From positions 37,881 to 101,880 of the IMG/VR virus record IMGVR_UViG_3300031911_000001: DNA of 64,000 nucleotides; one strand, written 5' to 3'. This DNA comes from a virus (lineage: Duplodnaviria; Heunggongvirae; Uroviricota; Caudoviricetes). The notes under the pieces were generated by a model that saw nothing but the letters and a program-made list of their open reading frames with translations, had not been told where the DNA came from and made no database searches. Both the position numbers and the translations under genes were made by a program. Positions 1-64,000 of the stretch are shown here, one piece after another (position 1 is the stretch's first letter; each line of letters opens with the position of its first letter).

Positions 1-71
1 AACTCAAAGAAGCTCTCGTTGCCGTTGCGGACCCCGAAGTGGAGGTCACCGATGATTGCGATCTTGGTCAT
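1..71 (-). CDS. gp47-like Mre11/SbcD recombination nuclease subunit, N-terminal fragment; gene continues beyond window start
   Basis: Reverse-strand translation from ATG at 71-69 gives MTKIAIIGDLHFGVRNGNESFFE, matching the T4 gp47 N-terminal metallophosphoesterase motif (MKILNLGDWHLG). Open to the window edge. T4 order 47...55 is conserved. Confidence 0.6.
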   Translation of the reverse strand, partial: MTKIAIIGDLHFGVRNGNESFFE

Positions 72-205
72 TATCTTGTTGGCTTGACGAACCATGCGAT
101 ACAGGCAACGCCCACACCGACCTTCCAGCCGTATTGATAGCCAAGGGCTACAGAGCCCCCGACCAATGTGAGCAAATTCAATGCTGCTTCAAAAATCCAT
201 GTCAT
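71..205 (-). CDS. small hydrophobic protein (44 aa)
   Basis: Reverse ORF MTWIFEAALNLLTLVGGSVALGYQYGWKVGVGVACIAWFVKPTR. ATGA overlap with the gp55 stop and TAATG overlap with the gp47 start, typical phage translational coupling. Confidence 0.4.
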   Translation of the reverse strand: MTWIFEAALNLLTLVGGSVALGYQYGWKVGVGVACIAWFVKPTR

Positions 206-888
206 TCCAAAAACTCCAGTAGTCCACCCGGTTCCTGAACAGGCTCGTCGGTGGTTTTCTTTTTACGACCCTTCGACTTCTTCAGATGCTTGGCCTCATA
301 GGTCGAGACCTTTGAATTGAAGTCGTTGTACATCTCCTGAATCGAGGCGTTGCCCGACTCTTGAAGATCGCTCAAGTCCTCGTCACCGAGCATATCTGAC
401 ATGCTGCCCAGTAGCTCAAAAGCCTTGTATTTGTAGTATTGTTGTCGTGCTTCACGTTCAATGCACTTCGTAAAAGTGTTATGACACGTCAACGAGATGT
501 ACCAGAATGGATTTGGCTCCCCTGATCTGGTCGGTGCATCTGGATTGAAGTTGTGCAGGTACGTCAGTGCATTGATGCAAGCATCACCGACCATGTCATC
601 CTTGAAGGAATAGCCACGGAAGTTGAACTTATTGGACATGTTCTTGGCAATGTCCAAAATGCATTTGCCGATGTACTCACTCACACGAGGAGGCTCAGTA
701 CCGTTGGCCTCTGCCTCGGCGATCTGAGCCTTCCAATCTCGAAGAGCCTGTGTGAGCTGCTTCTTGTCGATGTAGTAGCGTTCCTTTTTGGTGACCGCCT
801 CGACAGTTGATTCTTCTGGTTCTGGGGGTGTCCCCGGGAAAGTCAGGGTATCGATCTGACTTTCTGAAATGACTTCTCGACTGTGCAT
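202..888 (-). CDS. late transcription sigma factor (T4 gp55 homolog)
   Basis: 228 aa. KQLTQALRDWK...FNFRGYSF...LHNF...CHNTFTKCIEREARQQYYKYKAF aligns with T4 gp55 (KELLQAIIDWK...RFNFSGYT...GLHNFD...ACFNAFVQRIKKERK). RBS GAGGA 7 nt upstream. Confidence 0.8.
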   Translation of the reverse strand: MHSREVISESQIDTLTFPGTPPEPEESTVEAVTKKERYYIDKKQLTQALRDWKAQIAEAEANGTEPPRVSEYIGKCILDIAKNMSNKFNFRGYSFKDDMVGDACINALTYLHNFNPDAPTRSGEPNPFWYISLTCHNTFTKCIEREARQQYYKYKAFELLGSMSDMLGDEDLSDLQESGNASIQEMYNDFNSKVSTYEAKHLKKSKGRKKKTTDEPVQEPGGLLEFLE

Positions 889-1445
889 CTAAATTCCTCG
901 TCCGAAATGAATCGGATATCTGCTGTTGAGGAACTCTTACTCCAATCGACCTGACGACAGCCCCTATCGGCCCACTCGTCTGCGATCTCATTTCCACGGA
1001 CACCTGAGTGTCCCTTTACCCATTCAATAGTTGAATTTCCATGGGCATCCCACAATGTATAAAGCGGTTCCAGTAAATCTCGGTTTTTTATACCGTTGAA
1101 CGCATATTTTACATGCTTGTGACGCCACTCATTAATTGATTTAATGACATATTGGGCGTCAGAAATGAACTTCAATTGAAGGTTCGGATTCTGGTAGAAA
1201 AGAGCCAGTGCATATAGCACCCCTCCAATCTCTCCCCTTCCGTTTGTCGAGGTAGGCTTGAAGTGCCCGTACCTCACAAATAGCTTCTCAGGACTCATGT
1301 GGACCATTGCCCACCCTGCGTATCCATCGGGTTTGCCGTTCTTCTGGACAGACCCGTCGGTGTAGATTTCAAACATTGAATATTTCCACTTCATCGAACC
1401 TGTAGCGGGTGTAATTGGCACAGACCGGATAGACGTGGTTGTCAA
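843..1445 (-). CDS. rnhA: ribonuclease HI
   Basis: MFEIYTDGS...EWVKGHSGVRGNEIADEWA matches the RNase HI catalytic core. True start may be an internal Met (MKWKYSMFEIY). Overlaps gp55 by 46 nt. Confidence 0.75.
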   Translation of the reverse strand: MTTTSIRSVPITPATGSMKWKYSMFEIYTDGSVQKNGKPDGYAGWAMVHMSPEKLFVRYGHFKPTSTNGRGEIGGVLYALALFYQNPNLQLKFISDAQYVIKSINEWRHKHVKYAFNGIKNRDLLEPLYTLWDAHGNSTIEWVKGHSGVRGNEIADEWADRGCRQVDWSKSSSTADIRFISDEEFRCTVEKSFQKVRSIP

Positions 1446-1492
1446 TCCTATTGAGCCTGAACACTTGCCCGGTCGCCTTGATTCTGACCAGC

Positions 1493-1759
1493 TTACACAT
1501 TGAGCGGCACCCCATTCTGAATGAGACGTCGACCCAATGCAAAGGTCAGTTCACGGAGCTGCTCGTTCTTTTCCTTGACGAACTGACGGAGGCCTTCGAG
1601 CTCACGGGTCGTCGAAACCGGAAGCTCATGCTTCATTAGGAACTCGTCAAATGCGGCATCCACCAACGGGCAAGTCTCTCCGACCTGCTTGAAGGAATAC
1701 TTAACTGCTTGGTACTCGGTATCTGTCATGGAACGGACTTTACCGTTCCAATCTATCAC
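1493..1759 (-). CDS. hypothetical protein (88 aa)
   Basis: ORF with start overlapping upstream gene stop. Confidence 0.5.
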   Translation of the reverse strand: MIDWNGKVRSMTDTEYQAVKYSFKQVGETCPLVDAAFDEFLMKHELPVSTTRELEGLRQFVKEKNEQLRELTFALGRRLIQNGVPLNV

Positions 1760-2532
1760 AGCTTCTTGAATATGCTCAGATCAACGTTGTCGATGATGAT
1801 TTGACCATTGCCTGGCAAGACGGCGGCACCATGCGATGCAGACTTGAGGCGGATCGTGAAGACATGCTTGCTATCGACGACGGCATGTACGACCTCCAGA
1901 GACGGCTGGGTGTCAGGGGCCGGCCCAAGCAAGTAGACCGCACTTTGAGCCGAGTATTCTGAATCGTAAACCCCTGAGCTTACCCCGGCAACGGCAAGCG
2001 CAAACGGGATCGTAGCAAAGGAGAGGAAGCCACCGACGTCGCAGGTGTATTCGATGCGTCCAGACAATGACGAGCCCATGGCGAAACTGGCCGACACTGG
2101 GATCACTGCCTCAAGGATGTTCTTTGGGCCGGCAGCAATGTCTGACTCAGTGAACTTGACCACCAGACGGTTCAGAGGATTGGGCAGACGATCATTGAGA
2201 TCGAACAGGTCCGCATAGTCCACCTTGACCATGCCGAGGTTCGTCTTCTGGTAGATGCCGATGTTGTCTGTATTGGAGTCGTAGAGGACACGGCCAAGTT
2301 GACCTTCTTCCAAGTCGGCAGACGCACCATCCAACAGGGCACTGAGCGTCGGGTAGTCAACCACGTGAACCGTGTAGTTGAGTTCCTCAAGCTGCTTGAT
2401 CAGCCCCGCCATCGTCTTGAGCGGGCCGCTGGTGGTCTGGATCAGGGTTCCTTCGCTGCCGTTGACGAAGGCGTCCACCTTGGCAACAAGGGCTGCTAGT
2501 TTTTCGGTTGATTCTGTGATTGTCGGTGTCAT
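1756..2532 (-). CDS. hypothetical protein (258 aa), possibly structural
   Basis: Long ORF with AGAGGA RBS. Upstream CTTAAATA (candidate T4-type late promoter variant). Confidence 0.6.
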   Translation of the reverse strand: MTPTITESTEKLAALVAKVDAFVNGSEGTLIQTTSGPLKTMAGLIKQLEELNYTVHVVDYPTLSALLDGASADLEEGQLGRVLYDSNTDNIGIYQKTNLGMVKVDYADLFDLNDRLPNPLNRLVVKFTESDIAAGPKNILEAVIPVSASFAMGSSLSGRIEYTCDVGGFLSFATIPFALAVAGVSSGVYDSEYSAQSAVYLLGPAPDTQPSLEVVHAVVDSKHVFTIRLKSASHGAAVLPGNGQIIIDNVDLSIFKKL

Positions 2533-2580
2533 GGGTTGTCCTCTGTGTGGTATTTAAGTATATGAAGTAGAGGACTCACC

Positions 2581-3330
2581 ATGTCAACAGTACCGACAAA
2601 ATACCGCTCATCATACACCGGACAACAGATTGACCGACTGCTCGGCTCGATCTCAAGCAAGCTCGATGCGACGGCCATCAAGAACGACTTCCTTGGAGGT
2701 GAAGGTCAAGTCGCATCGGCTGAGCTTGCAAAGATTCTCAACGATCAGTTCCAACAGTTCCTGGACCCGAACTTCTTCCGAGACCTGATCCAGAACATCC
2801 CCGACAACAACCTGTTCACGGACGAGGACAAGGCCAAGCTCGATGCGGTTGACAACACGACATATAAGGGCGTGTTCCTGAACTCGGCTGACCGATCTGC
2901 AAACCTCTCCACCTCTGGCTTCACCGGCAAGGAAATCACCTTCCTGCTCGATGACGGTGAGGGCCTTCAGGCTTGGGACTACTGGGACACATCGACTTCA
3001 TCGTGGGAGAAAGCCAAGCTGGTCACTGCCGATGAACTGGCTAACCTGACCTTCCCTACGGTCGGCACCGGTGTCCTCGCAACCTTCGACAAGACAGAGC
3101 GTCGGGTCGGCAAGTTCGTCGTCTACGGCACCAAGGTGCTTGACTTCCAGAGCTTTGAGTTCCTCGTCGGTACGAATGGCACAGACACTTTCATCTCGGC
3201 CTTCGGTGAGGTCGGCAATGCTCAACTCTTCGACGTAGACGCTCAGGTGTCTGGTGACACGATCAACGTCCGGGTGACTACCCTCACCTCTGGGGTTACG
3301 GTCTCAGGTCGTCGTCTGACTAACTTCTAA
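2581..3330 (+). CDS. hypothetical protein (249 aa)
   Basis: ORF with GAGGA RBS, divergent from 1756..2532. Confidence 0.6.
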   Translation: MSTVPTKYRSSYTGQQIDRLLGSISSKLDATAIKNDFLGGEGQVASAELAKILNDQFQQFLDPNFFRDLIQNIPDNNLFTDEDKAKLDAVDNTTYKGVFLNSADRSANLSTSGFTGKEITFLLDDGEGLQAWDYWDTSTSSWEKAKLVTADELANLTFPTVGTGVLATFDKTERRVGKFVVYGTKVLDFQSFEFLVGTNGTDTFISAFGEVGNAQLFDVDAQVSGDTINVRVTTLTSGVTVSGRRLTNF

Positions 3331-3381
3331 CCTTTAAAAATCCTTCAAAAATCGACATGTCTACCTGATGTGTCGATTCCA

Positions 3382-3546
3382 TCAACAGGCATTCGGGTGA
3401 ATGCCTTTCGCCATACAGAATCCATGCCACATCCACTCCACGTGCTCCTCTAAGTAGTAGCCGTTCGTAGACTTGCTTACGCTGTACTTCTTCATCGCGA
3501 TGGCTTCAAACTGTTCTCTTGGCGTCATCTTCTTCCTTTTGTTCAT
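3382..3546 (-). CDS. small hypothetical protein (54 aa)
   Basis: Reverse ORF MNKRKKMTPREQFEAIAMKKYSVSKSTNGYYLEEHVEWMWHGFCMAKGIHPNAC. Weak RBS. Confidence 0.3.
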   Translation of the reverse strand: MNKRKKMTPREQFEAIAMKKYSVSKSTNGYYLEEHVEWMWHGFCMAKGIHPNAC

Positions 3547-3908
3547 GATCTTCTTACTTTCCCAATCCTTGGGTAGAAGATTTTAACAATCAACTACTTT
3601 AAGGACCATCCGCAGGTCGGATGCTCACTGGTACTCGTTTCACTCAAGGCTACTGTGCTCCGTCACACCGCCTACAGACCTCAGGACGTTGCCTGGACAT
3701 ACGGTCTTCCCATCGTCGACACCTCTTTAGGGACTGTTCGACACCTTCACGAGCCACCTGATGTCTGCTCGTGTTGGCCTTGCTGGTCCATCCAATATGT
3801 ATAGTCCACCCCTGAAGGTGCCCTTAGTCGCGGCTTCGCAAATCGGAGCAAGCTCACCGCACGTTCCACTACTATAACACGGGTTGAGAGTCATGTCAAA
3901 CTTGAGTT

Positions 3909-3935
3909 GAATTCATTGATGTGTTATAATCCACG
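3909..3935 (+). promoter_or_regulatory. sigma70-like promoter (TTGAGT-N17-TATAAT) abutting the topoisomerase start codon
   Basis: Read in sequence: cttgagttgaattcattgatgtgttataatccacgtATG. -10 lies only about 6 nt before ATG 3937, so the mRNA may be leaderless. Confidence 0.35.
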
Positions 3936-3936
3936 T

Positions 3937-5808
3937 ATGCCCATTGATCTTTCAAAGTACAAAAAACTTAACGAGATTGACCACGTCCTTCTGCGGCCCG
4001 GTCGATACCTCGGAACAGTAGCACCCCAAAGTCAGCACACATATGTCTTCCGGGACAGCAAGGTGGTCTGGCGAGACGTGGTGTACTCACCGGCCTTCCT
4101 CAAGCTGTTCGATGAAATCATCAGTAACTCGGTGGACTTCTCGAAGAAGCCAGAAGGCAAACACCTTAACAGGATCGAGATCACTGCGTCAATGTTGACC
4201 GGTGAAATCAGCATCTATGACAACGGGGGAATCCCGGTCGTGATGCACCCTGAGCACAATCAGTGGTTGCCGGACATGCTGCTTGGCGAACTGCGCTCAG
4301 GGTCGAACTTCAATGACGATGAGGCCAATGAGACGACTGGGCAGAACGGTGAGGGCGCATCCCTTGCAGGTATCTTCTCGACGAGCTTCCATGTACAGAC
4401 GGCCGACCGGAAGCAGTCGTTCGATCGCAAGTACCTGAGCAACTTCAAGGAACGCACCAACATCACCGTCAAGCCGAGCAAGGAAGGGTTCACGCGCATT
4501 ACCTACATGCCTGACTATGACCGGCTCGGCATCACGATGGACCAGGACCACTTCGACATGATCGAACGTCGGGCCTATGAGGTGGCGGCCTGTAACCCTC
4601 ACCTCAAGGTGTTCTTCAACAGCCACCGGATCAACCTGAACAACTTCAAGGATTTTGCCCTGCTGTTCGATCCCGATGTGATCTACACCGAGAGCGACAA
4701 GTGGCAGATTGCCGTCGGCTTGAGCCAAGACGGTTTCAAGCAGGTTAGCTTCGTGAACAGCACCCTGACTAGCAGTGGCGGCACTCACATTGACTACATC
4801 AACGACAAGATCGTAGCGGGCATCCGGGAGAAGATTCAAAAGAAGACGAAGCAGCAGGTGCGGCCGTCAGACATCAACAGTCACTTCTTCCTGTTCGTTA
4901 ATGCTCGGATCGACAAACCCCGTTACTCAAGCCAGACCAAGGAAGACCTCAAGTCGGATTGGAAGACTTGGGGCAGCGTACCCGACATTGACGACAAGTT
5001 CCTGAAGAAGATTCTGAGCAGCAAGATCGTCGAAGAGGTCATCGAGTGGGCCCTTCGGAAGAAGGCCATGGAGGATGCCAAGGCCGTCAAGGACAAGACG
5101 ACCAAGAAGAAGTCCTTCAATGATATTCTCAAATACGAGCCGGCTGGCGAGAAGGTTGATCGGTCCAAGTGCATACTGATTGTGTGTGAGGGGGATTCTG
5201 CCTCGGGACCATTGCTCGAAGCACGTAACCCGAACCTGCATGGGGTCTACCCACTGCGAGGCAAATCGATGAACGTGCGGGATACCGACATTGCCACTGT
5301 CAAGAAGAATGATGAGCTCATTAACCTGATGCGGATCATCGGGTTGGAGATTGGTAAGGTGCCTGTGCGTAGTGAGCTACGATATCATCACTTGCTGGTC
5401 GCCACTGACCAAGACTGGGACGGCCACCACATCCGGGGCCTCGTCATCAATCTGTTCCAAACCTTCTGGCCGTCATTGCTGTCAGAAGGCTTCGTACTGG
5501 GTCTGCAGACGCCGATCGTCCGAGTCGAGCAGAGCAAGAAGATGCTTGAGTTCTTCACCGAGGATGACTACCTTGCTTGGCAGGCCTCACAATCGAAGCC
5601 GTTCACCAGCACCTACCTGAAGGGTCTGGGTGGCAACACAGCGGAGCACTTCAAGAAGTTTTTGGCTTCTGACGAATTCTTCGTACAATACACTTTTGAT
5701 GGACCAGAGGACTTTGCCGCCATGGACATTGCATATCAACACGGTAGCGGAAGCGCCGATCAACGGAAGGTTTGGCTGTATGGCGATCAAGAAGATTCCG
5801 GCTCGTGA
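3937..5808 (+). CDS. DNA topoisomerase II large subunit (T4 gp39+gp60 fused; GyrB-like ATPase + Toprim)
   Basis: ORF track 3907..5808. Likely start MPIDLSKYKKLNEIDHVLLRPGRYLG (T4 gp39 begins similarly). GHKL ATPase motifs (ISIYDNGGIPV), Toprim EGDSASG. 624-633 aa covers both gp39 and gp60. Confidence 0.85.
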   Translation: MPIDLSKYKKLNEIDHVLLRPGRYLGTVAPQSQHTYVFRDSKVVWRDVVYSPAFLKLFDEIISNSVDFSKKPEGKHLNRIEITASMLTGEISIYDNGGIPVVMHPEHNQWLPDMLLGELRSGSNFNDDEANETTGQNGEGASLAGIFSTSFHVQTADRKQSFDRKYLSNFKERTNITVKPSKEGFTRITYMPDYDRLGITMDQDHFDMIERRAYEVAACNPHLKVFFNSHRINLNNFKDFALLFDPDVIYTESDKWQIAVGLSQDGFKQVSFVNSTLTSSGGTHIDYINDKIVAGIREKIQKKTKQQVRPSDINSHFFLFVNARIDKPRYSSQTKEDLKSDWKTWGSVPDIDDKFLKKILSSKIVEEVIEWALRKKAMEDAKAVKDKTTKKKSFNDILKYEPAGEKVDRSKCILIVCEGDSASGPLLEARNPNLHGVYPLRGKSMNVRDTDIATVKKNDELINLMRIIGLEIGKVPVRSELRYHHLLVATDQDWDGHHIRGLVINLFQTFWPSLLSEGFVLGLQTPIVRVEQSKKMLEFFTEDDYLAWQASQSKPFTSTYLKGLGGNTAEHFKKFLASDEFFVQYTFDGPEDFAAMDIAYQHGSGSADQRKVWLYGDQEDSGS

Positions 5809-7132
5809 ATTTGTTGCCCGTGAGCTAAGAGGAGCCGGGGACTACTTCAACCGACGTTCCCTCCCCCACTTGATGGACGGCCTCAAGACTGGTCAACGCA
5901 AGGTGATCAGTGCGGCCTTGGACATGTCTGCCGCCGACAAGATCAAGGTGAGCAGCCTCGGGGCACGTGCCGTAGAGACGAAGGCATACCACCACGGTGA
6001 CGCCTCATTGCAGGACACCATTGTCAGATTGGCACAACAGTTTCCGGGCAGCAACAACGTGAGCCTGCTGGAGCCGCTGGGTAGCTTCGGCACCGCCAAG
6101 AACAAGCAGGGTAGTGCTCCACGGTACATCTCGACCCGGTTGAGCAAGGCGTTCTGGCAATACTTTGACAAGCGTGACCAGAAGATCGTGACGCCCCTGT
6201 ACGACGACGGTGAAGAGATTGAGCCGGCCTTCTTCATCCCCATGTTGCCGATGATCTTGATCAACGGTGCATCAGGCCCCGGTACGGGCTACTCTTCCAA
6301 CATCCTCCAGTATCAGCCCAAGGAACTGAAGCGCGCGATCCTCGAACTGTGCAAGGACGGCGCAATAGGAAAGCCCCTGACGCCTTGGCTGAACGGGTGG
6401 AAGGGTAAGGTAGTAAAGGACCAGACGACCGGGCAGGTGGCGTTCTATGGGGTCGTGGAGGTACAGACAAAGACCAAGCTCGTCGTTACAGAGATTCCAC
6501 ACAGCATGGACCTGATCAAGTACAAGACACACTTGAACAAGCTCATCGAGAAGGAAATCATCAAGGACTACACGAACGCGTCTGGCACCGGTGAGTGGAG
6601 GATCGAGATTCAGGTCGCCAGAGACTTCACCGAGAAGAACAGCCCTGAGAAAATCCTTGACATCCTTGGCTTGATCCATCGGACGACCGAGACAATCGTC
6701 TGTTGGGGGGTTGACAGCACGAAGCCTCGGGTGTTTAATACGGCCGAGGAACTTCTGGTAGAGTGGTTCACCGAGCGGATCAAGCTGTCTGGTGTAGCCC
6801 TCAACAACCTCATCGAGGAAGAAGAAGACGCCCTGATCTGGTTGCGCATCAAACGTGCATTCCTGGCATGGTGGGCAGACAACAACGATGAGGTGGTCAA
6901 GCTCTCGAAGAAAGAAATTCAAGAAAAAATCGTGCAAGAGATCGTTTTGCTAAACGAACACCCTAAGTATCTCACACGATTGATGGATATCAAAGTTTTT
7001 AACCTAGCCTCAGACGAGATAGAAATGCTCAACCACCAGATTATTGCTAAAGAGAATGACGTCGCCAAGCTGCGCGGCTTCTCACCGGCATCGTGGTATC
7101 AGACCAACCTCGAAGGAGTAGGGCTGGCCTAA
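5780..7132 (+). CDS. DNA topoisomerase II medium subunit (T4 gp52, GyrA-like)
   Basis: Start taken at MAIKKIPAREF (overlaps gp39 end by 29 nt). GyrA-like breakage-reunion domain. 451 aa versus T4 gp52 442 aa. Confidence 0.8.
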   Translation: MAIKKIPAREFVARELRGAGDYFNRRSLPHLMDGLKTGQRKVISAALDMSAADKIKVSSLGARAVETKAYHHGDASLQDTIVRLAQQFPGSNNVSLLEPLGSFGTAKNKQGSAPRYISTRLSKAFWQYFDKRDQKIVTPLYDDGEEIEPAFFIPMLPMILINGASGPGTGYSSNILQYQPKELKRAILELCKDGAIGKPLTPWLNGWKGKVVKDQTTGQVAFYGVVEVQTKTKLVVTEIPHSMDLIKYKTHLNKLIEKEIIKDYTNASGTGEWRIEIQVARDFTEKNSPEKILDILGLIHRTTETIVCWGVDSTKPRVFNTAEELLVEWFTERIKLSGVALNNLIEEEEDALIWLRIKRAFLAWWADNNDEVVKLSKKEIQEKIVQEIVLLNEHPKYLTRLMDIKVFNLASDEIEMLNHQIIAKENDVAKLRGFSPASWYQTNLEGVGLA

Positions 7133-7160
7133 GGAACAGGAACGATCTACGTTCATCCTC

Positions 7161-7197
7161 AAGGCCACCCTTAAACCGGTGGCCTTCGTTGTTTTTG
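7161..7197 (+). terminator. rho-independent terminator after topoisomerase genes
   Basis: aaggccacc-cttaaac-cggtggcctt followed by cgttgtttttgt. Confidence 0.6.
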
Positions 7198-7544
7198 TAT
7201 GCCTCGTGACATTGAATGTCATACTAAAGTCAAGGGTCATACAAAAACATTGAATTTGAAGTGTTATACTTTGGACATGATGCAAAACAACGTAACCCGT
7301 TAGTTTTGCCGCCAAGGGAAACTGGAAGGCAGGTGATCGAACCTACTTCCCTAGATGTTCATTAACAAACTAGAAACAAAACGGATGGTCCGGTGGAACA
7401 CACAGGTGGCGATAACGTCTACCTGCCACCGGAACCATTTCTAAGCCTCTGTCAGGTGACGTGCGCTGGCAGGCGGAAAGCATATCGAAAGATCACTGCA
7501 ACCCATAGCTACCCGGAAACACAGGCCGGGTCTAGTGACAGATG

Positions 7545-7627
7545 CTTAGAAATGGGGTGTGTTGGGTGCTGGAATACCCAAGGGATTGTAAATCCCCCGT
7601 CTCTGACATGTTGGTTCGAGTCCAACC
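7545..7627 (+). tRNA. tRNA-Tyr (GTA), type II
   Basis: Acceptor gggtgtg/cataccc+A+CCA, anticodon loop ttGTAaa, 12-nt variable arm, T-arm gttgg-ttcgagt-ccaac. Confidence 0.7.
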
Positions 7628-7680
7628 ATACCCACCAAGTATATTGCGTGTCGCTTTTCGATGTAGAAGCGACACGGAAG

Positions 7681-7756
7681 GCGCCTCTAGCTCAGTGAAT
7701 AGAGCAACGGACTTCTACCCCGTGGGTCGGGGGTTTGAATCCCTCGAGGCGCACCA
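7681..7756 (+). tRNA. tRNA-Arg (TCT)
   Basis: Acceptor gcgcctc/gaggcgc+A+CCA, D-arm tagctcagtgaatagagc, anticodon loop ctTCTac. Confidence 0.75.
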
Positions 7757-7766
7757 AGTTTAATGT

Positions 7767-7844
7767 CCGTTCGTAGCTCAGTCTGGTCAGAGTTCTCGCC
7801 CTGGAAGCGAGGGGTCCGTGGTTCGAATCCACGCGGGCGGACCA
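7767..7844 (+). tRNA. tRNA-Pro (TGG)
   Basis: Acceptor ccgttcg/cgggcgg+A+CCA, anticodon stem ctcgc/gcgag with loop ccTGGaa, T-loop ggttcgaatcc. Confidence 0.8.
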
Positions 7845-7852
7845 ATTTTTGT

Positions 7853-7934
7853 GGGTTAGTTGATATGTTGGGAAGTGATCGCCTCTCACCTATGAGAGGG
7901 GAAATCGGGAGTTCGAGTCTCCTCTGATCCACCA
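7853..7934 (+). tRNA. atypical tRNA (full cloverleaf but 8-nt or 6-nt anticodon loop cacctatg; anticodon unassignable, possibly CTA-containing)
   Basis: Acceptor gggttag/ctgatcc all paired, +A+CCA. T-arm gggag-ttcgagt-ctcct. Anticodon stem cctct/agagg encloses 8 nt. Confidence 0.4.
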
Positions 7935-8242
7935 AAAGATTCCATGAGCCTAGCCAGCATCGCCTGTGTCCATTGAAGCTCCGATGAGGGGTGGAGGACA
8001 TTCTCAACGGGCCAGGAAGCGTGAGGAAGATGGCTGCTCCCTCTTCTCCTTACACGGGAGTGACAACCGATACCATCGTGTAGTGTCTAGATGGTTAGAG
8101 TCCAAGTGGTGCACCGCTGAAGACCGACTCGGATTGCTGGGGTGTACACCACGTGACAACCTACGTTAGTGGATTGGGCCAGTCGATGGTGGCCTCGTGA
8201 TTTGAAGCTTTCGATCAGTACACGACCTCTGCTGATCACCCT

Positions 8243-8318
8243 GCTCGGGTAACTCAGTTGGTAGAGTAATCGCTTGATAAGCGATAAGTCGCTGGTTCGA
8301 ACCCAGCTCTGAGCACCA
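8243..8318 (+). tRNA. tRNA-Ile (GAT)
   Basis: Acceptor gctcggg/tctgagc+A+CCA, anticodon stem atcgc/gcgat with loop ttGATaa, T-arm gctgg-ttcgaac-ccagc. Confidence 0.8.
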
Positions 8319-8393
8319 AGATTTTGACTGACTGGGTACAAGGCCCAGCTAGGATTCGGTATCCTAGAGCCTCAAGAGGAAGCTACAGTCTTT

Positions 8394-8470
8394 GCCCCGG
8401 TGGTGGAATCGGTAGACACACCCGCCTCAGAAGCGGTTCGCTGAGAGTTCGAGTCTCTCCTAGGGCACCA
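8394..8470 (+). tRNA. tRNA with Leu anticodon CAG but short (5-nt) variable arm (class-I-like tRNA-Leu)
   Basis: Acceptor gccccgg/ctagggc, discriminator A, CCA. Leu-like D-arm ggtggtggaatcggtagacac. Anticodon loop ctCAGaa. Variable tcgct. T-arm gagag-ttcgagt-ctctc. 77 nt. Confidence 0.55.
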
Positions 8471-8520
8471 AGTTTTGATGAAGATCGTGGTTCAAAGCCA
8501 CGGCAATGACCATATCGAAA

Positions 8521-8708
8521 GTGCTGGTAGCTAGCTCAACTGGTAAGAGCGTCGTCGAATTAATGAGCCGATCCTCACCGGCAATAGCGATGGAGTAATG
8601 TCCGGCTGCAGAATGAGGAAGATTGAAGCAGGCGAGTGGAACGGATACATAACCATCTTGGTCTCATAAGCCAAGGATACCGGGTTCGACTCCCGGGCAC
8701 TGCAACCA
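8521..8708 (+). other. composite tRNA-like element: tRNA-like D-arm 5' part and canonical T-arm/CCA 3' part separated by about 110 nt; no consistent acceptor pairing
   Basis: 5' tagctcaactggtaagagc; 3' ccggg-ttcgact-cccgg...acca. Acceptor strands not complementary. Possibly a degenerate or interrupted tRNA. Confidence 0.3.
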
Positions 8709-8783
8709 AACAAGCCCCGGCGGCTTATCGTCCGGCGGGGCGGTCCCAGATTGGGTAGGTCTGGGTTATCAAAAGACCCCTGT

Positions 8784-8860
8784 GCCCTTGTAGTTTAACT
8801 GGTTTAGAACAGTGGACTTTCACTCCACCGATTCGGGTTCGATCCCCGATGAGGGCACCA
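8784..8860 (+). tRNA. tRNA-Glu (TTC)
   Basis: Acceptor gcccttg/tgagggc+A+CCA, anticodon stem gtgga/tccac with loop ctTTCac, T-arm tcggg-ttcgatc-cccga. Confidence 0.8.
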
Positions 8861-8928
8861 AGTTTTTAGAGGTTTTCCGGAAATGGGTAGCTCCCACTCC
8901 GGGATTGGGCTAGTACGCGACTGGCCTT

Positions 8929-9018
8929 GGACGAAGTGATGGAAATGGTAGACATAGGCCCTTTACCGGGCCGGAGGATGCAAAGCACCTCGTGTGGGTT
9001 CGAGCCCCACCTTCAATG
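8929..9018 (+). other. tRNA-like (type II-like) element with T-arm gtggg-ttcgagc-cccac but no encoded CCA and a 6-nt candidate anticodon loop
   Basis: ggccc-tttacc-gggcc hairpin and a long variable-like segment. Acceptor pairing not found. Confidence 0.25.
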
Positions 9019-9182
9019 TCCAGCAAGATTCTTGCAAGAAGAAAGCGCATAGACCCTGCAAATCGCCGCACACCGGCAGGGGTATTGACTATGCGGGGTA
9101 TGAGCCCCAAGAGTGCGGCTACAATTCCAAGGGCGGAACGTCATCAGACCGTCTAAAAAATTCGATGACCTTTGATAATTAT

Positions 9183-9258
9183 TCCCCGGAAGCAAACTAG
9201 GTGTGGGCAACGGACTGTTAATCCGCGAAGCGAGGTTCGAATCCTCGGCGGGGAGCCA
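9183..9258 (+). tRNA. tRNA-Asn (GTT), degenerate D-arm
   Basis: Acceptor tccccgg/gcgggga+G+CCA, anticodon arm cgga-ctGTTaa-tccg (as in E. coli tRNA-Asn), T-arm cgagg-ttcgaat-cctcg. D-stem not complementary. Confidence 0.6.
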
Positions 9259-9273
9259 TTATCAAAGAATTGT

Positions 9274-9349
9274 GTGTCGGTGGCTGAATGGTTTAGGCGG
9301 TGGATTGCAAATCCATCTCATGTAGGTTCGAGTCCTATCCGGCATTCCA
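9274..9349 (+). tRNA. tRNA-Cys (GCA)
   Basis: Acceptor gtgtcgg/ccggcat+T+CCA, anticodon stem gtgga/tccat with loop ttGCAaa, T-arm gtagg-ttcgagt-cctat. Confidence 0.7.
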
Positions 9350-9478
9350 AGTTTCTGTCAGTTGTCAAAAGGTGCCCTTGATCAGGGTGGCTGAGTAGGC
9401 AGCAAGGGTAGATTGATCATCTACTGATATACCGGATACGTCATCTGGGTAGTGGCGAATTATTTCAACGATTTATGT

Positions 9479-9555
9479 GCGTGTGTAGTTCCAATTGGTA
9501 GAACGCTATCCTTCCAAGTTAGATGTTGCAGGTTCGAATCCTGTCGCCCGCACCA
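9479..9555 (+). tRNA. tRNA-Gly (TCC)
   Basis: Acceptor gcgtgtg/cgcccgc+A+CCA, D-arm gttc-caattggta-gaac, anticodon loop ctTCCaa, T-arm gcagg-ttcgaat-cctgt. Confidence 0.75.
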
Positions 9556-9659
9556 GTTTTTATCAGCAGTCATCTGTCCGTGCTCTGGATGAGACGTCGA
9601 ATTCCTCTTGGTTCTCAACGAGAGGTTAGTAGTGCCAGAGCACGGGGTCAAATGATTGT

Positions 9660-9736
9660 TGGGGAGTCGCCTAGTTGGCCTAAGGCACGTGACTTTGACT
9701 CATGCATCGCTGGTTCGAATCCAGCCTCCTCTGCCA
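9660..9736 (+). tRNA. tRNA-Gln (TTG)
   Basis: Acceptor tggggag/ctcctct (U1 mismatch as in E. coli tRNA-Gln)+G+CCA, anticodon stem cgtga/tcatg with loop ctTTGac, T-arm gctgg-ttcgaat-ccagc. Confidence 0.75.
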
Positions 9737-9833
9737 GTTTATGTCAAGGTAGTTCAAACAGCAAGAACACCGGCTCGTCAATACCAGCCGGAAATGTGGT
9801 CGACTGGCAGCACACCCTTGACACCAGATATAT

Positions 9834-9914
9834 CCCGCGGTAGCTCAGTCGGTAGAGCGGTCCATGATGTACAGCATGGATGCGTCGGTGGTTCAATTCC
9901 ATCCCAAGGGGCCA
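9834..9914 (+). tRNA. atypical tRNA (canonical D- and T-arms; anticodon stem ccatg/catgg enclosing 8-nt loop atgtacag; GTA/TAC-containing)
   Basis: D-arm tagctcagtcggtagagc, T-arm ggtgg-ttcaatt-ccatc, acceptor 3' ccaaggg+G+CCA with 5/7 pairing. Confidence 0.45.
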
Positions 9915-10074
9915 GATTAAGTGTGTTTGTTCAATGTGTCCCAAAACCTTATCAGAGCGAAATTGCCGTCCCCTGCAAAGGGCGCGCTGACTGTACCTAC
10001 CTTCTTAGGTTCTTTAGGAGCCCTATCGCTGGCCCAGATAGGCAAACATAGAAGGACATTGAACAAACACTCGT

Positions 10075-10545
10075 ATCAGTGACTTGATCACTGTGAAAAG
10101 CGAAGTGGATAGATGGAACACGGGGGTTCAACTCCCCCCACCTCCACCAAAAGAGCCCTCTGCCCGAGCGGTTAGGTCGAAAGACTATAGCGTCGGATCG
10201 GCAGAGACAATAACCCGGCAAAGGCTGCTAAGCGGGTTCTTTTGATGGGGGTGACCCGGCTATCGACTCCGTCATTGAAACAGAGCTTACGAGTAGAGGA
10301 AAGCATATCACAGCCTCTTAAAAATCGGTATGCAAAAGAGTAAGTGCAAACGACGCTCAAATGCGTATTGCGGCCTAAAAACCTGCAACGCTGAGGGGTA
10401 AAGCCCTTATCACCAAAACCAATCCTTGAGCCCGGCAATTGCAGGGTGACTTTGAGAACCATCAGAAATGATGGGGGTCAGGGACTGGGCCGTATAAAGT
10501 AGCGGTCCACCAATTTAAGTAGAGCACAGGCAAAACACTGCTCTA
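10075..10545 (+). ncRNA. ssrA: tmRNA (ssrA), apparently circularly permuted two-piece form: acceptor piece about 10075-10148 (T-arm gggg-ttcaact-cccc, 3' cacctcc-A-CCA) precedes coding piece 10246 to about 10545 (5' GGGGGUGACCCGGCUAUCGACUCCG, tag ORF 10346-10378)
   Basis: 3' acceptor cacctcc (10138-10144) pairs perfectly with downstream gggggtg (10246-10252). Coding piece carries GCAAACGACGCUCAAAUGCGUAUUGCGGCCUAA, giving the tag peptide ANDAQMRIAA-stop followed by CCUGC as in E. coli ssrA. Terminal hairpin agtagagca...tgctctact at about 10510-10540. No T-arm or matching acceptor downstream of the tag, arguing against a one-piece gene. Confidence 0.7.
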
Positions 10546-10571
10546 CTAAGTAACCATGAAGGAACAAAATC

Positions 10572-11015
10572 ATGGTTACCATAGAAGAATACATCGAGAA
10601 ACCAATCGCTGAACGTCAGTCCCATCTGAGGTTGGATGAACCCTGTATGGAGCGTAGCTCGTCTGGTAAGAGCACCTCGACGTTCTGCAAGGGTTTGCTG
10701 GCTCACATTTTTGATACGACTATCCCAAAGGGTATGTCAATTCATGTTTGCCATGCTTGCAACAATGAAATCTGTTCAAATCCGGATCATCTCTATTGGG
10801 GTACGGCAAAAGAAAACAGGCTGGATCAGGTCAAAGACCGCAGCATTTGGGAACGTAATGTTCATAAAAACGGACTCGAGACTGCGATAGAAGTTCAACG
10901 TGCTGCATCAAGTAAAGGCGGTAGAGCCAATGCAGGCAAACCGAAGTCTCCTGAGCATCGGGCCAAACTGGCTCTAGCAATGATGGGGAAACGGAACAGA
11001 TCAAAGGGTATCTAG
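10572..11015 (+). CDS. HNH homing endonuclease
   Basis: 147 aa with HVCHACNNEICSNPDHLYWGTAKEN (HNH motif). AAGGA RBS. 3' end overlaps tRNA-Trp by 10 nt. Nucleotides about 10634-10660 inside the ORF resemble a tRNA D-arm (gtagctcgtctggtaagagcacc). Confidence 0.7.
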   Translation: MVTIEEYIEKPIAERQSHLRLDEPCMERSSSGKSTSTFCKGLLAHIFDTTIPKGMSIHVCHACNNEICSNPDHLYWGTAKENRLDQVKDRSIWERNVHKNGLETAIEVQRAASSKGGRANAGKPKSPEHRAKLALAMMGKRNRSKGI

Positions 11016-11081
11016 CTCAACTGGCAGAGCAGGCGCCTCCAAAGCGTCAGGTTGTAGGTTCAACTCCTACGGTGCCCGCCA
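11006..11081 (+). tRNA. tRNA-Trp (CCA)
   Basis: Acceptor gggtatc/ggtgccc+G+CCA, D-arm gctc-aactggca-gagc, anticodon stem ggcgc/gcgtc with loop ctCCAaa, T-arm gtagg-ttcaact-cctac. Confidence 0.8.
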
Positions 11082-11239
11082 AAATACAGGTCAGAGCCAA
11101 TATCAACCAGATACATGCTCTGACCAATAAAGTGAATAAACTCACTTTTAAGCCGGTTAATCACCAGTTTATTAACTGAATTCGTTGATGTTTGAGGCTT
11201 TACAATAGTGACGTCAAACAAACATAAACGGAGTTCATT

Positions 11240-11776
11240 ATGACAGACAAGGTAAGCGGAATCCTCCACGTGCGGCCGATCAACATCACAGAAGGCGCGT
11301 ACTCGAACTATGGCGGCATTTCGCTGGCCTACTCGGTGAAGGAAAGTGGTGATGTGAAGGTAAGTCTCGCGATCTGCTCGCACCAAGATCGGTTCAACCG
11401 TAAGCGCGGACGTCAGATCGCTCTGGGACGCCTGAACAGCGAACGTGCTCAAGAGCTCGTGTCGACGTTCGATTCTTCGGCCCTCGAATTCATGGCAGCT
11501 GAATACTTCGGCGTCAAGATGAAGATCGAACCGAAGGTGGGTAGCACCGGTGAGTTCTACGTGGAACGTGAGAAGTTCCCACTGAGCGCAGTGCTCCTGT
11601 TGATGGTGCGCCCGATGGTCCTGGACCTGCTCCATCGTGAAGCAGCTGACCACGCTGTTCAGTTCCTGGAAGAATACACGATCGAGGACGTTGCGATCGT
11701 CAGCTACCGGAATGGTCTGGGTTGGCACTTCGGTGCTAAGACCAATGAAGTCGGAATCGGCGTCCGCGTGGTCTAA
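11240..11776 (+). CDS. hypothetical protein (178 aa) within tRNA island
   Basis: ORF with RBS aaacggag. The antisense 361-aa ORF is judged spurious. Confidence 0.6.
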   Translation: MTDKVSGILHVRPINITEGAYSNYGGISLAYSVKESGDVKVSLAICSHQDRFNRKRGRQIALGRLNSERAQELVSTFDSSALEFMAAEYFGVKMKIEPKVGSTGEFYVEREKFPLSAVLLLMVRPMVLDLLHREAADHAVQFLEEYTIEDVAIVSYRNGLGWHFGAKTNEVGIGVRVV

Positions 11777-11876
11777 AGGTTTTGCCAGTTTATCAAAACT
11801 GGCTGGTGGAAGTTGAATCGAGTAAAACCGGTTCAGCCCTAGTTTTCTCCCAAGGTTTTCACAAAACGTTGGATCT

Positions 11877-11954
11877 GCCCCTGTAGCTCTTAACTGGTAG
11901 AGCGACTGCCTTGTAAGCAGAGGGTTGGCGGTTCGAGTCCGTCCGGGGGCACCA
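11877..11954 (+). tRNA. tRNA-Thr (TGT)
   Basis: Acceptor gcccctg/cgggggc+A+CCA, D-arm tagctcttaactggtagagc, anticodon loop ctTGTaa, T-arm ggcgg-ttcgagt-ccgtc. Confidence 0.8.
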
Positions 11955-11977
11955 GATTTTTGATAAAGGAAAAGAAG

Positions 11978-12118
11978 ATGGTTGCAAAGCGTTTTGAGGT
12001 TCGTCACAACAATGACATCTATCACGTGTTTGACACACGTCTCTACATCGTGATTGATGCATACCGTGACAAGCAATCGGCTGACGAGCATGTCGATCAG
12101 CTGAACGGCAAGAAGTAA
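11978..12118 (+). CDS. small hypothetical protein (46 aa)
   Basis: MVAKRFEVRHNNDIYHVFDTRLYIVIDAYRDKQSADEHVDQLNGKK. RBS aaaggaaaag. Confidence 0.45.
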   Translation: MVAKRFEVRHNNDIYHVFDTRLYIVIDAYRDKQSADEHVDQLNGKK

Positions 12119-12249
12119 GAAGGCGGAGGCTTCAATGCCTCCCATTAGGCCAGGATGTTTGTAAGGCGTTATTGTGGGTGCCTCCCACTAGCTGTCGGTG
12201 GAAAGGGACACGGCAACCCGGTTCCCCTGATTAAGCATCCTGGCCTAAT

Positions 12250-12342
12250 GGGCATCTTAGCCGAGCTGGCCTAGCGGCAACGGTCTTGAAAACCGAAGGC
12301 TCCGAAAGGGGTGTGTGAGTTCGAGTCTCACGGTGCCCGCCA
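12250..12342 (+). tRNA. tRNA-Ser (TGA), type II
   Basis: Acceptor gggcatc/ggtgccc+G+CCA, anticodon stem cggt/accg with loop ctTGAaa, long variable arm, T-arm gtgag-ttcgagt-ctcac. 93 nt. Confidence 0.8.
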
Positions 12343-12529
12343 AATTTGTGTGAGATTGAAATGTGAAGGAAAACGGTTAAGTCTGCAGGCGCTTGCCGTT
12401 AGTAGGTCACAAAGTAGTTGCTCAGGCTACCTGCACTTTTGATGTTGTCGCGAGTACGCCAACGGGTCAATGCAAACAGTACCGAACTCAAAAGATGCCG
12501 CCGGCGTCGGAACCGGCCACAAACCACAT

Positions 12530-12609
12530 CTCTCGTTAACTCAGTGGAATAAAAGAGTACTGCGCTACGAACGCAGGAGTCGGAGGTTCGAATCCTTCAC
12601 GAGGGACCA
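12530..12609 (+). tRNA. tRNA-Arg (ACG)
   Basis: Acceptor ctctcgt/acgaggg+A+CCA, anticodon stem ctgcg/cgcag with loop ctACGaa, T-arm ggagg-ttcgaat-ccttc. Confidence 0.75.
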
Positions 12610-12675
12610 TTATTTCTGCCTTGGGTTCGAATCCCACGGCGCGAGGGCTGAAGTGGACAGCAGGCAGAAATAATG

Positions 12676-12751
12676 GCCTAGATAGCTCAGACGGTAGAGC
12701 GGCAGCTTGAAAAGCTGTGCGTCACTGGTTCGATCCCAGTTCCGGGCACCA
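12676..12751 (+). tRNA. tRNA-Phe (GAA)
   Basis: Acceptor gcctaga/tccgggc+A+CCA, D-arm tagctcagacggtagagc, anticodon loop ttGAAaa, T-arm actgg-ttcgatc-ccagt. Confidence 0.8.
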
Positions 12752-12939
12752 AGATTGTTCATTGACGACTGGGTAATGTCGTGGATGTTCATGTGAAAGT
12801 CGTGTCCAGGAGGCTCTTGAGAAGATGGCACCGCCCTCCAGCAATGGAGTCCACCGGGAGTGGATGTAAAGAGATTAGAGTCGTGCGGTTGGTGGTTCGC
12901 CATCAACTGTCAAGGATCGGTGGTGACATCGGTCCACCC

Positions 12940-13015
12940 GGGCTCGTAGCTCAGCCGGGAGAGCAACTGCTTTGCAAGCAGAAGGTTGCAGGTTCGATTC
13001 CTGTCGGGTCCACCA
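12940..13015 (+). tRNA. tRNA-Ala (TGC)
   Basis: Acceptor gggctcg/cgggtcc+A+CCA, D-arm tagctcagccgggagagc, anticodon loop ttTGCaa, T-arm gcagg-ttcgattc-ctgt. Confidence 0.75.
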
Positions 13016-13537
13016 GTTTTGTTGATCGTCATGGGCAAGTCGTGACACGTGGGGAACGTAGACCATACACCGATGATCAACGCATTTTATTCGCCGAAGC
13101 TGTAGGTTCAGAGCCGTGATGCAGTACTCCACTCTAATGAGGGAGCGTTTGTGAGGTCAATACTCACCGGCAAATGGTTTGGAGAGTAGTTAGGATGTCG
13201 GGGTGAAATCCCATCATTTAAAGAGTCGTATGGCATTACCCTGATCCCCCACTGCAAGGATCGGAATGTTGTGCCCGGGGAAAGAACAAGCACAGTTCAT
13301 GTGGTTATCGACTATTCGTGCTCTAGAGCTCAGGGCATGAGGTTGAACGTTCAAGGGCGAAGCCTTGGACTAAATCGGCGGGTGTAATGACGGAAAGACC
13401 CAAAGAGATGCCACGTTGAGACCCGTAGATCGTTTGGCTGTCGAAAGCACACTACCTACTCCCAATTCAACATTAGACCCGCCCACGTTATGGGTAGAAG
13501 ATCGGTCGTTTATTAGGGCCTACATGGATCGTCCTCC

Positions 13538-13609
13538 GGACCGCATGCACCGGAGTAAGGCCTCTTTCGAGAGGCCGATGGGTGGGTTCGATTCCCATCA
13601 GGTCCACCA
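13538..13609 (+). other. tRNA-like element with canonical T-arm and CCA end (gtggg-ttcgatt-cccat, caggtcc-A-CCA) but 6-nt anticodon-like loop and degenerate D-arm
   Basis: ggcctc-tttcga-gaggcc hairpin. Acceptor pairing 5/7. Confidence 0.3.
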
Positions 13610-13617
13610 GTTTCAAT

Positions 13618-13693
13618 GCGTGCTTAGCTCAGTTGGTAGAGCAGTTGAGTGCCACTCAACAGGTCGCAGGTTCGAACCCTGTAGCCCGCACCA
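13618..13693 (+). tRNA. tRNA-Gly (GCC)
   Basis: Acceptor gcgtgct/agcccgc+A+CCA, D-arm tagctcagttggtagagc, anticodon stem gttga/tcaac with loop gtGCCac, T-arm gcagg-ttcgaac-cctgt. Confidence 0.8.
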
Positions 13694-13743
13694 GTTTCAA
13701 TGATTGATGACTCAATGCAGTGTATAATGACTGCTTTTGGGAC

Positions 13744-13998
13744 ATGAACATGAAACCTATTCGCCTCATCTTCAACATCTACCGGACGCTTCGGAAGAAG
13801 CCAATCGTCCAGTCGGTTGAAATCTACATGAAGTCCGGCAACGTGATTGTCATCGACAATGTGATCGGAGATATCACTTACACGTATCAGGGCAACCAGA
13901 TCACCTATCTGAAGGTCAAGCAGGCCCCGGGACACAATGTAGCGATTGAATCCATCGACTTGAGCCAGATCGAGGGCTTCAAGAGCAAAGCATACTAG
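13744..13998 (+). CDS. small hypothetical protein (84 aa)
   Basis: ORF track 13720..13998 begins at GTG. ATG at 13744 follows a TATAAT box at 13723-13728. Confidence 0.45.
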   Translation: MNMKPIRLIFNIYRTLRKKPIVQSVEIYMKSGNVIVIDNVIGDITYTYQGNQITYLKVKQAPGHNVAIESIDLSQIEGFKSKAY

Positions 13999-14008
13999 AA
14001 AGAGCATT

Positions 14009-14344
14009 ATGATCGACGACAACTTCCGCAAAGCATTCCTGACCGGCACCGATGACACCGGGCGTCACATCGTGACTTCGGCTCGCACAGGTCGTACCTA
14101 CTTCGTAGAGGCGATCATCACCGAGAAGACCCCTTCGTGGGGTTCGGTGGACCCGGCAACCGGGAACCTGATGCACAAGAAGGGCGACGGGAAACATCTG
14201 GGTGGCGTGAAGCCGGCTCAGTCCATGATCACTCTCGAGAACGGTTTCGATAAGGTCCATGAACTGGGCCACGGAACGTCACCGTATGCGAAGATCGAAG
14301 AACTCGACGCTCAGTACCCCGACAAGGAAGCTGTAGCGGCGTAA
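14009..14344 (+). CDS. hypothetical protein (111 aa)
   Basis: ORF in tRNA island with plausible RBS. Confidence 0.5.
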   Translation: MIDDNFRKAFLTGTDDTGRHIVTSARTGRTYFVEAIITEKTPSWGSVDPATGNLMHKKGDGKHLGGVKPAQSMITLENGFDKVHELGHGTSPYAKIEELDAQYPDKEAVAA

Positions 14345-14439
14345 GGAATTGAAGTATCGTCGGGGTTGTTCCGGCTTCCGCTTCGATGGGCAGTTTTCAT
14401 CCGGTTCTGCGCCTTGTAAAAACCGGCTCCTATTCTGTG

Positions 14440-14516
14440 TGGACCGTCGCCAAGCTGGTTAAGGCCGGGGATTGTGATTCCCCTATGCGTGGGTTCGAAT
14501 CCCATCGGTCCAACCA
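14440..14516 (+). tRNA. tRNA-His (GTG)
   Basis: Acceptor tggaccg/cggtcca (perfect)+A+CCA, preceded by G(-1). Anticodon stem gggga/tcccc with loop ttGTGat. T-arm gtggg-ttcgaat-cccat (close to E. coli tRNA-His). Confidence 0.8.
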
Positions 14517-14526
14517 CACAATTTCG

Positions 14527-14604
14527 GGGTCGCTAGCTCAATCGGTTTAGAGCACCGGGCTTTTAACCCGGGGGTTCTGAGTTCGAGTCTCAGGCGGCCC
14601 ACCA
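14527..14604 (+). tRNA. tRNA-Lys (TTT)
   Basis: Acceptor gggtcgc/gcggccc+A+CCA, anticodon stem ccggg/cccgg with loop ctTTTaa, T-arm ctgag-ttcgagt-ctcag. Confidence 0.8.
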
Positions 14605-14612
14605 AGGTTTTC

Positions 14613-14690
14613 GGATTGCTAACTCAACTGGTTTAGAGTACCCGCCTCTTAAGCGGGAGGTTCTGTGTTCGACTCACAGGCAATCCACCA
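14613..14690 (+). tRNA. tRNA-Lys (CTT)
   Basis: Acceptor ggattgc/gcaatcc (perfect)+A+CCA, anticodon stem cccgc/gcggg with loop ctCTTaa, T-arm gtgtg-ttcgact-cacag. Confidence 0.8.
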
Positions 14691-14702
14691 CTACAGGAGA
14701 AG

Positions 14703-14861
14703 ATGATGAGCAGAACAGTCAAAGGCGGTAAGGGACCGGGATTTGAATACTGGGGCAAGCGTCCCTTCTCGGGTGTCAGTCCCAGCAAAGAGAACAAGCA
14801 GATCACCCACAAGATCGAACGCCAGCGCAACAAGAAGCTGGACAAAGCCGAGAAAGACTAA
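14703..14861 (+). CDS. small basic protein (52 aa)
   Basis: MMSRTVKGGKGPGFEYWGKRPFSGVSPSKENKQITHKIERQRNKKLDKAEKD. Strong RBS caggagaag. Confidence 0.5.
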   Translation: MMSRTVKGGKGPGFEYWGKRPFSGVSPSKENKQITHKIERQRNKKLDKAEKD

Positions 14862-14959
14862 GTAGATACGTTACGCAGGTATTGCTCGACTGAGGGTGAA
14901 AACCCCTCCCGGGACTGCGCCCGCTATAACCGGAGATGAGTACCGGTTTACAACATTTT

Positions 14960-15035
14960 GGGACGTTAGCTCAGCTGGTAGAGCAGCGGATTGTCTATCC
15001 GCATGTCAGGGGTTCGAATCCCCTACGTCCCGCCA
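14960..15035 (+). tRNA. tRNA-Asp (GTC)
   Basis: Acceptor gggacgt/acgtccc (perfect)+G+CCA, anticodon stem gcgga/tccgc with loop ttGTCta, T-arm cagggg-ttcgaat-cccct. Confidence 0.85.
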
Positions 15036-15089
15036 GTTTTTATTGACCACATGGGGCTAGAGTTTTGAAAGCCGAAGTGTCGTCAATAC

Positions 15090-15164
15090 AGCCGATTAGC
15101 TCAGAGGCAGAGCGGCTCCCTTACAAGGAGAAGGTCGACGTTTCAAAATCGTCATTGGCTACCA
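15090..15164 (+). tRNA. tRNA-Val (TAC), unusual T-loop
   Basis: Acceptor agccgat/attggct+A+CCA, D-arm tagctcagaggcagagc, anticodon loop ctTACaa, T-arm gacg-tttcaaaat-cgtc (non-canonical). Confidence 0.65.
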
Positions 15165-15170
15165 TACAGA

Positions 15171-15237
15171 GGTGCTGTAGCTCAGTTGGTTAGAGCGCAG
15201 GATTCATAACCCTGAGGCCGGTGGATCATTCCCACCT
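15171..15237 (+). tRNA. tRNA-Met/Ile2 (CAT), elongator-type, unusual T-loop
   Basis: Acceptor ggtgctg/tagcacc+A+CCA, D-arm tagctcagttggttagagc, anticodon loop ttCATaa, T-arm ggtgg-atcattc-ccacc. Confidence 0.65.
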
Positions 15238-15251
15238 AGCACCACCAGAAC

Positions 15252-15277
15252 AAGACCCTTCGGGGTCTTTTCTTTTG
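15252..15277 (+). terminator. rho-independent terminator closing the tRNA array
   Basis: aagaccc-ttcg-gggtctt followed by ttcttttg. Confidence 0.7.
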
Positions 15278-15297
15278 CCCTTTCTTTCATCGAAGTG

Positions 15298-15356
15298 TTG
15301 ACGGTCGTCATGAACCTCCCTACAATAGGACATCAACAACCACTTGGAGAAGTGAA
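15298..15356 (+). promoter_or_regulatory. conserved early promoter + leader, copy 1 (TTGACG-N17-TACAAT, leader CATCAACAACCACTTGGAGAAGTGAAATG)
   Basis: Seen in sequence. Shares the core CCACTTGGAGAAGTGAAATG with 8 other sites. Confidence 0.7.
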
Positions 15357-15563
15357 ATGCGCAAATTCAAAATGACTATCCTCTGTTCTGTCCAGGTCGA
15401 GGTTCTTGCAGAACTGACCGAAGACGGCACCTTCGTCAGACATGTGGTTGGCGTCAAACATCCGACTGCCGAAGAGGTCATGGCGGCACTAGAAACCCAT
15501 CCCGGTGTCGGTGGCTTAGAAGAGCTCGACTCCCACTACGCCAACGCAAAGGATTTCCAATGA
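15357..15563 (+). CDS. small early protein (68 aa)
   Basis: ATG directly follows the conserved leader. Confidence 0.65.
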   Translation: MRKFKMTILCSVQVEVLAELTEDGTFVRHVVGVKHPTAEEVMAALETHPGVGGLEELDSHYANAKDFQ

Positions 15564-15760
15564 AAACCATGTACTTGGTCCTTGACGGCCTGACCCCGGA
15601 AGACTTCATCCTTCAGCACGTCATACAGACATACGAATTGGATGAGGATCAGGCCAAGGCCATCATCCAAGGACTGAAGGACAACGGGAGTTACCAAGAC
15701 CTTTACAATAGGGCGGTCGAGGTAATCGACGGATTTAAAAAGATGATGGAGGTAAAGTGA
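15560..15760 (+). CDS. small early protein (66 aa)
   Basis: ATGA overlap with previous gene. Confidence 0.6.
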   Translation: MKTMYLVLDGLTPEDFILQHVIQTYELDEDQAKAIIQGLKDNGSYQDLYNRAVEVIDGFKKMMEVK

Positions 15761-15969
15761 TGAGCAAGACCAAACTTCGCCGAGGAATCGGCCACATGGG
15801 CCGTGTCTTCCAATACGGCACCGCAGTCGGCCCGAATGGTGCATCTCTTAGCATCCGGGCTTCTGTAAAGATGCAGGAGGATAACGCCCGAAAGCTGAAC
15901 AAGCTGCCAGAGTTCAAACGTGCTGCAAAGAAGCGCCAACGTCGTGATGACTTCCGGATGGCATCATGA
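15757..15969 (+). CDS. small basic early protein (70 aa)
   Basis: GTGATG overlap with previous gene. Lys/Arg-rich C-terminus. Confidence 0.6.
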   Translation: MMSKTKLRRGIGHMGRVFQYGTAVGPNGASLSIRASVKMQEDNARKLNKLPEFKRAAKKRQRRDDFRMAS

Positions 15970-16442
15970 ACTCCTGTGAAGAACTAGTCCGTGGCATGGA
16001 AGCCGTGGCTGGACCGGGTAATGTGCCCATCTCGTATCGCATCATGGCCCAGTACGGCCGTGAGTACAAGATCAAGACCAACCACCTGACCGGCAAAGGC
16101 CGCAAGCAGGAATGCTACCGGAACTCCGAGAACCTCGTGACGTTCCAGAGCCTCGATGACCGATACGTCTACGTCGAAGGCTACGCCATGAAGCCGGGGT
16201 TGATTCCCTTGTCCCATGCGTGGGTCGTAGACCTGAACGATGGCAAGGCAATCGATCCTACGTGGCCTGAGGGCGATGGCATCTACTTCGGGGTGCCATT
16301 CGACAACGAGTTCGTCAACGACTTCTCGATCAGTGTCGGCTGCTACGGAATCTTCGAGAACCTCTACAAGTTGCACCGTGCTCGCAACATCAAGCGGCTC
16401 GAAGACGTCATCAAATACCTCGAGTCAGGTATCGTCAAGTAA
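15966..16442 (+). CDS. hypothetical protein (158 aa)
   Basis: ATGA overlap with previous gene. Confidence 0.65.
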   Translation: MNSCEELVRGMEAVAGPGNVPISYRIMAQYGREYKIKTNHLTGKGRKQECYRNSENLVTFQSLDDRYVYVEGYAMKPGLIPLSHAWVVDLNDGKAIDPTWPEGDGIYFGVPFDNEFVNDFSISVGCYGIFENLYKLHRARNIKRLEDVIKYLESGIVK

Positions 16443-16489
16443 GTAAACCACGGGTCATTGAAGGCCCGTCATTTACCATACAGGTTCAA

Positions 16490-16579
16490 GGGCGGTTGGC
16501 AGAGAGGCCGATTGCAGGGGGTTGCTAACCCCTAGGCTCCGCAAGGGGTCCACAGGTTCAAATCCTGTACCGCCCGCCA
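16490..16579 (+). tRNA. tRNA-Ser (GCT), type II
   Basis: Acceptor gggcggt/accgccc (perfect)+G+CCA, anticodon stem ggggg/cccct with loop ttGCTaa, long variable arm, T-arm cacagg-ttcaaat-cctgt. 90 nt. Lies outside the main array. Confidence 0.8.
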
Positions 16580-16595
16580 ACTCTACGGAACCTGT

Positions 16596-17018
16596 ATGTC
16601 AGCACTCTACAATCACATCCGAGCCGAATGGGTCGCTGCCCGACAAGGCAGAATCGAGCTCAAGGCGACTGCTCTCGGCACCATCATTTCTGATCTGGAC
16701 CGCATTGCCAAGGACGAGCAACGTGAGGTCCGAGACTCAGACGTCTTCAATCTGGCACTGAAGTACATCAAGGGCATCAACGAGACCTTGGATGCTCTGC
16801 TGAAGAACGCACCGTCGGACGTGCGCATCCCCCGAATTCAGTTCGAGAAGACGATCTACCAAGAGCTCCTGCCGTCTCAATTGACGCCAGACGAGATCAA
16901 GAAGATCATCCAGCAAAACCACCTGACCGGTGTCAAGGACATCATGACGTACTTCAAGCACCACTACGTTGGCCGGTACGATGGAAAGGTACTCTCAGAA
17001 ATCGCCAGGACAGCATGA
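16596..17018 (+). CDS. hypothetical protein (140 aa)
   Basis: ORF. Confidence 0.6.
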   Translation: MSALYNHIRAEWVAARQGRIELKATALGTIISDLDRIAKDEQREVRDSDVFNLALKYIKGINETLDALLKNAPSDVRIPRIQFEKTIYQELLPSQLTPDEIKKIIQQNHLTGVKDIMTYFKHHYVGRYDGKVLSEIARTA

Positions 17019-17326
17019 AATCAGCCATTATCTACACGCAGGCCGGAGACCGTACCTACCGGTTCATCTGGTACGAAGACCTGCTTAAACGGGCGCAAAT
17101 CGGCTTCCGTGTAGTAGAGCTCCCACGTCTCGAGAACCAGTGTCAGGGGTGCATCCTGAAGTGGGACTTCTCGGTCAGAGGCAACCACATGGATGACTAC
17201 GGTAATCGCATGGGTTGCACCGCTGACCAGTACCGAGACTTGACATACGTCATTGGATGGGATCACAGCTGCGGAACAACTGAAATCAGATCAGAGAAGC
17301 AACTCAAAGAATGGATCGAATCATGA
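17015..17326 (+). CDS. hypothetical protein (103 aa)
   Basis: ATGA overlap with previous gene. Confidence 0.6.
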   Translation: MKSAIIYTQAGDRTYRFIWYEDLLKRAQIGFRVVELPRLENQCQGCILKWDFSVRGNHMDDYGNRMGCTADQYRDLTYVIGWDHSCGTTEIRSEKQLKEWIES

Positions 17327-17793
17327 AGCAAATCTACGTCGCAGGCTTCGCCTTCAATGGTGATCGTGTCCTGCTCATCGAGAAGACGAAGCCTGAATGG
17401 CAGGCAGGGAAGCTCAACGGTATTGGTGGCAAGGTCGAGAAGTACGACCACGACGAATACGCCGCCCAATGCCGTGAGTTCTGGGAAGAGACTGGCATCA
17501 GCACCAATGCCCTCAATTGGACCAAGTTCGACGTCGAACGATTCGATCATGCCGAAGTCCATTGGTTCTTCAACCCGGTTGTCAACATTGACTCATTCAT
17601 CAAGACTACCGAGGAGCAACCGGTGATTGTTCGAGTCAGTGACGTCATCGGTGAAGGATTCAATCCATACGACGATGGCAAGATGTGTCTCTATAACTTG
17701 CCCTATCTGCTACTAAAAGCATGGACTTTCGTCTTCAATGGTGGTCCTCACCATCAGATTCCCAATCTTAAGGCCTCATACTACACTGCGTAG
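17311..17793 (+). CDS. Nudix hydrolase (T4 NudE-like)
   Basis: Nudix box GGKVEKYDHDEYAAQCREFWEETGI. Confidence 0.75.
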   Translation: MDRIMKQIYVAGFAFNGDRVLLIEKTKPEWQAGKLNGIGGKVEKYDHDEYAAQCREFWEETGISTNALNWTKFDVERFDHAEVHWFFNPVVNIDSFIKTTEEQPVIVRVSDVIGEGFNPYDDGKMCLYNLPYLLLKAWTFVFNGGPHHQIPNLKASYYTA

Positions 17794-17829
17794 CAATTGT
17801 AAAGTGTAAGTAAGCAGGGAGATACCAAT

Positions 17830-18465
17830 ATGAAACTAATCAACAAACTGGTGTTCGCTGCTATTATGCTTGTCACTTGCACTGCCGTGACTACACAGCA
17901 ACTGCAGCAGACCGAGAAGATCATTGAGACGGAGCAGTCTACGATTGCTGTCGTTCGTGACAAGATTGACAAGTCCATCACCGGTGACAAGCTGGTGTTC
18001 GGCAGTGTGGTTCACCTGAAGAAGCAGGTCGGCGTAGACAACATCCGGATCATCCAGCGCAAGGGTGCGTACAACTGTGCCCGGGGTGAGTTCATCATCA
18101 AGGAAGTTACCGCCTTTGACAAGTCCGGTAACGAGGTCAAGGATGAAAACATCAAGACCGATGTGATCATGACGCCGAACATCGACACCGTCAAGCGAGA
18201 GTTCAAGTTCATGTGTGCCGATCCTACACCGGCTCCTGTAGTAGAACCACCTGCACCGCCGCCTCAGATCATCACGGTTCCGATCCCTGTGATCATTGAA
18301 GCCGTCGAGGAAGCACCGAAGAAGGCCCGTCCGAAGCCAGCAGTGAAGAAGCCTGAACCGGCACCGAAGCCAATCGCCAAAGCCCCTGAGGCACCCAAGG
18401 TCAAGGCTCCTGTTGTTCAAAAACAACCACTCAACGCCGGACAACGTACTGATCTGGTAGACTAA
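17830..18465 (+). CDS. secreted/membrane protein with Pro/Ala/Lys-rich repetitive C-terminus
   Basis: N-terminal hydrophobic segment. C-terminal PTPAPVVEPPAPPP...KKPEPAPKPIAKAPEAPKVKAP low-complexity repeats. Confidence 0.6.
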   Translation: MKLINKLVFAAIMLVTCTAVTTQQLQQTEKIIETEQSTIAVVRDKIDKSITGDKLVFGSVVHLKKQVGVDNIRIIQRKGAYNCARGEFIIKEVTAFDKSGNEVKDENIKTDVIMTPNIDTVKREFKFMCADPTPAPVVEPPAPPPQIITVPIPVIIEAVEEAPKKARPKPAVKKPEPAPKPIAKAPEAPKVKAPVVQKQPLNAGQRTDLVD

Positions 18466-18472
18466 TGCACAT

Positions 18473-18553
18473 GGGGGAGTGACGGGAATCCTTGGTATAC
18501 CTCGGGGCCTCAAAAGCTCTGGTCTGTGGGTTCAAGTCCCACCTCCCCTACCA
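18473..18553 (+). tRNA. tRNA with Leu anticodon CAA, Leu-like D-arm, discriminator A, but short (5-nt) variable arm (second class-I-like tRNA-Leu)
   Basis: Acceptor gggggag/ctcccct+A+CCA, anticodon stem ggggc/gctct with loop ctCAAaa, variable ggtct, T-arm gtggg-ttcaagt-cccac. Confidence 0.5.
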
Positions 18554-18560
18554 AGATATG

Positions 18561-18588
18561 AAATAGACGCTCCGGCGTCTATTTCGTT
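18561..18588 (+). terminator. rho-independent terminator
   Basis: aaatagacgc-tccg-gcgtctattt followed by cgtt. Confidence 0.55.
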
Positions 18589-18613
18589 GATGAATCGGTG
18601 TTAAAGTCTGCTC

Positions 18614-19162
18614 ATGCCACTGACAAAAGTACCCGCCAAGATTCGCAAGAAGGTTGAGGCTCGTATCCAATGGACCCTCGATTCGCTGGCCTTCCTGGCT
18701 CCTCGGAGCATCCCCCGCTACAAGATCACCGCCACCTATGACATAGAAGGTACGGCCGCAGGCTATGCCATCGACAAGACCGGTGTCGTCGAGCTCAACC
18801 CGATCCTGCTCATAGAGAATGTCGATGAGTTCATCAAGCAGATCGTTCCGCACGAGGTCGTCCATATCATCGTCGGTAGGCTGTGGAAGGATGCCGCCTT
18901 TCATGGTCCCCAGTTCACGCGACTCATGCAGATTCTGGGTCTGCCAGTCTCATGCTTCCATACCTTTGATACCGACCGCTGTAAGCAGGCCGACCCCGAC
19001 GTCTTCGTCTACCGTTGCATGTGTCAGCACACCACCAGACACGAGGTGACCGAGCGTACTCACAATATGAGGCAAAAGAGGCCCATCACTTGTAAACTCT
19101 GTCAACATCCACTACAATACAGCCACACACGTCAACTGAGGAAAAATCATGGAACTATTTGA
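18614..19162 (+). CDS. SprT-like zinc metallopeptidase domain protein
   Basis: HEVVHIIV (HExxH) plus C-terminal CxxC...CxxC zinc ribbon. Confidence 0.6.
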   Translation: MPLTKVPAKIRKKVEARIQWTLDSLAFLAPRSIPRYKITATYDIEGTAAGYAIDKTGVVELNPILLIENVDEFIKQIVPHEVVHIIVGRLWKDAAFHGPQFTRLMQILGLPVSCFHTFDTDRCKQADPDVFVYRCMCQHTTRHEVTERTHNMRQKRPITCKLCQHPLQYSHTRQLRKNHGTI

Positions 19163-20522
19163 GATCATCAAAACTCTGCAGGAAACCAAGGGCACCAACG
19201 CCAAGATCGATGTGTTCAAGACACACGAGAAGAACCTGCTCCTCGTCGAATTCCTCAAGGCCACCTACGAGCCACGGATCAACTACTTCCTGCGGCCTGA
19301 CTTTCTGGCCAAGATGGATGCCGACTGGTATGCACAGGCCACGGCCCCTGCCGCCCAGAAGTTTGATATGTTCTTGATCGACACGATTCAAGACCTGCTC
19401 TGCAATCGTCGACTGACCGGCAATGCGGCCCGTGAGTACATCATGAACATCTACCTCGGCCTCAGTCCAGAAGAGCGTCCCCTGCTGATCATCATGTTGG
19501 CTGGTGATCTCCGTGCCGGCGTCAGTACCACGGCGATCAACAAGGTCTGGCCGAACCTGATCAGCACAACCCCGTACATGCGTTGCGGCCTTCCCAAGCA
19601 TACCGACCTTGAGGAATGGTTCAAGAGCGGAGAAGTGATCTACGCCCAGACCAAGGCCGACGGCACCTTCACCAACTTCGAGGTCAGCCTCGGGGCCTAC
19701 TCGGTCTACTCCCGTCAGGGCAAGGTGTACCCGAACGTCTTCGATGACATCTTCAACCAGCTGAAGCAACACATCAACGGACCGACCGTCTTCCTCGGCG
19801 AGTTCCTGGTCAACAAGGATGGGGTGATCCTTCCTCGTCAAGAAGGCAACGGCCTCCTGAACAGCTTGGCACAGGGCGAAGACCTCCCGAAAGGCCACAC
19901 GGTCGAGTACCACGTCTGGGACGCAGTGCCCAAGATCTACTTCAAGAAGAAGGGCGAATACGACTGCCCGTACAAGGACCGTCTGGAGTACGTCCGTCAA
20001 TGTGTCGGTCCTGCTGGCACTGGTCCGGTCTTTGTCTCCGACACCGAGATCATCAAGTCATGGGCAGAGGCAAAGGCCCACTTCAAGAAGATGCTCAAGG
20101 CAGGCCAAGAAGGCAGCATCATCAAGCTCGGTTCGATGAAGTGGGAAGACGGCGACTCTGTCGGGCAGATCAAGCTGAAGCAGGAAACGGTCGTCGAGCT
20201 CAAGGTCGTCGGCTTCCGTGAAGGCCGTGGGAAGAATGCCTCCCTGTTCGGATCGATCATCGGCCAGACCGAGGACGGATTGCTGGAAGTCGGCGTCTCT
20301 GGCATCAAGGACGCGCTCCGCAAACACATCAGCGAGAACCGTGAGCTGTACCTCGGCAAGATCATGGCGGTCAAGGGCAACGGGGTGATGTCCCCGCAAC
20401 CGGACACCGACGGCAAGTACTCCATGTACCTGCCCCGCCTTGTCGAGTTCCGTGACGACAAGATGGTGGCCGACACCCTGCAACAGGTGATCGACCAGTT
20501 CGAAGCAGCGATGGAGGACTGA
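19149..20522 (+). CDS. ATP-dependent DNA ligase (T4 gp30-like)
   Basis: Motif I active-site lysine in YAQTKADGTF. 457 aa. Confidence 0.8.
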   Translation: MELFEIIKTLQETKGTNAKIDVFKTHEKNLLLVEFLKATYEPRINYFLRPDFLAKMDADWYAQATAPAAQKFDMFLIDTIQDLLCNRRLTGNAAREYIMNIYLGLSPEERPLLIIMLAGDLRAGVSTTAINKVWPNLISTTPYMRCGLPKHTDLEEWFKSGEVIYAQTKADGTFTNFEVSLGAYSVYSRQGKVYPNVFDDIFNQLKQHINGPTVFLGEFLVNKDGVILPRQEGNGLLNSLAQGEDLPKGHTVEYHVWDAVPKIYFKKKGEYDCPYKDRLEYVRQCVGPAGTGPVFVSDTEIIKSWAEAKAHFKKMLKAGQEGSIIKLGSMKWEDGDSVGQIKLKQETVVELKVVGFREGRGKNASLFGSIIGQTEDGLLEVGVSGIKDALRKHISENRELYLGKIMAVKGNGVMSPQPDTDGKYSMYLPRLVEFRDDKMVADTLQQVIDQFEAAMED

Positions 20523-20525
20523 TCC

Positions 20526-20699
20526 ATGATGGACCAATTTGTGGTCGGGGAACAGGTAGTTCACGGGCGCCGGGCGCTCTACGTGAGGCGGTTTCGCTAT
20601 ATGAGCAGTGATGGCCGTGTCACTCTCGAATTCGCTATTCAACCACCGGCATCGGCTGGGTTCACATCAACATGGCTCAAATGGGTGAAATACATATGA
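20526..20699 (+). CDS. small hypothetical protein (57 aa)
   Basis: MMDQFVVGEQVVHGRRALYVRRFRYMSSDGRVTLEFAIQPPASAGFTSTWLKWVKYI. Start 3 nt after the ligase stop. Confidence 0.35.
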   Translation: MMDQFVVGEQVVHGRRALYVRRFRYMSSDGRVTLEFAIQPPASAGFTSTWLKWVKYI

Positions 20700-20821
20700 A
20701 TCGCAAACTGATGAAGGTCCTCATCCTCGTGACCATCCCGATTTGGGTTGTCCCTGCTGGCGTGATTCTTCTTGGCAGGATGGCATGGGAAGACATCAGT
20801 GAATGGGTCGATTCTTTCTAA
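20696..20821 (+). CDS. small membrane peptide (41 aa)
   Basis: MNRKLMKVLILVTIPIWVVPAGVILLGRMAWEDISEWVDSF. ATGA overlap. Confidence 0.3.
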   Translation: MNRKLMKVLILVTIPIWVVPAGVILLGRMAWEDISEWVDSF

Positions 20822-20828
20822 GAAACAC

Positions 20829-20887
20829 TTGACGGTGCCTTTCAATTCGTTATAATTGAGGCACCATAAACCACTTGGAGAAGTGAA
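20829..20887 (+). promoter_or_regulatory. conserved early promoter + leader, copy 2 (TTGACG-N16-TATAAT...CCACTTGGAGAAGTGAAATG)
   Basis: Seen in sequence. Confidence 0.7.
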
Positions 20888-21028
20888 ATGAAAGTCATCT
20901 ACACACTCAAGCGCCCCGGCGCACCTGTCTCCAAAGTCTTCCGTAGCACGTGCCGCTTCGAGACTTTTCTGTTCACGGCACTTGGCTACACGGTTCGCAA
21001 GACCGAAGTCCTTCACAAGGAGTTTTGA
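20888..21028 (+). CDS. small early protein (46 aa)
   Basis: MKVIYTLKRPGAPVSKVFRSTCRFETFLFTALGYTVRKTEVLHKEF. Directly after the conserved leader. Confidence 0.55.
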   Translation: MKVIYTLKRPGAPVSKVFRSTCRFETFLFTALGYTVRKTEVLHKEF

Positions 21029-21029
21029 C

Positions 21030-21251
21030 ATGGTCCATTTCATGCCGCAACTGGCCATGTCTCACGGCTTTGACGAACATGCTTTCGTCGAGTGGGCAGA
21101 ACGTGAAGGTCAACGCCACGGCGCCTTCCTCGATACCGTCACCCTGCAAACTGCGGTGACCACGTGGAACGTCGACGAGCTCATCCTTGCCGCCCGTGAG
21201 GCCGGCTTCTTCCGCATCAACAACCCGATGGCAACACCTGTAGGAGTCTGA
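21030..21251 (+). CDS. hypothetical protein (73 aa)
   Basis: ATG 21030 one nt after previous stop. Track ORF 20982..21251. Confidence 0.5.
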   Translation: MVHFMPQLAMSHGFDEHAFVEWAEREGQRHGAFLDTVTLQTAVTTWNVDELILAAREAGFFRINNPMATPVGV

Positions 21252-21252
21252 C

Positions 21253-21474
21253 ATGGCAAACCATTTCATCTTTCGCGTCAGTGGCCGTGGCGAGTTCCCT
21301 GTGGACATGCTGCGCCGTGACGAGTGCTACCCCTACCGTACCGAAGACGCCATGATCATCCTTGGCGGCGCAACTGCCCCCAAGCGTGTCGGGGTTTTCG
21401 TCTCCCCACGTCCTCCCCTGATCGACCGATGGGACAGCTTCGGTTGGAACGTCGAACAGGTCATCACCGTATGA
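21253..21474 (+). CDS. hypothetical protein (73 aa)
   Basis: ORF. Confidence 0.5.
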   Translation: MANHFIFRVSGRGEFPVDMLRRDECYPYRTEDAMIILGGATAPKRVGVFVSPRPPLIDRWDSFGWNVEQVITV

Positions 21475-21761
21475 AAAAACTCCTCGTTCTGCTGCTGGCC
21501 TCGTTGGCCGTCGTCTCTCATGCTGCTACGCATATCGTCTATCAACCGGTTGCGATACCGATGGACAAACCGTGCTTCGTGTCTCTGAGTCCTACCTTCG
21601 TCCTCAACGCATCGATGGTGATCCGGATTGAGTATGGTGAGTTCAACGACTTCGGGAAAGAGCCTGTTACCATCTTCTGGCACCCTGCCAGTCGCAGGGC
21701 CATGAAGGGCGACCATGTCAAGACATTCCTTGACGGCGCAAAACAGTGCAAAGGAAACTGA
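21471..21761 (+). CDS. secreted protein with signal peptide (96 aa)
   Basis: MKKLLVLLLASLAVVSHAATH signal peptide. ATGA overlap. Confidence 0.55.
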   Translation: MKKLLVLLLASLAVVSHAATHIVYQPVAIPMDKPCFVSLSPTFVLNASMVIRIEYGEFNDFGKEPVTIFWHPASRRAMKGDHVKTFLDGAKQCKGN

Positions 21762-21762
21762 C

Positions 21763-22143
21763 ATGACGAAAGTCTGGAAAATCACCACACCGAGCCGCAG
21801 CCGCTCTTGGTTCACCAAGGACCGAGCAGAGGTTGATCGGTTCTCCGATCAGGGCCATGAGATCGAACTGTTCCTCAAGAAGGAAGAGGCTCCTCTGAGC
21901 ATCCATGAACAGAAGGCTGTGCTGGCCGACCTGCAGGGCATAGACTGCCTGATCAACTACCACGATTGCAAAGAAGTCGAGGCCGACGCCATCGAACCGG
22001 GATGGGGCGCCGCCAACGGCAAACGCTCTCTGGAGCTCCTGGCGCTTGGTCGAGAGATCATCGCTCGTGATCCTGAAATCTGGACCGAGAGCCAGAAGAA
22101 GCCCTTTGAGCTCCGCTACAGCGAGAAGGTGGCAAAGAAATGA
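21763..22143 (+). CDS. hypothetical protein (126 aa)
   Basis: Start MTKVWKI with RBS aaggaaa. Track ORF 21715..22143. Confidence 0.55.
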   Translation: MTKVWKITTPSRSRSWFTKDRAEVDRFSDQGHEIELFLKKEEAPLSIHEQKAVLADLQGIDCLINYHDCKEVEADAIEPGWGAANGKRSLELLALGREIIARDPEIWTESQKKPFELRYSEKVAKK

Positions 22144-22385
22144 AGCTGGACACCCTCATCCCCATCGGAGCCCTGCTCTCGATTATCGGCGTTGCCGGCA
22201 TTGTGTACCTCGAGAAGGAACACCCGATCCAATGCCTCGACATGGCAAAGGTCAAGAGCATCAACCGGGTCATCCATCGGTCAGCTGAGATCGAGTTCAC
22301 TGATGGCAGAATCGTGACGCTCCAACAGCCGTCCATTCGTCCGGGTGACAACTACTGCGTCAAACATGCAAGGCGGTGGGATTGA
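22140..22385 (+). CDS. small membrane protein (81 aa)
   Basis: ATGA overlap. Hydrophobic N-terminus. Confidence 0.55.
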   Translation: MKLDTLIPIGALLSIIGVAGIVYLEKEHPIQCLDMAKVKSINRVIHRSAEIEFTDGRIVTLQQPSIRPGDNYCVKHARRWD

Positions 22386-22858
22386 TGACTACGAAGATCG
22401 AATCATTCTCAGGTGAGTACGCTTTCCTCTCGAACTTCTGGGACGTTCGGGTGGAGTACGATGGCGGGTGGTTCAGTAGCGTAGAACATGCCTATCAGGC
22501 AGCGAAATACCCGAAAGAGGCCCGTTCCGTGTTCCGGAATGGTATTACCCCGGGACAGGCGAAACGCCTTGGTGGTGCCGCAGAGTTGCCGTGGGATTGG
22601 GAACACAAGAAGATCGAGATCATGACCCGGTTGGTCCTACAGAAGTTCAGGAACAACAACCCGCTCAAATTCTTGCTTTTGTCTACCGGCGATGCCACCC
22701 TCATCGAGGGCAACCACTGGGGAGACCGGTTCTGGGGCCAGTGTGGCGGAACCGGTAAGAACCATCTTGGTCGCATCCTGATGTACGTCAGGACGGTGCT
22801 CCGAAACGAAGAGACCCTCAGCTACTTCTTTACTGAGGAATCCCCCGTTGAAGACTAG
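22376..22858 (+). CDS. NADAR-domain protein (YbiA-like N-glycosidase / ADP-ribose-processing family)
   Basis: GEYAFLSNFW...VEHAYQAAK...GQAKRLG...WGD...GKNHLGRILMYVR matches the YbiA/NADAR signature. Confidence 0.7.
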   Translation: MGLMTTKIESFSGEYAFLSNFWDVRVEYDGGWFSSVEHAYQAAKYPKEARSVFRNGITPGQAKRLGGAAELPWDWEHKKIEIMTRLVLQKFRNNNPLKFLLLSTGDATLIEGNHWGDRFWGQCGGTGKNHLGRILMYVRTVLRNEETLSYFFTEESPVED

Positions 22859-23081
22859 CCTGATTGCGTTTGGCTTCTTGGTCTTTGCGCATTAGTTGCA
22901 ATTCAACGTCAAGGGTCCATGGCAACATCGCATTGAATTCTGTAATGCTGATGTTGCCACTTTTCTTGAGTAGGTGCTGGAGCTCGAAATATTCCATCAA
23001 GCTCCTACCTTCAAACATCAGCCGAAAAAATCGGTAAGCTCCGTGAATTGAAGCTTGTGCTTCGTTCCACAGCTCTTGCAC
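22830..23081 (-). CDS. questionable small ORF (83 aa)
   Basis: Fills a 160-nt gap but overlaps the ends of both neighbours. Confidence 0.25.
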   Translation of the reverse strand: MQELWNEAQASIHGAYRFFRLMFEGRSLMEYFELQHLLKKSGNISITEFNAMLPWTLDVELQLMRKDQEAKRNQASLQRGIPQ

Positions 23082-23749
23082 GTGAGCTCCTGCTCATGGA
23101 AGATATGCGGTGCCGACAACAAGAAGACCTTGTGGATTTTGACCTTCTCTTTCATGTCGAGGTTCTTATACCACTTGATCAAGTCTTCCGGCTTCTGGTC
23201 CTTGGCATAGTGGATGTCGTCGCCATCGAAGATGAAGTCGATGCACGAGACAATCGTATCCACCTCGGTCATCCCTTCTTCCATGTTCATGAGCATGTCG
23301 AAGTCCGGGTACTTGAACTTGATTCCGATGGTGTCGGTGATCATGACCTTTGTCTCGTGGCCGTCGATTTCACGCATGTCCACTTTGCGCAGATCGATTG
23401 AGACGTCAATTGGAGTGTTGCACTCCTTCGTCTCGCCGGCCTCACCCTCGACCTTGTGCTTGCAGATGTAATTGAATTCCATCATTTCACCGACCGATTT
23501 TTCACGGAGGCGAATGAAGATCAATTCAAGCACAAATACAGGAATTGAATCGACGTCGTAATTCGGAGTCGTAATACACTCCTTAATGATCTGACGGATC
23601 GCGTTGACCTGTTCCTTTTTCTCTTTGGTGTCCTGCACGGCGAGGAGAACACTCTCCTGACCGACTGTGAACGGGACGTAGTCAAATGGTCCGGCAGGAA
23701 GGAATTTGCTCTTAAAACGACTGACGTTTTTAGGGATGACTGGAAGCAT
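23018..23749 (-). CDS. hypothetical protein (243 aa) with C-terminal CxxC zinc-ribbon
   Basis: Long ORF, only minus-strand gene in this plus-strand block. CKSCGTKHKL motif. Confidence 0.6.
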   Translation of the reverse strand: MLPVIPKNVSRFKSKFLPAGPFDYVPFTVGQESVLLAVQDTKEKKEQVNAIRQIIKECITTPNYDVDSIPVFVLELIFIRLREKSVGEMMEFNYICKHKVEGEAGETKECNTPIDVSIDLRKVDMREIDGHETKVMITDTIGIKFKYPDFDMLMNMEEGMTEVDTIVSCIDFIFDGDDIHYAKDQKPEDLIKWYKNLDMKEKVKIHKVFLLSAPHIFHEQELTCKSCGTKHKLQFTELTDFFG

Positions 23750-23842
23750 TGATGAACCTCATTGATGTATCTTCCATTACACTTAGTTGATCAGAAACAT
23801 TCGTTATTGCAGTCGTTCTGGGTAAGTATCACCTAAACGAAT

Positions 23843-25699
23843 TTGAAATTTGGCTACCCGGAAGAAAGAAAGATGCTCGACTGCACCATTAAACTCAAAC
23901 CAGACAATGACAAGCTATTCGACGACCATGGACTAACCCGGCTCAAGACCGGCTACATGCGAGAAGATGAACAATCACCTCAACAACGATTCGCTTACGT
24001 CGCCCGATCCTTTGGATCAAACCCAGAACATGCTCAACGAATCTACGGATACGCCAGTGACTTCTGGCTCAGCTTCTCGACCCCGCTAGCCGCATTCGGC
24101 AAGCACAAGAAGGGTCTACCTGTCAGCTGTTTCCTTTCACCCATCCATGATACGACGGACTCACTGATCGAGACGTCAACCGAAACCCGCCGCATGACAG
24201 TCGGTGGCGGTGGTGTCGGTCTCTACATGGGGATGCGCGAGAAGGACGACAAGTCAACTGGTATCTTGGCCCACGCCAAGACCTACAACGCTGACACCCG
24301 TGCCTATAAGCAAGCAAAGACCCGCCGTGGTGCGTATGCGATGTATGTCGATGACAGTCACCCCGAGATCATGGAAGTGCTCGACGCCCGGAACCCGACC
24401 GGTGGCGATGCCAACCAGAAGGTCCTGGACATGCACGTCGGCGTCAACTACAGTGACGACTTCATGAAGCGTGTGCTGGAGCTCTCGACCAACCCGAACC
24501 TGACCAAGGCCGAACAGGACGCACTGGACAATTGGCCCTTGATCTCCCCGAAGGAACGACGTATCGTCGGTCATGAGTCGGTGAAGAAAATCTGGATGAA
24601 GCACATCGAGAACCGTGTGTCTATCGGTGGTGAGCCGTACATGCACTTCATCGATACGACGAATCGCTTCCTGCCTGAGTACCAGAAGGCTCTCGGCCTC
24701 CGTGCCTATCAATCGAACCTGTGTACCGAGATCACCCTGCCCGTAGGCAAGGACATCTTGGGCGGTGACCGTGCTGCCATCTGCTGCCTGAGCTCGCTCA
24801 ATCTGAGCAAGTGGAATGAGTGGAAGGATCACCCGACCTTCATCGCAGACGTCGTTGAGTTCCTCGACAACGTGATTCAGTATTTCATCGACGAAGCCAG
24901 CAAGCAAAAGGGCTACGAGCGTGCTGTCTACTCTGCTACCCGTGAGCGTGCTATTGGTATCGGTGGCCTCGGCTGGCATGATCTGCTTCAACAGATGAAC
25001 CTGCCGTTCGCATCCCCGATGGCTGTCGGTCTGAACATGCAGATTTGGAAGCACATCAAGGAACAGGCGATGGCGGCCAATATCCGTCTCGCTGAGGAAC
25101 GCGGACCGTGCCCGGATAGTAAGGGTAGTGCAACCCCCGTCCGTTGCTCCCACCTGCTTGCCATTGCTCCGAATGCATCGTCATCGATCATCTTGGGCAC
25201 ATCGCCGAGCATCGAGCCGTTCAACGCCAATGCCTACGGTGAAAAGGGTCTCAACGGTTACTTCGTCGCCAAGAACCACAACCTCGAGAAGCTGCTTGAG
25301 ACCAAGGGTTTCAACGACGAAAAGACGTGGAAGTCCATCGTCGCCAATGACGGATCAGTACAGCACCTCGATTGCCTCGACGACTGGGAGAAGGACGTCT
25401 ACAAGACCTTCCTGGAGATTGACCAACGTTGGGTCGTGCAACAAGCGGCAGATCGTCAAGTCCACATCTGTCAAGCACAATCGGTGAATCTGGCATTCCG
25501 TCCGACTGCCCGCATTGAAGAGATTTCAATGATTCACTTGATGGCATGGAGACTGGGCCTCAAGAGCCTGTACTATGCCCGTTCCGCTTCTGGTTCCAAA
25601 GCCAAGGTAGGTAAGAAGACTGAGAGAGCAGAAATGATTGACTTGGAAGCATTGAAGAATGCCATCCAGGAAGACAGCGTCTGCGTTGCGTGCGAATAA
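23843..25699 (+). CDS. nrdA: ribonucleoside-diphosphate reductase large subunit (class I NrdA), no ATP-cone
   Basis: NLCTEITLP, CLSSLNL and C-terminal CVACE motifs. 618 aa. No intron or intein apparent. Confidence 0.85.
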   Translation: MKFGYPEERKMLDCTIKLKPDNDKLFDDHGLTRLKTGYMREDEQSPQQRFAYVARSFGSNPEHAQRIYGYASDFWLSFSTPLAAFGKHKKGLPVSCFLSPIHDTTDSLIETSTETRRMTVGGGGVGLYMGMREKDDKSTGILAHAKTYNADTRAYKQAKTRRGAYAMYVDDSHPEIMEVLDARNPTGGDANQKVLDMHVGVNYSDDFMKRVLELSTNPNLTKAEQDALDNWPLISPKERRIVGHESVKKIWMKHIENRVSIGGEPYMHFIDTTNRFLPEYQKALGLRAYQSNLCTEITLPVGKDILGGDRAAICCLSSLNLSKWNEWKDHPTFIADVVEFLDNVIQYFIDEASKQKGYERAVYSATRERAIGIGGLGWHDLLQQMNLPFASPMAVGLNMQIWKHIKEQAMAANIRLAEERGPCPDSKGSATPVRCSHLLAIAPNASSSIILGTSPSIEPFNANAYGEKGLNGYFVAKNHNLEKLLETKGFNDEKTWKSIVANDGSVQHLDCLDDWEKDVYKTFLEIDQRWVVQQAADRQVHICQAQSVNLAFRPTARIEEISMIHLMAWRLGLKSLYYARSASGSKAKVGKKTERAEMIDLEALKNAIQEDSVCVACE

Positions 25700-25712
25700 G
25701 GAATTAGAGAGA

Positions 25713-26726
25713 ATGGCAACCAAGAAAGCAAAGCTAGACATTTTCGGAACCCGGGACGGGTACAGACCGTTCCACTTCCCGAAATACTTCGAGATGTACA
25801 AGGCCCACCGGGCCGCAGACTGGACCCCAGAGGAAGCCCCTCTGAATGACGACATCTATCAATGGCAGAAGGTCCTGGACGAGGGCGAAAAGAACTTCCT
25901 GACCCATATCTTCCGGTTCTTCACACAGGCCGACGTCGATGTGGCTGGTGCGTACGCAACCCACTACCTCCCACGGTTCAAGCACCCTGAAATCCGCATG
26001 ATGATGCTGGACTTCGCTGCCCGTGAGGCTGTCCACATCGATGCCTACTCGGGCCTTGTGGATCAACTGGGGATGCCGGAGACCACCTATCAAGCCTTCC
26101 TCGAATACGAGGCGATGGCGGAGAAACACGACTACATCTCGAAGTTTGGTGGCGACACCATCGAGGACTTGATCAAGCAGATGTTCGTCTTCTCGGTGTT
26201 CACCGAAGGGATGGCCCTGTTCAGCTCCTTTGTGATGCTGCTCAACTTCCAACGTTTCGGCAAGATGCCAGGCATGTGCACCCGAGTCGAGTGGTCCATC
26301 CGTGACGAGAACCTACACTTCAACGGCATGGTCGAACTCTTCAAGGACGTCGTCCGCCAGAACAAGGAAGTCTGGACCGACGAACTGAAGGCCGAGCTCT
26401 ACGATATTGCCGAGAAGATGATCGAACTTGAAGACAAGTTCATTGATCTGGCCTTTGAGCTTGGTCCACGTGAAGGACTGACCGTTGATGAAATGAAGCA
26501 GTACATTAGATACATCGGCAATAGTCGACTTCACATGGCTGGCCTCAAGAACGTTCTCAAGTGGAACGGTAAGGTCGTCAGGGAGAACCCGATGCCATGG
26601 GTCGAAGAAATGCTGAACCTTCCTATCCACACTAACTTCTTTGAAGCCCGTGTGACGGAATACTCTAAGGGAACCCTGACCGGTTCGTGGGACAACTTTT
26701 GGGCTAAGCCCGTGGAAAGCAACTGA
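25713..26726 (+). CDS. nrdB: ribonucleoside-diphosphate reductase small subunit (NrdB)
   Basis: Start MATKKAKLDIFG with RBS agagaga (track ORF 25659..26726). Di-iron ligand pattern EAVH...ENLHF. Uninterrupted. Confidence 0.85.
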   Translation: MATKKAKLDIFGTRDGYRPFHFPKYFEMYKAHRAADWTPEEAPLNDDIYQWQKVLDEGEKNFLTHIFRFFTQADVDVAGAYATHYLPRFKHPEIRMMMLDFAAREAVHIDAYSGLVDQLGMPETTYQAFLEYEAMAEKHDYISKFGGDTIEDLIKQMFVFSVFTEGMALFSSFVMLLNFQRFGKMPGMCTRVEWSIRDENLHFNGMVELFKDVVRQNKEVWTDELKAELYDIAEKMIELEDKFIDLAFELGPREGLTVDEMKQYIRYIGNSRLHMAGLKNVLKWNGKVVRENPMPWVEEMLNLPIHTNFFEARVTEYSKGTLTGSWDNFWAKPVESN

Positions 26727-27244
26727 TGGCAAAATTGAAGACAGCAGAGAAGGCAATCGTTCTGGGCGGCATTCTCGAGAAGTTCGACTACAAGGTCGAC
26801 ATCAAACACGATGCCGAGAAGATCAAATACTTCGTCGAATGCCCGGACTTTGTGTTCATGCTCGGCATCCACGGTCAACAAGACGGCTACGCTGTCCATG
26901 TGATGGCCGATGCAGCCATTGCCATCTATGTGATGGAGACCGTCAACCGTTCGGTCCCGGGTCTGGTTGGCTACGGCCCATTTGCCCGTGATCCCGATGC
27001 CGGTGGCCGCTTTGCTCAGGGTGAACGTGCTCTGGAGATCAAGGAGTCGCTGATCATGTACGTGGCGAATCAGATCATCCAGAAGCGCCTTCAGGCCGAG
27101 AAGAACAAGGATGCAATCGAAGGCGAAGTGAAGACGGTTGCTACCGAGCCTATCCCGGTCGGGATCGTGGGTGCCGACGGCAATGTGATCCGTGACAAGG
27201 CAGTAACCGCCGACGAACGTGGTTCGATCATCATCGCAGCCTGA
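26726..27244 (+). CDS. hypothetical protein (172 aa)
   Basis: ORF. Confidence 0.55.
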   Translation: MAKLKTAEKAIVLGGILEKFDYKVDIKHDAEKIKYFVECPDFVFMLGIHGQQDGYAVHVMADAAIAIYVMETVNRSVPGLVGYGPFARDPDAGGRFAQGERALEIKESLIMYVANQIIQKRLQAEKNKDAIEGEVKTVATEPIPVGIVGADGNVIRDKAVTADERGSIIIAA

Positions 27245-27246
27245 CC

Positions 27247-27714
27247 ATGAACATCAAGTCAATCATCGCTGACTTGGTCGCCGATCTTATTTTTCGGCGC
27301 ACCGTCCGCATCATCAACGGATCAAACCGCAACAGCGGGGACATTGCATGGTTGAGTGACCACTGCACCATGTGGCTGAACGCCGGTCGTAGTGCAGGTC
27401 ATACGACTGCTGTCTATGAATTGTTCAACAAGGAACAGGACATTGCGATCGTCGGCAACAGCATGTGGAAGCGTGAGTATGAGTCCAATCAGATTCCTGC
27501 AGAACGTGTCTTCGACAAGACTTTCAACGGAGCATTGGGAGCACGTCAGAAGGCCCTACTCTCAAGGGATTCGATTGTCTGGGTCGATGCCGCCAGCTGG
27601 TGGTGCAAGCCCAAGGAACTCGAAGACCTCTACTTTGCCATCATCGGTGAAGTCGGCTACCGTCATGCAGAAGATCGGTGGGACCACTACCCCGTCATCG
27701 TCCTCTTGGGCTAA
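27247..27714 (+). CDS. hypothetical protein (155 aa)
   Basis: ORF. Confidence 0.55.
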   Translation: MNIKSIIADLVADLIFRRTVRIINGSNRNSGDIAWLSDHCTMWLNAGRSAGHTTAVYELFNKEQDIAIVGNSMWKREYESNQIPAERVFDKTFNGALGARQKALLSRDSIVWVDAASWWCKPKELEDLYFAIIGEVGYRHAEDRWDHYPVIVLLG

Positions 27715-27723
27715 GGAGCTCGT

Positions 27724-27993
27724 ATGTTCCCAATCTATGTCGTCAGTGCCTACAAATACGGCAAGAACGATGACCATTCGTACTTGGTCGGTCTTACTTC
27801 AGACCCGGTGCAGGCCATCCGGTTTGCTGACGTCGAGGAAGATCGACGTGGCAACAAGTACGAATGTGAGATCGTCTGTTTCGATACTCCGACGACCTAC
27901 AGCGTGATCAGAGCCCTGAAACGAGAGGGCAACTACCCGACGCCCGGTAGGCAGAGCAGCTTCTCCGCTGACGTCGATCACGCACTGGTCTAA
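27724..27993 (+). CDS. hypothetical protein (89 aa)
   Basis: ORF. Confidence 0.5.
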   Translation: MFPIYVVSAYKYGKNDDHSYLVGLTSDPVQAIRFADVEEDRRGNKYECEIVCFDTPTTYSVIRALKREGNYPTPGRQSSFSADVDHALV

Positions 27994-28053
27994 GTAGACA
28001 CCTGAAATTGAGCCTGTTAACTATCCCGTATATCAAACACGGGATAGTTAGAC

Positions 28054-28233
28054 ATGACAACAAAATCTCTCCTGAGACACGACCTAACGTGTTTCAACTG
28101 CCAAGAAAACTACATCGTCCTCCTCAGCGTTGACTCCGAGGCCGAACCGACCAATTGCCCGATCTGTGGAAGCACTGAGATCGGAGCATATGGCTCGGAA
28201 CGCCCGGTTGATCCAGACGAGGAAATTGGATGA
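28054..28233 (+). CDS. small zinc-ribbon protein (59 aa)
   Basis: MTTKSLLRHDLTCFNCQENYIVLLSVDSEAEPTNCPICGSTEIG... (CxxC x2). Preceded by hairpin ctatcccgt...acgggatag. Confidence 0.5.
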   Translation: MTTKSLLRHDLTCFNCQENYIVLLSVDSEAEPTNCPICGSTEIGAYGSERPVDPDEEIG

Positions 28234-28805
28234 TCTTCGCAGGCATCGACTATTCCTACACGTCACCGGGCATTTGCATCTATGACGATGTGCTGGACCC
28301 GACGTTCGACAACCTCCTGTTCTTCAATCTGATGGAAGATGCCAACCGCAATTCCATCAAGAAGGCAGGCGTCTATGGCAACATCAGGATCGACCTTCGC
28401 AAGAAGTGGACCTGTGCAGAGGAACGCTACTTTTACAACGCCGAGTGGACGTGCAAGATTCTTGCCGATCACAAGGTAGAACAGGTTGCGATTGAAGGCT
28501 ATGCCATGGGTGCCCGTGCTGGTCTGGTCTTCAACATTGCCGAGAACACGTCGCTTGTCAAGCAGTATATGTTCCACAATGGAATCGCCTTTGAGACGCC
28601 TGCGCCTACCTCGGTCAAGAAGTCCTTCACCGGGAAGGGCAATGCCAAGAAGGAACAGATGGTAGATCGATTCCATGAAATCTTCCCTCATATACAGTTG
28701 GATAAGGTATTGGGTACGAAGGAATATGCGAAACCAATCGATGACCTCGTAGACGGCTTTGCCAACATGACGACACACAGTAAGCTAGAGAGGAAATTTG
28801 CATGA
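28230..28805 (+). CDS. RuvC-like Holliday junction resolvase (putative)
   Basis: N-terminal GIDYSYTSPGICIYDD and VAIEGYAMGARAG resemble the RuvC/phage resolvase catalytic motifs. Confidence 0.45.
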   Translation: MIFAGIDYSYTSPGICIYDDVLDPTFDNLLFFNLMEDANRNSIKKAGVYGNIRIDLRKKWTCAEERYFYNAEWTCKILADHKVEQVAIEGYAMGARAGLVFNIAENTSLVKQYMFHNGIAFETPAPTSVKKSFTGKGNAKKEQMVDRFHEIFPHIQLDKVLGTKEYAKPIDDLVDGFANMTTHSKLERKFA

Positions 28806-29038
28806 CCGACCTTATGTTGATCAACATCATCGCTGCCATCGGCACAGCCGCAGGGTTCATCCATCTCTGCACCGATTTGACCAACCGCTTGATGTGGACG
28901 CTGGCGATGGCAGGAAACAAGATGGGTGACGACCAAGCCGAAGCCGAAGAGTCTGGCTACCCGCTGGTCCTCGTCAGGGACTATTGGTGGTTCGCCCTCA
29001 GCCTCGGATACGTGATTTACGCTGGAGTTTTTAAGTGA
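28802..29038 (+). CDS. small membrane protein (78 aa)
   Basis: ATGA overlap. Two hydrophobic segments. Confidence 0.5.
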   Translation: MTDLMLINIIAAIGTAAGFIHLCTDLTNRLMWTLAMAGNKMGDDQAEAEESGYPLVLVRDYWWFALSLGYVIYAGVFK

Positions 29039-29499
29039 TCAATGAAGTAGACAAAAAATTCAACCGGTTGACGACGCTCGTAGAGCTACTCGACTATGCT
29101 GCCGTCCCCGATCTGATCGAGGAACGGGTGGTCCGTCTCAAGGAGATTGCGGAGGTGTTCCCCACCTTCAAGACCTTCCTGAAGATGGCCCACAGCCAAC
29201 TGAACGGCCTGGAGTACCTTACCCCTTACTACCAGAACAAGCCCGTTACGAAGACCGCAAACCGCCAAGAGATTGGCTTCGAAGAGTTCTTCAAGCGCCA
29301 CCTGAGCCACCTGTTGCCTTCGGCAGGAGGCACCCCGGACATTCGTAGGTCCAAGTTCGCGAGGATTGCCGACTTCCTGGAACCACGGGACTTTGAGCTG
29401 ATTGCCCCTGCGCTGCAAGGTCAGTTCGCATACAATAACCCCAAGATCAACGCACTGGCGCTGAAGCTGGCCTTCCCGAATCTCTTCCCAAACGCATAA
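29035..29499 (+). CDS. hypothetical protein (154 aa)
   Basis: ORF. Confidence 0.55.
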   Translation: MINEVDKKFNRLTTLVELLDYAAVPDLIEERVVRLKEIAEVFPTFKTFLKMAHSQLNGLEYLTPYYQNKPVTKTANRQEIGFEEFFKRHLSHLLPSAGGTPDIRRSKFARIADFLEPRDFELIAPALQGQFAYNNPKINALALKLAFPNLFPNA

Positions 29500-29563
29500 A
29501 GCTGCACCTGACCTTGAGAATCAGGGAAGCTATGTGGAACCGCTCTTGGAAGATGCTTCTATA

Positions 29564-29596
29564 ATGCCCCTGAGCTCAACCGGGGCATTTTCATTT
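29564..29596 (+). terminator. rho-independent terminator
   Basis: atgcccc-tgagctcaac-cggggcat followed by tttcattt. Confidence 0.6.
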
Positions 29597-29601
29597 AGAT
29601 G

Positions 29602-29629
29602 TTGACAGACCTTCAAACCTCTATACACT
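29602..29629 (+). promoter_or_regulatory. sigma70-like promoter TTGACA-N16-TACACT
   Basis: gttgacagaccttcaaacctctatacact, upstream of 29676 gene with AAGGAG RBS. Confidence 0.55.
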
Positions 29630-29675
29630 ACGGACTTGTTACTTGAACTTGTTTTAATTTTTAAGGAGTTTGAAA

Positions 29676-30368
29676 ATGTCCAATGTCATTCTGAGTCTCG
29701 TGTCTCCCGAAGGTACTGTGCGCGTCGATTTCATCGAGGGTGAAAACTCCGGTGACATGCTGCAGAAGGTCGAACAGGCCCTGACCGAACATCCCCTGAT
29801 CCCCAAGCTGGGTCGTGGATCGGTCAAGGACATGATCTACGGTCGCAAGACCACGGTCAGCGGCTGGCACGTCGAGAAGGACGGCAAGAACCTCGCAGAC
29901 GGCAGCAAGTCGGTGCCCAATTCGATCCCGGTGACGGTGATCGGTGCGGTTGCTGATGGTACGGTGGCAACGACCCCCGATGCAGGCAAGGAAGCAACGA
30001 AGCCGGCCGACACGCTGCCTTCGAGCCCCGAGGCCTCCACCGTGAAGCACGCTGCCAAGAAGACCCGCAAGCCGCGTACCGCCAAGACGACTGCTGCTCC
30101 GGCCGCTGTCAAGACGGGTCGCCGCGAGAAGGTCTACAAGCTCGGTCCCAAGGTGGCCGAAATGACCAGCCGTGGAATGATCGCCAAGATCGTCGAACTG
30201 GTCAAGCAGGGCAAGAACACGAAGTCGCAGATCATCGCGGCCCTGCCCGGCATGAACAAGTCGACCATCCAACACGAAATCTGCATGGCTGGTCCGGCTT
30301 TCCGCAACTACATCGCCATCGACGAAGAAGCGACGGCGAAGGCGGCCCAAGAAAGCCAGACCGTCTGA
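29676..30368 (+). CDS. hypothetical protein (230 aa) with Lys/Ala-rich central region
   Basis: ATG 29676 after AAGGAG RBS (track ORF begins at TTG 29670). Confidence 0.6.
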   Translation: MSNVILSLVSPEGTVRVDFIEGENSGDMLQKVEQALTEHPLIPKLGRGSVKDMIYGRKTTVSGWHVEKDGKNLADGSKSVPNSIPVTVIGAVADGTVATTPDAGKEATKPADTLPSSPEASTVKHAAKKTRKPRTAKTTAAPAAVKTGRREKVYKLGPKVAEMTSRGMIAKIVELVKQGKNTKSQIIAALPGMNKSTIQHEICMAGPAFRNYIAIDEEATAKAAQESQTV

Positions 30369-30394
30369 TCCCGGGGTAACCCGGTGTTAGAAGC

Positions 30395-30422
30395 AGGGGA
30401 CGATTAAGTCCCCTTCTTTTTG
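30395..30422 (+). terminator. rho-independent terminator
   Basis: aggggac-gattaa-gtcccct followed by tcttttt. Confidence 0.65.
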
Positions 30423-30468
30423 CCCTGAGTTGTAAAGTAACAACAATCTTACTGAATGTTTAAAATTG

Positions 30469-30497
30469 TTGTTGCGGACTCAAAAAGATCATACAAT
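30469..30497 (+). promoter_or_regulatory. sigma70-like promoter TTGTTG-N17-TACAAT
   Basis: ttgttgcggactcaaaaagatcatacaat. Leader contains caacaaacc...ggagg, reminiscent of the conserved leader. Confidence 0.5.
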
Positions 30498-30547
30498 AGT
30501 GACACCACAAACCATGTGGCAATCAACAAACCCTGGAGGTATTCATC

Positions 30548-31384
30548 ATGAAGCGTAATCTTTCTTTCCTCGTGGCAGTGGCCACACTGGCAATCTCGTC
30601 TGCAGCCTTTGCCACTCCCGGCAACAACGGCAATGGCGGTGGTGGTTGCGGCAACGGCCAAACGACAAACGGTTGCCCAGGCAATCAGCCCGGCCCTCAA
30701 GGCCCGCAGGGTCCACAAGGTCCAGTCGGTCCACAAGGTCCAGTCGGTCCACAAGGTCCGCAGGGTCCGGTAGGTGCAACTGGTCCCCAAGGCCCGCAAG
30801 GAGCAACGGGAGCAACTGGCGCCACCGGCGCTACGGGTGCCCAAGGCGTTGCTGGTCGTGACGGAACCAACGGTACGAACGGCCGTGATGGTGTCAATGG
30901 AACCAATGGCGTCAACGGTACGAACGGGACCAATGGTCGAGACGGTGCGGCCGGACGTGATGGAGCCGATGGTGTTGCTGGTGCCACTGGCGCTACCGGT
31001 GCTCAGGGCGTCCAAGGCGAACGCGGCCTGCAGGGTGAAAACGCCCCGGATGCTGTGACCGTCCAACAGATGACCAGCACGGTGGCAGCGGCTCAAGCCC
31101 AAACCCAGATGCAGATCAACGGGCTCCGTGACGAAATCCAAGGCGTTGCCAAGGCTGCCTATTCGGGTGTTGCCGCAGCGATGGCCCTGCAGATGCCTTC
31201 GATCAATCCGAACAAGCCGGATGCACTGGTGATGCGCATGGGCGTGGGCACCTACAAGGGCCAGTCGGCGGTGGGCATCAGCTTCCGTCGAAGCAACAAG
31301 GCCGGTGACTGGTCGGTGACGGGTGGCGTGTCCCATACTTCCCACGGTACGGCGGCTGCTCTGGGCATTGAACACTCCTTCTAA
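30548..31384 (+). CDS. secreted collagen-like (Gly-X-Y) protein with YadA-like C-terminal beta-barrel anchor (trimeric-autotransporter-like)
   Basis: Signal peptide [22 protein letters not shown]. About 40 GXY triplets ([19 protein letters not shown]...[10 protein letters not shown]). C-terminal [15 protein letters not shown]...[47 protein letters not shown] ending in Phe, like YadA/TAA membrane anchors. Confidence 0.65.
30655..31045 (+). repeat. tandem Gly-X-Y coding repeats (collagen-like triplets)
   Basis: Repeated ggtccacaaggtccagtcggtcca... units within the CDS. Confidence 0.8.
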
Positions 31385-31404
31385 ACCAGATCGTTGATCC
31401 TAGA

Positions 31405-31427
31405 GGGTCACTACAATGTGACCTTTT
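31405..31427 (+). terminator. rho-independent terminator
   Basis: gggtcac-tacaat-gtgacc followed by tttt. Confidence 0.55.
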
Positions 31428-31441
31428 AGGAGTCAAACAAA

Positions 31442-31618
31442 ATGGTTCGTCAGGTAGTTTTGTTCATTCTGTTGTGGGCCCTGCTTTGGGCGGGACTCTC
31501 AACGTGGCGCAAGTGGAAGGTCAAGTCGGCCTTCAACTGGTCCAAAACACTGGGTCTTAGCGGGTTGGCCGCCGTCTTGACCTTCATTCTTCTGGCTGTG
31601 TTCGTACAAGTATTCTAA
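31442..31618 (+). CDS. small membrane protein (58 aa)
   Basis: MVRQVVLFILLWALLWAGLSTWRKWKVKSAFNWSKTLGLSGLAAVLTFILLAVFVQVF. RBS ttaggag. Confidence 0.5.
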   Translation: MVRQVVLFILLWALLWAGLSTWRKWKVKSAFNWSKTLGLSGLAAVLTFILLAVFVQVF

Positions 31619-31628
31619 GGAACTTCCA

Positions 31629-32423
31629 ATGAAACGTCTCTCGATCCTCTTCGCAGCCCTCGTGCTGATGGTCCTCTCGGCATGTACCCGAATCGAAACC
31701 GGTGAAGTCGGCGTCCGTACCGATTTTCGCAAACAGGTTGTGATGGAAGAGTTGCCCGCTGGCTCCATGAACCAGACCATCATCGGCGACGTTCACACGT
31801 TCCCGGTGCGTGACCTGTCCCTGCATCGCAAGATCAACCCCCAAGCCGGTGACAACAGCACCCTCAAGAACTTCGAGTACACCGTCGTCTACAGCATCAG
31901 TGCTGGCGCAGCGGCCGAACTCTGGGCCAACAAGTCCCGTCAATTCCATGGCCGTGAGCAAGACGGTGACGTGCTGCTGATGTGGAACTACGTGCAGAAC
32001 ATTGCCGACAACTCTGCCCAGAAGGCTGTTCGCAAGCATCGCTCCCTCGTCCTCAACGACAACCGTGCGCAGATCGAGCAGGACATCAAGACCTTCATGA
32101 CCGAGAAGCTGGTTGAAGAAAAGCTCCAGAACTCGATCATCATTTCGCAGGTTCAGATGAACGCCGCTCTGGCAGCCGATGACATCGTCGAGTCCGCCAA
32201 CCGTGCGATCCGAGCCGAGAACGACCTGAAGACCAAGATGACCGAGGTCCAGACGGCCGAGCAGGAAGCCAAGCGCATTGCCATGCTCAACAGCAACGCC
32301 AAGGCGATCGAGTACATGAATGCTCAGTCGATGATGACCATTGCCGAGGCAGTGAAGGCCGGCAAGGTGAGCACCATCGTCATCCCCTACGACTTCAAGG
32401 GCATGGTCAACATCACCAAGTAA
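31629..32423 (+). CDS. lipoprotein with SPFH/band-7-like domain
   Basis: Lipobox LSAC after signal peptide. Coiled-coil/SPFH-like region. Confidence 0.5.
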   Translation: MKRLSILFAALVLMVLSACTRIETGEVGVRTDFRKQVVMEELPAGSMNQTIIGDVHTFPVRDLSLHRKINPQAGDNSTLKNFEYTVVYSISAGAAAELWANKSRQFHGREQDGDVLLMWNYVQNIADNSAQKAVRKHRSLVLNDNRAQIEQDIKTFMTEKLVEEKLQNSIIISQVQMNAALAADDIVESANRAIRAENDLKTKMTEVQTAEQEAKRIAMLNSNAKAIEYMNAQSMMTIAEAVKAGKVSTIVIPYDFKGMVNITK

Positions 32424-32432
32424 GAGGCCACC

Positions 32433-32774
32433 ATGGAACACCCGATTCAACACCCTCTGTGCCTCGAAATCCTGAAGACCGGCCTTACCTTCGAAGCCTA
32501 CAGTGACAGCATCGGGATTCACGGGTTCAGTAAGGCTGGCCAAGCGAGGCTCTACCTTGATCCTGCAGACCCAAGTCGCCTCGTAGCCCATACCCGCTAC
32601 GGGGAGACAGAGCTGATCTACACGGTCAGGGACCTCGTGGAGTTGTCGTTGAAGTGGTGGAGGAGGTATGCAGATTGGGGATATGAATGCCCTCCAAACT
32701 TCAAACCGCTGTTCGTAAGTCTGGGGTTGGTCAAGATCGAGACGATAACGACAGAGAAGACGGTCTTCATTTAA
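32433..32774 (+). CDS. hypothetical protein (113 aa)
   Basis: ORF. Confidence 0.5.
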   Translation: MEHPIQHPLCLEILKTGLTFEAYSDSIGIHGFSKAGQARLYLDPADPSRLVAHTRYGETELIYTVRDLVELSLKWWRRYADWGYECPPNFKPLFVSLGLVKIETITTEKTVFI

Positions 32775-32794
32775 TCGTCAACTTTACAAAAGAA

Positions 32795-32820
32795 AAGCCA
32801 CCTTCGGGTGGTTTCTTGTT
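32795..32820 (+). terminator. rho-independent terminator
   Basis: aaagccacc-ttcg-ggtggtttc followed by ttgtt. Confidence 0.65.
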
Positions 32821-32879
32821 GCGTGCCGTTATCAATGAACATATAATTGTGACATCGAAACCCACTTGGAGAAGTGAAG
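32819..32879 (+). promoter_or_regulatory. conserved early promoter + leader, copy 3 (TTGCGT-N18-TATAAT...CCACTTGGAGAAGTGAAGATG)
   Basis: Seen in sequence. Confidence 0.6.
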
Positions 32880-33086
32880 ATGATTACCCTTAACGCACAA
32901 AACAGGTTCAACAACCACACGGTCACCGGTGCTACCGAACTTGAATGTATCAAGGCGATGGGTGATCTCATGGACCTTGCTTTTTCTCATCGTAAGGTCT
33001 GGTCTTCTTACAACAAGATTTTCACCAGTGTTCGCCGATTCCACAATTGGATGACCAAGGCAAACTGGACCGTCACCTGGAGTTAA
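32880..33086 (+). CDS. small early protein (68 aa)
   Basis: ATG 32880 after the leader (track starts at GTG 32874). Confidence 0.55.
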   Translation: MITLNAQNRFNNHTVTGATELECIKAMGDLMDLAFSHRKVWSSYNKIFTSVRRFHNWMTKANWTVTWS

Positions 33087-33089
33087 ATC

Positions 33090-33389
33090 ATGGCAACCAG
33101 AAACCAACAAAGCCAAGAGCTAGCAAAGGCTCTGAAGGCGATAGAGGCCGTCGATGTACTGCCCCCATACGTTACCCCTCCCACGGAGCCGGAGGCTGCT
33201 GTAGCACCGTTTACCGAGGCGCAGGAAACCCGTATAAAGGAGCTGTTCGAAGAGGTTCTGCGCGAGAAGCTCAGCATCTACCTCGAGACCCGCCGCGGCT
33301 CGTGGGGTGACAGCCCAAGTGTCTCGGTTTCCCTCAAGTTCGACGATCAGGAGTTTAGCTCCTCCAAAGACTCCATCATCACCGACTGA
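33090..33389 (+). CDS. hypothetical acidic protein (99 aa)
   Basis: ORF. Confidence 0.55.
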   Translation: MATRNQQSQELAKALKAIEAVDVLPPYVTPPTEPEAAVAPFTEAQETRIKELFEEVLREKLSIYLETRRGSWGDSPSVSVSLKFDDQEFSSSKDSIITD

Positions 33390-33400
33390 AAGGAAAGACC

Positions 33401-33634
33401 ATGACCGAAGAGCAAGAAATCAAGATGTACGGCAGCACCGTCGTCGACATGCAAAACTCAGTCGAGAACTCCCTGTCGGTCAAGATCGATGGGGCTGGCG
33501 GCTACCCAATGGTCGTTGCATCTATGATGTCTGACGCACAGGAGCTCATTGCCATGGGCCAAAGCGAAGAAGCCCGCCAGATGCTCAATTGCGCCAAGTG
33601 GGTGCTGTTCACCTACATCATGAAGAGGCGCTGA
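33401..33634 (+). CDS. hypothetical protein (77 aa)
   Basis: ORF with RBS aaggaaag. Confidence 0.5.
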   Translation: MTEEQEIKMYGSTVVDMQNSVENSLSVKIDGAGGYPMVVASMMSDAQELIAMGQSEEARQMLNCAKWVLFTYIMKRR

Positions 33635-33635
33635 G

Positions 33636-33911
33636 ATGGGATACGTCAACGATCTCTCTGCCGCCGACTTCAAGTCTTTGCTTGCAGGCATGGTGGAATC
33701 CAACGACCGGCATCACAGACCGACGGCATCGGCAATCCATCTGAGCAAGTACCTCCAACTCCTGGATGGGAAGCTGACGCTAGAGGACTTCAAGGCAAAG
33801 GCGAACCTCTACTCTATCGTCGACCTTCGCCGGTTGAAGAAGGATGGTCTTTTCATCGACGTTTACCTGCGCATGGTCAAAGAATTGAAGAAAGTTGTTG
33901 ACGACCGTTGA
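33636..33911 (+). CDS. hypothetical protein (91 aa)
   Basis: ORF, TGATG overlap. Confidence 0.5.
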   Translation: MGYVNDLSAADFKSLLAGMVESNDRHHRPTASAIHLSKYLQLLDGKLTLEDFKAKANLYSIVDLRRLKKDGLFIDVYLRMVKELKKVVDDR

Positions 33912-33956
33912 TATCGTCAATACAATAAGACATCAACAACCACTTGGAGAAGTGTA
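33898..33956 (+). promoter_or_regulatory. conserved early promoter + leader, copy 4 (TTGACG-N17-TACAAT...CATCAACAACCACTTGGAGAAGTGTAATG)
   Basis: Seen in sequence. Overlaps the 3' end of the previous gene. Confidence 0.7.
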
Positions 33957-34442
33957 ATGTCAATGACTTTCGCGGCGGCGTACGCAATGGTGATGGGCAC
34001 GGCCTCAATTTCTACGGCCCAGATCGACACCCAGCAACATCACTGCCTTGCTGAGGCAATCTACTTCGAAGCCGGCAATCAAAGCTACTTCGGGAAGATT
34101 GCAGTGGCAAACGTGATCATGAACCGGGCCAAGTCCTCGGGAAAGACGGTCTGTGAGGTCATCAAGCGGCCCAAGCAGTTCAGCTACCGTCAGATGACGG
34201 CCTTCAAGAAGCAGAACATCAAGGTCGATCAGCCCAAGGTGAAGATTGCGGTGGTAAATTCTATCACGGTAGCAAAGGCAGCGCTGAAGAAAAACCTGCC
34301 AGACCTGACCCGTGGGGCACGGTTCTATTTGAACCCGGCCGCAGCGACTGACTTCTCATGGTCTTCCAAGTTCACGAAGACTGTAGTGATCGGTGATCAT
34401 CACTTCTACATTGATCCCAAGGCAAAGAACGGCAACGCATGA
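33957..34442 (+). CDS. SleB/CwlJ-family cell-wall hydrolase with N-terminal signal/anchor
   Basis: CLAEAIYFEAGNQSYFGKIAVANVIMNR...QFS matches the Hydrolase_2 (SleB) signature. N-terminal hydrophobic segment. Confidence 0.65.
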   Translation: MSMTFAAAYAMVMGTASISTAQIDTQQHHCLAEAIYFEAGNQSYFGKIAVANVIMNRAKSSGKTVCEVIKRPKQFSYRQMTAFKKQNIKVDQPKVKIAVVNSITVAKAALKKNLPDLTRGARFYLNPAAATDFSWSSKFTKTVVIGDHHFYIDPKAKNGNA

Positions 34443-34639
34443 ATTCCTTCATTCTCGGACTCATCACCTGTTTCAACGTGATCTGTCTGATTCTATACGT
34501 GCCGATCCTCTGTAAGGAGGTCTACGACTGGGCATGGTGCTGGTACACCAAGAGCACATGGCCTCTGATCTCTCCGGTGGCGGGCTCGGCGTTGATTGTT
34601 TTCACCAATACGCTCTGCCTGTTGATTCCGTCCAAATAA
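34439..34639 (+). CDS. small two-TM membrane protein (holin-like) downstream of hydrolase
   Basis: MNSFILGLITCFNVICLILYVPIL...PLISPVAGSALIVFTNTLCLLIP. ATGA overlap. Confidence 0.5.
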   Translation: MNSFILGLITCFNVICLILYVPILCKEVYDWAWCWYTKSTWPLISPVAGSALIVFTNTLCLLIPSK

Positions 34640-34652
34640 TTGAAAAGAGTTG

Positions 34653-34713
34653 TTGACTCCTCCGGTGGTTGTCCCTACAATAGGAACATCAACAACCACT
34701 TGGAGAAGTGAAC
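34653..34713 (+). promoter_or_regulatory. conserved early promoter + leader, copy 5 (TTGACT-N17-TACAAT...CATCAACAACCACTTGGAGAAGTGAACATG)
   Basis: Seen in sequence. Confidence 0.7.
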
Positions 34714-35073
34714 ATGGCCCACTACAGCAAACTAGTTTTCGTCTACGGCAACTGGACCTCGACCGACAAGCAAAGCGCCGAGATGGACGTGCTGGCTGCC
34801 AAATACAACGGCAAGCACACGGGTGGGATGCGTGGATGCTACGGCACAATCGATTTCAAGACCAAGAAAGAGGCAGAAGATGCGGTTCACGCAATCAACA
34901 ATGGTCGCAAGTTCACTGCCATTGGTGCCTTTGACCGCTCGGTGAAGATGCACCAAGAAATGTACGACGGCATGGTTGCACGTAATGGTGCTGACTACGC
35001 CAACGAAAAGATGGACATGTTCGCAAAGAGCACCTACCCGGGCGTCGGTGCCCTGATCAAGCGGGTCAAGTGA
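34714..35073 (+). CDS. hypothetical protein (119 aa)
   Basis: ATG 34714 after the leader (track starts at GTG 34708). Confidence 0.6.
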   Translation: MAHYSKLVFVYGNWTSTDKQSAEMDVLAAKYNGKHTGGMRGCYGTIDFKTKKEAEDAVHAINNGRKFTAIGAFDRSVKMHQEMYDGMVARNGADYANEKMDMFAKSTYPGVGALIKRVK

Positions 35074-35147
35074 GCTAACCCATTTCAACAATTGATTGAG
35101 GTGCTTGTCACCTAGAATTGGAGCCTTATTAACAAGGGCTCCAATTC

Positions 35148-36104
35148 ATGGCAGGCTTTAAAACCCGAACAATCAAGGCCATCCTCCGGGGGAAGGTCAA
35201 CGCATGGCTCAATACGATTGACAACGAGGAAGTTGTCAAGGCACTCCGCAAGGACGTACTGATCACCGGGGGCAGCATCGCCTCCATGCTCATCGGCGAG
35301 AGCGTCAAGGACTTTGACATCTATCTCCGCACCAAGGAGACGGCAAAGCTCGTTGCCAACTACTACCTCAAGATTTTCAGTGACGAGTACTCAAAGGCTC
35401 ATGCCGGTGAGCAATTGCATGCCGTCGTCGCCGAGGTCTACCGGATGAATCTGAAGGGTGAGGGCGAGATGGTCGTCACCATCAAGAACGAAGGCCGCAA
35501 CCGCAATGCCGTACAGATGCGGGGCGTCGCCGACACCACACAGAGTCCGGATGACATGGCCGAGGAAATGGTCGAAGAGCTCAACGATGAGGCACTCCAA
35601 GACTCCTTCGAGAAGCGCACCTCCAAGCGCTATCACCCGGTGTTCATCAGTGACAATGCGATCACCCTGTCGAACAAGATTCAGATCGTCATGCGGTTCG
35701 TCGGTGAGCCCGAGGTCATCCACGAGAACTACGACTTCGCTCACTGTAAGAACTACTACGACTTTGCCAAGGATGATCTGGTCCTCAATCAACTGGCACT
35801 CGAATGCCTGATGAGCAAGACCCTGCGCTACACCGGCTCCCTGTATCCGCTGTGCTCTGTCTTCCGTGCCAAGAAGTTCATCGAACGTGGTTGGCGCATC
35901 TCGGCTGGTGAGCTGCTCAAAATCTGCTATCAGGTCTCGAAGATCGACTTCGGCGACATGGAAATGTTGCGTGAACAACTGGTCGGCGTCGATGCCCTCT
36001 ACTTCTTCAACCTGATGTCGAAGATCAAGGACCACGTCGATTCCGGCAAGACCCTTGACAACGACTCGCTCGTCAACCTGATCGATGAGGTGTTCAACGC
36101 ATGA
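35148..36104 (+). CDS. hypothetical protein (318 aa), possible nucleotidyltransferase fold
   Basis: ITGGSIASMLIGESVKDFDIY resembles the GS...DxD pol-beta-type motif (weak). Confidence 0.5.
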   Translation: MAGFKTRTIKAILRGKVNAWLNTIDNEEVVKALRKDVLITGGSIASMLIGESVKDFDIYLRTKETAKLVANYYLKIFSDEYSKAHAGEQLHAVVAEVYRMNLKGEGEMVVTIKNEGRNRNAVQMRGVADTTQSPDDMAEEMVEELNDEALQDSFEKRTSKRYHPVFISDNAITLSNKIQIVMRFVGEPEVIHENYDFAHCKNYYDFAKDDLVLNQLALECLMSKTLRYTGSLYPLCSVFRAKKFIERGWRISAGELLKICYQVSKIDFGDMEMLREQLVGVDALYFFNLMSKIKDHVDSGKTLDNDSLVNLIDEVFNA

Positions 36105-36346
36105 CCGTCGAAGAACTCGTCCAATACTGTGAGGCCAACGGCATCAGCCTCAAGACTCCGATTGCCCTGCGCGCAAAGGATGACTACCTCCTTGTCGAGG
36201 AAAACATTGAGACCGGAGATCACCCTTACTTCGGCAACTGCGACAATGGTGGAGACTGGCTCAGGGAGAACGCACCGAAGACGCCAGACGGTGATATCGA
36301 CTTCGACAATCTGCCTTTGTTCCTCATCCTCGACACGGGACGATAA
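36101..36346 (+). CDS. hypothetical protein (81 aa)
   Basis: ATGA overlap. Confidence 0.5.
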   Translation: MTVEELVQYCEANGISLKTPIALRAKDDYLLVEENIETGDHPYFGNCDNGGDWLRENAPKTPDGDIDFDNLPLFLILDTGR

Positions 36347-36348
36347 CC

Positions 36349-36669
36349 ATGAAATTCCTCAAAGACGTTCTCTTCACTGCGTTGACTGACATGGGTGACA
36401 GCGATCATCCCGACGTCGACAAGATCAACACCGTCGTCGACCGGCAGATCGGTAAGCGCCGCTGGGTGGCCGTCAACGAGTGGATCTTCGAGTTCGAGGG
36501 CAAGTTCTACCGGACGACCTACGAAAGCGGCCTGACCGAGAAACAGGACACTGAGCCATTCGAGTACGCACCAGCCGAGATCGAATGCGATGAGGTCTTC
36601 CCGGTGGAAGTCAAGGTCATCAAGTACATGAACGAAGCAGAGAAAGTGAAGCATGAAGCGACTGTTTGA
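36349..36669 (+). CDS. hypothetical protein (106 aa)
   Basis: ORF. Confidence 0.5.
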   Translation: MKFLKDVLFTALTDMGDSDHPDVDKINTVVDRQIGKRRWVAVNEWIFEFEGKFYRTTYESGLTEKQDTEPFEYAPAEIECDEVFPVEVKVIKYMNEAEKVKHEATV

Positions 36670-36895
36670 CATCATCGAGAAGGTGGCCCTGATCGCCACC
36701 GCTGGGCCCAATTCACTGACTCCGGAGGAAAGGAAGTCACTGGGTCAGGACATCTTGAAGAGACTAAATGTCCTTGAAACACGCCCGATTTACCTCAGGC
36801 ACAAAGACAACAACGTCATTCTCTACGCATCAGAATCCGAGATTGCGTTCGAGGATGAGATTTACGAGAAACTCGTCAAAGATGCCAACCTATAG
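36653..36895 (+). CDS. hypothetical protein (80 aa)
   Basis: ORF. Confidence 0.45.
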   Translation: MKRLFDIIEKVALIATAGPNSLTPEERKSLGQDILKRLNVLETRPIYLRHKDNNVILYASESEIAFEDEIYEKLVKDANL

Positions 36896-37139
36896 CTTCA
36901 AATGTTCAAATTGTTCAGAGACCTTTGATGTCATGAACAATATCATTAACCGTGATGCACCAGTTACCGAACCATGTCCAGCATGTGGCAAAGAAGGTGG
37001 TGTGTCAAGGAAACTTGATGCGCCGATGACAACATCGGGTACGCCGGATCATATTGGATCAAAGGTGCCTGCGGGCTTCCGTGATCGACTCAAACAGATC
37101 AAGAAGTCATCAGGCAAACATTGCACAATTGACGTTTAA
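36882..37139 (+). CDS. FmdB-family zinc-ribbon protein (85 aa)
   Basis: MPTYSFKCSNCSETFDV...PCPACG motif. Track ORF 36768..37139 with start moved to Met39. Confidence 0.5.
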   Translation: MPTYSFKCSNCSETFDVMNNIINRDAPVTEPCPACGKEGGVSRKLDAPMTTSGTPDHIGSKVPAGFRDRLKQIKKSSGKHCTIDV

Positions 37140-37144
37140 CCAAT

Positions 37145-37378
37145 ATGGCCAAAATCTACACAGCCGAATCATTCTCGATTGAGGTCGAGCAGGAATATCT
37201 CAAGGCGGGTGGCAAGTACACCTATCTTGAAATCGCTTCGGAATTGATGACCGCAAATGGCATCGATCCCGAAGACGGTGGAACCCTGATCTCGTCGACT
37301 CTCAAGGAAAAAATCAGGGCCGAAAGCCGTGATAGAAACTTGCTGAAAGAGCGCTCTACGACCCGCAAATTGGTCTGA
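37145..37378 (+). CDS. hypothetical protein (77 aa)
   Basis: ORF. Confidence 0.5.
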   Translation: MAKIYTAESFSIEVEQEYLKAGGKYTYLEIASELMTANGIDPEDGGTLISSTLKEKIRAESRDRNLLKERSTTRKLV

Positions 37379-37468
37379 GCCTACTAAATACGAAGTCGGA
37401 GGAATGTTCTGAGCCTACCGCCAAATTCGTTAATAGACAGACACACACTTTACTGAAAGATAAGCAAA

Positions 37469-38539
37469 ATGGTTGATTTCGCAGCACTACGTCAACGCAA
37501 GGGTACAAACTTCGATGCCCTGCAAAAGTCACTGGAAAAATCGAGCTCCGGTGGTGGCTTCAAGAAAGATGAACGCATCTGGAAGCCAAAGGAAAACAAG
37601 GACGGCAAGTCGTCCAGCATCATTCGATTCCTCCCCATCCCCGCAGTTGACTTCGATCTGGTCGCACAGGGCAAGTTCCCCGAGACTGACCTGACGCCCC
37701 TGATCAAGGTGGTCCGTCACCAGTTCCAAGGCCCGAACGGCTGGTACGTTGAGAACTCACTGCAGACCTTCGGTGAAGCCTGCCCGGTCCGTGAACACGA
37801 TGGCCCGATCTGGGGTGACGCCAAGAAGCGCAACGACAAGCCTCTGCAGGAAGTGCTCAAGAAGCGTCTCCCGAAGCAGGACGAGTACGTCGGCATCTAC
37901 GTCATCAAGGACGGCACCAGCCCCGAGAACAACGGTGGCGTGTTCCTGTACCAAGTACCGGCAACGATCAAGAAGATGATCGACCTTGCGAACAAGCCAG
38001 AGTTCGAGAACCAAGTCGCATTCGACCCGTTCGATATCTGGGAAGGCAAGGACCTGATCCTGAACATCACCTACGAAACGAAGGCGATCAACGGCAAGGA
38101 CGCTCGCGTACCGAACTGGACCAACGTGGCGTGGGCACCGGCTCCGAGCGCTTTCCTGAACGGCAACGAAAAGGAAATCGAAGCCGTGTGGCGCAAGCAA
38201 TACTCGCTGCTTGAGTTCCATGATCGCAGCCCGGAAGCCAAGAAGTTCAAGACCTACGACGAGCTCAAGGAAAAGTTCTGCAAGGTGATGAACCTTGACG
38301 AGAACTACAATCCCCTGAAGGGTTCTGCGGCTCGTGCTGGTACTACAGCTGGTGACTTCGTCGGTGGGCAAGAGTCTGCTCCTGCAGCAAGCGCACCTGC
38401 GGCCCCTGCACCGGCCCCGAGCGCACCTCCTGCGGCTACCCCTAGTGCTGCACCTTCAGCAGCCCCTGCGGCCGCTCCTGTAGCTTCGGCGGATGACTCA
38501 ATGGCTGAGTTTGAACGTCTGTTGAACGGCGGCAACTAA
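37469..38539 (+). CDS. single-stranded DNA-binding protein (T4 gp32 homolog) with Ala/Pro-rich C-terminus
   Basis: SIIRFLPIP, CPV...H zinc site and IYVIKDGTSPENNGGVFLYQ align to T4 gp32 ([29 protein letters not shown]). Confidence 0.8.
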   Translation: MVDFAALRQRKGTNFDALQKSLEKSSSGGGFKKDERIWKPKENKDGKSSSIIRFLPIPAVDFDLVAQGKFPETDLTPLIKVVRHQFQGPNGWYVENSLQTFGEACPVREHDGPIWGDAKKRNDKPLQEVLKKRLPKQDEYVGIYVIKDGTSPENNGGVFLYQVPATIKKMIDLANKPEFENQVAFDPFDIWEGKDLILNITYETKAINGKDARVPNWTNVAWAPAPSAFLNGNEKEIEAVWRKQYSLLEFHDRSPEAKKFKTYDELKEKFCKVMNLDENYNPLKGSAARAGTTAGDFVGGQESAPAASAPAAPAPAPSAPPAATPSAAPSAAPAAAPVASADDSMAEFERLLNGGN

Positions 38540-38580
38540 AATAGTTGCATACGAGGGGGCTTCGGCCCCCTCACTAACTT

Positions 38581-39273
38581 TTGGGAAATCAAATGATTGC
38601 TGAAATTCGTAAGAAGACAATCGCCATCGACGTTGATCTGACGGTCGTCGATACCCTGACCCCGTGGCTCAACTGGATCGAACAAACGCAGGGTGAGAAG
38701 TTCCCCTTGCAAGACTTCGCCGGTCACCGGGCCTACTCGAACAAGTACGTGCCGCCGTGGATCGAGCACTATGGCAACATGCCCGGCTTCATGAAGCAAG
38801 GGATGCTTCCACTGGAGGTCGACGAGATCACGTTCATGGCCTACTGGAGTCAACCGACTCTCTACCAGAACCTCAAGCCTCTTGATGGTGTCGTGGAACA
38901 GATCAAGCGACTGTCTGGCAAGTACAACATCGTCTTCGTGAGCCATTGCATTGCTCCGCACCGTGAGTCGAAGAAGAAATTCCTGGAGTATCACTTCAAG
39001 GACGTCCCGTTTCAGTTCCTCGACGTCGCTGGGAAGCAAAAGCACATGGTGCGATACGATTGGCTCATCGATGACACCGTCTCGGTGATTTCGGATGCAG
39101 CAAAGGCCAACCCGAGGAGTGAGCACATCCTGTTCGCCGGGGTCTTCGAGAGCATCGTGCTGGCTCCCTATGACATCGTGGCCAAGGACGTCCTCCGCAA
39201 GTTCTTGCCAGAGGGTGTCAAGGTCAGTAGCGATTGGGTCTCCATCACCAATCACATCTTGGAACAGGCATGA
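38581..39273 (+). CDS. HAD-superfamily 5'(3')-deoxyribonucleotidase-like phosphatase
   Basis: N-terminal IAIDVDLTVVD (DxDxT motif). Confidence 0.55.
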   Translation: MGNQMIAEIRKKTIAIDVDLTVVDTLTPWLNWIEQTQGEKFPLQDFAGHRAYSNKYVPPWIEHYGNMPGFMKQGMLPLEVDEITFMAYWSQPTLYQNLKPLDGVVEQIKRLSGKYNIVFVSHCIAPHRESKKKFLEYHFKDVPFQFLDVAGKQKHMVRYDWLIDDTVSVISDAAKANPRSEHILFAGVFESIVLAPYDIVAKDVLRKFLPEGVKVSSDWVSITNHILEQA

Positions 39274-39455
39274 ACCAAGTCAATCCTGATGCTTACTACG
39301 TCGCCGAGTACATCGGAGTGACTGACGAATATGTCATCAAGAAAGAGTTTGCCTCCTTCGAGGGTGCCATGCAGCACGCCAAGACATTGGACTTGAATCA
39401 GCGGAACATCCTCACCGGTGCCCGTCTCATCGAAATGGGTGTCACTGAGTACTGA
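39270..39455 (+). CDS. small hypothetical protein (61 aa)
   Basis: Start MNQVNPDAY after ggaacagg RBS. Track ORF 39234..39455. Confidence 0.45.
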   Translation: MNQVNPDAYYVAEYIGVTDEYVIKKEFASFEGAMQHAKTLDLNQRNILTGARLIEMGVTEY

Positions 39456-39512
39456 CACTAAGTTCGCTGCTTAAATATCCTCGTAGGCGCATTGTCTACG
39501 AGGATTTCTTAC

Positions 39513-40490
39513 ATGGCAACTACTGAAGAACAATATGCCCGTCTAAACGGGGAGACCGATTCAAGATCGACACAGTTGATCTATCCAATTGATTTGGTCA
39601 ATGACGAGACCTACGTCCCGCACGTGGTTGTCTTTGAGCCGAACATCATTTCGGGACATGCAGTCGATTACACCGACAAGCTGATCAAAGCAGACAACCA
39701 GATCACCGGAGTCTACGGATCAGAAGTCGCCATCAACACGGAGGTCGGCGGAAATGGATCTTTGCGTCGTAAGAAGGGCATCGCTGATTTCAAGGATGGG
39801 AAGACAAACGCTACGTATGTCAAGAGTGATGAGAAGATCGTTCTTCCGATGCCAAACGTCCTGAACTTCAATTACTCGGCACAGTGGCAATCGTCTGACA
39901 TCGGGGCATTGGGTCGGGGTATCGACTTCGTCAATTCCATGAAGGACCACAATTGGGGCCTGATGATGGACCAAGCGGGTGAGGCCACGAAGCGCTCATT
40001 GGCTGGTGCTGTCCAATCACTGGGTATCGCCAATGTGAAGGATTACATGGAATTGACCAGCGGTGTGTCGGTCAACAATTACACTGAGGTGCTGTTCAAG
40101 GGCATGGGCAATCGAATGATCCCGTTCTCGTACACCTTTACACCAAGAAATCTCAAGGAAGCCGAAGTAATTCGTGCAATCATCCATCGATTCAAATACC
40201 ACCAAGCACCGGAGTTCAAGTTCGATGGCGGGAACAATTCGTACATGCTGCACCCTTCGACCTTCGACATCAGCTTCCTGGACCTCCGCAAGGGCAATGG
40301 GAAGCAGAACTCTTGGCTCTACCGGGTATCGACCTGTGCTCTGACCAACATCTCGATCAACGGCACACCGAACGGTGAGTACAGCGTCCTGACCGATGGT
40401 GCCCTGACGGCCATCACCGTGGACTTGATCTTTACCGAAATGGTCACCCTGAGCAAGGAAATGATGCGCAACCCAGAGGAGAGCTTCTAA
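39513..40490 (+). CDS. putative tail/baseplate structural protein (gp48/gp54 tube-family-like?)
   Basis: 325 aa beta-rich protein. Start MATTEEQ. Upstream CTTAAATA at 39463-39470. Position relative to 180/409/697-aa genes resembles the T4 baseplate hub/tape-measure cluster. Confidence 0.4.
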   Translation: MATTEEQYARLNGETDSRSTQLIYPIDLVNDETYVPHVVVFEPNIISGHAVDYTDKLIKADNQITGVYGSEVAINTEVGGNGSLRRKKGIADFKDGKTNATYVKSDEKIVLPMPNVLNFNYSAQWQSSDIGALGRGIDFVNSMKDHNWGLMMDQAGEATKRSLAGAVQSLGIANVKDYMELTSGVSVNNYTEVLFKGMGNRMIPFSYTFTPRNLKEAEVIRAIIHRFKYHQAPEFKFDGGNNSYMLHPSTFDISFLDLRKGNGKQNSWLYRVSTCALTNISINGTPNGEYSVLTDGALTAITVDLIFTEMVTLSKEMMRNPEESF

Positions 40491-41032
40491 TGAGCTACTT
40501 CAAAAACTTCGGCTCGGTCTGGTATCAGATCGAAGAGGGCAACTTTGTCCTCCTGAACGACATTACGAAGTTCGCAGGCTTCACCTCACGTTATCGTGAT
40601 CAGCCCGGGTTCTTCCTCGTCTACAAAATTCGTGAGGGTGAACGCCCTGAGCAGATCAGTCAACGACTCTACGGGGATGGACGCTTTGCGTGGACCATCA
40701 TCCTGTTCAACGGCCTGTGCGACTACGACAACCAATGGCCACTGACACAGGACAACCTCGAGAAGCTCATTGCTGCCAAGTATCCGGGCCAGGACTATGC
40801 CGACGTCCATCACTATGTAGATGAGAACGGAGACATTGCCGATCCACGTGCCTTGCGCATCCTCAATGGCCTGAAGACTGACGCCGATGCCATCGGTACT
40901 TTCAAGCTCTCACCGGTGACGATTGGTGACTACGAGAACGCGGTCAATGAATCCAAACGCAGTATCAAACTGATCAACGCAAACCAGATTGCCAAGGTCG
41001 AGAAAGACCTGAAAGACTTGTTCAATGGCTGA
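40490..41032 (+). CDS. hypothetical structural protein (180 aa; size like T4 gp28)
   Basis: ATGA overlap with previous gene. Confidence 0.5.
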   Translation: MSYFKNFGSVWYQIEEGNFVLLNDITKFAGFTSRYRDQPGFFLVYKIREGERPEQISQRLYGDGRFAWTIILFNGLCDYDNQWPLTQDNLEKLIAAKYPGQDYADVHHYVDENGDIADPRALRILNGLKTDADAIGTFKLSPVTIGDYENAVNESKRSIKLINANQIAKVEKDLKDLFNG

Positions 41033-42254
41033 TGCTTCTAAGACTCAACGCTACTCTCGTGAGCACCAGTATGAACTGCTGGAGCTCACCTTCTACCGAC
41101 TGACGGATAGCGGCGACGTGCCCGACAAGACCAAGTGGATTGACATGGCCTCGATGATGGAGGAACTCGATATCTACGAGGACATCATGTCCAACTCCGT
41201 CACCGGGCAGATGCTGGTCGTAGACGGATTCAACATGCCTGACCGCCTCCCTATCGTCGGTGGAGAGCGTCTGAAGGTCCGCTTCCGTACTGCCTCCTTT
41301 GAGAAAGAGATCAACCAGACGATGGTGATCTACAAGGTCGGCGAGCGCATGTTCTCGAACAACCCGGACAAGGCCCAGATGTACTGGCTGTTCCTGTGTA
41401 CCGAGGACGCATGGAACAATGCCCAACTGGACGTGAGCTTCTCGAGCCGTGGCACCTACGACTCCCTCATCAAGAAGTCTCTCGAGAAGTTGAACTCGAA
41501 GAAGACCCAAGACCTGCAAGCGACCAACGGCATCGCCAGCTTCATTGCCCCTTACTGGAGCCCTCTGAAGATTTGCTCCTATGCAGCAACCCGCTCCGTC
41601 ACGGATGATGGTGGGCCGATGTTCTTCTGGGAGACGACTGACGCCTACATGCTCAAGTCATTGGACACGATGTTCAAGCAGGCCCCACAGAAGAAAATCT
41701 TCATTGAGGACCGTAAGGGCAACTCTATCCTTGAGCACGCTGACAAGCTGTTCAACACGGTCATGAGCTGGAACTATGCCGCCTCTGATGACAAGCTCAC
41801 TCAGAACCGCAACGGCGACTTCGGTACCGACGTCTACATCATGGACACCGTCAACTGGAACATCAGTCGTCAGGAAGTGACGAAGGACTCCATCGACATC
41901 ATCCGTATCGACAAATTCCCTATCACCGATAGCAAGTGGAGTGGCCGCTCCAAGACTGAGTCCGTCCTGAGCAAGCCAGATGGATCGGAACAGTCGGAAG
42001 TCCGCAAGCGCCTGATTCTGGACAAGATAGATAATAAGAGGATCGTAGTTGAATTGCCCGGGGATTCATCAGTCCATGCAGGTCAACTCATTGATCTGGA
42101 TGTGCCCAGTATGACCGGACAACTTGCCTACGCCACCGAAAAGGTCGCAAGTGGAAACTTCCTGGCCGCTTCCGTGAGACACATCCTCGTCCGTGATCGA
42201 TACAAGATGAACATTGAGCTCCTCAAGAACGCGACAGAAAAGCAAGTGGTGTAA
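41025..42254 (+). CDS. hypothetical structural protein (409 aa; size like T4 gp27 baseplate hub)
   Basis: Overlapping start. Assignment by size/synteny only. Confidence 0.5.
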   Translation: MADASKTQRYSREHQYELLELTFYRLTDSGDVPDKTKWIDMASMMEELDIYEDIMSNSVTGQMLVVDGFNMPDRLPIVGGERLKVRFRTASFEKEINQTMVIYKVGERMFSNNPDKAQMYWLFLCTEDAWNNAQLDVSFSSRGTYDSLIKKSLEKLNSKKTQDLQATNGIASFIAPYWSPLKICSYAATRSVTDDGGPMFFWETTDAYMLKSLDTMFKQAPQKKIFIEDRKGNSILEHADKLFNTVMSWNYAASDDKLTQNRNGDFGTDVYIMDTVNWNISRQEVTKDSIDIIRIDKFPITDSKWSGRSKTESVLSKPDGSEQSEVRKRLILDKIDNKRIVVELPGDSSVHAGQLIDLDVPSMTGQLAYATEKVASGNFLAASVRHILVRDRYKMNIELLKNATEKQVV

Positions 42255-42257
42255 TAA

Positions 42258-44351
42258 ATGGCAGACGAAAATAACAAGCCGCAAGGCTCACCGACACGTA
42301 AGACGATTGCGCCTCAACCTCATTCCAATGAGCGGAAGACGCCTACCGAGTCTACACTTGAATTGATCTCGAAGCGAATCAAGGAACAGAACGAGCACAG
42401 CAACGGAGACACGAAGGAACTGGTCGATACGATCAAGAAGTCCCTGTCGACGATCATTGTCGATCTCAAGTCAGAGAACAAGCTGGTCCGCCGCCAGAAC
42501 CTCTTTGCCTTGAAGGAGACCCGTGCTCAGATCATGACGCTGGAAGAAGGCATCTTCACTGACAAGCAAGTCGTGATTGATGGGATCGATGCTGTTGTGC
42601 AAGCGGCAGAACATAACACGACTTCTCTCACAGCACTGACCGAGAAGCTGGACAAGAGCCTGTTCAAGAATTTGATGAAGAGCCTGCCGACGGCCAAGGG
42701 CTTCGTCAACGCATTCATCAAGAACTCGAACCCACTGCTTCAGGTAGCAGTCAACATCGTCGATGACGTCGCCAATCTGGTGTCTGCCTCCAAGAAGGAA
42801 GCCGAGGACGCCCGCAAGAAGGACATTGACGCAAAGGCCAAGCAACTCGACTCCATCAAGGCCGTGGCTGCTGCCTCCAAGAAGACTGCCGACCAGACGA
42901 CAGAGCTCGTCAAAACCGAAGTCAAGGAACGTAAGAAGTACACACGCAAGGGTGAAGGCCCGGTGGTGTCCCGTCTCGAGAAGCTGAAGGGCTCTACCGA
43001 CATCCAAACCCGCCTGCTTCAAGCCATCTACGAAGACCTGAGCGGCAAGAAGTTCGACGTCGAGGAACTGATCCGTCAGGACTCGGAGATGCTCAAGGAG
43101 TTCGTCGAAGGTGTCAAGGAAGGCATTGCTCAGGAAGGCAAGGCCAAGGGTGCAGACCCAGAGCTGGTCCGTGGGTTGATCGAAGGCGTCCACGAGGAAG
43201 CTGCCCCACTGGTCAAAGCCATGCAGGACCAGGAAGCAGAGCTCAAGAAGGTCAACACCAACCTGAAGGCCCAGACAGAACTGCAGAAGAAGGCAGACGC
43301 CGACCGCCGTGACAACGAGTTCAAGGAGAAGACTCCTGAGCCGGTACAGTCAGGCCAGACCAAAGCGGGCTCGATGTTCAAGAAGGAAAAGAGCTTCCTG
43401 GAAAACATGATCGGTGGCATCGCAGGTGCCGTCGGAAGTCTGTTCGCATCCGTAGGCAAGATGTTCACTGGAGCCTTCGGGACCGTGGGTCGCTCTGTCC
43501 TCGGGATCGTGACAAAGGCTGGTGCGTTCCTCAAGCTCATCGGTAAGGCAAGCGGTATCTTCACCATCATCTTGGCGGTGTTCGACTTCCTGAGCGGATT
43601 CAATAACGCAGACAAAATACTTGGCAAGGCCGAGGGTGCGCTCACGCTGTGGGACAAGGTCAGTGCCGGCCTCGGCATGGTCGTAGAAGGGTTTGCGAGC
43701 CTGTTCGACTTCCTCGGCGGTTTCGTCGGGATCAACCGTGGATGGTCCAAGGGCATTGCCGAGAAGGTAGGCAAGTTCCTATCAAACATCGGTGAGACCG
43801 TGACCGCCCTGTTCAATGACGTGTGGAGCTCTATCCAAACCGGTTGGGATACTGTCCGCTCTACGATCAGCGAGATCATCGATCCGAAGTTCTGGAAGCA
43901 AAAAGCGGAGAACGCTCTTAGCTTTGTAAGCGATATCAGCGACGTGATCCTAGACTTCGTCAAGGGCATCATCCGCTTCCACCTGAAGTTCCTCCCGAGC
44001 TCGGTCGTACCTGACTGGTTGGAGAAGGCATTGGAGCCCACCAGCAAGGGGGCGAAAGCGCCTACAGGTGGCTCTTCTCTAGAACCTGCACCTACGGGTG
44101 CAAAAGAGACTCTGTCGCCTTCAGGCGAGGCTCAGCCACCTACAGAAAAGCGTGGCTTTGCCGAGCAATATGAAAAGGCAGATCAGGAGATTGAGATGCT
44201 CAGGAAGAAGTCAGAGGCAGCGAAAGTGCCTTCGATGAACCAGCAATCGAACAATACGGTCAACGCCAACACGACGAACTACTACCCTTCACCGTTGAAG
44301 ACACGCAACGATGATGACAGTATCAGAGGTGTCAATTTCAACTGGGGATAG
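42258..44351 (+). CDS. putative tail tape-measure / baseplate hub protein (gp29-like)
   Basis: 697 aa. N-terminal coiled-coil-rich region, central glycine-rich hydrophobic segment GGIAGAVGSLFASVGKMFTGAFGTVGRSVLGIV..., C-terminal extension. Confidence 0.45.
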   Translation: MADENNKPQGSPTRKTIAPQPHSNERKTPTESTLELISKRIKEQNEHSNGDTKELVDTIKKSLSTIIVDLKSENKLVRRQNLFALKETRAQIMTLEEGIFTDKQVVIDGIDAVVQAAEHNTTSLTALTEKLDKSLFKNLMKSLPTAKGFVNAFIKNSNPLLQVAVNIVDDVANLVSASKKEAEDARKKDIDAKAKQLDSIKAVAAASKKTADQTTELVKTEVKERKKYTRKGEGPVVSRLEKLKGSTDIQTRLLQAIYEDLSGKKFDVEELIRQDSEMLKEFVEGVKEGIAQEGKAKGADPELVRGLIEGVHEEAAPLVKAMQDQEAELKKVNTNLKAQTELQKKADADRRDNEFKEKTPEPVQSGQTKAGSMFKKEKSFLENMIGGIAGAVGSLFASVGKMFTGAFGTVGRSVLGIVTKAGAFLKLIGKASGIFTIILAVFDFLSGFNNADKILGKAEGALTLWDKVSAGLGMVVEGFASLFDFLGGFVGINRGWSKGIAEKVGKFLSNIGETVTALFNDVWSSIQTGWDTVRSTISEIIDPKFWKQKAENALSFVSDISDVILDFVKGIIRFHLKFLPSSVVPDWLEKALEPTSKGAKAPTGGSSLEPAPTGAKETLSPSGEAQPPTEKRGFAEQYEKADQEIEMLRKKSEAAKVPSMNQQSNNTVNANTTNYYPSPLKTRNDDDSIRGVNFNWG

Positions 44352-44353
44352 CA

Positions 44354-44608
44354 TCACTTGCTGTCCTCAAGGTCGTCCCAAACTGAGGGCGGCTCACGGT
44401 GAGCGACGACCCTCGGGACGTTATCTGCAAGAGCGCCGCTGACGATCAAAACGTCGCGGCCGTTCTTTTGCCAGCCCTTCTGCTGTGCTGAATGAACACG
44501 ACTCCCAAAGAGCGCACGCTCAAGCAGAACCTGAAAGACTCCGGGGCGCTTGGGCTTACCGGGCTTCCAATCGGGTTGAAGTGGTTTGTGCTCCACTGGA
44601 TCCAACAT
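44354..44608 (-). CDS. hypothetical protein (84 aa)
   Basis: ORF convergent with 42258..44351. Confidence 0.45.
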   Translation of the reverse strand: MLDPVEHKPLQPDWKPGKPKRPGVFQVLLERALFGSRVHSAQQKGWQKNGRDVLIVSGALADNVPRVVAHREPPSVWDDLEDSK

Positions 44609-44641
44609 GATTGCACCAAAACGGTAGTTGATTTACGATTC

Positions 44642-45298
44642 TTATGGTAACGAATCCGAAGTAATTACGCAAACAGTTTGTAGTAATTTCGTAAACATCT
44701 CCCGTGTAAGACTTCCTACATCCTCACCGTAAGGAAGGAAGATGCTCGTCCTCGTAGAATACTTCGCTAGTGACATTGATGCCTTGTCACCCTGAACGCA
44801 AGCAATGAACTCGAATGGCATGATGCCCAGCCACTGCTCAAGGTGAGCCGGATCATTGCCCAGAACCGAGAGGGCTTGGAGCCCGTACCAATGAAGACGG
44901 CTGGCATCGAAGATTCCCTCGCAAAGGAACACCGGCTTGGTCCGGTCGACAAGGGTTTCTAAGCCCCACACGGCAAGTTCTTTGGTTGCCCCGTACTTGG
45001 ACACATGCGTGTAGTAACGCATTTCCTTCGGGTTCTCCTTGCGTTCCTTACCCCTTAGCGGTGAGTACTGCTGATACCCGACCATCTTCCCCGACAGATT
45101 CCACAGGGGAACCGTCAGGATGAAGTCCTTCTCATTCAGTGTTACCGAAGGGTAGATCGCGGGGTTGAAGAACCGGCTCAGTAGATGGTTCAGAAGGGTC
45201 ATCGTGTGACCAGCCGCAACCGTCACATGACCAACCGGAGACCCAGCGAGTTCCGACGATGGTGGCAAAGGGGTGCATTGCAATGTCGCATTCTTCAC
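44642..45298 (-). CDS. hypothetical protein (218 aa), possible Toprim-like domain
   Basis: VFLCEGIFDASRL resembles the primase Toprim E-G-x-x-D motif (weak). Confidence 0.5.
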   Translation of the reverse strand: MKNATLQCTPLPPSSELAGSPVGHVTVAAGHTMTLLNHLLSRFFNPAIYPSVTLNEKDFILTVPLWNLSGKMVGYQQYSPLRGKERKENPKEMRYYTHVSKYGATKELAVWGLETLVDRTKPVFLCEGIFDASRLHWYGLQALSVLGNDPAHLEQWLGIMPFEFIACVQGDKASMSLAKYSTRTSIFLPYGEDVGSLTREMFTKLLQTVCVITSDSLP

Positions 45299-45313
45299 AG
45301 ATAGGTCTTTCAG

Positions 45314-45703
45314 TCATGAGTTATCCACGAAATTGAAGTGCTTGAAGGCCATGCGCTCTTGAGCCGTTGGTTTGAAGCCCTTGCCGACGTAGATGTTGTG
45401 ATGTGAGACACTGCTGAGCCAGAAGCCCATGTGCTCGTTGACGTATCCCTCGTCAATCCCGTCGTAGTCCTTGCCCTTGCGCAGCAGGTAAATCCACGTG
45501 GCGGTGATCTCGTGATAGCACTTGATCTCCAGCAAAGTTTCGGTCGGACGGTCGTAGAGCCAGTGCGAGTCGGCAATGATTTCCCGGGCCAAGGGTGTGC
45601 CCAGCTTGTGGCCCTTTTGCCAGCCGAGGTACTCGACCAGCTGCATCTTCTTGAATCCGTCGGGGAATTGATCGACCCAAGGGTCTGGCCAGTTTGTGCT
45701 CAT
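45314..45703 (-). CDS. hypothetical protein (129 aa)
   Basis: Start MSTNWPDPWV with RBS aagggga. Track ORF 45314..45742. Confidence 0.55.
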   Translation of the reverse strand: MSTNWPDPWVDQFPDGFKKMQLVEYLGWQKGHKLGTPLAREIIADSHWLYDRPTETLLEIKCYHEITATWIYLLRKGKDYDGIDEGYVNEHMGFWLSSVSHHNIYVGKGFKPTAQERMAFKHFNFVDNS

Positions 45704-45714
45704 TTCGTTTCCCC

Positions 45715-45933
45715 TTACCAGTAGCGGCCCTTGGCGATGCATTTATCGAGCTTGTCCTTGTAATTCCGCATGTGGACAAGGTCGTCCTCCGTGATTCCTT
45801 CCTTGGCGCCACCGGCAATGGTCACAGCCAGAGCGTTACTGCTGTAGACAAAGTTGAACTTTGCATTGACTTTGGAGGCGCCTTCTTCGAGGGCAATCTT
45901 TTCGGCTTCTTTTGCGGTAAGGGTTTTGGGCAT
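45715..45933 (-). CDS. small early protein (72 aa)
   Basis: MPKTLTAKEAEKIALEEG... ATG follows the conserved leader. Track ORF extended by read-through of the leader. Confidence 0.6.
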   Translation of the reverse strand: MPKTLTAKEAEKIALEEGASKVNAKFNFVYSSNALAVTIAGGAKEGITEDDLVHMRNYKDKLDKCIAKGRYW

Positions 45934-45992
45934 TTCACTTCTCCAAGTGGGTTTCGTTGTCCCAATTATACATGCGGGGGTGAGGCCGTCAA
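45931..45992 (-). promoter_or_regulatory. conserved early promoter + leader, copy 6 (TTGACG-N16-TATAAT...CCACTTGGAGAAGTGAAATG)
   Basis: Reverse-complement of 45931-45992. Confidence 0.7.
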
Positions 45993-46004
45993 CATAAATA
46001 TGAT

Positions 46005-46508
46005 ATGGCCTCAAGATATCTTCAAGGGAAGTACAATCCCTCGTACCCAAACAAATACCGTGGCGATCTCAAAGACATTGTCTTCCGGTCGTCGTGGGAA
46101 CTCGTTGCGTTCAAGTTCTGTGATTTTGCACCGGACGTAATCGCATGGTCATCTGAAGGTGTTGTCATTCCCTACCGGGGAGTCGATGGCCGCATGCACC
46201 GCTACTTCGTTGATCTCTGGATCATGTGTAGGCAGGGCGATGGTACGACCAAGAAGTTCCTCGTCGAGATCAAGCCAGCCTCAAAGAAGCTGCCACCTCG
46301 TAAGGGGATCACCAAGCGGGATGACGTCTTCCTACGTGAAGTCATTGAGTATCAGACCAACCAGCTGAAGTGGGAGGCCGCAGAGGCCTACTGCAAGAAG
46401 AATGATTGGGGCTGGATCATCTGGACCGAGGAACAGTTGCTGCCCCCGCTGCAGAAGTTCAAGGCGTCCAGACCAAAGAAGCTGGCGCCTCGTAGGGTCA
46501 AACGTTGA
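46005..46508 (+). CDS. hypothetical protein (167 aa)
   Basis: Plus-strand ORF divergent from the 45933 gene. Confidence 0.55.
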   Translation: MASRYLQGKYNPSYPNKYRGDLKDIVFRSSWELVAFKFCDFAPDVIAWSSEGVVIPYRGVDGRMHRYFVDLWIMCRQGDGTTKKFLVEIKPASKKLPPRKGITKRDDVFLREVIEYQTNQLKWEAAEAYCKKNDWGWIIWTEEQLLPPLQKFKASRPKKLAPRRVKR

Positions 46509-46989
46509 CCTTGATGATCTCTGTACGGAAGATCGCGTCCTTCTTGAGCAACACCTCATTGGCTGCCCTGAAGTAAGCCTTCTTCTCGTCGGTCAGGTCT
46601 GGGAAGTTCTTCTCGGCCCCACGGCTGTCGAACATGACCTGTGAGCCATCACACATGATCTTGTAGACGAAACCGACTTTGCGGCCACCGGCATAGCCTT
46701 CGGCAACCGCTCGGTCAAGGCTCGTATGGATGCAGATCGGGGCATCCTGTGGACGCTCAAACTTTACTGGGCATGGTTGCCCGAGTCGTATGTCCTCGTC
46801 AGGCAGATTGTCAAGTGACAGACCCCGGAAGAGCACATAAGGACCACTCTTTGCTGTCGCACGAAGGAACGACATGGTGGCACGATCAGGTTGAACACCC
46901 AGTCGAGAGCTTTGCGTGATGTTGTCAAGAAACTGGATAGCTTTTTCATAGGCATCCTGAAATTGTTCAGAAAAGAGGTGCATGTTCAC
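46498..46989 (-). CDS. hypothetical protein (163 aa)
   Basis: ORF. Confidence 0.55.
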   Translation of the reverse strand: MNMHLFSEQFQDAYEKAIQFLDNITQSSRLGVQPDRATMSFLRATAKSGPYVLFRGLSLDNLPDEDIRLGQPCPVKFERPQDAPICIHTSLDRAVAEGYAGGRKVGFVYKIMCDGSQVMFDSRGAEKNFPDLTDEKKAYFRAANEVLLKKDAIFRTEIIKVNV

Positions 46990-47276
46990 TTTTTGTTCCG
47001 CTGACGTTCTTTTTCTACCAGTTCGTTATAGAACTCGTTCCACCCCTTGACTTTAACACCACACAGGATCAACTCTTGATTGTTGGCGGTGCCGGCCCTC
47101 AGGGCGTCAGTCTTTGTTGCCTTTAGCGGGTCGCCCGGAATCTGCTCCGGTTCCTTGCACTCCACTGTCAAGTTTGCAGGCGCCGTCGGCAATTGGTTCA
47201 CCCCGGGCGGACGCATTGAAAAGGCACACCCACTCAGCGCCAATAGGACTGTCAGCGTCAGGATTAGTTTTTTCAT
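46986..47276 (-). CDS. o-spanin (outer-membrane lipoprotein, Rz1-like), overlapping the i-spanin 3' end in another frame
   Basis: MKKLILTLTVLLALSGCAF lipobox. 96 aa. Its 5' 170 nt lie inside the 47107..47544 gene. Confidence 0.6.
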   Translation of the reverse strand: MKKLILTLTVLLALSGCAFSMRPPGVNQLPTAPANLTVECKEPEQIPGDPLKATKTDALRAGTANNQELILCGVKVKGWNEFYNELVEKERQRNKK

Positions 47277-47544
47277 ATTGACCTACTTGTCTATCAATCT
47301 TCTTGAACGTTTGTCGGACTTCTTCCTGTTTGGCCTCGACCTTTTTACCGGTGCTGTCCGCTACACCTTGATTCTCATCCTTGCTCTCGACCTCTTCGAC
47401 GATGGCCTCGACGACCTTCTTGGCCTCTTGCCCATCACGGTATTGGTAGCCGGTGTAGACACCGCTTGCAAAGACGACTGCTGCGATGCCTGCATACATG
47501 AGGAGCTTACGCCACCCGTTTACGATCCAATCAATGATTCCCAT
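47107..47544 (-). CDS. i-spanin (Rz-like; N-terminal TM + charged coiled-coil periplasmic domain)
   Basis: MGIIDWIVNGWRKLLMYAGIAAVVFASGVYTGY TM followed by E/K-rich helix. Confidence 0.6.
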   Translation of the reverse strand: MGIIDWIVNGWRKLLMYAGIAAVVFASGVYTGYQYRDGQEAKKVVEAIVEEVESKDENQGVADSTGKKVEAKQEEVRQTFKKIDRQVGQYEKTNPDADSPIGAEWVCLFNASARGEPIADGACKLDSGVQGTGADSGRPAKGNKD

Positions 47545-47545
47545 A

Positions 47546-48475
47546 TCAACTCCTGTTCAACGTATTGAGGATGTCATCGACATAGCCGGTAAGGGCACCA
47601 TGCTCGAATGACGAGAACGTTTCAATGGTATCTAGTTGCCTCAAGACGCCACGGAACAAGACCTCTGCCGCCCGTGGGCTCATGCCCTGCTGTACCTGTT
47701 CCTTAATGGCCTCGATGTTTCTGAAAGCATCGACGGCACCAACCGACATACCGGATGTGTCCGGGAACAGGGGCAGGGTCAGTGTGAACTCACCGAGCGG
47801 CTGGAGTGGAATCCCGTTGAAGCTGTAGGAGTCGACTCGCTGGCTTCTAATTAGACCAAACTCGTCTTCAAGTCTCTTCGGTTTGGTGAAGTGAAAGGAG
47901 GCCGCAAAGGTCTGGTATTGATTGACGACACTGCGGTCCAGAGTCAGGGGATTGACTGCAGACGGGTAGGCCTCAATCAGCTTGTAGGTGTAGACGACTT
48001 GATCGGCCTCATTGAGAACCTCTACCAGAATGTCTACGACGTAGTCATCGAAGTACGCAACCGTGTGGTCCTTGTTGAAGATGGCCCCGATCCATGCATC
48101 GAATACCTTACGCTCGATCATGTTGCCAGACGACATGAAGGTGCATTCAAAGTCGCTGTAGGACTTGTCAAACGGCATTTTGCGGGTGCTATTCTGGTGC
48201 ACCATGTCTTGGGTGTTGACTGTCGTTCCGGGCAGCGTAACGGCCTGTGCCATGATCGAGAGGGCATAGCTCCCGACCGATGGACTGAACAGTTTGTTCG
48301 CAGTCTCATTGAAACCCTGACGGACGACCATCGAGTCAAGACCCAGTGCCGTTCCGAGCTCTTGGCTCATACGGTCGATGACGACACTTGGCAGATTCAT
48401 CGTCAGGCGGAAACGATTCAGCCTGGCAATGCCGTTGCCCTTGACAAATGCGATGAACTCGTAGACGGATGACAT
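47546..48475 (-). CDS. hypothetical protein (309 aa)
   Basis: Track ORF 47546..48733. Start moved to Met87 (48475) to avoid a 224-nt overlap with the divergent 48510 gene. Confidence 0.5.
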   Translation of the reverse strand: MSSVYEFIAFVKGNGIARLNRFRLTMNLPSVVIDRMSQELGTALGLDSMVVRQGFNETANKLFSPSVGSYALSIMAQAVTLPGTTVNTQDMVHQNSTRKMPFDKSYSDFECTFMSSGNMIERKVFDAWIGAIFNKDHTVAYFDDYVVDILVEVLNEADQVVYTYKLIEAYPSAVNPLTLDRSVVNQYQTFAASFHFTKPKRLEDEFGLIRSQRVDSYSFNGIPLQPLGEFTLTLPLFPDTSGMSVGAVDAFRNIEAIKEQVQQGMSPRAAEVLFRGVLRQLDTIETFSSFEHGALTGYVDDILNTLNRS

Positions 48476-48509
48476 GTGTTTAAGTACCTGAGTAGACCCT
48501 CTATTTACC

Positions 48510-49256
48510 ATGGCAACGACCCCTCCATCAAAGAAACCCAAAGTCCCGGTGAAGAAGCCGACCGACTTCAATGACGAAACATTCGTCAGTCCTGCTGTCG
48601 TCCAGCGTTTCAAGGAGAAGTTCTGGAAGGTGTACCCGCGGGATGCAGACCGTCTCTCGGAAGAATCCTTGAACTGGTTCCGTACTCGGGTCGTCAAGGA
48701 CATCAAGGTCAAACAGTCATCCATCCTGGACACGAACCTGTACGGGAAGAAGTCGGGGACCGAGAAGAATCAGCTGGTCGGGAAGCTCTACTTCTACGAG
48801 TATGCGGCCGAGATGGCCGGTGACTCTGAGCACGGCATCTATGACCGTTACCCGCTCTGCTTCTTCTTCAATGCAGGTAAGAGCAAGTCCGGGAAGACGA
48901 TGCTCTGGGGCCTGAATCTCCACTACTTGGCCCCCAAGGAGCGGATGATCCTGTTGATGAATCTGCTCCAACTGAGAAGCTCCAAGGCAACCCGCCCCGG
49001 GATGCGTCTGAAGCTCTCGTGGGACATGATCAAGGCGGTGTCAAAGCACAACCTGTACGACAAGGCTGTGCATAGCTACCGGGTTGATCGTATTCAATCT
49101 CGACTGATCGAGATTCCCGCCGTTGACTGGTCGGTCGTCGTGTTCCTGCAACTGCAGAAGTGGACTGCTATCGATCCGAACAATCAACTGTACCCAAGTG
49201 ACTACCGCAACATCACCCGTAAACGCACACGGGATCACATGAGGAAGAACAAATGA
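48510..49256 (+). CDS. hypothetical protein (248 aa)
   Basis: Plus-strand ORF immediately followed (ATGA) by the endolysin. Confidence 0.55.
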   Translation: MATTPPSKKPKVPVKKPTDFNDETFVSPAVVQRFKEKFWKVYPRDADRLSEESLNWFRTRVVKDIKVKQSSILDTNLYGKKSGTEKNQLVGKLYFYEYAAEMAGDSEHGIYDRYPLCFFFNAGKSKSGKTMLWGLNLHYLAPKERMILLMNLLQLRSSKATRPGMRLKLSWDMIKAVSKHNLYDKAVHSYRVDRIQSRLIEIPAVDWSVVVFLQLQKWTAIDPNNQLYPSDYRNITRKRTRDHMRKNK

Positions 49257-49864
49257 ACATCACTGCTGAACAACTAGCAAAGATCATGGGGTCCAGCGTG
49301 GCCGCCATGTCCCAATGGGTCGGGCCTCTGAATCAGGCTCTGCCCCTTTTCAAGATCGACACCAAGGAGCGTCTCGCGATGTTCTTGGCTCAGGTCGGAC
49401 ACGAGTCTGCACACATGACCGTGACGAAGGAAAACCTGAACTATGGCGTCGATGGTCTGCTCAAGACGTTCCCGAAGTATTTCAAGGGTGCTGCAGTCGC
49501 TGCTCAGTATGCCCGCAAGCCACAGGCAATTGCCTCACGCGTCTATGCCAACCGCATGGACAATGGGGACGAGGCGTCTGGTGACGGTTGGAAGTACCGT
49601 GGTCGTGGGCTGATTCAGGTCACCGGCAAGCGGAACTACACTGCCTGCGGTGAGGCTCTGGGGCTAGACCTCGTCAATCAGCCCGAGCTGCTGGAGTCAT
49701 GCTTCAACGCTGTACTGTCCGCAGGATGGTACTGGGACACGAATGGACTGAACGCCCTCGCTGACGCAAGAGACGTTCAAGGTGCTACCCGCCGTATCAA
49801 CGGGGGGCTGCATGGTCTGGCTGAACGGCAAGCACTCTACGCAAAAGCGCTTGCCGTTCTTTGA
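49253..49864 (+). CDS. endolysin, glycoside hydrolase family 19 (chitinase-like lysozyme)
   Basis: FLAQVGHES...YRGRGLIQVTGKRNY matches GH19 catalytic motifs. Confidence 0.8.
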   Translation: MNITAEQLAKIMGSSVAAMSQWVGPLNQALPLFKIDTKERLAMFLAQVGHESAHMTVTKENLNYGVDGLLKTFPKYFKGAAVAAQYARKPQAIASRVYANRMDNGDEASGDGWKYRGRGLIQVTGKRNYTACGEALGLDLVNQPELLESCFNAVLSAGWYWDTNGLNALADARDVQGATRRINGGLHGLAERQALYAKALAVL

Positions 49865-50048
49865 GGACCTTTTTCGATTCCAGCCAATGGTGGACGGTGA
49901 TCTCGATGTTTGCGTAGAGGAATAGCAGGATCGAGCCTGCACCAATGAACGTCAGGACGAGACCACCGAAGTGAGGAAAGCCAATCATCATGCCCACGAG
50001 CGTGATGAGGCCAATCAGGATAGCCACAGACAGGATTCTGGTTTTCAT
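49797..50048 (-). CDS. small membrane protein (holin candidate)
   Basis: Two hydrophobic helices (ILSVAILIGLITLVGMMIGF...LTFIGAGSILLFLYA). C-terminal codons overlap the endolysin 3' end on the opposite strand. Confidence 0.4.
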   Translation of the reverse strand: MKTRILSVAILIGLITLVGMMIGFPHFGGLVLTFIGAGSILLFLYANIEITVHHWLESKKVLKERQALLRRVLAVQPDHAAPR

Positions 50049-50278
50049 TTCGGTTCCTTCACGAAGACCGTGTATTGACCGGGGCGGTCAAAAGAGAACT
50101 CCTGTCCTCCGACACTCACCGTCTTCATGTTGGTGATTATAGTGTAGGAAGTGCCACCCTGTGACGTCTCTGAAGAGATTATCTTGAGGGTAGGCAACAC
50201 CGTAATGCCGACGCCGAAGGTTGCGGCCTGTGCTCCCATGGCTGAAGCAAGGAGCAGGGAAACAAGAAGGTGTTTCAT
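50045..50278 (-). CDS. small secreted protein with signal peptide
   Basis: Start MKHLLVSLLLASAMGAQAA. Track ORF 50045..50308. Confidence 0.5.
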   Translation of the reverse strand: MKHLLVSLLLASAMGAQAATFGVGITVLPTLKIISSETSQGGTSYTIITNMKTVSVGGQEFSFDRPGQYTVFVKEPK

Positions 50279-50643
50279 GGGATTGGATCGGTGTGACGTT
50301 GGCCGCACTTACGGCACATGGGAATCAGCCCTTCTTCAGTCAGAGGCTTGAAGTTTATGTAGCCACAGGGTCGAAGGTTCAGCTCTTGCTGTACCGGCTG
50401 AGAGGGGACTTCCGGATACGCAGTCTGGAACACCCGGGCACAGTCGATCACGCTCTCGACCGGGTAGGACCGTCCATCAGGAGCAATCAGCAACCACTTC
50501 TGCGGGAGCTTTTCCTTGAGCTCTTCGCTGGCCTTGTTGATCGTGGCGAGCAAGTCTTCCAGCGTGATTGATTGACCTCCGGGGTACGAGGTGTATCCGG
50601 TATGCGGACCGAACACGATAGAGCCTAAAGGCATGGATGTCAT
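50275..50643 (-). CDS. hypothetical protein (122 aa)
   Basis: Start moved to Met27. Track ORF 50275..50721. Confidence 0.45.
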   Translation of the reverse strand: MTSMPLGSIVFGPHTGYTSYPGGQSITLEDLLATINKASEELKEKLPQKWLLIAPDGRSYPVESVIDCARVFQTAYPEVPSQPVQQELNLRPCGYINFKPLTEEGLIPMCRKCGQRHTDPIP

Positions 50644-50885
50644 TTGTTCTCCGGAAATTGCATGATGTTGGGATCGAACATCAGGTAAGGAAAGCTGGCA
50701 AGAATGCTGCCGCAATCCCAATCGTGATCAACGAAACCACCATCAAGAGCAATAGTGCCACGGGCTCGTTGTCGTTCTGTTCCATCCTTGTACTCCTTGA
50801 AATAGAGTTCCTTAATCAGGAAGACTGATGTTGGGCGAGACCTTTTGTCTTTCCATATTTGTCCGGTCTTGAATTCTGGGGTCAA
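50640..50885 (-). CDS. hypothetical protein (81 aa)
   Basis: ORF. Overlaps neighbours. Confidence 0.4.
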   Translation of the reverse strand: MTPEFKTGQIWKDKRSRPTSVFLIKELYFKEYKDGTERQRARGTIALDGGFVDHDWDCGSILASFPYLMFDPNIMQFPENK

Positions 50886-51507
50886 CGTAGCCTCTGAATG
50901 TAAGCGAGATTCTCGGTCCGCAGTTGTGCTTGCTGGACTTCGGAATTCGGTGTTGGTGGGTGTCCTGCATCCCCGGTTGCATCAGACACAGACTCCCGTG
51001 ACCAAGGGTCAGCTTGGTCACCTCCACTGACTGCCTGGCAAGCTCTTCGTGTTGCTTTTCATCAAAGAACTCGGCTTGCTTGGCAATGAGCTCGACGTAC
51101 TCTTTTCGAGACCTGAACCAGATTTCACGCTCTTCGCCAAGCGTGACGATAGCGATGGGCCGGTCATCGTCCATTTCGGGGCTGTCATCGGAGTGCCAGC
51201 CGAGTTGGTCTTTTCCGTCCACGTAGCCGTTGAGGAAACATACTTCGAACCGCTCATTGGTGATCTCCTCAAGCAATACCCTGATGCCACGGATGATGAG
51301 AGTCATCGGCTGAGGCCAATACACATGAGCATCTGGCCCCTTGTCGTATACATAGGGTGCCTTGACGTCGTTGCAGTAGTACTCACGACGAGGCTTCCCG
51401 GTCTTCACCCAGTCGAGTTTGTCCCAAAGCTCTTTGAAAGCAATGTCGGCATCCTCCTGGCCAAGCCAGTTAGGGATGTAGTTGATCGGTGGGTAGAATG
51501 GGTTCAT
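50812..51507 (-). CDS. alkB: AlkB-family Fe(II)/2-oxoglutarate dioxygenase (alkylation repair)
   Basis: HSDD...IAIVTLGEEREIWF...HRIP...RISLTFR motifs. Confidence 0.7.
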   Translation of the reverse strand: MNPFYPPINYIPNWLGQEDADIAFKELWDKLDWVKTGKPRREYYCNDVKAPYVYDKGPDAHVYWPQPMTLIIRGIRVLLEEITNERFEVCFLNGYVDGKDQLGWHSDDSPEMDDDRPIAIVTLGEEREIWFRSRKEYVELIAKQAEFFDEKQHEELARQSVEVTKLTLGHGSLCLMQPGMQDTHQHRIPKSSKHNCGPRISLTFRGYVDPRIQDRTNMERQKVSPNISLPD

Positions 51508-51901
51508 GGTCGGTCGGTTCTCCGTTATCCCCGTTGCGGTACAGTGTACCAGAGTTCATGTCGAGTCCTTGGTGTTTTGCCCCATGGCAGAGACCGACAC
51601 AGACATGGTCGTGTGAGTGGCATCCCCAGTTGCGGTTCTTGAGGATTTTCATTTGCATGATCTCTCCTGCGCTGGGCAAGCAACCATAGTCCTGAGCCTT
51701 TGCTGCATGCTCGTTCAGGGGCTCATTGAAGGGGCAGGTTTCGCATGTGCCCTTCAGGCCGCCGTGTACAGGATCGGTAGGCACCAGAAACACCGTATCC
51801 GTCCACGAAAGGGGCTTTCTAGGCAGGTTCGTGACGAGGTGGATGGGGTACTGCTTCGCAAGCTCCCGCACGGTCTGGTAGAGTTCTTCGTCGAGGAGCA
51901 T
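51470..51901 (-). CDS. Cys/His-rich hypothetical protein (143 aa)
   Basis: Start MLLDEELYQ (Met71 of track ORF 51470..52111). CETCPF...CHSHDHVCVGLCHG. Confidence 0.45.
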   Translation of the reverse strand: MLLDEELYQTVRELAKQYPIHLVTNLPRKPLSWTDTVFLVPTDPVHGGLKGTCETCPFNEPLNEHAAKAQDYGCLPSAGEIMQMKILKNRNWGCHSHDHVCVGLCHGAKHQGLDMNSGTLYRNGDNGEPTDHEPILPTDQLHP

Positions 51902-51902
51902 T

Positions 51903-53105
51903 TCATTCCTTGGCTGCGATCTTGCAGCGAGTGACGTAGGTCTGATTATGGTCGCGACCAGCACGGTCAGTCCACGTCTTGTGGAACTTGACTGTACCAG
52001 AAAGGAGAACCTCGTCTCCGGCTTCAAGGTTGAACTTGCCGCCGGTAGACCAGACGAACTCGTGGTTCGCTCCGTCCCTGAAGGTGTAGAGATATTGGCT
52101 ACCGTAGGCACCGTCGAAGGCAGCGACGCGCAGGAACTTCACCGGTACGAGCTTCAGTCGATCCTTCGGCTCACCATAGAACTCCGAGGGCACGAACTCC
52201 TTGACTTCCTTGGTGTCTCTGATCCACATGTTCACGGCCGCACAGAGGATGCCCAGTTTGCGGGGCCGTACACCGATACCGGCAGAAATCGTCTGCTTGA
52301 CGTTGTAGATGAAGTCGCTGGCGTTCTCGTCCTTCTTCTCGAAGTAGGCAAAGAACTCATCGATCTGCTTCTTGTCCTCGTCGGTCACCTCGAGGTGTTT
52401 GCCCCGTGGGGAGTGACTGGCGTACAGTACGTCAGACACCTTGCTGGAAGTGGTGTCGTAGTATTCGAGCTCACCGTTGCTCTCTTCGACCTTCTTGCGG
52501 CTGATGAAGCCCTTGTTCCTGATCTGATCGATGATTGCCTTGAAGGACTCGTCGAAGTAGAAAAGGAAGGTCGGTCGCGGTCCCTTCTCGAATTCGTCCT
52601 CGTCCTTGGTGAAGACGACGATGCCGCTGACCATCTCAAACCATGCGGCCAGCGTCTCGGGGTTCTTGTGGCCGAGGAAGTCCTTGACGCACGAGGAGCC
52701 GACTTGTTTGAGACCGCCTTGCGTCTCGTGCTGGACGAAAAAGTAGCGGTTGCGCTTGCGACTGTGGCCGCAGTGATCGCAGATGTCACGGGTGCGGTAT
52801 TCGGGAGGAAGATCAAACCCGGGGACCGAGCGAATCTCGTCGCCGTCTTCCTGGATGTCCCGCTTGGCTTTGAAGTGCCAGTCGGCCAGCTTGGGAGTGA
52901 CGCCCTCGATGATGAAGTGATGGTAGACCTCAATCCAGCGATAAATCTCGCCATCTTCGAGTTGCCTCGACTTCTCTTCTTGGGTGATCTCCCAGAGGTT
53001 GAAGGTGGGAGCCGGGAGGTCGAGTCGCTTGCAGACCTTGGCAAGCTGCGCAAGGTGGGCCTCGAGGGACGGCACATTGCGCTCGGGAATCTTGAACATG
53101 GGCAT
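51903..53105 (-). CDS. hypothetical early protein (400 aa)
   Basis: ATG 53105 directly follows the conserved leader. Internal CDHCGH motif. Confidence 0.65.
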   Translation of the reverse strand: MPMFKIPERNVPSLEAHLAQLAKVCKRLDLPAPTFNLWEITQEEKSRQLEDGEIYRWIEVYHHFIIEGVTPKLADWHFKAKRDIQEDGDEIRSVPGFDLPPEYRTRDICDHCGHSRKRNRYFFVQHETQGGLKQVGSSCVKDFLGHKNPETLAAWFEMVSGIVVFTKDEDEFEKGPRPTFLFYFDESFKAIIDQIRNKGFISRKKVEESNGELEYYDTTSSKVSDVLYASHSPRGKHLEVTDEDKKQIDEFFAYFEKKDENASDFIYNVKQTISAGIGVRPRKLGILCAAVNMWIRDTKEVKEFVPSEFYGEPKDRLKLVPVKFLRVAAFDGAYGSQYLYTFRDGANHEFVWSTGGKFNLEAGDEVLLSGTVKFHKTWTDRAGRDHNQTYVTRCKIAAKE

Positions 53106-53165
53106 GTCACTTCTCCAAGTGGTTGTTGACAGGGCCAGTATATGACCTTGTCAACAGGGTGTCAA
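53103..53165 (-). promoter_or_regulatory. conserved early promoter + leader, copy 7 (TTGACA-N17-TATACT...TCAACAACCACTTGGAGAAGTGACATG)
   Basis: Reverse-complement read. Confidence 0.7.
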
Positions 53166-53169
53166 CGAC

Positions 53170-53694
53170 TCATTTGATGCCGTGGTGTTGCTCGATTGCT
53201 TCGGCGAACCCCTTGGCGACGAGGAAGATTGGAGTCCCCCGCTTTGCACCGGTGGCTTGCTCGATCTGCCAATCATCCATCGGCGTAGACAGGAGTTTGA
53301 AGTTTCCCATCAATCGTTCGATGGCCACGCCGGCCTGATATTTTGCCAGTGAATCCGGCCAGCCTTTGATGATTGACTGCAGCAGGTCAAGGTCGTCTTT
53401 GCTGTTGAGCATCGTCGCGCCCAGATGCTGATTACCGAGAACCCTCAACTTCAGCCTTTGCATTGCTGCCAGTGCTTCATGCGGTGAGTCCGAGGCCTGT
53501 GCGTAGGCGCGAACGATGTTCCCGATCCACTGGAGGTCAGCATCGACCATGCTCTGCTGCATGTCGGCTTCGATGGCCTGACGCAATTGTTGAGCACACT
53601 GACGCAGGAATCCTGCTTGGTAGCCCATGTCTCCGATGTAGGATGCGTTCTCCCAATCATGGAGCAAGATGTCCATCTTCGATTCTGTTTTCAT
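53170..53694 (-). CDS. hypothetical protein (174 aa)
   Basis: ORF. Confidence 0.55.
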   Translation of the reverse strand: MKTESKMDILLHDWENASYIGDMGYQAGFLRQCAQQLRQAIEADMQQSMVDADLQWIGNIVRAYAQASDSPHEALAAMQRLKLRVLGNQHLGATMLNSKDDLDLLQSIIKGWPDSLAKYQAGVAIERLMGNFKLLSTPMDDWQIEQATGAKRGTPIFLVAKGFAEAIEQHHGIK

Positions 53695-53975
53695 TTCAGC
53701 ACCTTTTTCTTTCCGTCATACCACTCAATCGGGCGGTGGATTTTGCCCATACGGTGAACCTTCCGGCAACGTGGGCAGGTGCCGTACAGGGTAGCATGCT
53801 CGCGGCCGATGCCATCGATCGGCCCGACACTGATCGTCATGTACTCGCCACCGGTAAAGACCTTCTCATTGGTCTTGTGCCCGAAGATCGAACAGAACAA
53901 TTTCTTGAACCAGACGGTGTCCATGACGAAGATCAGTGTGACCAGGAAGGCCAGAATAACCATGATGAAAATCAT
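53691..53975 (-). CDS. small membrane protein (94 aa)
   Basis: Hydrophobic N-terminus. ATGA overlap. Confidence 0.5.
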   Translation of the reverse strand: MIFIMVILAFLVTLIFVMDTVWFKKLFCSIFGHKTNEKVFTGGEYMTISVGPIDGIGREHATLYGTCPRCRKVHRMGKIHRPIEWYDGKKKVLK

Positions 53976-53976
53976 T

Positions 53977-54759
53977 TCAGTTTCCGATCAGGATTGGCTT
54001 GGTGCCGGTGGGGGCGTTGACGCCACGAACATTGATGTCGACGTTGCGGCCGTCTTCTTGGCCTGCAGCATAGGCTTCTGCATTGCGGTGCGGGGTCGAC
54101 TTCTTCTTGGGATAGTCGAACTTGCCGTACTTCACGGTGATCGCGTTCTGCTTCACGACCATCAGGCTCGTACCGGTGGGCGACGCTGCCTTGGCTGCTT
54201 CCTGCTCGGCCAGCTTCTCCTGCACCTTCTCTTCGAGCACAGAGGTAATACCAAGGGCGCAACCCCGACGATACGACGCGACGGCGCCATCCTTAGTGGC
54301 CTTGGCGGTGTGGGCCTTGGCGAACTGCTTGGTCAGTTGGCGCACCTGAGTCAGCAGGTAGTCGAACATCCAGCCGGCGACCATGACGTCTTGCTTCATG
54401 CCGTAGAAGCGAATCCGCATTCCGTACTTGGGAACCTCGGTCATCCGGCAGCCGACGTCCATTAGGGCCGCAACCTGTGCGCCGATCCAACGGCACCAGA
54501 CCGGGATGGTCTTAGCCTTGTGGTCTTCGGAGACGCCCTCGGTGTGCGTGTATGCCTTGTGGTCGGAAGTGCAGAGATTGTCGCCAGCCTTCAGCGAGTT
54601 GACCAGAATGTCCTGATGGTCAAGCTGGTACTTCCGCATGATCTTTTCGGCCATCGCAGCGGCCGATGTTGCTTCATTGATGTCGCCGCGTCCGTCTTGG
54701 GCCATTGCCAAGAGCTTCTGCACACGACGCATTACACCTTCAAGATCATCAATTGCCAT
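53977..54759 (-). CDS. hypothetical early protein (260 aa)
   Basis: ATG 54759 follows the conserved leader (CCACTTGGAGAAGTAAAATG) but lacks a clear -35. Probably co-transcribed with 54790..55032. Confidence 0.6.
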   Translation of the reverse strand: MAIDDLEGVMRRVQKLLAMAQDGRGDINEATSAAAMAEKIMRKYQLDHQDILVNSLKAGDNLCTSDHKAYTHTEGVSEDHKAKTIPVWCRWIGAQVAALMDVGCRMTEVPKYGMRIRFYGMKQDVMVAGWMFDYLLTQVRQLTKQFAKAHTAKATKDGAVASYRRGCALGITSVLEEKVQEKLAEQEAAKAASPTGTSLMVVKQNAITVKYGKFDYPKKKSTPHRNAEAYAAGQEDGRNVDINVRGVNAPTGTKPILIGN

Positions 54760-54789
54760 TTTACTTCTCCAAGTGGTTGATGGTTTAGT

Positions 54790-55032
54790 TTAACCGAAAT
54801 AGAACGTGTCGCATTGCTTTTTGACACAGATTCTGATGGGGTCGATTTCGGCCTTGGTGCGATCACGAAGCATGTTGATCAGCTCTTGGGCTGCTTCAAT
54901 GACGTTCAGGGAGTCAATTCCGACTGCCGAGTTCACCGGGCACTCCAACACTTCCTTGGAGAGTACCGAGAGCCACTGTTCTGCTGTCTGGAGGCCGAGG
55001 TCTTCTTCGAGCCATGCTGCAAGGGTTGTCAT
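54790..55032 (-). CDS. small early protein (80 aa)
   Basis: Start MTTLAAW immediately after the conserved leader. Track ORF extended through the leader. Confidence 0.6.
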   Translation of the reverse strand: MTTLAAWLEEDLGLQTAEQWLSVLSKEVLECPVNSAVGIDSLNVIEAAQELINMLRDRTKAEIDPIRICVKKQCDTFYFG

Positions 55033-55092
55033 TTCACTTCTCCAAGTGGTTGTTGATGTACGTATTTTATTGATGCTTGTTTGCCTTGTCAA
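55030..55092 (-). promoter_or_regulatory. conserved early promoter + leader, copy 9 (TTGACA-N17-TAAAAT...CATCAACAACCACTTGGAGAAGTGAAATG)
   Basis: Reverse-complement read. Identical leader to copy 1. Confidence 0.7.
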
Positions 55093-55372
55093 CCTTTTCT
55101 TTCAGTTTATCGAGCAACGCAAGTTTGATGAACTGAACGAGGTCATGGACGTCTTCCGGATCGGTGAGCCACGTCGTGAACTTCAGGTTGTCGTTGATGT
55201 GGGTCGTGTAGCAATCTAGGTTCATGGCGCCACCGGGGTCCTGGAACCGCTCGATGACTTCCTTGCAGTCCTTCTCGGTCAGGCCAGCATTGTTGAACTC
55301 CTCCAAGGAGAGGAAGACTTCTGTGCGGACGTAGTATTGAAGTGGTGCGTGGATCAAGTGCTTGTAACTCAT
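55067..55372 (-). CDS. hypothetical protein (101 aa)
   Basis: ORF. Confidence 0.5.
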   Translation of the reverse strand: MSYKHLIHAPLQYYVRTEVFLSLEEFNNAGLTEKDCKEVIERFQDPGGAMNLDCYTTHINDNLKFTTWLTDPEDVHDLVQFIKLALLDKLKEKVDKANKHQ

Positions 55373-55599
55373 GATGAAGAAAGTTGTTCAAGAGCATAGT
55401 CAGAGACTATGCTCTTAGCAATGTTCATGGTTTCCACAAAGGGGTAGCCCTCTTGAGAAAGAAGCAGCCTGAACCCGCCAACCGCAGGAATGTGCATGGG
55501 CCAGAGGCCGGTCCTGTTAAGACAGACCATCTCCTTGGCTGCCTGCTTCCAGAGCTCTTCGGTGAAATACTCTGCCGCCAGTTCCTTGACCTGCCTCAT
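55369..55599 (-). CDS. hypothetical protein (76 aa)
   Basis: Start MRQVKELAAE. ATGA overlap with the upstream gene stop. Confidence 0.45.
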   Translation of the reverse strand: MRQVKELAAEYFTEELWKQAAKEMVCLNRTGLWPMHIPAVGGFRLLLSQEGYPFVETMNIAKSIVSDYALEQLSSS

Positions 55600-56198
55600 G
55601 CGAAGTAGACACGCCAACGATGCGGTGCGCCCTCCGGGTTGGCACGGTCGGCAAGTTCGAGTTCCTGTTTCGGATTCGGCATACTGAACGGGTTGATTTC
55701 GGTAATGGCAAGCCAACCGACACGGCTGCCCTTTTTGTCGACGACGCCCCATGCACTGGGCACGATATCGATCTTCCGATCATTGATGATCTCGACTTCC
55801 AGTTGGTCAGGCAGAGTCTGTTCGAGGTTGGACATGTGCTCGACGACCTTCAGGGCGAATTCTTCCCGGGCAGGGTCGAGCGAAGAGTCCTTGATGTCCT
55901 TGCGCATTTTGTCTGCATGGAATTTGATCAGGCGTTCGTGTTGATCCTCGGTGATGTAGATCATCTTGGTCAACTCGGTCACGAGGGGGATGTCGTCCTC
56001 GAACGTAATTGTAGCAAGTTCTGCTTCGGTGTCGATATCAATCTTCGTGATGACGAGCCAGCCACCCTCCTTGTTGCTCTTCGAGAAGGCCCGCTCGCTC
56101 TGCATGTACTCGGGGCGCTGTGCCCATGTCCCGATCGGAATCATCCGATTGCCAGTCATCGGGTCTGGGTCTTGCATAAGGGTGACGATGTATTCCAT
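55596..56198 (-). CDS. hypothetical protein (200 aa)
   Basis: ORF. Confidence 0.55.
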   Translation of the reverse strand: MEYIVTLMQDPDPMTGNRMIPIGTWAQRPEYMQSERAFSKSNKEGGWLVITKIDIDTEAELATITFEDDIPLVTELTKMIYITEDQHERLIKFHADKMRKDIKDSSLDPAREEFALKVVEHMSNLEQTLPDQLEVEIINDRKIDIVPSAWGVVDKKGSRVGWLAITEINPFSMPNPKQELELADRANPEGAPHRWRVYFA

Positions 56199-56201
56199 TG
56201 G

Positions 56202-56381
56202 CTATTCCGTTCTGGTTTGGGTTGTGCGTTGATCCTCTCGGATGCCAGCGATGCGGAAGACATCTAGCATGGACTGGGCCATGTCGCAAAGTTCGGTAGC
56301 CACCTTTGTCCCATCGGGAGTGTCGTAGGTAGCCGTCGCATCGTTGTATGTGACCCAGCTGCTCTCTGTCTTCCTGCTCAT
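56202..56381 (-). CDS. small hypothetical protein (59 aa)
   Basis: MSRKTESSWVTYNDATATYDTPDGTKVATELCDMAQSMLDVFRIAGIREDQRTTQTRTE. RBS aaagga. Confidence 0.45.
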   Translation of the reverse strand: MSRKTESSWVTYNDATATYDTPDGTKVATELCDMAQSMLDVFRIAGIREDQRTTQTRTE

Positions 56382-56384
56382 TGT

Positions 56385-57050
56385 TTATCCTTTTGGCCAG
56401 ACCCGGGTGATGGCTCTGACCTTGTAGTCCTTGCCGCCGATTTCCTGGACCTCGTAGGCCGTTTGGAAATTGTAACCTACATCAATGTGACGTTGGTTGA
56501 GATTCGCATAGGGACTTTCGACCCCGGGAGCCATGTGGATGCGACCCTTCATCTGGGTCGGCACCATGACCTGACAGCTGATGGTCGAAGAGCTCAGGTC
56601 TCGTAGGGACACCCGGCCGATCTGGTACTGGGTGTCTACCTGTACGAGCTTCTCCGCCTGCCCACTTTTGTAGACGGCCTCGAGCTTGCGGTACATCCAG
56701 CGCTCGTTGTCCTTGCGGGTGTACTCGGGGGAGTCGTTTGCCACGTTCAGAGGCTCGACTTTGTCCATGATCTTGTCTCGGAGCAGTGCTTGCACCTTGG
56801 GGACGCTCATGATGCCGATGCACCGATTGGCCGCAGCATCTGCCTGCTCCTTGGTCACCTGCTCGTGGGCACCGGGGTAAGCATGCCTTACGACGTCAGA
56901 GTCGATCCCGACTTCCTTTGCCAGTCTGGCACGCAGGGGGTCCATCGACTTGATGATCCCGGTGACGTCTTCGACCAGCGGGTTATTCTGTTGCGCTGAC
57001 ACTGCCCCCGCGAGCAGCATGGCGCTTACAAGCACCGCAATCTTCTTCAT
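56385..57050 (-). CDS. secreted/periplasmic protein with signal peptide
   Basis: MKKIAVLVSAMLLAGAVSAQQ. Track ORF 56385..57065. Confidence 0.55.
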   Translation of the reverse strand: MKKIAVLVSAMLLAGAVSAQQNNPLVEDVTGIIKSMDPLRARLAKEVGIDSDVVRHAYPGAHEQVTKEQADAAANRCIGIMSVPKVQALLRDKIMDKVEPLNVANDSPEYTRKDNERWMYRKLEAVYKSGQAEKLVQVDTQYQIGRVSLRDLSSSTISCQVMVPTQMKGRIHMAPGVESPYANLNQRHIDVGYNFQTAYEVQEIGGKDYKVRAITRVWPKG

Positions 57051-57118
57051 GACATATATCTCCAAAAAGTGTTGAAACTGTTTGGGAATATATGCCCTTA
57101 GAATTCAAATGTCAACAA

Positions 57119-58672
57119 TTAAATGAAGTTTGTTACGGTATTCGGTTTGACGATCTTTTCACCCTCGATCTTCAGCGTGTATTCCTTTACGGGGTGCTGC
57201 TCTGCATCGTAATAGCCCTTGCGGACCTCAGCATGTTGCAGCGTCGTATTTTCTTTCCCACGGGTCGAGAAGTCGTCGAAGATGTCATAGATATTGGCTA
57301 CGTCCTTACTCTTGTGCAGACGGAGCATACGGCCAATCGATTGGAGCACCCGGATGATCGACTTCACCGGGTGACAGAACACCAGATTGTGGAGGTGCTT
57401 GATCGACACGCCTGTAGACATGGTGCCGTACGAACCGAGAATAATGATGTCTCCCTCGGCCTCTGTGATCTTTTGGATGGTCACACGGTCGTCACCGCTT
57501 ACGTCGCCATTGATGACGAACACCTTCTTGTCACCCAGCCCCTCTTCCAGCATCTGGGCCAGGATCATCAATTGGTGCTTGTCTTTACGGTCGAACAGGA
57601 ATAGTGAATTCCCTTTCAGCGTCTTGGCGAGAGTCTTGATCACCCGGTTTCTTGCAGGGTGACCAATGATGTATTCCAGCTCCTGTTGGTAGGTCATCTT
57701 GTAGACGGCCTCACGTTGGTCGGACGGATATTCCAGTCGCATGCGAATGACCTGCGTCTTGGCAGCACGACCGGCATCTTGCAACTGTTTGGTTGTCACC
57801 ACACGTTGGACAGGACCGAAATTGCCCTGCACCATCAGTGGGTGCAGCTCGTTGTTCTGCAGCGTACCGGTGAGGCCGACCTTTTGGTATGCATTGATAG
57901 AACATTCGCAGATCATCTTGATGCACTTCGCCTTGGCAAGGTGGCACTCGTCGACAAGGATTTGTCCAAACTGTTCGTAGTAATCAGGCTCCATATCTTG
58001 GATAGACTGCCACGTAGCAATGTAGACGGACCTCTTGGATACCTTTACCGCACCTTCTGAAATAACGTGGCAATTTGCGTGTACGTCCCATCCGTTCTTC
58101 TGGCTGTATGCCTTGAAGTCGTTGAACATCTGGTGGGTCAGGTGGATCGACGGCACGAGCAATAGCGTCTTGTGAACAGATTCACCGGCCTGACGGAGCA
58201 TGTCGTAATAGCGAATCAGGATGTATTGGATCAATGACTTACCGGCAGACGTGGCGGCCAGCAGGGTCATGCGGTTGTATTTGATGGCGAGATAGACGGC
58301 CTCAAGCTGATAGTCGTAGGGGATCAGTGGGTCACCGTGTTCATCGGTGCATTCCAGCGTGTCGATCCACTTCGCCAATTCCTCTTTGGTGATCTTGGTG
58401 ATGTCGTTCTTGAAACGCTTGTCCATCTCAAATGTGTATCCACGCATTTTGCAGAACTGGAGGACGATCTGGAGCAGGCCATACGGGAGCTTGCCCGTAG
58501 CCTTGTTGAACATGCGCACTTCACCGTCCCAAGTAGATTTGGAATAACGGTTCTTCTGAAAGGTCGGTTCCTTGAATCTGAAGAACTGATACAGGTCTTC
58601 CGAAACTCCAAGGTCGTCGGTCAGGAGGCGAATGTAGCTCGCGTTGAATCTGTCAATGTAAATGTCCGCCAT
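57119..58672 (-). CDS. uvsW: UvsW-like SF2 DNA/RNA helicase
   Basis: Walker A ATSAGKS. DEAH box ILVDECH. 517 aa (T4 UvsW 503 aa). Confidence 0.8.
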   Translation of the reverse strand: MADIYIDRFNASYIRLLTDDLGVSEDLYQFFRFKEPTFQKNRYSKSTWDGEVRMFNKATGKLPYGLLQIVLQFCKMRGYTFEMDKRFKNDITKITKEELAKWIDTLECTDEHGDPLIPYDYQLEAVYLAIKYNRMTLLAATSAGKSLIQYILIRYYDMLRQAGESVHKTLLLVPSIHLTHQMFNDFKAYSQKNGWDVHANCHVISEGAVKVSKRSVYIATWQSIQDMEPDYYEQFGQILVDECHLAKAKCIKMICECSINAYQKVGLTGTLQNNELHPLMVQGNFGPVQRVVTTKQLQDAGRAAKTQVIRMRLEYPSDQREAVYKMTYQQELEYIIGHPARNRVIKTLAKTLKGNSLFLFDRKDKHQLMILAQMLEEGLGDKKVFVINGDVSGDDRVTIQKITEAEGDIIILGSYGTMSTGVSIKHLHNLVFCHPVKSIIRVLQSIGRMLRLHKSKDVANIYDIFDDFSTRGKENTTLQHAEVRKGYYDAEQHPVKEYTLKIEGEKIVKPNTVTNFI

Positions 58673-58711
58673 GTCGTACTTCCTTCGAGGTACTTACCTG
58701 CGGACATTACA

Positions 58712-59398
58712 TCAATTCTTCTTGTGTTTCCTGACCAAGTCCAGGACCTTTGGCATCCACTTTGCCCGGTCCTGAATGAAGACTGAGGCCTTTTGCTCAC
58801 CGTCCGTGCCAATGACGACGACCAATTGCTCTGCCTTGATGCCGGTGCGCTCCTGCAACATCATTGAGTAAATACAGGTTTGAAGGAAATATCCTTCAAT
58901 GTACTCAAGACGCTTGAGCTTTCTGGAGGACTTCCAATCGATGATCGAGAGCTTCCCCTTCCACTCTGCCAAGAGGTCGGCAGTCCCAGCAAGATTCATG
59001 TAGTTGGAGTAGAGGGCGAACTCCTGACCATGGATCTTCCCAAGGCACATATCGGCCACCCGCTTCAGCTGAGGAAAGAGTGAAATCTTCTTGTTCCTCT
59101 CCTGCCACCCCGGGGAGTCTGTCAGGTAGTCCTCCATCGACTTGTGGAGGGCACTGCCTCTGATGCTGGCTTCGTTCTTGATCCTCTCGGCCTCTTCATG
59201 ACCGACCTCGTCGTACCAGCGCTCCAGAGCAGCCTTGTCACCGACCTGACCGAGGAATGTCGTGACCGACGTCATAATGACCCCGTCAGGGCTGACATAG
59301 TGCCTGCCGTTGACGGGGTGATTGACCTGTACGGGTTCTACGAGGTCTTTGAGGCTATCGGTCCATTCAAATGAACGTTGTTGAGGTTTGAGTATCAC
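58712..59398 (-). CDS. PD-(D/E)XK nuclease (YqaJ/lambda-exonuclease-like)
   Basis: GTADLLAEWKGKLSIIDWKSS catalytic D...E-x-K pattern. Confidence 0.55.
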   Translation of the reverse strand: MILKPQQRSFEWTDSLKDLVEPVQVNHPVNGRHYVSPDGVIMTSVTTFLGQVGDKAALERWYDEVGHEEAERIKNEASIRGSALHKSMEDYLTDSPGWQERNKKISLFPQLKRVADMCLGKIHGQEFALYSNYMNLAGTADLLAEWKGKLSIIDWKSSRKLKRLEYIEGYFLQTCIYSMMLQERTGIKAEQLVVVIGTDGEQKASVFIQDRAKWMPKVLDLVRKHKKN

Positions 59399-59405
59399 CT
59401 ACGAT

Positions 59406-59744
59406 TTAGGTTGCAGCCCGGACCTGAAGATCGCGAGCGGCACGCCATTCATCGAGGACCGCATCGGCTTCACCCAAAACCTTTGTCCGATCTTCCGATT
59501 GGGTGCTCACCGCGTTGTGCAGGTTCTGGAACTGGACCCGCAGATCGAAAGGAGCATCGGCAATGTTGAACTTCTGGTCCTTCGAGAAGATGGTCTCGGC
59601 AGTCCGTAGGGCTCGTGGCACGGTGCAACGTCCTTGGAGGGCATCGATCAGCCGACGATATGCCGGTATGAACTGACGCAGCATCCACTCTTGGTAGGCC
59701 GGGTCATCACGTTGACCAAAGATTTTCTTGATAAGGCGAATCAT
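59406..59744 (-). CDS. hypothetical protein (112 aa)
   Basis: ORF. Confidence 0.5.
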   Translation of the reverse strand: MIRLIKKIFGQRDDPAYQEWMLRQFIPAYRRLIDALQGRCTVPRALRTAETIFSKDQKFNIADAPFDLRVQFQNLHNAVSTQSEDRTKVLGEADAVLDEWRAARDLQVRAAT

Positions 59745-60193
59745 GGTTGTTCCTTCTTGCTTTTGAGCAATTTCACTGCTAATTCTACATGGCCATATTG
59801 GCTCAACGTGTTGACCATAACATTGATTTCATGATGTGTCAACAAGGCATCGATCTTGAAGGCCACGAGCTTTGGCTCAAGAGATCGGTTGTACTCTACC
59901 AGATGGGTGCCGTATTGACTCGGGCCGACGTATTCGATTTTGAGCTTGTGCTTTTTGGCCAGATCGATGATCGACTTGGTGAAGTTGTACGAGCCATTGT
60001 GAGTCTTCAAGTCAAGTGGGAACTTGGCGTTGAACCACGAGTCCTCCAGATCATGACCAAAGGATGTCAAGACGAATCGTTCGCCTTGATTCAGCCGTTC
60101 GATATGGCGGTTGTATTGGGTGACAATGTCATCGATGCCTTCGATGAATTTGTATTTCTCTGGTGCCACCATAAAGCCTTTGGGATCACGCAT
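59741..60193 (-). CDS. hypothetical protein (150 aa)
   Basis: ORF. Confidence 0.5.
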   Translation of the reverse strand: MRDPKGFMVAPEKYKFIEGIDDIVTQYNRHIERLNQGERFVLTSFGHDLEDSWFNAKFPLDLKTHNGSYNFTKSIIDLAKKHKLKIEYVGPSQYGTHLVEYNRSLEPKLVAFKIDALLTHHEINVMVNTLSQYGHVELAVKLLKSKKEQP

Positions 60194-60194
60194 A

Positions 60195-60599
60195 TCATCT
60201 TCTCCTTAACAGACCGTTCCTCAAATCCTCGAGGTCCTGGTCGGTGGCTAGTTGTAGTCCACCCTTGTTGTAGAGTGGTATCGCACGCGATGAAAGTATC
60301 CGTTTCGCCTCGGAAAGATCGGGGTCGAAGGGAATCGTGCCTCCTTTGCCCATCGGAACTGATCTTCCGACTCTGGCGACTTCTCGCCGGGACGGAAGGG
60401 TCGGTGATGGTCCCACCATCCCTGAAAGCTCAGCCTTGACAGGGGGTTGACGATGATTCTTGTTCCTGGACGAAAACTTCGGTAGCGACGCATATTTGTT
60501 TTGCAGTTCATCCCATGACTTCTGGAGTTCACGGGCTTTTTGCACCTTGTTCAATTTGGTTGGCCTCAAGAAAGATTTTGCGATACTTGGAAATGGCAC
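60195..60599 (-). CDS. hypothetical basic protein (134 aa)
   Basis: ORF. Confidence 0.5.
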   Translation of the reverse strand: MPFPSIAKSFLRPTKLNKVQKARELQKSWDELQNKYASLPKFSSRNKNHRQPPVKAELSGMVGPSPTLPSRREVARVGRSVPMGKGGTIPFDPDLSEAKRILSSRAIPLYNKGGLQLATDQDLEDLRNGLLRRR

Positions 60600-60717
60600 C
60601 GATCATGTTCTTGTGGGGAGGCGGAGGAGCATCCCGGTCGGCACCCTTGAGAGGGTCTTCGGTCCTCAGCTTCTCTTCGAAGCGAGCCCACATTTCCGCT
60701 GGGGTCGGCATCACCAT
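60529..60717 (-). CDS. questionable small ORF (62 aa)
   Basis: Overlaps the downstream gene by 70 nt. Confidence 0.25.
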   Translation of the reverse strand: MVMPTPAEMWARFEEKLRTEDPLKGADRDAPPPPHKNMIGAISKYRKIFLEANQIEQGAKSP

Positions 60718-60838
60718 TCACCCATGTAGATCATTGCGAAACCACATGCCAGAACGGGAACCCAGAAGGGTGCGGTAGCAAAGAACAGGGTCATTTGTTT
60801 CTCCAAACAGTTTCGATGTCCAAGTATAACCGAGAAAC

Positions 60839-61378
60839 TCAAACCTGCAAGGATGTCGTCGCAATCAATTCATCGCTGTAGACTCGCTTGACCAGCTTGT
60901 ACTTTGGTAAGAGAATGATCTCTCTGAAAATCTGCTCAGAATACCAGCGGCAGATGATCTTCGTGTCGAGGTCGACATGATAGAAGTTGCAACCCTGTTG
61001 GACGTACTTCAGCATGTGGTCCATGAGCCTGTACTCACGGAGGTAGAAGACGTCACGGACGCCTGCGTTGAACAGGTCATCCATGCAGTCCGGGCAGGGG
61101 CTGTCGGTGACGAACAGGACAGCTTCCTTAGCGGTCTCACGACTGCCCCAGAGCTTGTTTAAGGCATTAATCTCGGCATGACGTACACCGGGCTTCGTGT
61201 TGCCGTTTTCGTCCTCACAGCAGTTGCATTCCCCCGGGCGGGTGCCGTTGTAGCCGATGGCGATCGGGGTTCCACCCTTCACCAGCAGAGCACCGACCTT
61301 GCGGCGAACACAGCTGCTCAGTTGAGCATAGACCTTGGCTGCCTCAAGGTGTGCAAAGACAAATTTTCTTTTGATCAT
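60839..61378 (-). CDS. dCMP deaminase (T4 cd-like)
   Basis: HAEINAL...SPCPDC zinc-binding deaminase motifs. Confidence 0.8.
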   Translation of the reverse strand: MIKRKFVFAHLEAAKVYAQLSSCVRRKVGALLVKGGTPIAIGYNGTRPGECNCCEDENGNTKPGVRHAEINALNKLWGSRETAKEAVLFVTDSPCPDCMDDLFNAGVRDVFYLREYRLMDHMLKYVQQGCNFYHVDLDTKIICRWYSEQIFREIILLPKYKLVKRVYSDELIATTSLQV

Positions 61379-61593
61379 TGTGCTCTTCGTTATTCAGTGG
61401 AGGCGGCCGTTTGACCTCCGGGTTAGCATATTCCGGCTCTTATCAAGGAGGTGGGGCCAGACATCGAAACTTCCTCCCACAGTCTGGCGGAATGCCCGTT
61501 GGCATTCCTCGTCACCCTACGCATATGCAAGACGTCATGAATTGTGGGCAGTACCCGCACCCTAGCCTTTCGGCTGAGATTCGTTGTTGGGCA

Positions 61594-61881
61594 TCAAGCC
61601 TTGACGTCCAGAGGACTCACGGTCGTCGGTGCGCGCTTGGATTTGATTTGACGGGTATCACCATCACGAATCCATTGCTGGATCATCGGGCTCACACCGC
61701 CATAACCGGCATTGCGAGCGTCATGGAGGACACGACGACGGACCTGATGCAGGTTCAGGTCTACACCCTCGGCCTTTGCCAGATTCACAAGGAACTGGGC
61801 CAGGACGGTGGTGTTGTTGTTGCGGACGATACCGTCCTTCTTCACATTGGCGATCTTAGTCATTTTGACTTTACCTTTCAT
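61594..61881 (-). CDS. hypothetical protein (95 aa)
   Basis: ORF. Confidence 0.5.
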   Translation of the reverse strand: MKGKVKMTKIANVKKDGIVRNNNTTVLAQFLVNLAKAEGVDLNLHQVRRRVLHDARNAGYGGVSPMIQQWIRDGDTRQIKSKRAPTTVSPLDVKA

Positions 61882-62078
61882 TAAACACGGGTTGCGTTGC
61901 GGAGGTTCTCGTAGACGTCAGATGCTCGGTAGCGCTCTGGACCAACATCGCATTCGGCGAAGTAGGCATGGGCTGCCTGCTCTGCGGCTCGAATCTTGGT
62001 GTCACGATCCTGCTTGAGAATCTTGATCTTTTCAGTCTGGCTCAACGGTTCAGACGATGTTACTACGGCCATTTTCAA
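61881..62078 (-). CDS. hypothetical protein (65 aa)
   Basis: ORF, overlapping start/stop. Confidence 0.45.
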   Translation of the reverse strand: MKMAVVTSSEPLSQTEKIKILKQDRDTKIRAAEQAAHAYFAECDVGPERYRASDVYENLRNATRV

Positions 62079-62083
62079 TTCCT

Positions 62084-62482
62084 TCAGACGAGTTTGCCAC
62101 CATGCTTGTGGGAGCGGGTTGAGTTGTACTTCAGCTTTGCCACGACGGCTTCTGCCAGACGGAGGTCTTCCTTCTCGGCGTAGTCCATGCTTCGGATCAC
62201 GACGTCGGCCAGTTCTTCCTCTTCACAGGTGAATTCAGGAATCTTCTCTGATGGCTTCATCGGCTTGCGACAGGCCTCGGTCATCTCTGCGACTTCCGAG
62301 ACGATGAGCATCTGCTTGCTCAGCTTCTTGTCGACGCTCGACGGTCCACGATCTTGGCTTTCATGCCAGCCCTTGGAGGTGTTGACATTGAATACCTCCA
62401 GTTGCTTGCGCTTGAAGCCAAAGATAAAGGAGGCGTCAATCTCTCGTTGGACTGACGGCGGCATGATGTTTTCGATGCTCAC
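62084..62482 (-). CDS. MazG-like nucleotide pyrophosphohydrolase
   Basis: EVAEMTEA...EEELADVVI (EExxE/D motifs). Confidence 0.6.
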   Translation of the reverse strand: MSIENIMPPSVQREIDASFIFGFKRKQLEVFNVNTSKGWHESQDRGPSSVDKKLSKQMLIVSEVAEMTEACRKPMKPSEKIPEFTCEEEELADVVIRSMDYAEKEDLRLAEAVVAKLKYNSTRSHKHGGKLV

Positions 62483-63273
62483 TTGAAATCTCCGGTGAAA
62501 ATGGTCATGTTGGCGTAGGCGTCAATGAGGTCGCACATCATGCGTTCCTCAAAGTCTGGGTTCGGAATGGTCTTGTAGCCTCGCATCAGGTCCATGCTGT
62601 ACTCGTTGAGTGGGCTCAGTGGGCTCACCCCGACGTAGTCTTCGTAGATGTCGAAGTTGCGCAGGATCAGGGCTCGCTTGACGCACTGGAGGCACTTGCC
62701 ACAGGGTTGGCCGTGATTGTGCCAGCAACTGGTCGTCGCCTTGAGTTCTTCACGAGTGACGAGGTTGTTGTCGAGGCAGTACCGCACGGCGTCAAACTTG
62801 GTCCAACCCAGACGGGAGAAGGGGAAGACGACTTCGACGTTGTCAACGAATGGGCTCAAGACGTAGTTGAGGGTGTCACTCATCTTCGACCGGAACATCT
62901 CGTTCTTGTCGGTCGCACGATCATTGTCCTCATCGAAGAGAACACCGAGCCAGATTTCGTTCGGCAGGTAATAGCTGGCGGCCATGGCAGCAAACACCAT
63001 GTTGCGACCGGGGATGTAGATCGGGCCTGCAAGGGGCATCGACTTCTTGGCAACCGGTTTGATCTCGTCACCGAGCCAATCGATCTTCTTGATCTTGATG
63101 TCGGCGGGCAGCCCGCTCATCTCTTGCTCAAGGGCTTCTTGACCATGATCGATGAACATGGTGATGACCTCGGCCTGCGGGTATGCGTGTTTCGCAAACC
63201 GCTGCATGAGCAGGGAGTCAAGTCCCCCGCTGTACAGGATAACGATTCGGTTCGTTGGGTTTGGTGTGTTCAT
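62479..63273 (-). CDS. queC: 7-cyano-7-deazaguanine synthase QueC
   Basis: PP-loop ILYSGGLDS. C-terminal CGKCLQC zinc motif. 264 aa. Confidence 0.75.
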   Translation of the reverse strand: MNTPNPTNRIVILYSGGLDSLLMQRFAKHAYPQAEVITMFIDHGQEALEQEMSGLPADIKIKKIDWLGDEIKPVAKKSMPLAGPIYIPGRNMVFAAMAASYYLPNEIWLGVLFDEDNDRATDKNEMFRSKMSDTLNYVLSPFVDNVEVVFPFSRLGWTKFDAVRYCLDNNLVTREELKATTSCWHNHGQPCGKCLQCVKRALILRNFDIYEDYVGVSPLSPLNEYSMDLMRGYKTIPNPDFEERMMCDLIDAYANMTIFTGDFK

Positions 63274-63297
63274 GTGTCTATTCTAAGGGGTCAATCT

Positions 63298-64000
63298 TCA
63301 ATCAAAGAACGCAGACAGTGACGTCTCTGGTCCCTTGATGGTGTGCTGTTTGCCGGTCGTTGACAGGAACGTTCCGGCCTTCAACTGTTGGCGCTTGTAG
63401 TGGGTCTTGGCCTTGTGGGCACCATGGACGTCTTCAATCGACGGCTTGCGTCCAAGACCCTCCATGTAAGAACCGTATAGGAAGTCGTCATTCGCAGTGA
63501 ACAGGGTCTTGGTAGGGGTATGAGGGTGATCCTCCGAAAGCAGCTCCAACCATGCTTTCCGTGCGCGCTGGTCGTACTCCTGTCCCTCTTTCAGTTGTCC
63601 GAATCCTTCTACCGGTTGCTCGTGGATGAACTTGGCGTATTTGGCCCGGTTTTCCTTCGTCGTCTTGATGAGAGCGAAGCCCTCGGACTCAAAGTTCTTG
63701 TGCCAGTAGCAATCACCGTCTACGATGACCGGACACTGGGCCATACCCTCAAGGCAAGAGAAGCTGAAGTTCTCGTGACGTGATGGATGGTAGACCAGCT
63801 TGGCCGAGGAAATGAAGTCAACCTTCTCCTGACCGAAGATGCCTGACTTGATCTCGTAGTCCGTGATCCCTGCTTCCTTGAAAGCCTTCTCGAACTTGGC
63901 GACACCACGGGGGCCGGTCATGACCTTTGCGGGGAGGCCAGACTCCTTGATCAGTGCGACGAATTCCTCTGGGCGCTTGCGTGGTTCCCAACGGCCATTG
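63298..64000 (-). CDS. GT1-family glycosyltransferase, C-terminal part (N-terminus beyond window)
   Basis: ENFSFSCLEGMAQCPVIV matches the GT-B C-terminal E-x7-E/nucleotide-sugar motif. Reading frame stays open to the window edge upstream of Met 63921. Confidence 0.5.
   Translation of the reverse strand, partial: NGRWEPRKRPEEFVALIKESGLPAKVMTGPRGVAKFEKAFKEAGITDYEIKSGIFGQEKVDFISSAKLVYHPSRHENFSFSCLEGMAQCPVIVDGDCYWHKNFESEGFALIKTTKENRAKYAKFIHEQPVEGFGQLKEGQEYDQRARKAWLELLSEDHPHTPTKTLFTANDDFLYGSYMEGLGRKPSIEDVHGAHKAKTHYKRQQLKAGTFLSTTGKQHTIKGPETSLSAFFD

Follow-up and report, generated by a model that had tools for sequence, protein, structure and literature searches.

The window analyzed here, a 64,000-nt stretch of the genome of an uncultivated, ~168-kb T4-like phage, contains a gene for a stand-alone NADAR protein that, by sequence, is a clear homologue of the validated anti-DarT factor AdfN of phage Bas32. 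With moderate confidence, we read this protein as an orphan NADAR ADP-ribosyl N-glycohydrolase, encoded in an early transcription unit, that would counter the action of host DarT1-type toxins on phage DNA. No ADP-ribosyltransferase or DarT is encoded among the ORFs flanking the gene, which gives it the status of a toxin-less phage orphan.

Such a role for orphan phage NADARs is already known and no longer new, its anti-DarTG1 form having been published between 2023 and 2025. Orphan proteins (AdfN) from phages T4, Bas32, and Bas60 remove guanine ADP-ribosylation (G-ADPr) and restore plaquing on DarTG1 hosts, and AdfN-Bas32 was shown both to neutralize the DarT1 toxin inside cells and to rescue three phages plated on such hosts (PMC11825919). 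Hydrolysis of guanine-linked ADP-ribose is common to all NADAR subfamilies tested so far (PMC11125620, PMC12945103); on RNA, G-ADPr is removed by NADARs of all families and cytosine ADP-ribosylation (C-ADPr) by YbiA-type and general NADARs (PMC12945103). Specificity in vivo cannot be read from sequence, because Escherichia coli YbiA and T4 gp30.3 both hydrolyze G-ADPr in vitro yet leave uninfected cells unprotected against DarT1 (PMC11125620).

The NADAR ORF ends at position 22858 and can begin either at a GTG (22376) or at an ATG (22385). The original prediction had delimited the gene as 22376 to 22858; the gene and its domain hold, but its start is probably the ATG and not the mechanically chosen GTG, since the 157-aa call in the public contig begins there, homologues start at the same position, the ATG overlaps the stop codon of the preceding ORF (TGATG), and a Shine-Dalgarno-like stretch (GGTGGG/AAGG) lies 7 to 16 nt 5′ of it. 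Coordinates of the gene, its active-site codons, and its neighbors are given in Table 1.

Table 1. Positions in the window of the NADAR gene, its active-site codons, and neighboring features
Feature	Position	Strand	Basis or remark
NUDIX gene	17311-17793	+	4.6 kb 5′ of NADAR, co-oriented
ATP-dependent DNA ligase	19149..20522	+	PF01068; PHROG 114 E=2e-98; co-directional, 1.9 kb 5′ of NADAR
Sigma-70-type promoter-like site TTGACG-16 nt-TATAAT	20829..20856	+	11/12 matches, best in scanned region
Six small packed/overlapping ORFs (46, 73, 73, 96, 126, 81 aa)	20888..22385	+	Public contig calls
NADAR-domain CDS, 157 aa	22385..22858	+	ORF list, public contig gene call, PF08719, PHROG 1017, AF2/Foldseek
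E34 codon GAA	22484..22486	+	Equivalent to catalytic E43 of PnNADAR, E88 of E. coli C7 DarG1, E36 of T4 AdfN
K41 codon AAA	22505..22507	+	Equivalent to K50 of PnNADAR, K95 of C7 DarG1, K43 of T4 AdfN
E108 codon GAG, third acidic residue	22706..22708	+	Equivalent to E125 of PnNADAR; invariant in family
D114-W117 codons, GDRFWG loop	22724..22735	+	Equivalent to D130 and W133 of PnNADAR, pyrophosphate contacts
gp51-like baseplate hub assembly catalyst gene, convergent	22830..23081	-	PHROG 634 E=1.3e-9
gp26-like baseplate hub gene, late structural	23018..23749	-	PF12322 T4_baseplate E=2.4e-49; PHROG 150

Assignment to the NADAR family is far beyond chance at the sequence level. The Pfam NADAR profile (PF08719) matches residues 11 to 140 of the protein over profile positions 9 to 163 of 163 (E = 3.1e-23; 83.3 bits versus a gathering score of 35.1), and PHROG 1017 matches at an E value of 8.6e-41. 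Searches of PDB sequences return E. coli YbiA (2B3W; E = 5e-16) and the Phytophthora nicotianae NADAR (8BAU, hereafter PnNADAR; E = 2e-3), improving to 2.7e-35 and 3.2e-18, respectively, with a family profile, which matches no other solved NADAR chain. The same two structures are the only significant Foldseek matches in the PDB to an AlphaFold2 (AF2) model of the protein (mean pLDDT 88.8, pTM 0.83), with TM-scores of 0.80 for YbiA and 0.72 for PnNADAR. As modeled, the protein would adopt the YbiA-like fold, with an α-helical core and two small flanking β-sheets; it is a single-domain protein with a minimal YbiA-like core and no N-terminal extension. The YbiA/NADAR membership originally predicted is thus upheld, as the domain search points to PF08719 and to no other family and the fold matches agree. 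Among the PADLOC defense-system models, the protein matches only a weak candidate family, PDC-M42C.

When aligned with PnNADAR, the protein retains seven of eight ADP-ribose-binding and catalytic residues, counting one Arg-to-Lys change. Six are identical (E34=E43, K41=K50, W72=W89, E108=E125, D114=D130, and W117=W133, window residue given first), R93 of PnNADAR is conservatively replaced by K76, and R79 is replaced by G64 at a position that is variable in the family. Across 76 homologues, E34, K41, W72, E108, and D114 are invariant (E34 also in a set of 78), and K76 and W117 reach 90% conservation or more. The spacing of the E-x6-K motif is that of characterized NADARs, residue roles for the equivalents of E34 being taken from PMC11543638 and PMC11825919. 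At the third acidic position, Glu occurs in YbiA and general NADARs, Asp in DarG1, and His in the T4 gp30.3 type (PMC11543638). The catalytic residues on which the original prediction was to be checked are therefore in place (E34, K41, and E108), along with D114, W72, and W117; in the AF2 model, the active-site loop comprising residues 111 to 122 is of low confidence (pLDDT < 50).

The phage is identified as T4-like by homologues of gp55, gp33, gp32, gp26, gp51, gp53, and gp48 in the window, and it represents a deep-branching lineage whose core proteins share only 37 to 51% identity with their counterparts in any phage sequenced to date. A megablast search with 7 kb found no near-identical GenBank phage and returned only a 75-nt match in the ribonucleotide reductase (RNR) gene. 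The NADAR gene occupies the ligase/RNR region, where the neighboring DNA enzymes are the ligase, a SprT-like protein, and RNR, and some 25 tRNAs plus a permuted tmRNA, a heavy investment in translation, lie 4 to 15 kb 5′ of it. It is the last gene of a tightly packed run of seven ORFs headed by the promoter-like site, which sits inside an intergenic gap (20822-20887). The six ORFs 5′ of NADAR have no Pfam matches and include one with a signal peptide, one with an N-terminal transmembrane helix, and one with a match to a PHROG of unknown function. No terminator-like site was found on the plus strand between 20856 and 22858, and the end of the plus-strand unit is marked by the gp51-like gene (called as 55 aa at 22830-22997 in the public contig), the 3′ end of which overlaps the final 29 nt of the NADAR coding sequence.

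Judged from its sequence, the promoter-like site is strong and probably drives early transcription of the run closed by the NADAR gene. Overall counts of sigma-70 promoters show no enrichment relative to shuffles (11 versus 8 ± 3), and only the subset of the form TTGACG-N15-18-TAYAAT is enriched, with four in the window versus 0.01 expected. The T4 late promoter TATAAATA occurs nowhere in the 64 kb and so is of no use for classifying gene timing. Promoter, co-orientation, and gene packing lend partial support, drawn from sequence context, to the placement of the gene among early genes in the original prediction.

Comparisons with characterized AdfN proteins covered those of Bas32 and T4. Of the proteins with tested activity, the closest is AdfN-Bas32 (E = 3e-30; 43% identity over 143 aa), which comes from T5-like phages (Bas32 IrisVonRoten and Bas33) and is likewise a stand-alone phage NADAR of ~150 aa with a minimal core. 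The two proteins have in common the catalytic E and K and the Glu of a LIEGN(T/H)WGD motif, and the AdfN-Bas32 gene also lies among nucleotide-metabolism and replication genes (nrdAB-thyA-rnh), its start overlapping a small upstream ORF. They differ in 57% of residues and in phage lineage (a T4-like myovirus in the window versus a T5-like siphovirus), and the window protein carries an acidic, 15-residue C-terminal tail (ETLSYFFTEESPVED) without counterpart in Bas32 and most homologues. Identities to the homologue set of the window protein are 41 to 55% for the Bas32 type and 31 to 43% for E. coli YbiA. Published precedent for AdfN, together with the identity to AdfN-Bas32, favors the anti-DarT role put forward in the original prediction.

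AdfN-T4 (gp30.3; PF08010, Phage_30_3) is also an orphan NADAR of a T4-type phage, encoded ~1 to 2 kb from the DNA ligase gene: in T4, adfN (30.3) lies ~1.1 kb from ligase gene 30 and upstream of it, whereas the NADAR gene of the window is downstream of the ligase gene. An N-terminal LSNF...E-x6-K motif is common to both proteins, but the AdfN-T4 type has His at the position of E108. AdfN-T4 works only in a T-even context and leaves C-ADPr in place (PMC11825919, PMC12945103). Orthology to gp30.3 was rejected because BLASTP aligns only 50 residues (E = 0.04) and a tblastn search of the window with gp30.3 is empty, and membership in PF08010 was rejected because there is no match at E ≤ 1 and the residue in question is Glu (E108), not His. 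E. coli YbiA, the best match by structure and by PDB sequence (34 to 36% identity), likewise has the minimal fold and carries Glu as its third catalytic residue; it differs in being encoded on a chromosome, in a LexA-controlled operon with dinG. DarG1 of the DarTG1 systems (BC4488-type; e.g., E. coli C7 and G. lovleyi) belongs to the same superfamily, and the same chemistry, hydrolysis of guanine-N2-ADP-ribose on DNA by type IV antitoxin logic, is proposed for both. Assignment to the DarG1 type was nevertheless rejected: no DarT1 gene adjoins (the flanks hold the ligase, the gp51- and gp26-like genes, and small ORFs without known function), the N-terminal β1-β2-α1 extension that forms a basic DNA groove is missing, as the protein begins ~4 residues before core strand 1, and the residue that is a catalytic Asp in DarG1 (D171 of the E. 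coli C7 protein) is E108 here. PADLOC matches confined to the weak family PDC-M42C and solved-chain matches confined to 2B3W and 8BAU also told against this type.

Relatives of the protein are found in 459 phage records of GenBank and in at least 561 contigs of IMG/VR, the closest of them deriving from phage-like contigs. When the 1,121 ORFs of 80 related viral loci were clustered all against all, no gene family recurred near NADAR in more than seven loci. One apparent cluster of neighbors is simply the ORF antisense to NADAR. A conserved partner gene was rejected on this evidence and because the small ORF upstream of the window NADAR is unrelated to those in Bas32 and in locus L008. A YAcAr/SLOG gene lies directly 5′ of NADAR in 7 of the 80 loci (and near it in locus L010), and 6 of the 80 (as well as locus L007) have an RNA ligase no more than 4 kb away. 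Such neighbors in some relatives hint at other NADAR substrates; the window contains no SLOG, Macro, or RNA-ligase homologues of them.

The YAcAr/SLOG associations bear on the possibility that the window NADAR acts on small ADP-ribose derivatives, such as NAD-derived immune signals or toxic ADP-ribose metabolites, perhaps together with the phage NUDIX hydrolase. Iyer et al. (PMC9503650) proposed such a function for phage NADAR, Macro, SLOG, and Nudix proteins, and a co-oriented NUDIX gene does lie upstream (Table 1). We regard this reading as unlikely: the cited NADAR literature contains no NADAR activity on such signals, the SLOG and Macro neighbors of relatives are missing from the window, the substrate of every NADAR tested is base-linked ADP-ribose in nucleic acids (PMC11125620, PMC12945103), and the nearest tested relative is an anti-DarT1 factor (PMC11825919). 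Nor do we expect the substrate to be ADP-ribosylated RNA, with the enzyme protecting tRNA, rRNA, or mRNA (including the tRNAs of the phage) from RNA-targeting toxins or taking part in RNA repair. The activity of NADARs on RNA G-ADPr and C-ADPr, the RNA ligases near some relatives, and the tRNA and tmRNA genes upstream all speak for this idea, to which we give quite a low probability, given that the window has no detected RNA ligase or KptA-like gene and that the neighbors of NADAR are DNA enzymes. Moreover, the anti-phage RNA ADP-ribosyltransferases tabulated in PMC12945103 modify adenine N6 (CmdT) or the 2′-OH (RhsP2), and NADARs are absent from the listed reversers of these modifications.

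A housekeeping role, in which a YbiA-type N-glycosidase destroys reactive intermediates of the riboflavin pathway, is highly improbable. The best solved-structure match is YbiA, Glu is the third catalytic residue as in the YbiA family, and the equivalog model TIGR02464 is hit at E = 1e-19; yet at 71.3 bits the protein misses the curated cutoff (73.7), scores much as AdfN-Bas32 does (66.3), and stays far short of the 169.5 of E. coli YbiA. With so marginal a miss, the window protein is best read, on sequence, as a peripheral relative of the YbiA equivalog, and AdfN-Bas32 was itself placed outside the YbiA cluster (Johannesman et al. 2025, PMC11825919). There are no rib genes among the neighbors or among the best 25 of 35 Pfam families for the 94 window ORFs, and the phages and viral contigs that carry relatives have no evident need for such housekeeping. 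Most database names of these proteins (“ribA/ribD-fused protein,” “N-glycosidase,” “GTP cyclohydrolase II”) derive from the riboflavin function. Least credible of all is that the protein works not by catalysis but by binding and blocking a DarT-type toxin stoichiometrically, in the manner reported for AdfA and ICP1 AdfB, although non-enzymatic anti-DarT factors are known in phages (PMC11481870; AdfA, PMC11825919). That the catalytic residues are invariant across the family speaks for selection to keep the enzyme active, two-hybrid assays detected no binding of AdfN-T4 or DarG1 to toxin (PMC11825919), and the window protein is dissimilar to T4 AdfA (gp61.2), of which, as of T4 Alt, tblastn finds no homologue in the window.

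A broader function is conceivable, if doubtful: as a Glu-type (Bas32/YbiA-like) NADAR, the protein could be a self-sufficient eraser of both G- and C-ADPr on both DNA and RNA that functionally replaces gp30.3, a context-dependent His-type enzyme, near the ligase gene of this divergent T4-like lineage. It might then protect beyond DarT1, for example against pierisin/ScARP-like, YarT-like, or Rhs-delivered ADP-ribosyltransferases, and might shield the phage's own translation module of ~25 tRNAs and tmRNA.

Under the anti-DarT1 reading that we favor, host sigma-70 RNA polymerase probably transcribes the NADAR gene from the promoter-like site, as the last of seven ORFs in an early unit within the DNA-metabolism region of the phage. 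Bases of the replicating phage DNA would be modified by host ADP-ribosyltransferases of the DarT1 type (or by others directed at guanine or cytosine), and the NADAR protein would most likely strip ADP-ribose from those bases, restoring DNA replication as phage AdfN does. Its location among replication and nucleotide-metabolism genes, like those of the T4 (ligase) and Bas32 (nrdAB-thyA-rnh) enzymes, is in keeping with an AdfN-type role.

The finding opens no new question, and it adds a deep-branching, uncultivated T4-like phage as a new lineage to the phages with orphan NADAR erasers. It justifies the annotation [quoted passage not shown] in place of “swarming motility protein,” “GTP cyclohydrolase II,” or “hypothetical protein.” For T4-type phages, it indicates that the NADAR used is not always the His-type gp30.3 enzyme, and it lends support to the published view that DarT-like ADP-ribosylation of bases is a widespread pressure on phages, against which NADARs have been recruited several times.

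A NADAR (YbiA-like) gene had been proposed in this stretch, and domain, structure-sequence, and fold matches agree in confirming it. A six-frame ORF listing returns a plus-strand frame opening with GTG, for which an in-frame ATG at 22385 is the better start, giving a 157-aa product: the public contig with an identical protein has the same start called, the corresponding residue begins the homologues, the codon overlaps the stop codon of the preceding ORF (TGATG), and a purine-rich GGTGGG/AAGG stretch lies 5′ of it. The protein matches Pfam NADAR (PF08719; E = 3.1e-23, 83.3 bits, gathering score 35.1) and PHROG 1017 (E = 8.6e-41). Its only matches to solved structures are Escherichia coli YbiA (2B3W; E = 5e-16) and Phytophthora nicotianae NADAR (PnNADAR, 8BAU; E = 2e-3); a profile from 76 family members recovers both (2.7e-35 and 3.2e-18, respectively) and no other NADAR chain. 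An AlphaFold2 model built on the 76-member alignment (mean pLDDT 88.8, pTM 0.83) has significant PDB fold matches to these two structures only (TM 0.80 and 0.72).

The catalytic residues are intact. ADP-ribose is contacted in PnNADAR by E43, K50, R79, W89, R93, E125, D130, and W133 (Schuller et al., PMC11543638). Mapped via HMMER alignment, E34, K41, W72, E108, D114, and W117 of the window protein are identical to E43, K50, W89, E125, D130, and W133, K76 conservatively replaces R93, and G64 differs from R79 (close homologues have G, R, Q, or K there). E34, K41, W72, E108, and D114 are invariant in the 76 homologues; the first two are equivalent to E36 and K43 of the T4 anti-DarT factor AdfN (gp30.3), mutation of which impairs counter-defense (PMC11825919). 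The sole poorly modeled part is the D114/W117 loop (residues 111 to 122, pLDDT <50).

The third catalytic position marks the subfamily: NADARs of the YbiA and general types have Glu, the DarT1-associated antitoxin DarG1 has Asp, and T4-type phage NADARs have His (PMC11543638, PMC11825919). The window protein has Glu. We reject a DarG1-like assignment (no adjacent toxin gene, no N-terminal extension, Glu instead of Asp), and the only PADLOC match is a weak one to candidate family PDC-M42C. Also rejected is the T4 gp30.3 type (pairwise E = 0.04, no PF08010 match, Glu instead of His); homologues of gp30.3, AdfA, or Alt are absent elsewhere in the 64-kb window. Nor is the protein a bona fide YbiA equivalog, scoring 71.3 bits on TIGR02464 (cutoff, 73.7) versus 169.5 bits for E. 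coli YbiA, although the two folds are alike. Judged by sequence, its nearest experimentally characterized relative is a NADAR carried by T5-like phages (Bas32; 43% identity, E = 3e-30), which scores similarly on TIGR02464 (66.3 bits) and shares 41 to 55% identity with the homologue set of the window protein, compared with 31 to 43% for E. coli YbiA. This 149-aa protein is 95 to 100% identical in 96 T5-like phage records by tblastn (e.g., IrisVonRoten and HildyBeyeler, designated Bas32 and Bas33 in the BASEL collection). A T4-type phage appears to carry a Bas32/YbiA-like Glu-type enzyme in place of the His-type gp30.3.

The source is an uncultivated T4-like myovirus. An identical NADAR protein is encoded on a 167.9-kb metagenomic contig (ENA ERZ27248661), and the window has counterparts of the late sigma factor gp55, the late coactivator gp33, gp32, gp26, gp51, gp53, gp48, and the large subunit of topoisomerase II, as well as an ATP-dependent ligase, NrdA, NrdB, and dCMP deaminase. 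GenBank phages include no close relative at the DNA level; the best phage matches are only 37% (ligase) and 51% (topoisomerase) identical. Within the tRNA array, where Rfam confirms 25 of 26 ARAGORN calls, lies a phage-encoded permuted (two-piece type) tmRNA. Permuted tmRNAs are characteristic of alpha- and some betaproteobacteria and of cyanobacteria, and this one may hint at the host. A further ORF pairs collagen triple-helix repeats with a YadA-like membrane-anchor domain, which is unusual in a phage gene, and could encode a fiber or adhesin-like protein.

The NADAR gene is the last in a codirectional, tightly packed ORF run that follows the ligase gene and meets two oppositely oriented late baseplate genes, one gp51-like and one gp26-like, head-on at its 3′ end. 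The 66-nt gap 5′ of the run holds the region's best sigma-70-type site (TTGACG-16-TATAAT), one of four TTGACG-N15-18-TAYAAT matches in the window (0.01 expected from shuffles), all probably strong host-sigma-70 (early) promoters of the phage; another lies just 3′ of a terminator-like hairpin that closes the tRNA array. No plus-strand terminator-like site intervenes between the promoter-like site and the NADAR gene. Together, these features support, without proving, transcription by unmodified host polymerase, meaning early expression, in line with the early operon originally predicted. Two small ORFs of this presumed early unit are predicted to be exported or membrane-bound, a signal peptide being present in one (MKKLLVLLLASLAVVSHA) and an N-terminal transmembrane helix in the second, and no family match exists for either. 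Nowhere in the 64-kb window does the canonical T4 late promoter TATAAATA occur, even though gp55-like and gp33-like late transcription factors are both encoded; the late promoter consensus in this lineage must differ from that of T4.

Coordinates of features in the window
Feature	Position	Strand	Remark
gp55-like late transcription factor gene	202-888	-	
tRNA array	7555-18553	+	
ARAGORN tRNA call	8930-9018		two-base anticodon; not among Rfam-confirmed tRNAs
Permuted tmRNA	10057-10469	+	ARAGORN tmRNA*, tag ANDAQMRIAA
RF04321 tmRNA_permuted	10090-10378		61.9 bits; gathering score 47
Terminator-like hairpin	15252-15269		
TTGACG-N15-18-TAYAAT	15298-15326	+	3′ of hairpin
TTGACG-N15-18-TAYAAT	20829-20856	+	5′ of NADAR run
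TTGACG-N15-18-TAYAAT	33898-33926	+	
TTGACG-N15-18-TAYAAT	45965-45992	-	
SprT-like gene	18614-19162	+	
Run ORF	20888-21028	+	public contig gene call, as for all run ORFs
Run ORF	21030-21251	+	
Run ORF	21253-21474	+	
Run ORF	21471-21761	+	predicted exported or membrane-bound
Run ORF	21763-22143	+	
Run ORF	22140-22385	+	predicted exported or membrane-bound
Run ORF (NADAR)	22385-22858	+	
NADAR ORF, GTG start	22376-22858	+	six-frame listing
Acidic tail, residues 143-157	22811-22855	+	
Collagen/YadA-like ORF	30548-31384	+	
AlkB-like gene	50812-51507	-	
QueC-like gene	62479-63273	-	

NADAR relatives are present in 459 GenBank phage records, spanning many host genera, and in at least 561 IMG/VR contigs; the nearest proteins in a 5.8-billion-sequence collection are only 54 to 59% identical, and the three of these that were examined are all on phage-like contigs. 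Annotation over hundreds of phage genomes is inconsistent: most are hypothetical, “swarming motility protein” (YbiA), “N-glycosidase,” or “GTP cyclohydrolase II,” with “glycosylase” and “putative riboflavin biosynthesis protein” also in use, and, among the matches listed, only Salmonella phage WP85 has an “antitoxin-like enzyme.” Clustering 1,121 ORFs from 80 related viral loci revealed no conserved partner gene. The commonest neighbor, a YAcAr/SLOG gene directly upstream of NADAR (at about position 4001), forms a recurrent two-gene module in seven loci (IMG/VR contigs L017, L023, L030, L032, L038, L040, and L063); RNA ligase neighbors NADAR in six, and a 5′-3′ exonuclease, AAA ATPase, and radical-SAM block, whose genes co-occur in the same four to five loci, probably reflects one phage lineage. 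The small ORF immediately 5′ of the window gene shows no relationship to its positional counterparts in Bas32 and in the related locus L008. As such, the NADAR gene is a mobile, stand-alone module.

NADARs hydrolyze the guanine-N2–ADP-ribose bond made by the toxin DarT1 and serve as antitoxins (PMC11543638); in vitro, every one of the four NADAR families clears G-ADPr from DNA, yet protection of cells against DarT1 is limited to some of them (PMC11125620). Johannesman et al. (PMC11825919) showed that DarT1 is neutralized, even in uninfected cells, by the unrelated orphan NADARs encoded by Bas32 (T5-like) and Bas60, and that these two proteins rescue RB69, T5, and Bas25 on DarTG1 hosts, with no rescue on DarTG2 hosts. 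The anti-DarT role in the original prediction is therefore the known function of this class, already published rather than new, and homology, the intact active site, and context support it here. On balance, we lean toward the window NADAR acting enzymatically, reversing the ADP-ribosylation of bases in phage DNA and so providing AdfN-type counter-defense against DarT1-like toxins.

Two other substrate classes stay in play because of the SLOG and RNA-ligase contexts seen in a minority of loci; the window has no homologues of these neighbors or of the exonuclease/AAA/radical-SAM block. Processing of small ADPr derivatives, proposed previously (PMC9503650) and favored by the SLOG-NADAR loci, seems unlikely, and RNA de-ADP-ribosylation, to which the RNA-ligase neighbors point, a shade more so; cytidine-ADPr in DNA and RNA is a further substrate of the YbiA-type and general NADARs, though not of DarG1 or T4 NADAR (PMC12945103). 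We regard a housekeeping N-glycosidase as improbable and toxin binding without catalysis, in a protein retaining its catalytic residues, as the least credible reading.

A gene for a SprT-like metalloprotease runs into the start of the DNA ligase gene, and an AlkB-like 2OG-Fe(II) oxygenase is also encoded; with NADAR, the phage has several enzymes reversing DNA adducts or damage. A PP-loop ATPase resembling QueC (SGGLDS motif; Pfam QueC, E = 4e-15) may point to DNA or tRNA modification of the 7-deazaguanine type, with no other queuosine-pathway gene among the best 25 of the window's 35 Pfam families.

The NADAR protein ends in an unusual acidic 15-residue tail (ETLSYFFTEESPVED), missing from most homologues and modeled with low confidence, whose codons share nucleotides with the 3′ end of the convergent gp51-like gene; speculatively, the tail is like the acidic ones through which phage SSBs interact with proteins. 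Overall, the NADAR ORF is real, keeps its catalytic residues, and probably belongs to an early transcription unit of this T4-like phage; its modest interest lies in the tail and in the apparent use of a Glu-type enzyme rather than a His-type one.

What the first reader, a model, noticed from the sequence alone, without database searches (positions are those of the whole stretch)
30548..31384. Phage-encoded collagen-like protein with signal peptide and YadA-type C-terminal membrane anchor
About 40 Gly-X-Y triplets follow a cleavable signal peptide. The final roughly 80 residues (…[47 protein letters not shown]) have the alternating pattern and terminal aromatic residue of trimeric autotransporter (YadA) beta-barrel anchors. 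In a lytic T4-like phage this suggests a protein exported to the host outer membrane during infection (superinfection exclusion, receptor masking or adhesion). Alternatively a virion fibre could have borrowed a TAA-like trimerization module. The gene has its own promoter and terminator (30469-30497 / 31405-31427).
Basis: partly seen in the sequence, partly recalled or inferred. Interest (0 to 1): 0.7.

Follow-up and report, generated by a model that had tools for sequence, protein, structure and literature searches.

The report
Phage-encoded collagen-stalk trimeric autotransporter
A large T4-type phage carries a gene for a small outer-membrane-anchored collagen-like fibre; the reading is correct, but the same protein type is already annotated, uncharacterised, in phiEco32 and dozens of other virulent phages.

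Summary
ORF 30548-31384 (+) encodes 278 aa with five parts:
- a Sec-type signal peptide;
- a short Gly/Asn-rich segment with two cysteines;
- 39 uninterrupted Gly-X-Y triplets;
- a coiled-coil helix;
- a C-terminal YadA-type anchor.

The anchor scores 31.6 bits against Pfam PF03895 (cut-off 22.7). An AlphaFold model (pLDDT 86) superposes on the AtaA and Hia membrane anchors (TM 0.83).

The window is a phage with T4-type replication and baseplate genes. The gene lies among non-structural genes and is bracketed by strong hairpins.

It is not new. phiEco32 gp119 ("agglutinating adhesin") has the same order of parts, including the N-terminal motif GNNGxGxGGCGxGQxTNGC. A search with gp119 found 92 deposited phage records, nearly all carrying YadA-anchor genes. 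Two papers noted such genes in virulent phages without explaining them.

Two new details emerged:
- The anchor resembles the TAAs of the likely host clade (Variovorax, about 50% identity).
- The N-terminal motif is conserved across phages of beta- and gammaproteobacteria, and is shared with a second secreted phage family (phrog_20531).

Display on the infected cell's outer membrane is well supported. The role is inferred: superinfection exclusion or surface shielding, with adhesion a close rival.

Verdict: new member of a known, uncharacterised kind. Interest is moderate.

The parts
30395..30414 (+). Intrinsic terminator of the upstream gene (29670-30368): AGGGGAC-GATTAA-GTCCCCT followed by TCTTTTT. 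It insulates the TAA gene from upstream transcription.
   Evidence: Terminator scan. RNA fold -28.8 kcal/mol, z -4.3.
30469..30503 (+). Putative promoter: weak -35 TTGTTG, 17-nt spacer, -10 TACAAT (30492-30497), followed by AGTGAC. It lacks the TTGACA -35 box of the strong sigma70-like promoters elsewhere in the window.
   Evidence: Read from the sequence. TACAATAGTGAC occurs only here and upstream of gene 11240, and the two leaders align. The consensus scan preferred 30437-30466 instead. Inferred, not shown.
30535..30539 (+). Shine-Dalgarno GGAGG, 8 nt before the ATG.
30548..31384 (+). Complete coding sequence, 278 aa plus stop: a phage-encoded collagen-stalk trimeric autotransporter.
   Evidence: Full-length homologues P0002-P0005, L005, L006, L070 and phiEco32 gp119.
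30548..30613 (+). Signal peptide, residues 1-22 ([22 protein letters not shown]), with predicted signal peptidase I cleavage after AFA.
   Evidence: Hydropathy and the A-x-A rule. Conserved in all family members. No SignalP run.
30614..30688 (+). N-terminal tip module, residues 23-47: [25 protein letters not shown]. The two Cys (34, 43) probably form a small disulfide loop. In a TAA this end is the distal tip of the fibre.
   Evidence: Columns GNNG, GGCG, GQ and TNGC are invariant in the N-terminal alignment of 13 phage proteins; 14 shorter segments gave a similar picture. The motif is also present in phiEco32 gp119 and in the non-TAA family phrog_20531. The disulfide and tip role are inferred.
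30692..31042 (+). Collagen-like region: 39 uninterrupted Gly-X-Y triplets (residues 49-165), about 33 nm if triple-helical. It contains a perfect 18-bp tandem repeat (30710-30759, 2.8 copies).
   Evidence: Pfam Collagen E 3e-15.
31043..31195 (+). Junction [11 protein letters not shown] (a variant of the DAVNxxQL motif that recurs before the coiled coil in the TAA homologues) and the helix of residues 172-213, which in solved TAA anchors runs as a coiled coil into the barrel pore.
   Evidence: AF2 helix at model residues 10-51, equal to protein residues 172-213. Weak YadA_stalk hits in 2 of 7 family members. Alignment with bacterial TAAs.
31205..31381 (+). YadA-type membrane anchor, residues 220-278. 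Four beta-strands (227-236, 239-249, 255-264, 267-276) and a C-terminal Phe.
   Evidence: Pfam PF03895 above cut-off. AtaA sequence hit. AF2 plus Foldseek match to 9vnj_A, 3emo_A and 2gr7_A. All 7 family members hit PF03895.
31394..31436 (+). Long hairpin directly after the stop codon. It is a possible terminator (inner stem GGGTCAC/GTGACC followed by TTTT). The loop is TACAAT, so it may also hold the -10 of the next gene (31442).
   Evidence: RNA fold -25.6 kcal/mol, z -5.3. Not called by the terminator scan. Function inferred.

Best explanation
The gene encodes a minimal, head-less trimeric autotransporter (type Vc secretion) made by the phage in the infected cell.

Mechanism, inferred from what is established for TAAs:
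1. The signal peptide takes the chain through Sec.
2. Three C-terminal anchors, four strands each, are inserted by the host BAM machinery as one 12-stranded barrel.
3. The passenger is threaded out through the barrel, C-terminal end first.
4. The membrane-proximal coiled coil sets the register for a 39-triplet collagen triple helix.

The product would be a rod of about 35 nm on the outer membrane. Its far end carries a conserved Cys-loop motif.

Most likely biological role (inference): the fibre changes the infected cell's surface to control phage adsorption. That means excluding superinfecting phages, or keeping progeny from being lost on debris. Adhesion or aggregation is a close second.

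The phage keeps its own passenger, while the anchor resembles the TAAs of the likely host clade. This fits a need for compatibility with that host's BAM.
For: Architecture (shown):
- Signal peptide, Collagen and YadA_anchor domains.
- Sequence hit to the AtaA anchor.
- AF2 model, pLDDT 86, with one helix and four strands; it matches only the AtaA and Hia anchors in the PDB, TM 0.73-0.83.
- C-terminal Phe.

Phage origin and non-structural position (shown):
- T4-type replication and baseplate genes in the window.
- The gene is flanked by a terminator and a hairpin.
- Homologues sit among replication or early-type genes on the same strand: in a 332-kb phage contig (L005), in a 35-kb DNA-polymerase phage contig (L006), in a prophage-like run next to NinX (L003), and in phiEco32 among small genes of unknown function.
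- Moreno Switt 2013 notes the same for virulent Salmonella phages: the gene is next to dUTPase, not tail genes.

Family conservation (shown):
- Anchor and coiled coil are 67-84% identical across the close family, while collagen length varies from 9 to 39 triplets.
- The tip motif is conserved as far as E. coli phage phiEco32.

Host-like anchor (shown):
- 43 of the 48 related loci in bacterial genomes are Variovorax, and most of the rest are other Burkholderiales. Most share 43-52% identity.

Role (inferred):
- There is no adhesive head domain.
- The protein is mainly a rigid spacer.
- The gene has an early-type location.
- It occurs mostly in virulent phages.
- From my own knowledge, envelope proteins made early by virulent phages are typically exclusion factors (T4 Imm/Sp, T5 Llp).
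Against: - No experiment or expression data exist. The time of expression is unknown, the promoter is weak by consensus, and its class is unassigned.
- The characterised TAAs I know of are adhesins or autoagglutinins. A conserved tip on a rod looks more like a ligand-binding adhesin than a passive shield.
- A 35-nm rod cannot easily reach back to mask a receptor on its own membrane.
- The tip motif is shared by phages with unrelated virions and hosts, and by a non-anchored secreted family (phrog_20531). Its target is therefore unlikely to be a specific phage receptor.
- In T4-family Serratia phages, the region holding the YadA-anchor ORF can be deleted without loss of viability.
- Trimerisation, triple-helix formation and surface exposure could not be tested.
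Confidence: 0.4

Rival explanations
1. Adhesin or auto-agglutinin. The fibre's conserved tip binds a surface component common to Proteobacteria, or an abiotic or eukaryotic surface. Infected cells then stick to neighbouring susceptible cells or to particles, so progeny are released next to new hosts.
For: - The characterised TAAs I know of are adhesins (own knowledge); YadA itself is described as an agglutinating adhesin.
- The tip motif is invariant in the core columns across 13 proteins from phages of different hosts (motif segments), as expected of a binding module.
- From my own knowledge, bacterial collagen-like surface proteins such as Lcl and Scl mediate adhesion and aggregation. NCBIfam shows only sub-threshold similarity to them, driven by the repeats.
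- GenBank depositors chose 'agglutinating adhesin' for the phiEco32 and FSL SP-076 proteins.
Against: - There is no head, Hep_Hag or other known binding domain.
- I know of no precedent for a virulent phage that benefits from host aggregation.
- The 'adhesin' label in databases rests on homology of the anchor only.
Confidence: 0.3
2. Virion fibre. The protein is a structural tail or whisker fibre that borrowed a TAA-like trimerisation module, as database labels such as 'tail protein', 'tail fibers protein' and 'receptor binding protein' imply.
For: - The best PHROG hits are 'tail fiber protein' or 'tail protein' families.
- Several deposited homologues carry such labels.
- Phage tail fibres with collagen repeats exist (PMC3368898).
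- Virion proteins with YadA head-type domains exist in cyanophages.
Against: - The tail-fibre PHROG matches lie mainly in the Gly-X-Y region, within residues 10-190, so they largely reflect repeat composition.
- The anchor matches PHROG families of unknown function.
- A cleavable Sec signal peptide and a membrane beta-barrel with a C-terminal aromatic residue do not fit cytoplasmic assembly of tailed-phage virions.
- The gene is 8 kb from the baseplate genes, among non-structural genes.
- Homologues in other phages also lie outside tail modules.
Confidence: 0.04
3. Host-fitness cargo or neutral passenger. The gene is a moron-type cassette that benefits the bacterium (serum, grazing or surface-colonisation traits, as with the prophage Eib proteins). 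In this virulent phage it is simply carried along, with no role in the lytic cycle.
For: - The gene is bracketed by a terminator and a hairpin, like a self-contained cassette.
- One family member lies in a bacterial chromosome (LR594675.1) in a prophage-like region.
- Prophage-borne TAAs (EibA, EibC, EibD) are known.
- The homologous region is dispensable in Serratia T4-family phages.
Against: - Third-position GC of the anchor part (0.73) matches the phage average (0.68 +/- 0.06), not a fresh import.
- The family is kept, with a conserved tip and anchor, in at least four unrelated phage types. Most are large or polymerase-encoding phages with no sign of lysogeny in the regions examined.
- In the prophage-like locus it sits in the nin-type early region, not at a typical conversion locus.
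Confidence: 0.1

Closest known systems
Escherichia phage phiEco32 gp119 (phi32_119, UniProt B0FIT1, 'agglutinating adhesin'; PHROG phrog_26246 'tail protein') and its relatives in Kuravirus and other virulent phages
   Same: The order of parts is the same from end to end: signal peptide, GNNGNGNGGCGVGQSTNGCG motif, about 22 Gly-X-Y triplets, coiled coil, then a YadA anchor ending in an aromatic residue. BLASTP gives 36% identity, E 2e-16, and the window ORF hits phrog_26246 at 9e-22. Both genes lie outside the structural module, among small genes of unknown function. Function is unknown in both.
   Different: The window protein has a longer and uninterrupted collagen run (39 triplets). Its anchor is of the Variovorax/Burkholderiales type rather than the enterobacterial type. 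The host phage is a roughly 168-kb T4-type myophage rather than a 77-kb podophage. tblastn with the window protein did not find the phiEco32 group at all.
Classical trimeric autotransporter adhesins (YadA, Hia, AtaA; type Vc secretion)
   Same: Signal peptide, C-terminal four-strand anchor with a pore helix, and a DAVxxxQ junction motif. The predicted fold superposes on the AtaA and Hia anchors.
   Different: It has no head or neck domains. The stalk is a collagen triple helix rather than a coiled coil. It is only 278 aa, whereas the bacterial homologues retrieved here mostly run to several hundred or more than 1000 aa. It is encoded by a phage.
VtaA trimeric autotransporters of Glaesserella (Haemophilus) parasuis
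   Same: TAAs that combine collagen triple-helix repeats (PF01391) with a YadA anchor (PF03895) (PMC4138102). Two Variovorax-type bacterial TAAs found here (P0028, P0030) also carry short internal collagen segments.
   Different: VtaA proteins also carry YadA head repeats and stalk motifs, are much larger, are chromosomal virulence factors, and lack the N-terminal Cys-loop motif.
Eib immunoglobulin-binding proteins (EibA/C/D) of E. coli prophages
   Same: Phage-borne TAAs. P-EibA and P-EibC were weak hits to the phiEco32 protein's anchor. Prophage origin is cited in PMC8065619.
   Different: Eib proteins are encoded by temperate phages, have coiled-coil Ig-binding stalks without collagen, and act as lysogenic-conversion factors (their serum-resistance and Ig-binding roles are from my own knowledge).
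Collagen-like phage tail fibres (e.g. prophage collagen-like proteins of E. coli O157:H7, PMC3368898) and 'YadA domain-containing structural proteins' of cyanophages (PMC9146016)
   Same: Gly-X-Y repeats in a phage protein, and trimeric fibrous architecture.
   Different: The cyanophage protein was detected in virions by mass spectrometry, and the E. coli proteins are described as collagen-like sequences carried in prophages. By my own knowledge such virion fibres have no signal peptide and no membrane anchor. The window protein has both, and it lies outside the tail module.
Phage superinfection-exclusion and receptor-masking envelope proteins (T5 Llp, T4 Imm/Sp, lambda Lom/Bor)
   Same: Phage-encoded proteins sent to the host envelope during infection. 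This is a functional analogy only, drawn from my own knowledge.
   Different: There is no sequence or fold relationship. Those are lipoproteins, inner-membrane proteins or 8-stranded barrels. No TAA has been shown to act this way, and no paper in the library links the two.

Membership tests
Trimeric autotransporter adhesin (type Vc secretion) | C-terminal YadA-like anchor domain (PF03895) above the curated threshold | tested here: met
   31.6 bits against a cut-off of 22.7, E 1.8e-7, residues 220-277. All 7 family members match.
Trimeric autotransporter adhesin (type Vc secretion) | Anchor fold: pore-traversing helix followed by four beta-strands per chain | tested here: met
   AF2 model, pLDDT 86: helix 172-213 plus four strands. 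Foldseek top hits are 9vnj_A (TM 0.83, rmsd 1.5), 3emo_A and 2gr7_A; nothing else falls below E 0.01.
Trimeric autotransporter adhesin (type Vc secretion) | N-terminal Sec signal peptide | tested here: met
   n-h-c layout and AFA|T cleavage motif, conserved in homologues. Heuristic only; no SignalP.
Trimeric autotransporter adhesin (type Vc secretion) | C-terminal aromatic residue (BAM beta-signal) | tested here: met
   The protein ends ...GIEHSF. Family members end in F, and phiEco32 gp119 in W.
Trimeric autotransporter adhesin (type Vc secretion) | Obligate homotrimer forming a 12-stranded barrel in the outer membrane, with a surface-exposed passenger | not testable with these tools
   Only a monomer model was made. 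This needs outer-membrane fractionation, SDS-resistant trimer detection, and protease shaving or EM.
Trimeric autotransporter adhesin (type Vc secretion) | Head and neck passenger domains (typical, not strictly defining) | tested here: not met
   No YadA_head, Hep_Hag or HIM hits. There is only a weak YadA_stalk hit, in 2 of 7 members. The passenger is the tip motif plus collagen.
Bacterial/phage collagen-like proteins (PF01391) | Long uninterrupted Gly-X-Y repeat next to a trimerisation domain | tested here: met
   39 triplets at residues 49-165. Pfam E 3e-15. The coiled coil and anchor lie directly C-terminal.
Bacterial/phage collagen-like proteins (PF01391) | Formation of a stable triple helix | not testable with these tools
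   Needs CD melting or collagenase and trypsin resistance tests on the recombinant passenger.
Phage 'agglutinating adhesin' / YadA-like family (phiEco32 gp119 type, phrog_26246) | Signal peptide, GNNGxGxGGCGxGQxTNGC motif, collagen, coiled coil and YadA anchor, in that order | tested here: met
   Translation of phi32_119. BLASTP E 2e-16 to gp119 and 1e-31 to the L070 protein over the full length. phrog_26246 E 9e-22. Motif alignments.
Phage 'agglutinating adhesin' / YadA-like family (phiEco32 gp119 type, phrog_26246) | Gene located outside the virion structural module | tested here: met
   Window: between RNR/RuvC-like genes and the SPFH lipoprotein and endolysin-like genes. phiEco32: among small genes of unknown function. 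Salmonella phages: next to dUTPase. L006: between primase-helicase and exonuclease/polymerase.
Phage tail fibre with collagen repeats | No signal peptide, a tail-fibre C-terminal domain, and a gene in the tail module | tested here: not met
   A signal peptide is present. The C-terminus is a membrane anchor. The PHROG tail-fibre matches lie mainly in the Gly-X-Y region. The gene is not in the tail module.
Moron (autonomous promoter-gene-terminator cassette in a phage genome) | Own promoter and terminator, and composition different from the neighbours | tested here: inconclusive
   There is a terminator upstream and a hairpin downstream, and a -10 with a weak -35. However, GC3 of the non-repeat part equals the phage average, and the neighbouring genes are not conserved between loci.

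The most novel reading that the evidence does not exclude
The conserved N-terminal module after the signal peptide (GNNGGGNGGCGVGQQTNGCG) may be a phage-specific functional unit that recognises something common to proteobacterial envelopes. Candidates would be LPS core or peptidoglycan.

Phages would deploy this module on two scaffolds:
- at the tip of a collagen-stalk TAA (this gene, phiEco32 gp119);
- on a non-anchored Gly/Asn-rich secreted protein (phrog_20531).

Under this reading the TAA version is an infected-cell 'grappling fibre'. It would tether uninfected hosts, or trap incoming virions about 35 nm from the surface. That would be a so far undescribed way for virulent phages to manage adsorption and spread.
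Probability: 0.15. Interest if true: 0.7.

Novelty: new member of a known kind. Interest (0 to 1): 0.38.

Why it matters
Virulent phages of many hosts carry small YadA-anchor genes, including jumbo, T4-type and phiEco32-type phages. Databases label them inconsistently: adhesin, tail protein, tail fibre, receptor-binding protein or hypothetical. In the literature I could search, nobody has shown what they do.

This locus adds three things:
- a clean, full-length example from a likely Variovorax phage;
- evidence that the 'tail protein' label probably comes from the collagen repeats and should be corrected;
- a modular pattern in which the anchor follows the host clade while the passenger, and above all its Cys-loop tip, is phage-specific and conserved across beta- and gammaproteobacterial phages.

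If these fibres do control adsorption or cell-to-cell contact during lytic infection, that would be a new class of phage-directed remodelling of the host surface. It could be tested directly in phiEco32 and E. coli.

The public gene call for this contig keeps only the last 104 residues. Automated surveys would therefore miss the signal peptide and the collagen stalk.

Tried and rejected
1. Searches with the window protein against deposited phages found nothing. Megablast of the locus and tblastn of the whole protein gave no match. tblastn of the C-terminal 114 aa gave one marginal non-phage hit. This first suggested novelty. It was overturned by the structure search against viral proteins and by tblastn with phiEco32 gp119. 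The window protein is simply too diverged (14-28% identity in the anchor) for tblastn.
2. The word-indexed protein search with the C-terminus returned only the contig's own truncated gene call, P0001. With the N-terminal motif profile it was swamped by low-complexity candidates.
3. The metagenome-contig scan and the first genome-contig scan with the family alignment found nothing. The broad alignment A2 had no usable conserved stretch.
4. The PHROG 'tail fiber' hits were rejected as evidence for a virion role, because they lie mainly in the Gly-X-Y region.
5. There are no PADLOC defence-system hits for the gene or its neighbours. There is no Rfam family in 29500-32500, and no T4 late promoter TATAAATA anywhere in the window. 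Expression class could therefore not be assigned.
6. Synteny was checked and is essentially absent. No neighbour is shared with related loci, except a 77-aa gene (33401-33634) that matches the gene just downstream of the TAA in L002. The adjacent SPFH lipoprotein and 58-aa membrane protein are thus not a conserved module with the TAA.
7. Recent capture from a high-GC host was rejected. The high GC comes from Gly, Pro and Ala codons, and GC3 of the anchor part is typical of the phage.
8. L058, a viral contig with a 1151-aa classical TAA at the contig edge, was judged an ordinary bacterial-type TAA and not part of this family.
9. Literature searches linking TAAs with superinfection exclusion gave only chance co-mentions.
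Full report
**The feature is real**

The ORF at 30548-31384 (+) starts with ATG, 8 nt after a GGAGG Shine-Dalgarno, and encodes 278 aa. It has five parts.
- Residues 1-22 form a signal peptide ([22 protein letters not shown]|TP) with the n-h-c layout and an A-x-A site.
- Residues 23-47 form a Gly/Asn-rich segment with two cysteines (C34, C43).
- Residues 49-165 are 39 uninterrupted Gly-X-Y triplets. Pfam Collagen matches at E 3e-15. The coding DNA contains a perfect 18-bp tandem repeat.
- Residues 166-216 are a junction motif and a helical segment.
- Residues 220-277 match Pfam YadA_anchor (PF03895) at E 1.8e-7, 31.6 bits against a 22.7-bit cut-off.

Two further results support the anchor. A sequence search of the PDB finds the AtaA anchor (9vnj_A, E 1.3e-9). 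An AlphaFold2 model of residues 163-278, built on 37 homologues, has pLDDT 86. It shows one long helix (172-213) followed by four beta-strands. Foldseek against the PDB returns only the AtaA and Hia membrane anchors below E 0.001 (TM 0.83, 0.79, 0.73). The chain ends in Phe.

The opposite-strand ORF 30449-31375 is a shadow of the repeat.

The public gene call for this contig (P0001, 104 aa from Met175) is truncated. No Shine-Dalgarno precedes Met175. All homologues are full length, and an anchor without a signal peptide would make no sense.

**Context**

The window is phage DNA with a T4-type core:
- topoisomerase II large and medium subunits, ATP-dependent ligase, class I RNR, gp32-type SSB and a helicase;
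- baseplate tube-cap and wedge proteins;
- 26 tRNA genes and a permuted tmRNA.

The nearest deposited relatives of the topoisomerase are XacN1, Stenotrophomonas CM1/RAS14 and Xoo-sp13, at about 50% identity. "T4-like" therefore holds only in the broad sense, and a lytic lifestyle is inferred from gene content.

The gene lies in a long run of plus-strand genes. Upstream are RNR and a RuvC-like nuclease. Downstream are a 58-aa membrane protein, an SPFH lipoprotein and a Hydrolase_2 enzyme. The baseplate genes are 8 kb away.

The upstream gene ends in a canonical terminator at 30395-30414. A strong hairpin follows the stop codon (31394-31436, -25.6 kcal/mol, z -5.3).

It lacks the TTGACA box of the strong sigma70-like promoters elsewhere in the window. 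The element TACAATAGTGAC occurs only here and before gene 11240. No T4-type late promoter occurs in the window. Expression time could not be assigned.

**Relatives**

An exhaustive HMMER search with the C-terminal 114 aa found 371 proteins.

The four closest (P0002-P0005, 204-242 aa, 69-83% identity) share the architecture. P0005 lacks the two-cysteine motif. They sit among many small same-strand ORFs typical of phage early regions. One lies in a prophage-like stretch of a bacterial chromosome, next to a NinX gene.

IMG/VR holds further members. One is in a 332-kb phage contig (L004/L005, next to a tRNA nucleotidyltransferase and a dNMP phosphatase). Another is in a 35-kb, 65% GC contig between primase-helicase and exonuclease/DNA polymerase (L006).

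All seven members hit YadA_anchor, and five hit Collagen. Collagen length ranges from 9 to 39 triplets, while the anchor and coiled coil stay 67-84% identical.

The next-best matches are large bacterial TAAs with about 50% identity in the anchor. In one-genome-per-species contigs, 43 of the 48 related loci are Variovorax. Most of the rest are other Burkholderiales (Xenophilus, Rhodoferax, Polaromonas, Burkholderiaceae). This points to a Variovorax-like host. It also suggests an anchor matched to that host's outer-membrane insertion machinery. The search patterns were partly derived from such sequences, so the taxonomic skew is indicative rather than proof.

**It is not new**

tblastn with the window protein found nothing in 50,697 deposited phage genomes, which at first suggested novelty. 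The structure search against predicted viral proteins showed otherwise. Its hits included:
- phiEco32 "agglutinating adhesin";
- Proteus P59;
- Erwinia Y2 gp20 and Yoloswag;
- Salmonella SKML-39 and FSL SP-076;
- Yersinia fHe-Yen9-04;
- the T4-like Yersinia phages TG1 and phiR1-RT.

Translating phiEco32 gene 119 gives the same architecture:
- signal peptide;
- KSGNNGNGNGGCGVGQSTNGCG;
- about 22 Gly-X-Y triplets;
- coiled coil;
- an anchor ending in Trp.

BLASTP to the window protein gives E 2e-16. A 72-kb IMG/VR contig (L070) has a still closer full-length match (38% identity, E 1e-31).

tblastn with gp119 hits 92 phage records. Most are virulent phages of enterobacteria (Salmonella, Escherichia, Erwinia, Yersinia, Pantoea) and Aeromonas. 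The prophages P-EibA and P-EibC also appear, and a few weak hits (Mycobacterium and Ruminococcus phages) match only the collagen repeats.

The labels on these genes range over adhesin, YadA-like protein, tail protein, tail fibers protein, receptor binding protein and hypothetical protein.

PHROGs already holds the families (phrog_26246 "tail protein", phrog_17426 "adhesin", phrog_8062).

Two papers had noted such genes and left their function open. Moreno Switt et al. 2013 described yadA homologues in virulent Salmonella phages, next to dUTPase rather than tail genes. A 2017 Serratia T4-family phage study (PMC5449768) found a YadA-anchor ORF in a dispensable region near tRNA genes.

Collagen repeats combined with a YadA anchor are also known in bacterial VtaA proteins. 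Prophage-borne TAAs are known as the Eib proteins.

**What this analysis adds**

- The N-terminal module is the most conserved phage-specific part. The columns GNNG, GGCG, GQ and TNGC are invariant in the N-terminal alignment of 13 phage proteins (motif segments).
- An exact DNA pattern for CGVGQxTNGC occurs in 15 IMG/VR contigs.
- Five of those loci carry collagen-TAAs: phiEco32 itself, L070, and the L005 phage, which was sampled three times.
- About ten carry the motif, directly after a signal peptide where the N-terminus is present, on other scaffolds. In seven of these the scaffold is a Gly/Asn/Gln/Ser-rich segment followed by a conserved Cys-containing C-terminal domain. It has no Pfam match and corresponds to phrog_20531 of unknown function.
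- The anchors follow the host clade: Variovorax-type here, and Enterobacter-type at 54% identity in the Salmonella phages. The passenger does not follow the host.
- The tail-type labels probably arise from the repeats. PHROG tail-fibre matches to the window protein lie mainly in the Gly-X-Y region, and its anchor matches only families of unknown function.

**How it most likely works**

The architecture is shown. The steps below are inferred from established TAA biology.
1. Sec exports the chain and signal peptidase I cleaves it.
2. DsbA probably closes the C34-C43 loop.
3. BAM inserts three anchors as one barrel.
4. The passenger emerges C-terminus first.
5. The coiled coil sets the register, and the collagen helix zips outward.

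The result would be a rod of about 33 nm (117 residues x 0.286 nm) capped by the Cys-loop module.

The role is inferred. I favour control of adsorption (superinfection exclusion, or protection of progeny from debris) at about 0.35-0.4. Four observations support this:
- the protein has no adhesive head;
- it is mostly spacer;
- the gene lies in early-type regions;
- it occurs mainly in virulent phages.

Adhesion or aggregation is nearly as likely (about 0.3), because a conserved tip on a rod is what an adhesin looks like. A virion role is unlikely (about 0.04), given the signal peptide and the membrane anchor. A passenger or host-benefit gene is possible (about 0.1), but third-position GC is phage-like and the family persists in unrelated phages.

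**Verdict**

This is a new member of a known but uncharacterised kind of phage gene. Interest is moderate: the open question of why virulent phages make TAAs is real and could be tested in phiEco32.

Noticed in passing
window 7555-18553: A cluster of 26 tRNA genes plus a permuted (two-piece) tmRNA. ARAGORN places the tmRNA at 10057-10469 with tag ANDAQMRIAA. Rfam RF04321 matches 10090-10378 at 61.9 bits, and finds an extra tRNA at 9834-9911.
   Followed up: partly
window 15338, 20869, 32860, 33938, 34694 (+); 45936, 53108, 54762, 55035 (-): A 17-nt leader, AACCACTTGGAGAAGTG, lies immediately before start codons at 9 sites (0.25 expected by chance). It often follows a TTGAC-N17-TA(C/T)AAT promoter-like site. 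This looks like a shared 5' UTR and ribosome-binding element of one gene class. The TAA gene does not have it.
   Followed up: partly
window 31442-31618 and 31629-32423: Two more envelope-targeted genes lie directly downstream of the TAA gene. One is a 58-aa protein with two hydrophobic segments. The other is an SPFH/Band-7 protein with a lipobox (LSAC), which matches phrog_200 'lipoprotein'. Neither is conserved next to the TAA gene in related loci.
   Followed up: partly
IMG/VR loci L062, L063, L064, L065, L071, L073, L074 (also L061, L068, L069, L075): A second phage protein family (phrog_20531, unknown function) begins with the same module, a signal peptide followed by GNNGGGNGGCGVGQQTNGCG. 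It continues with a Gly/Asn/Gln/Ser-rich low-complexity stretch and a conserved C-terminal domain (...PVATAYAAPL..CMGSSSAGGQG..G.SFG.SWTD.NC...). It has no Pfam match.
   Followed up: partly
P0001 (public gene call on the window's own contig, about 168 kb): The database gene call for this locus is only 104 aa and starts at Met175. It loses the signal peptide, tip motif and collagen stalk, and only PF03895 is recorded for it.
   Followed up: yes
L005 9482-10339 (332-kb IMG/VR contig; the same gene occurs in L004): This jumbo-phage homologue carries five PPVVV repeats and a His/Gly-rich stretch (GHNGHGGGGHAHSH) between the Cys motif and the collagen region.
   Followed up: no
P0028 and P0030 (bacterial TAAs with Variovorax-type anchors): These large bacterial TAAs contain short internal collagen-like runs, for example [37 protein letters not shown]. 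Collagen segments therefore also occur in TAAs with the Variovorax-type anchor.
   Followed up: no
window 33401-33634 versus L002 2200-2463: A 77-aa gene 2 kb downstream of the TAA gene is 51% identical to the gene directly downstream of the TAA homologue in metagenome contig L002. This hints that about 2 kb (the membrane protein, the SPFH lipoprotein and three small ORFs) was inserted or lost between two related phages.
   Followed up: no
window 33957-34442: A Hydrolase_2 (SleB-type cell-wall hydrolase) gene that matches PHROG endolysin families. It is preceded by the conserved 17-nt leader.
   Followed up: no
L058 1-3456 (18.7-kb IMG/VR contig): A classical 1151-aa TAA with an extended signal peptide region lies at the edge of a contig classed as viral. 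It is probably host DNA flanking an integrated element.
   Followed up: partly
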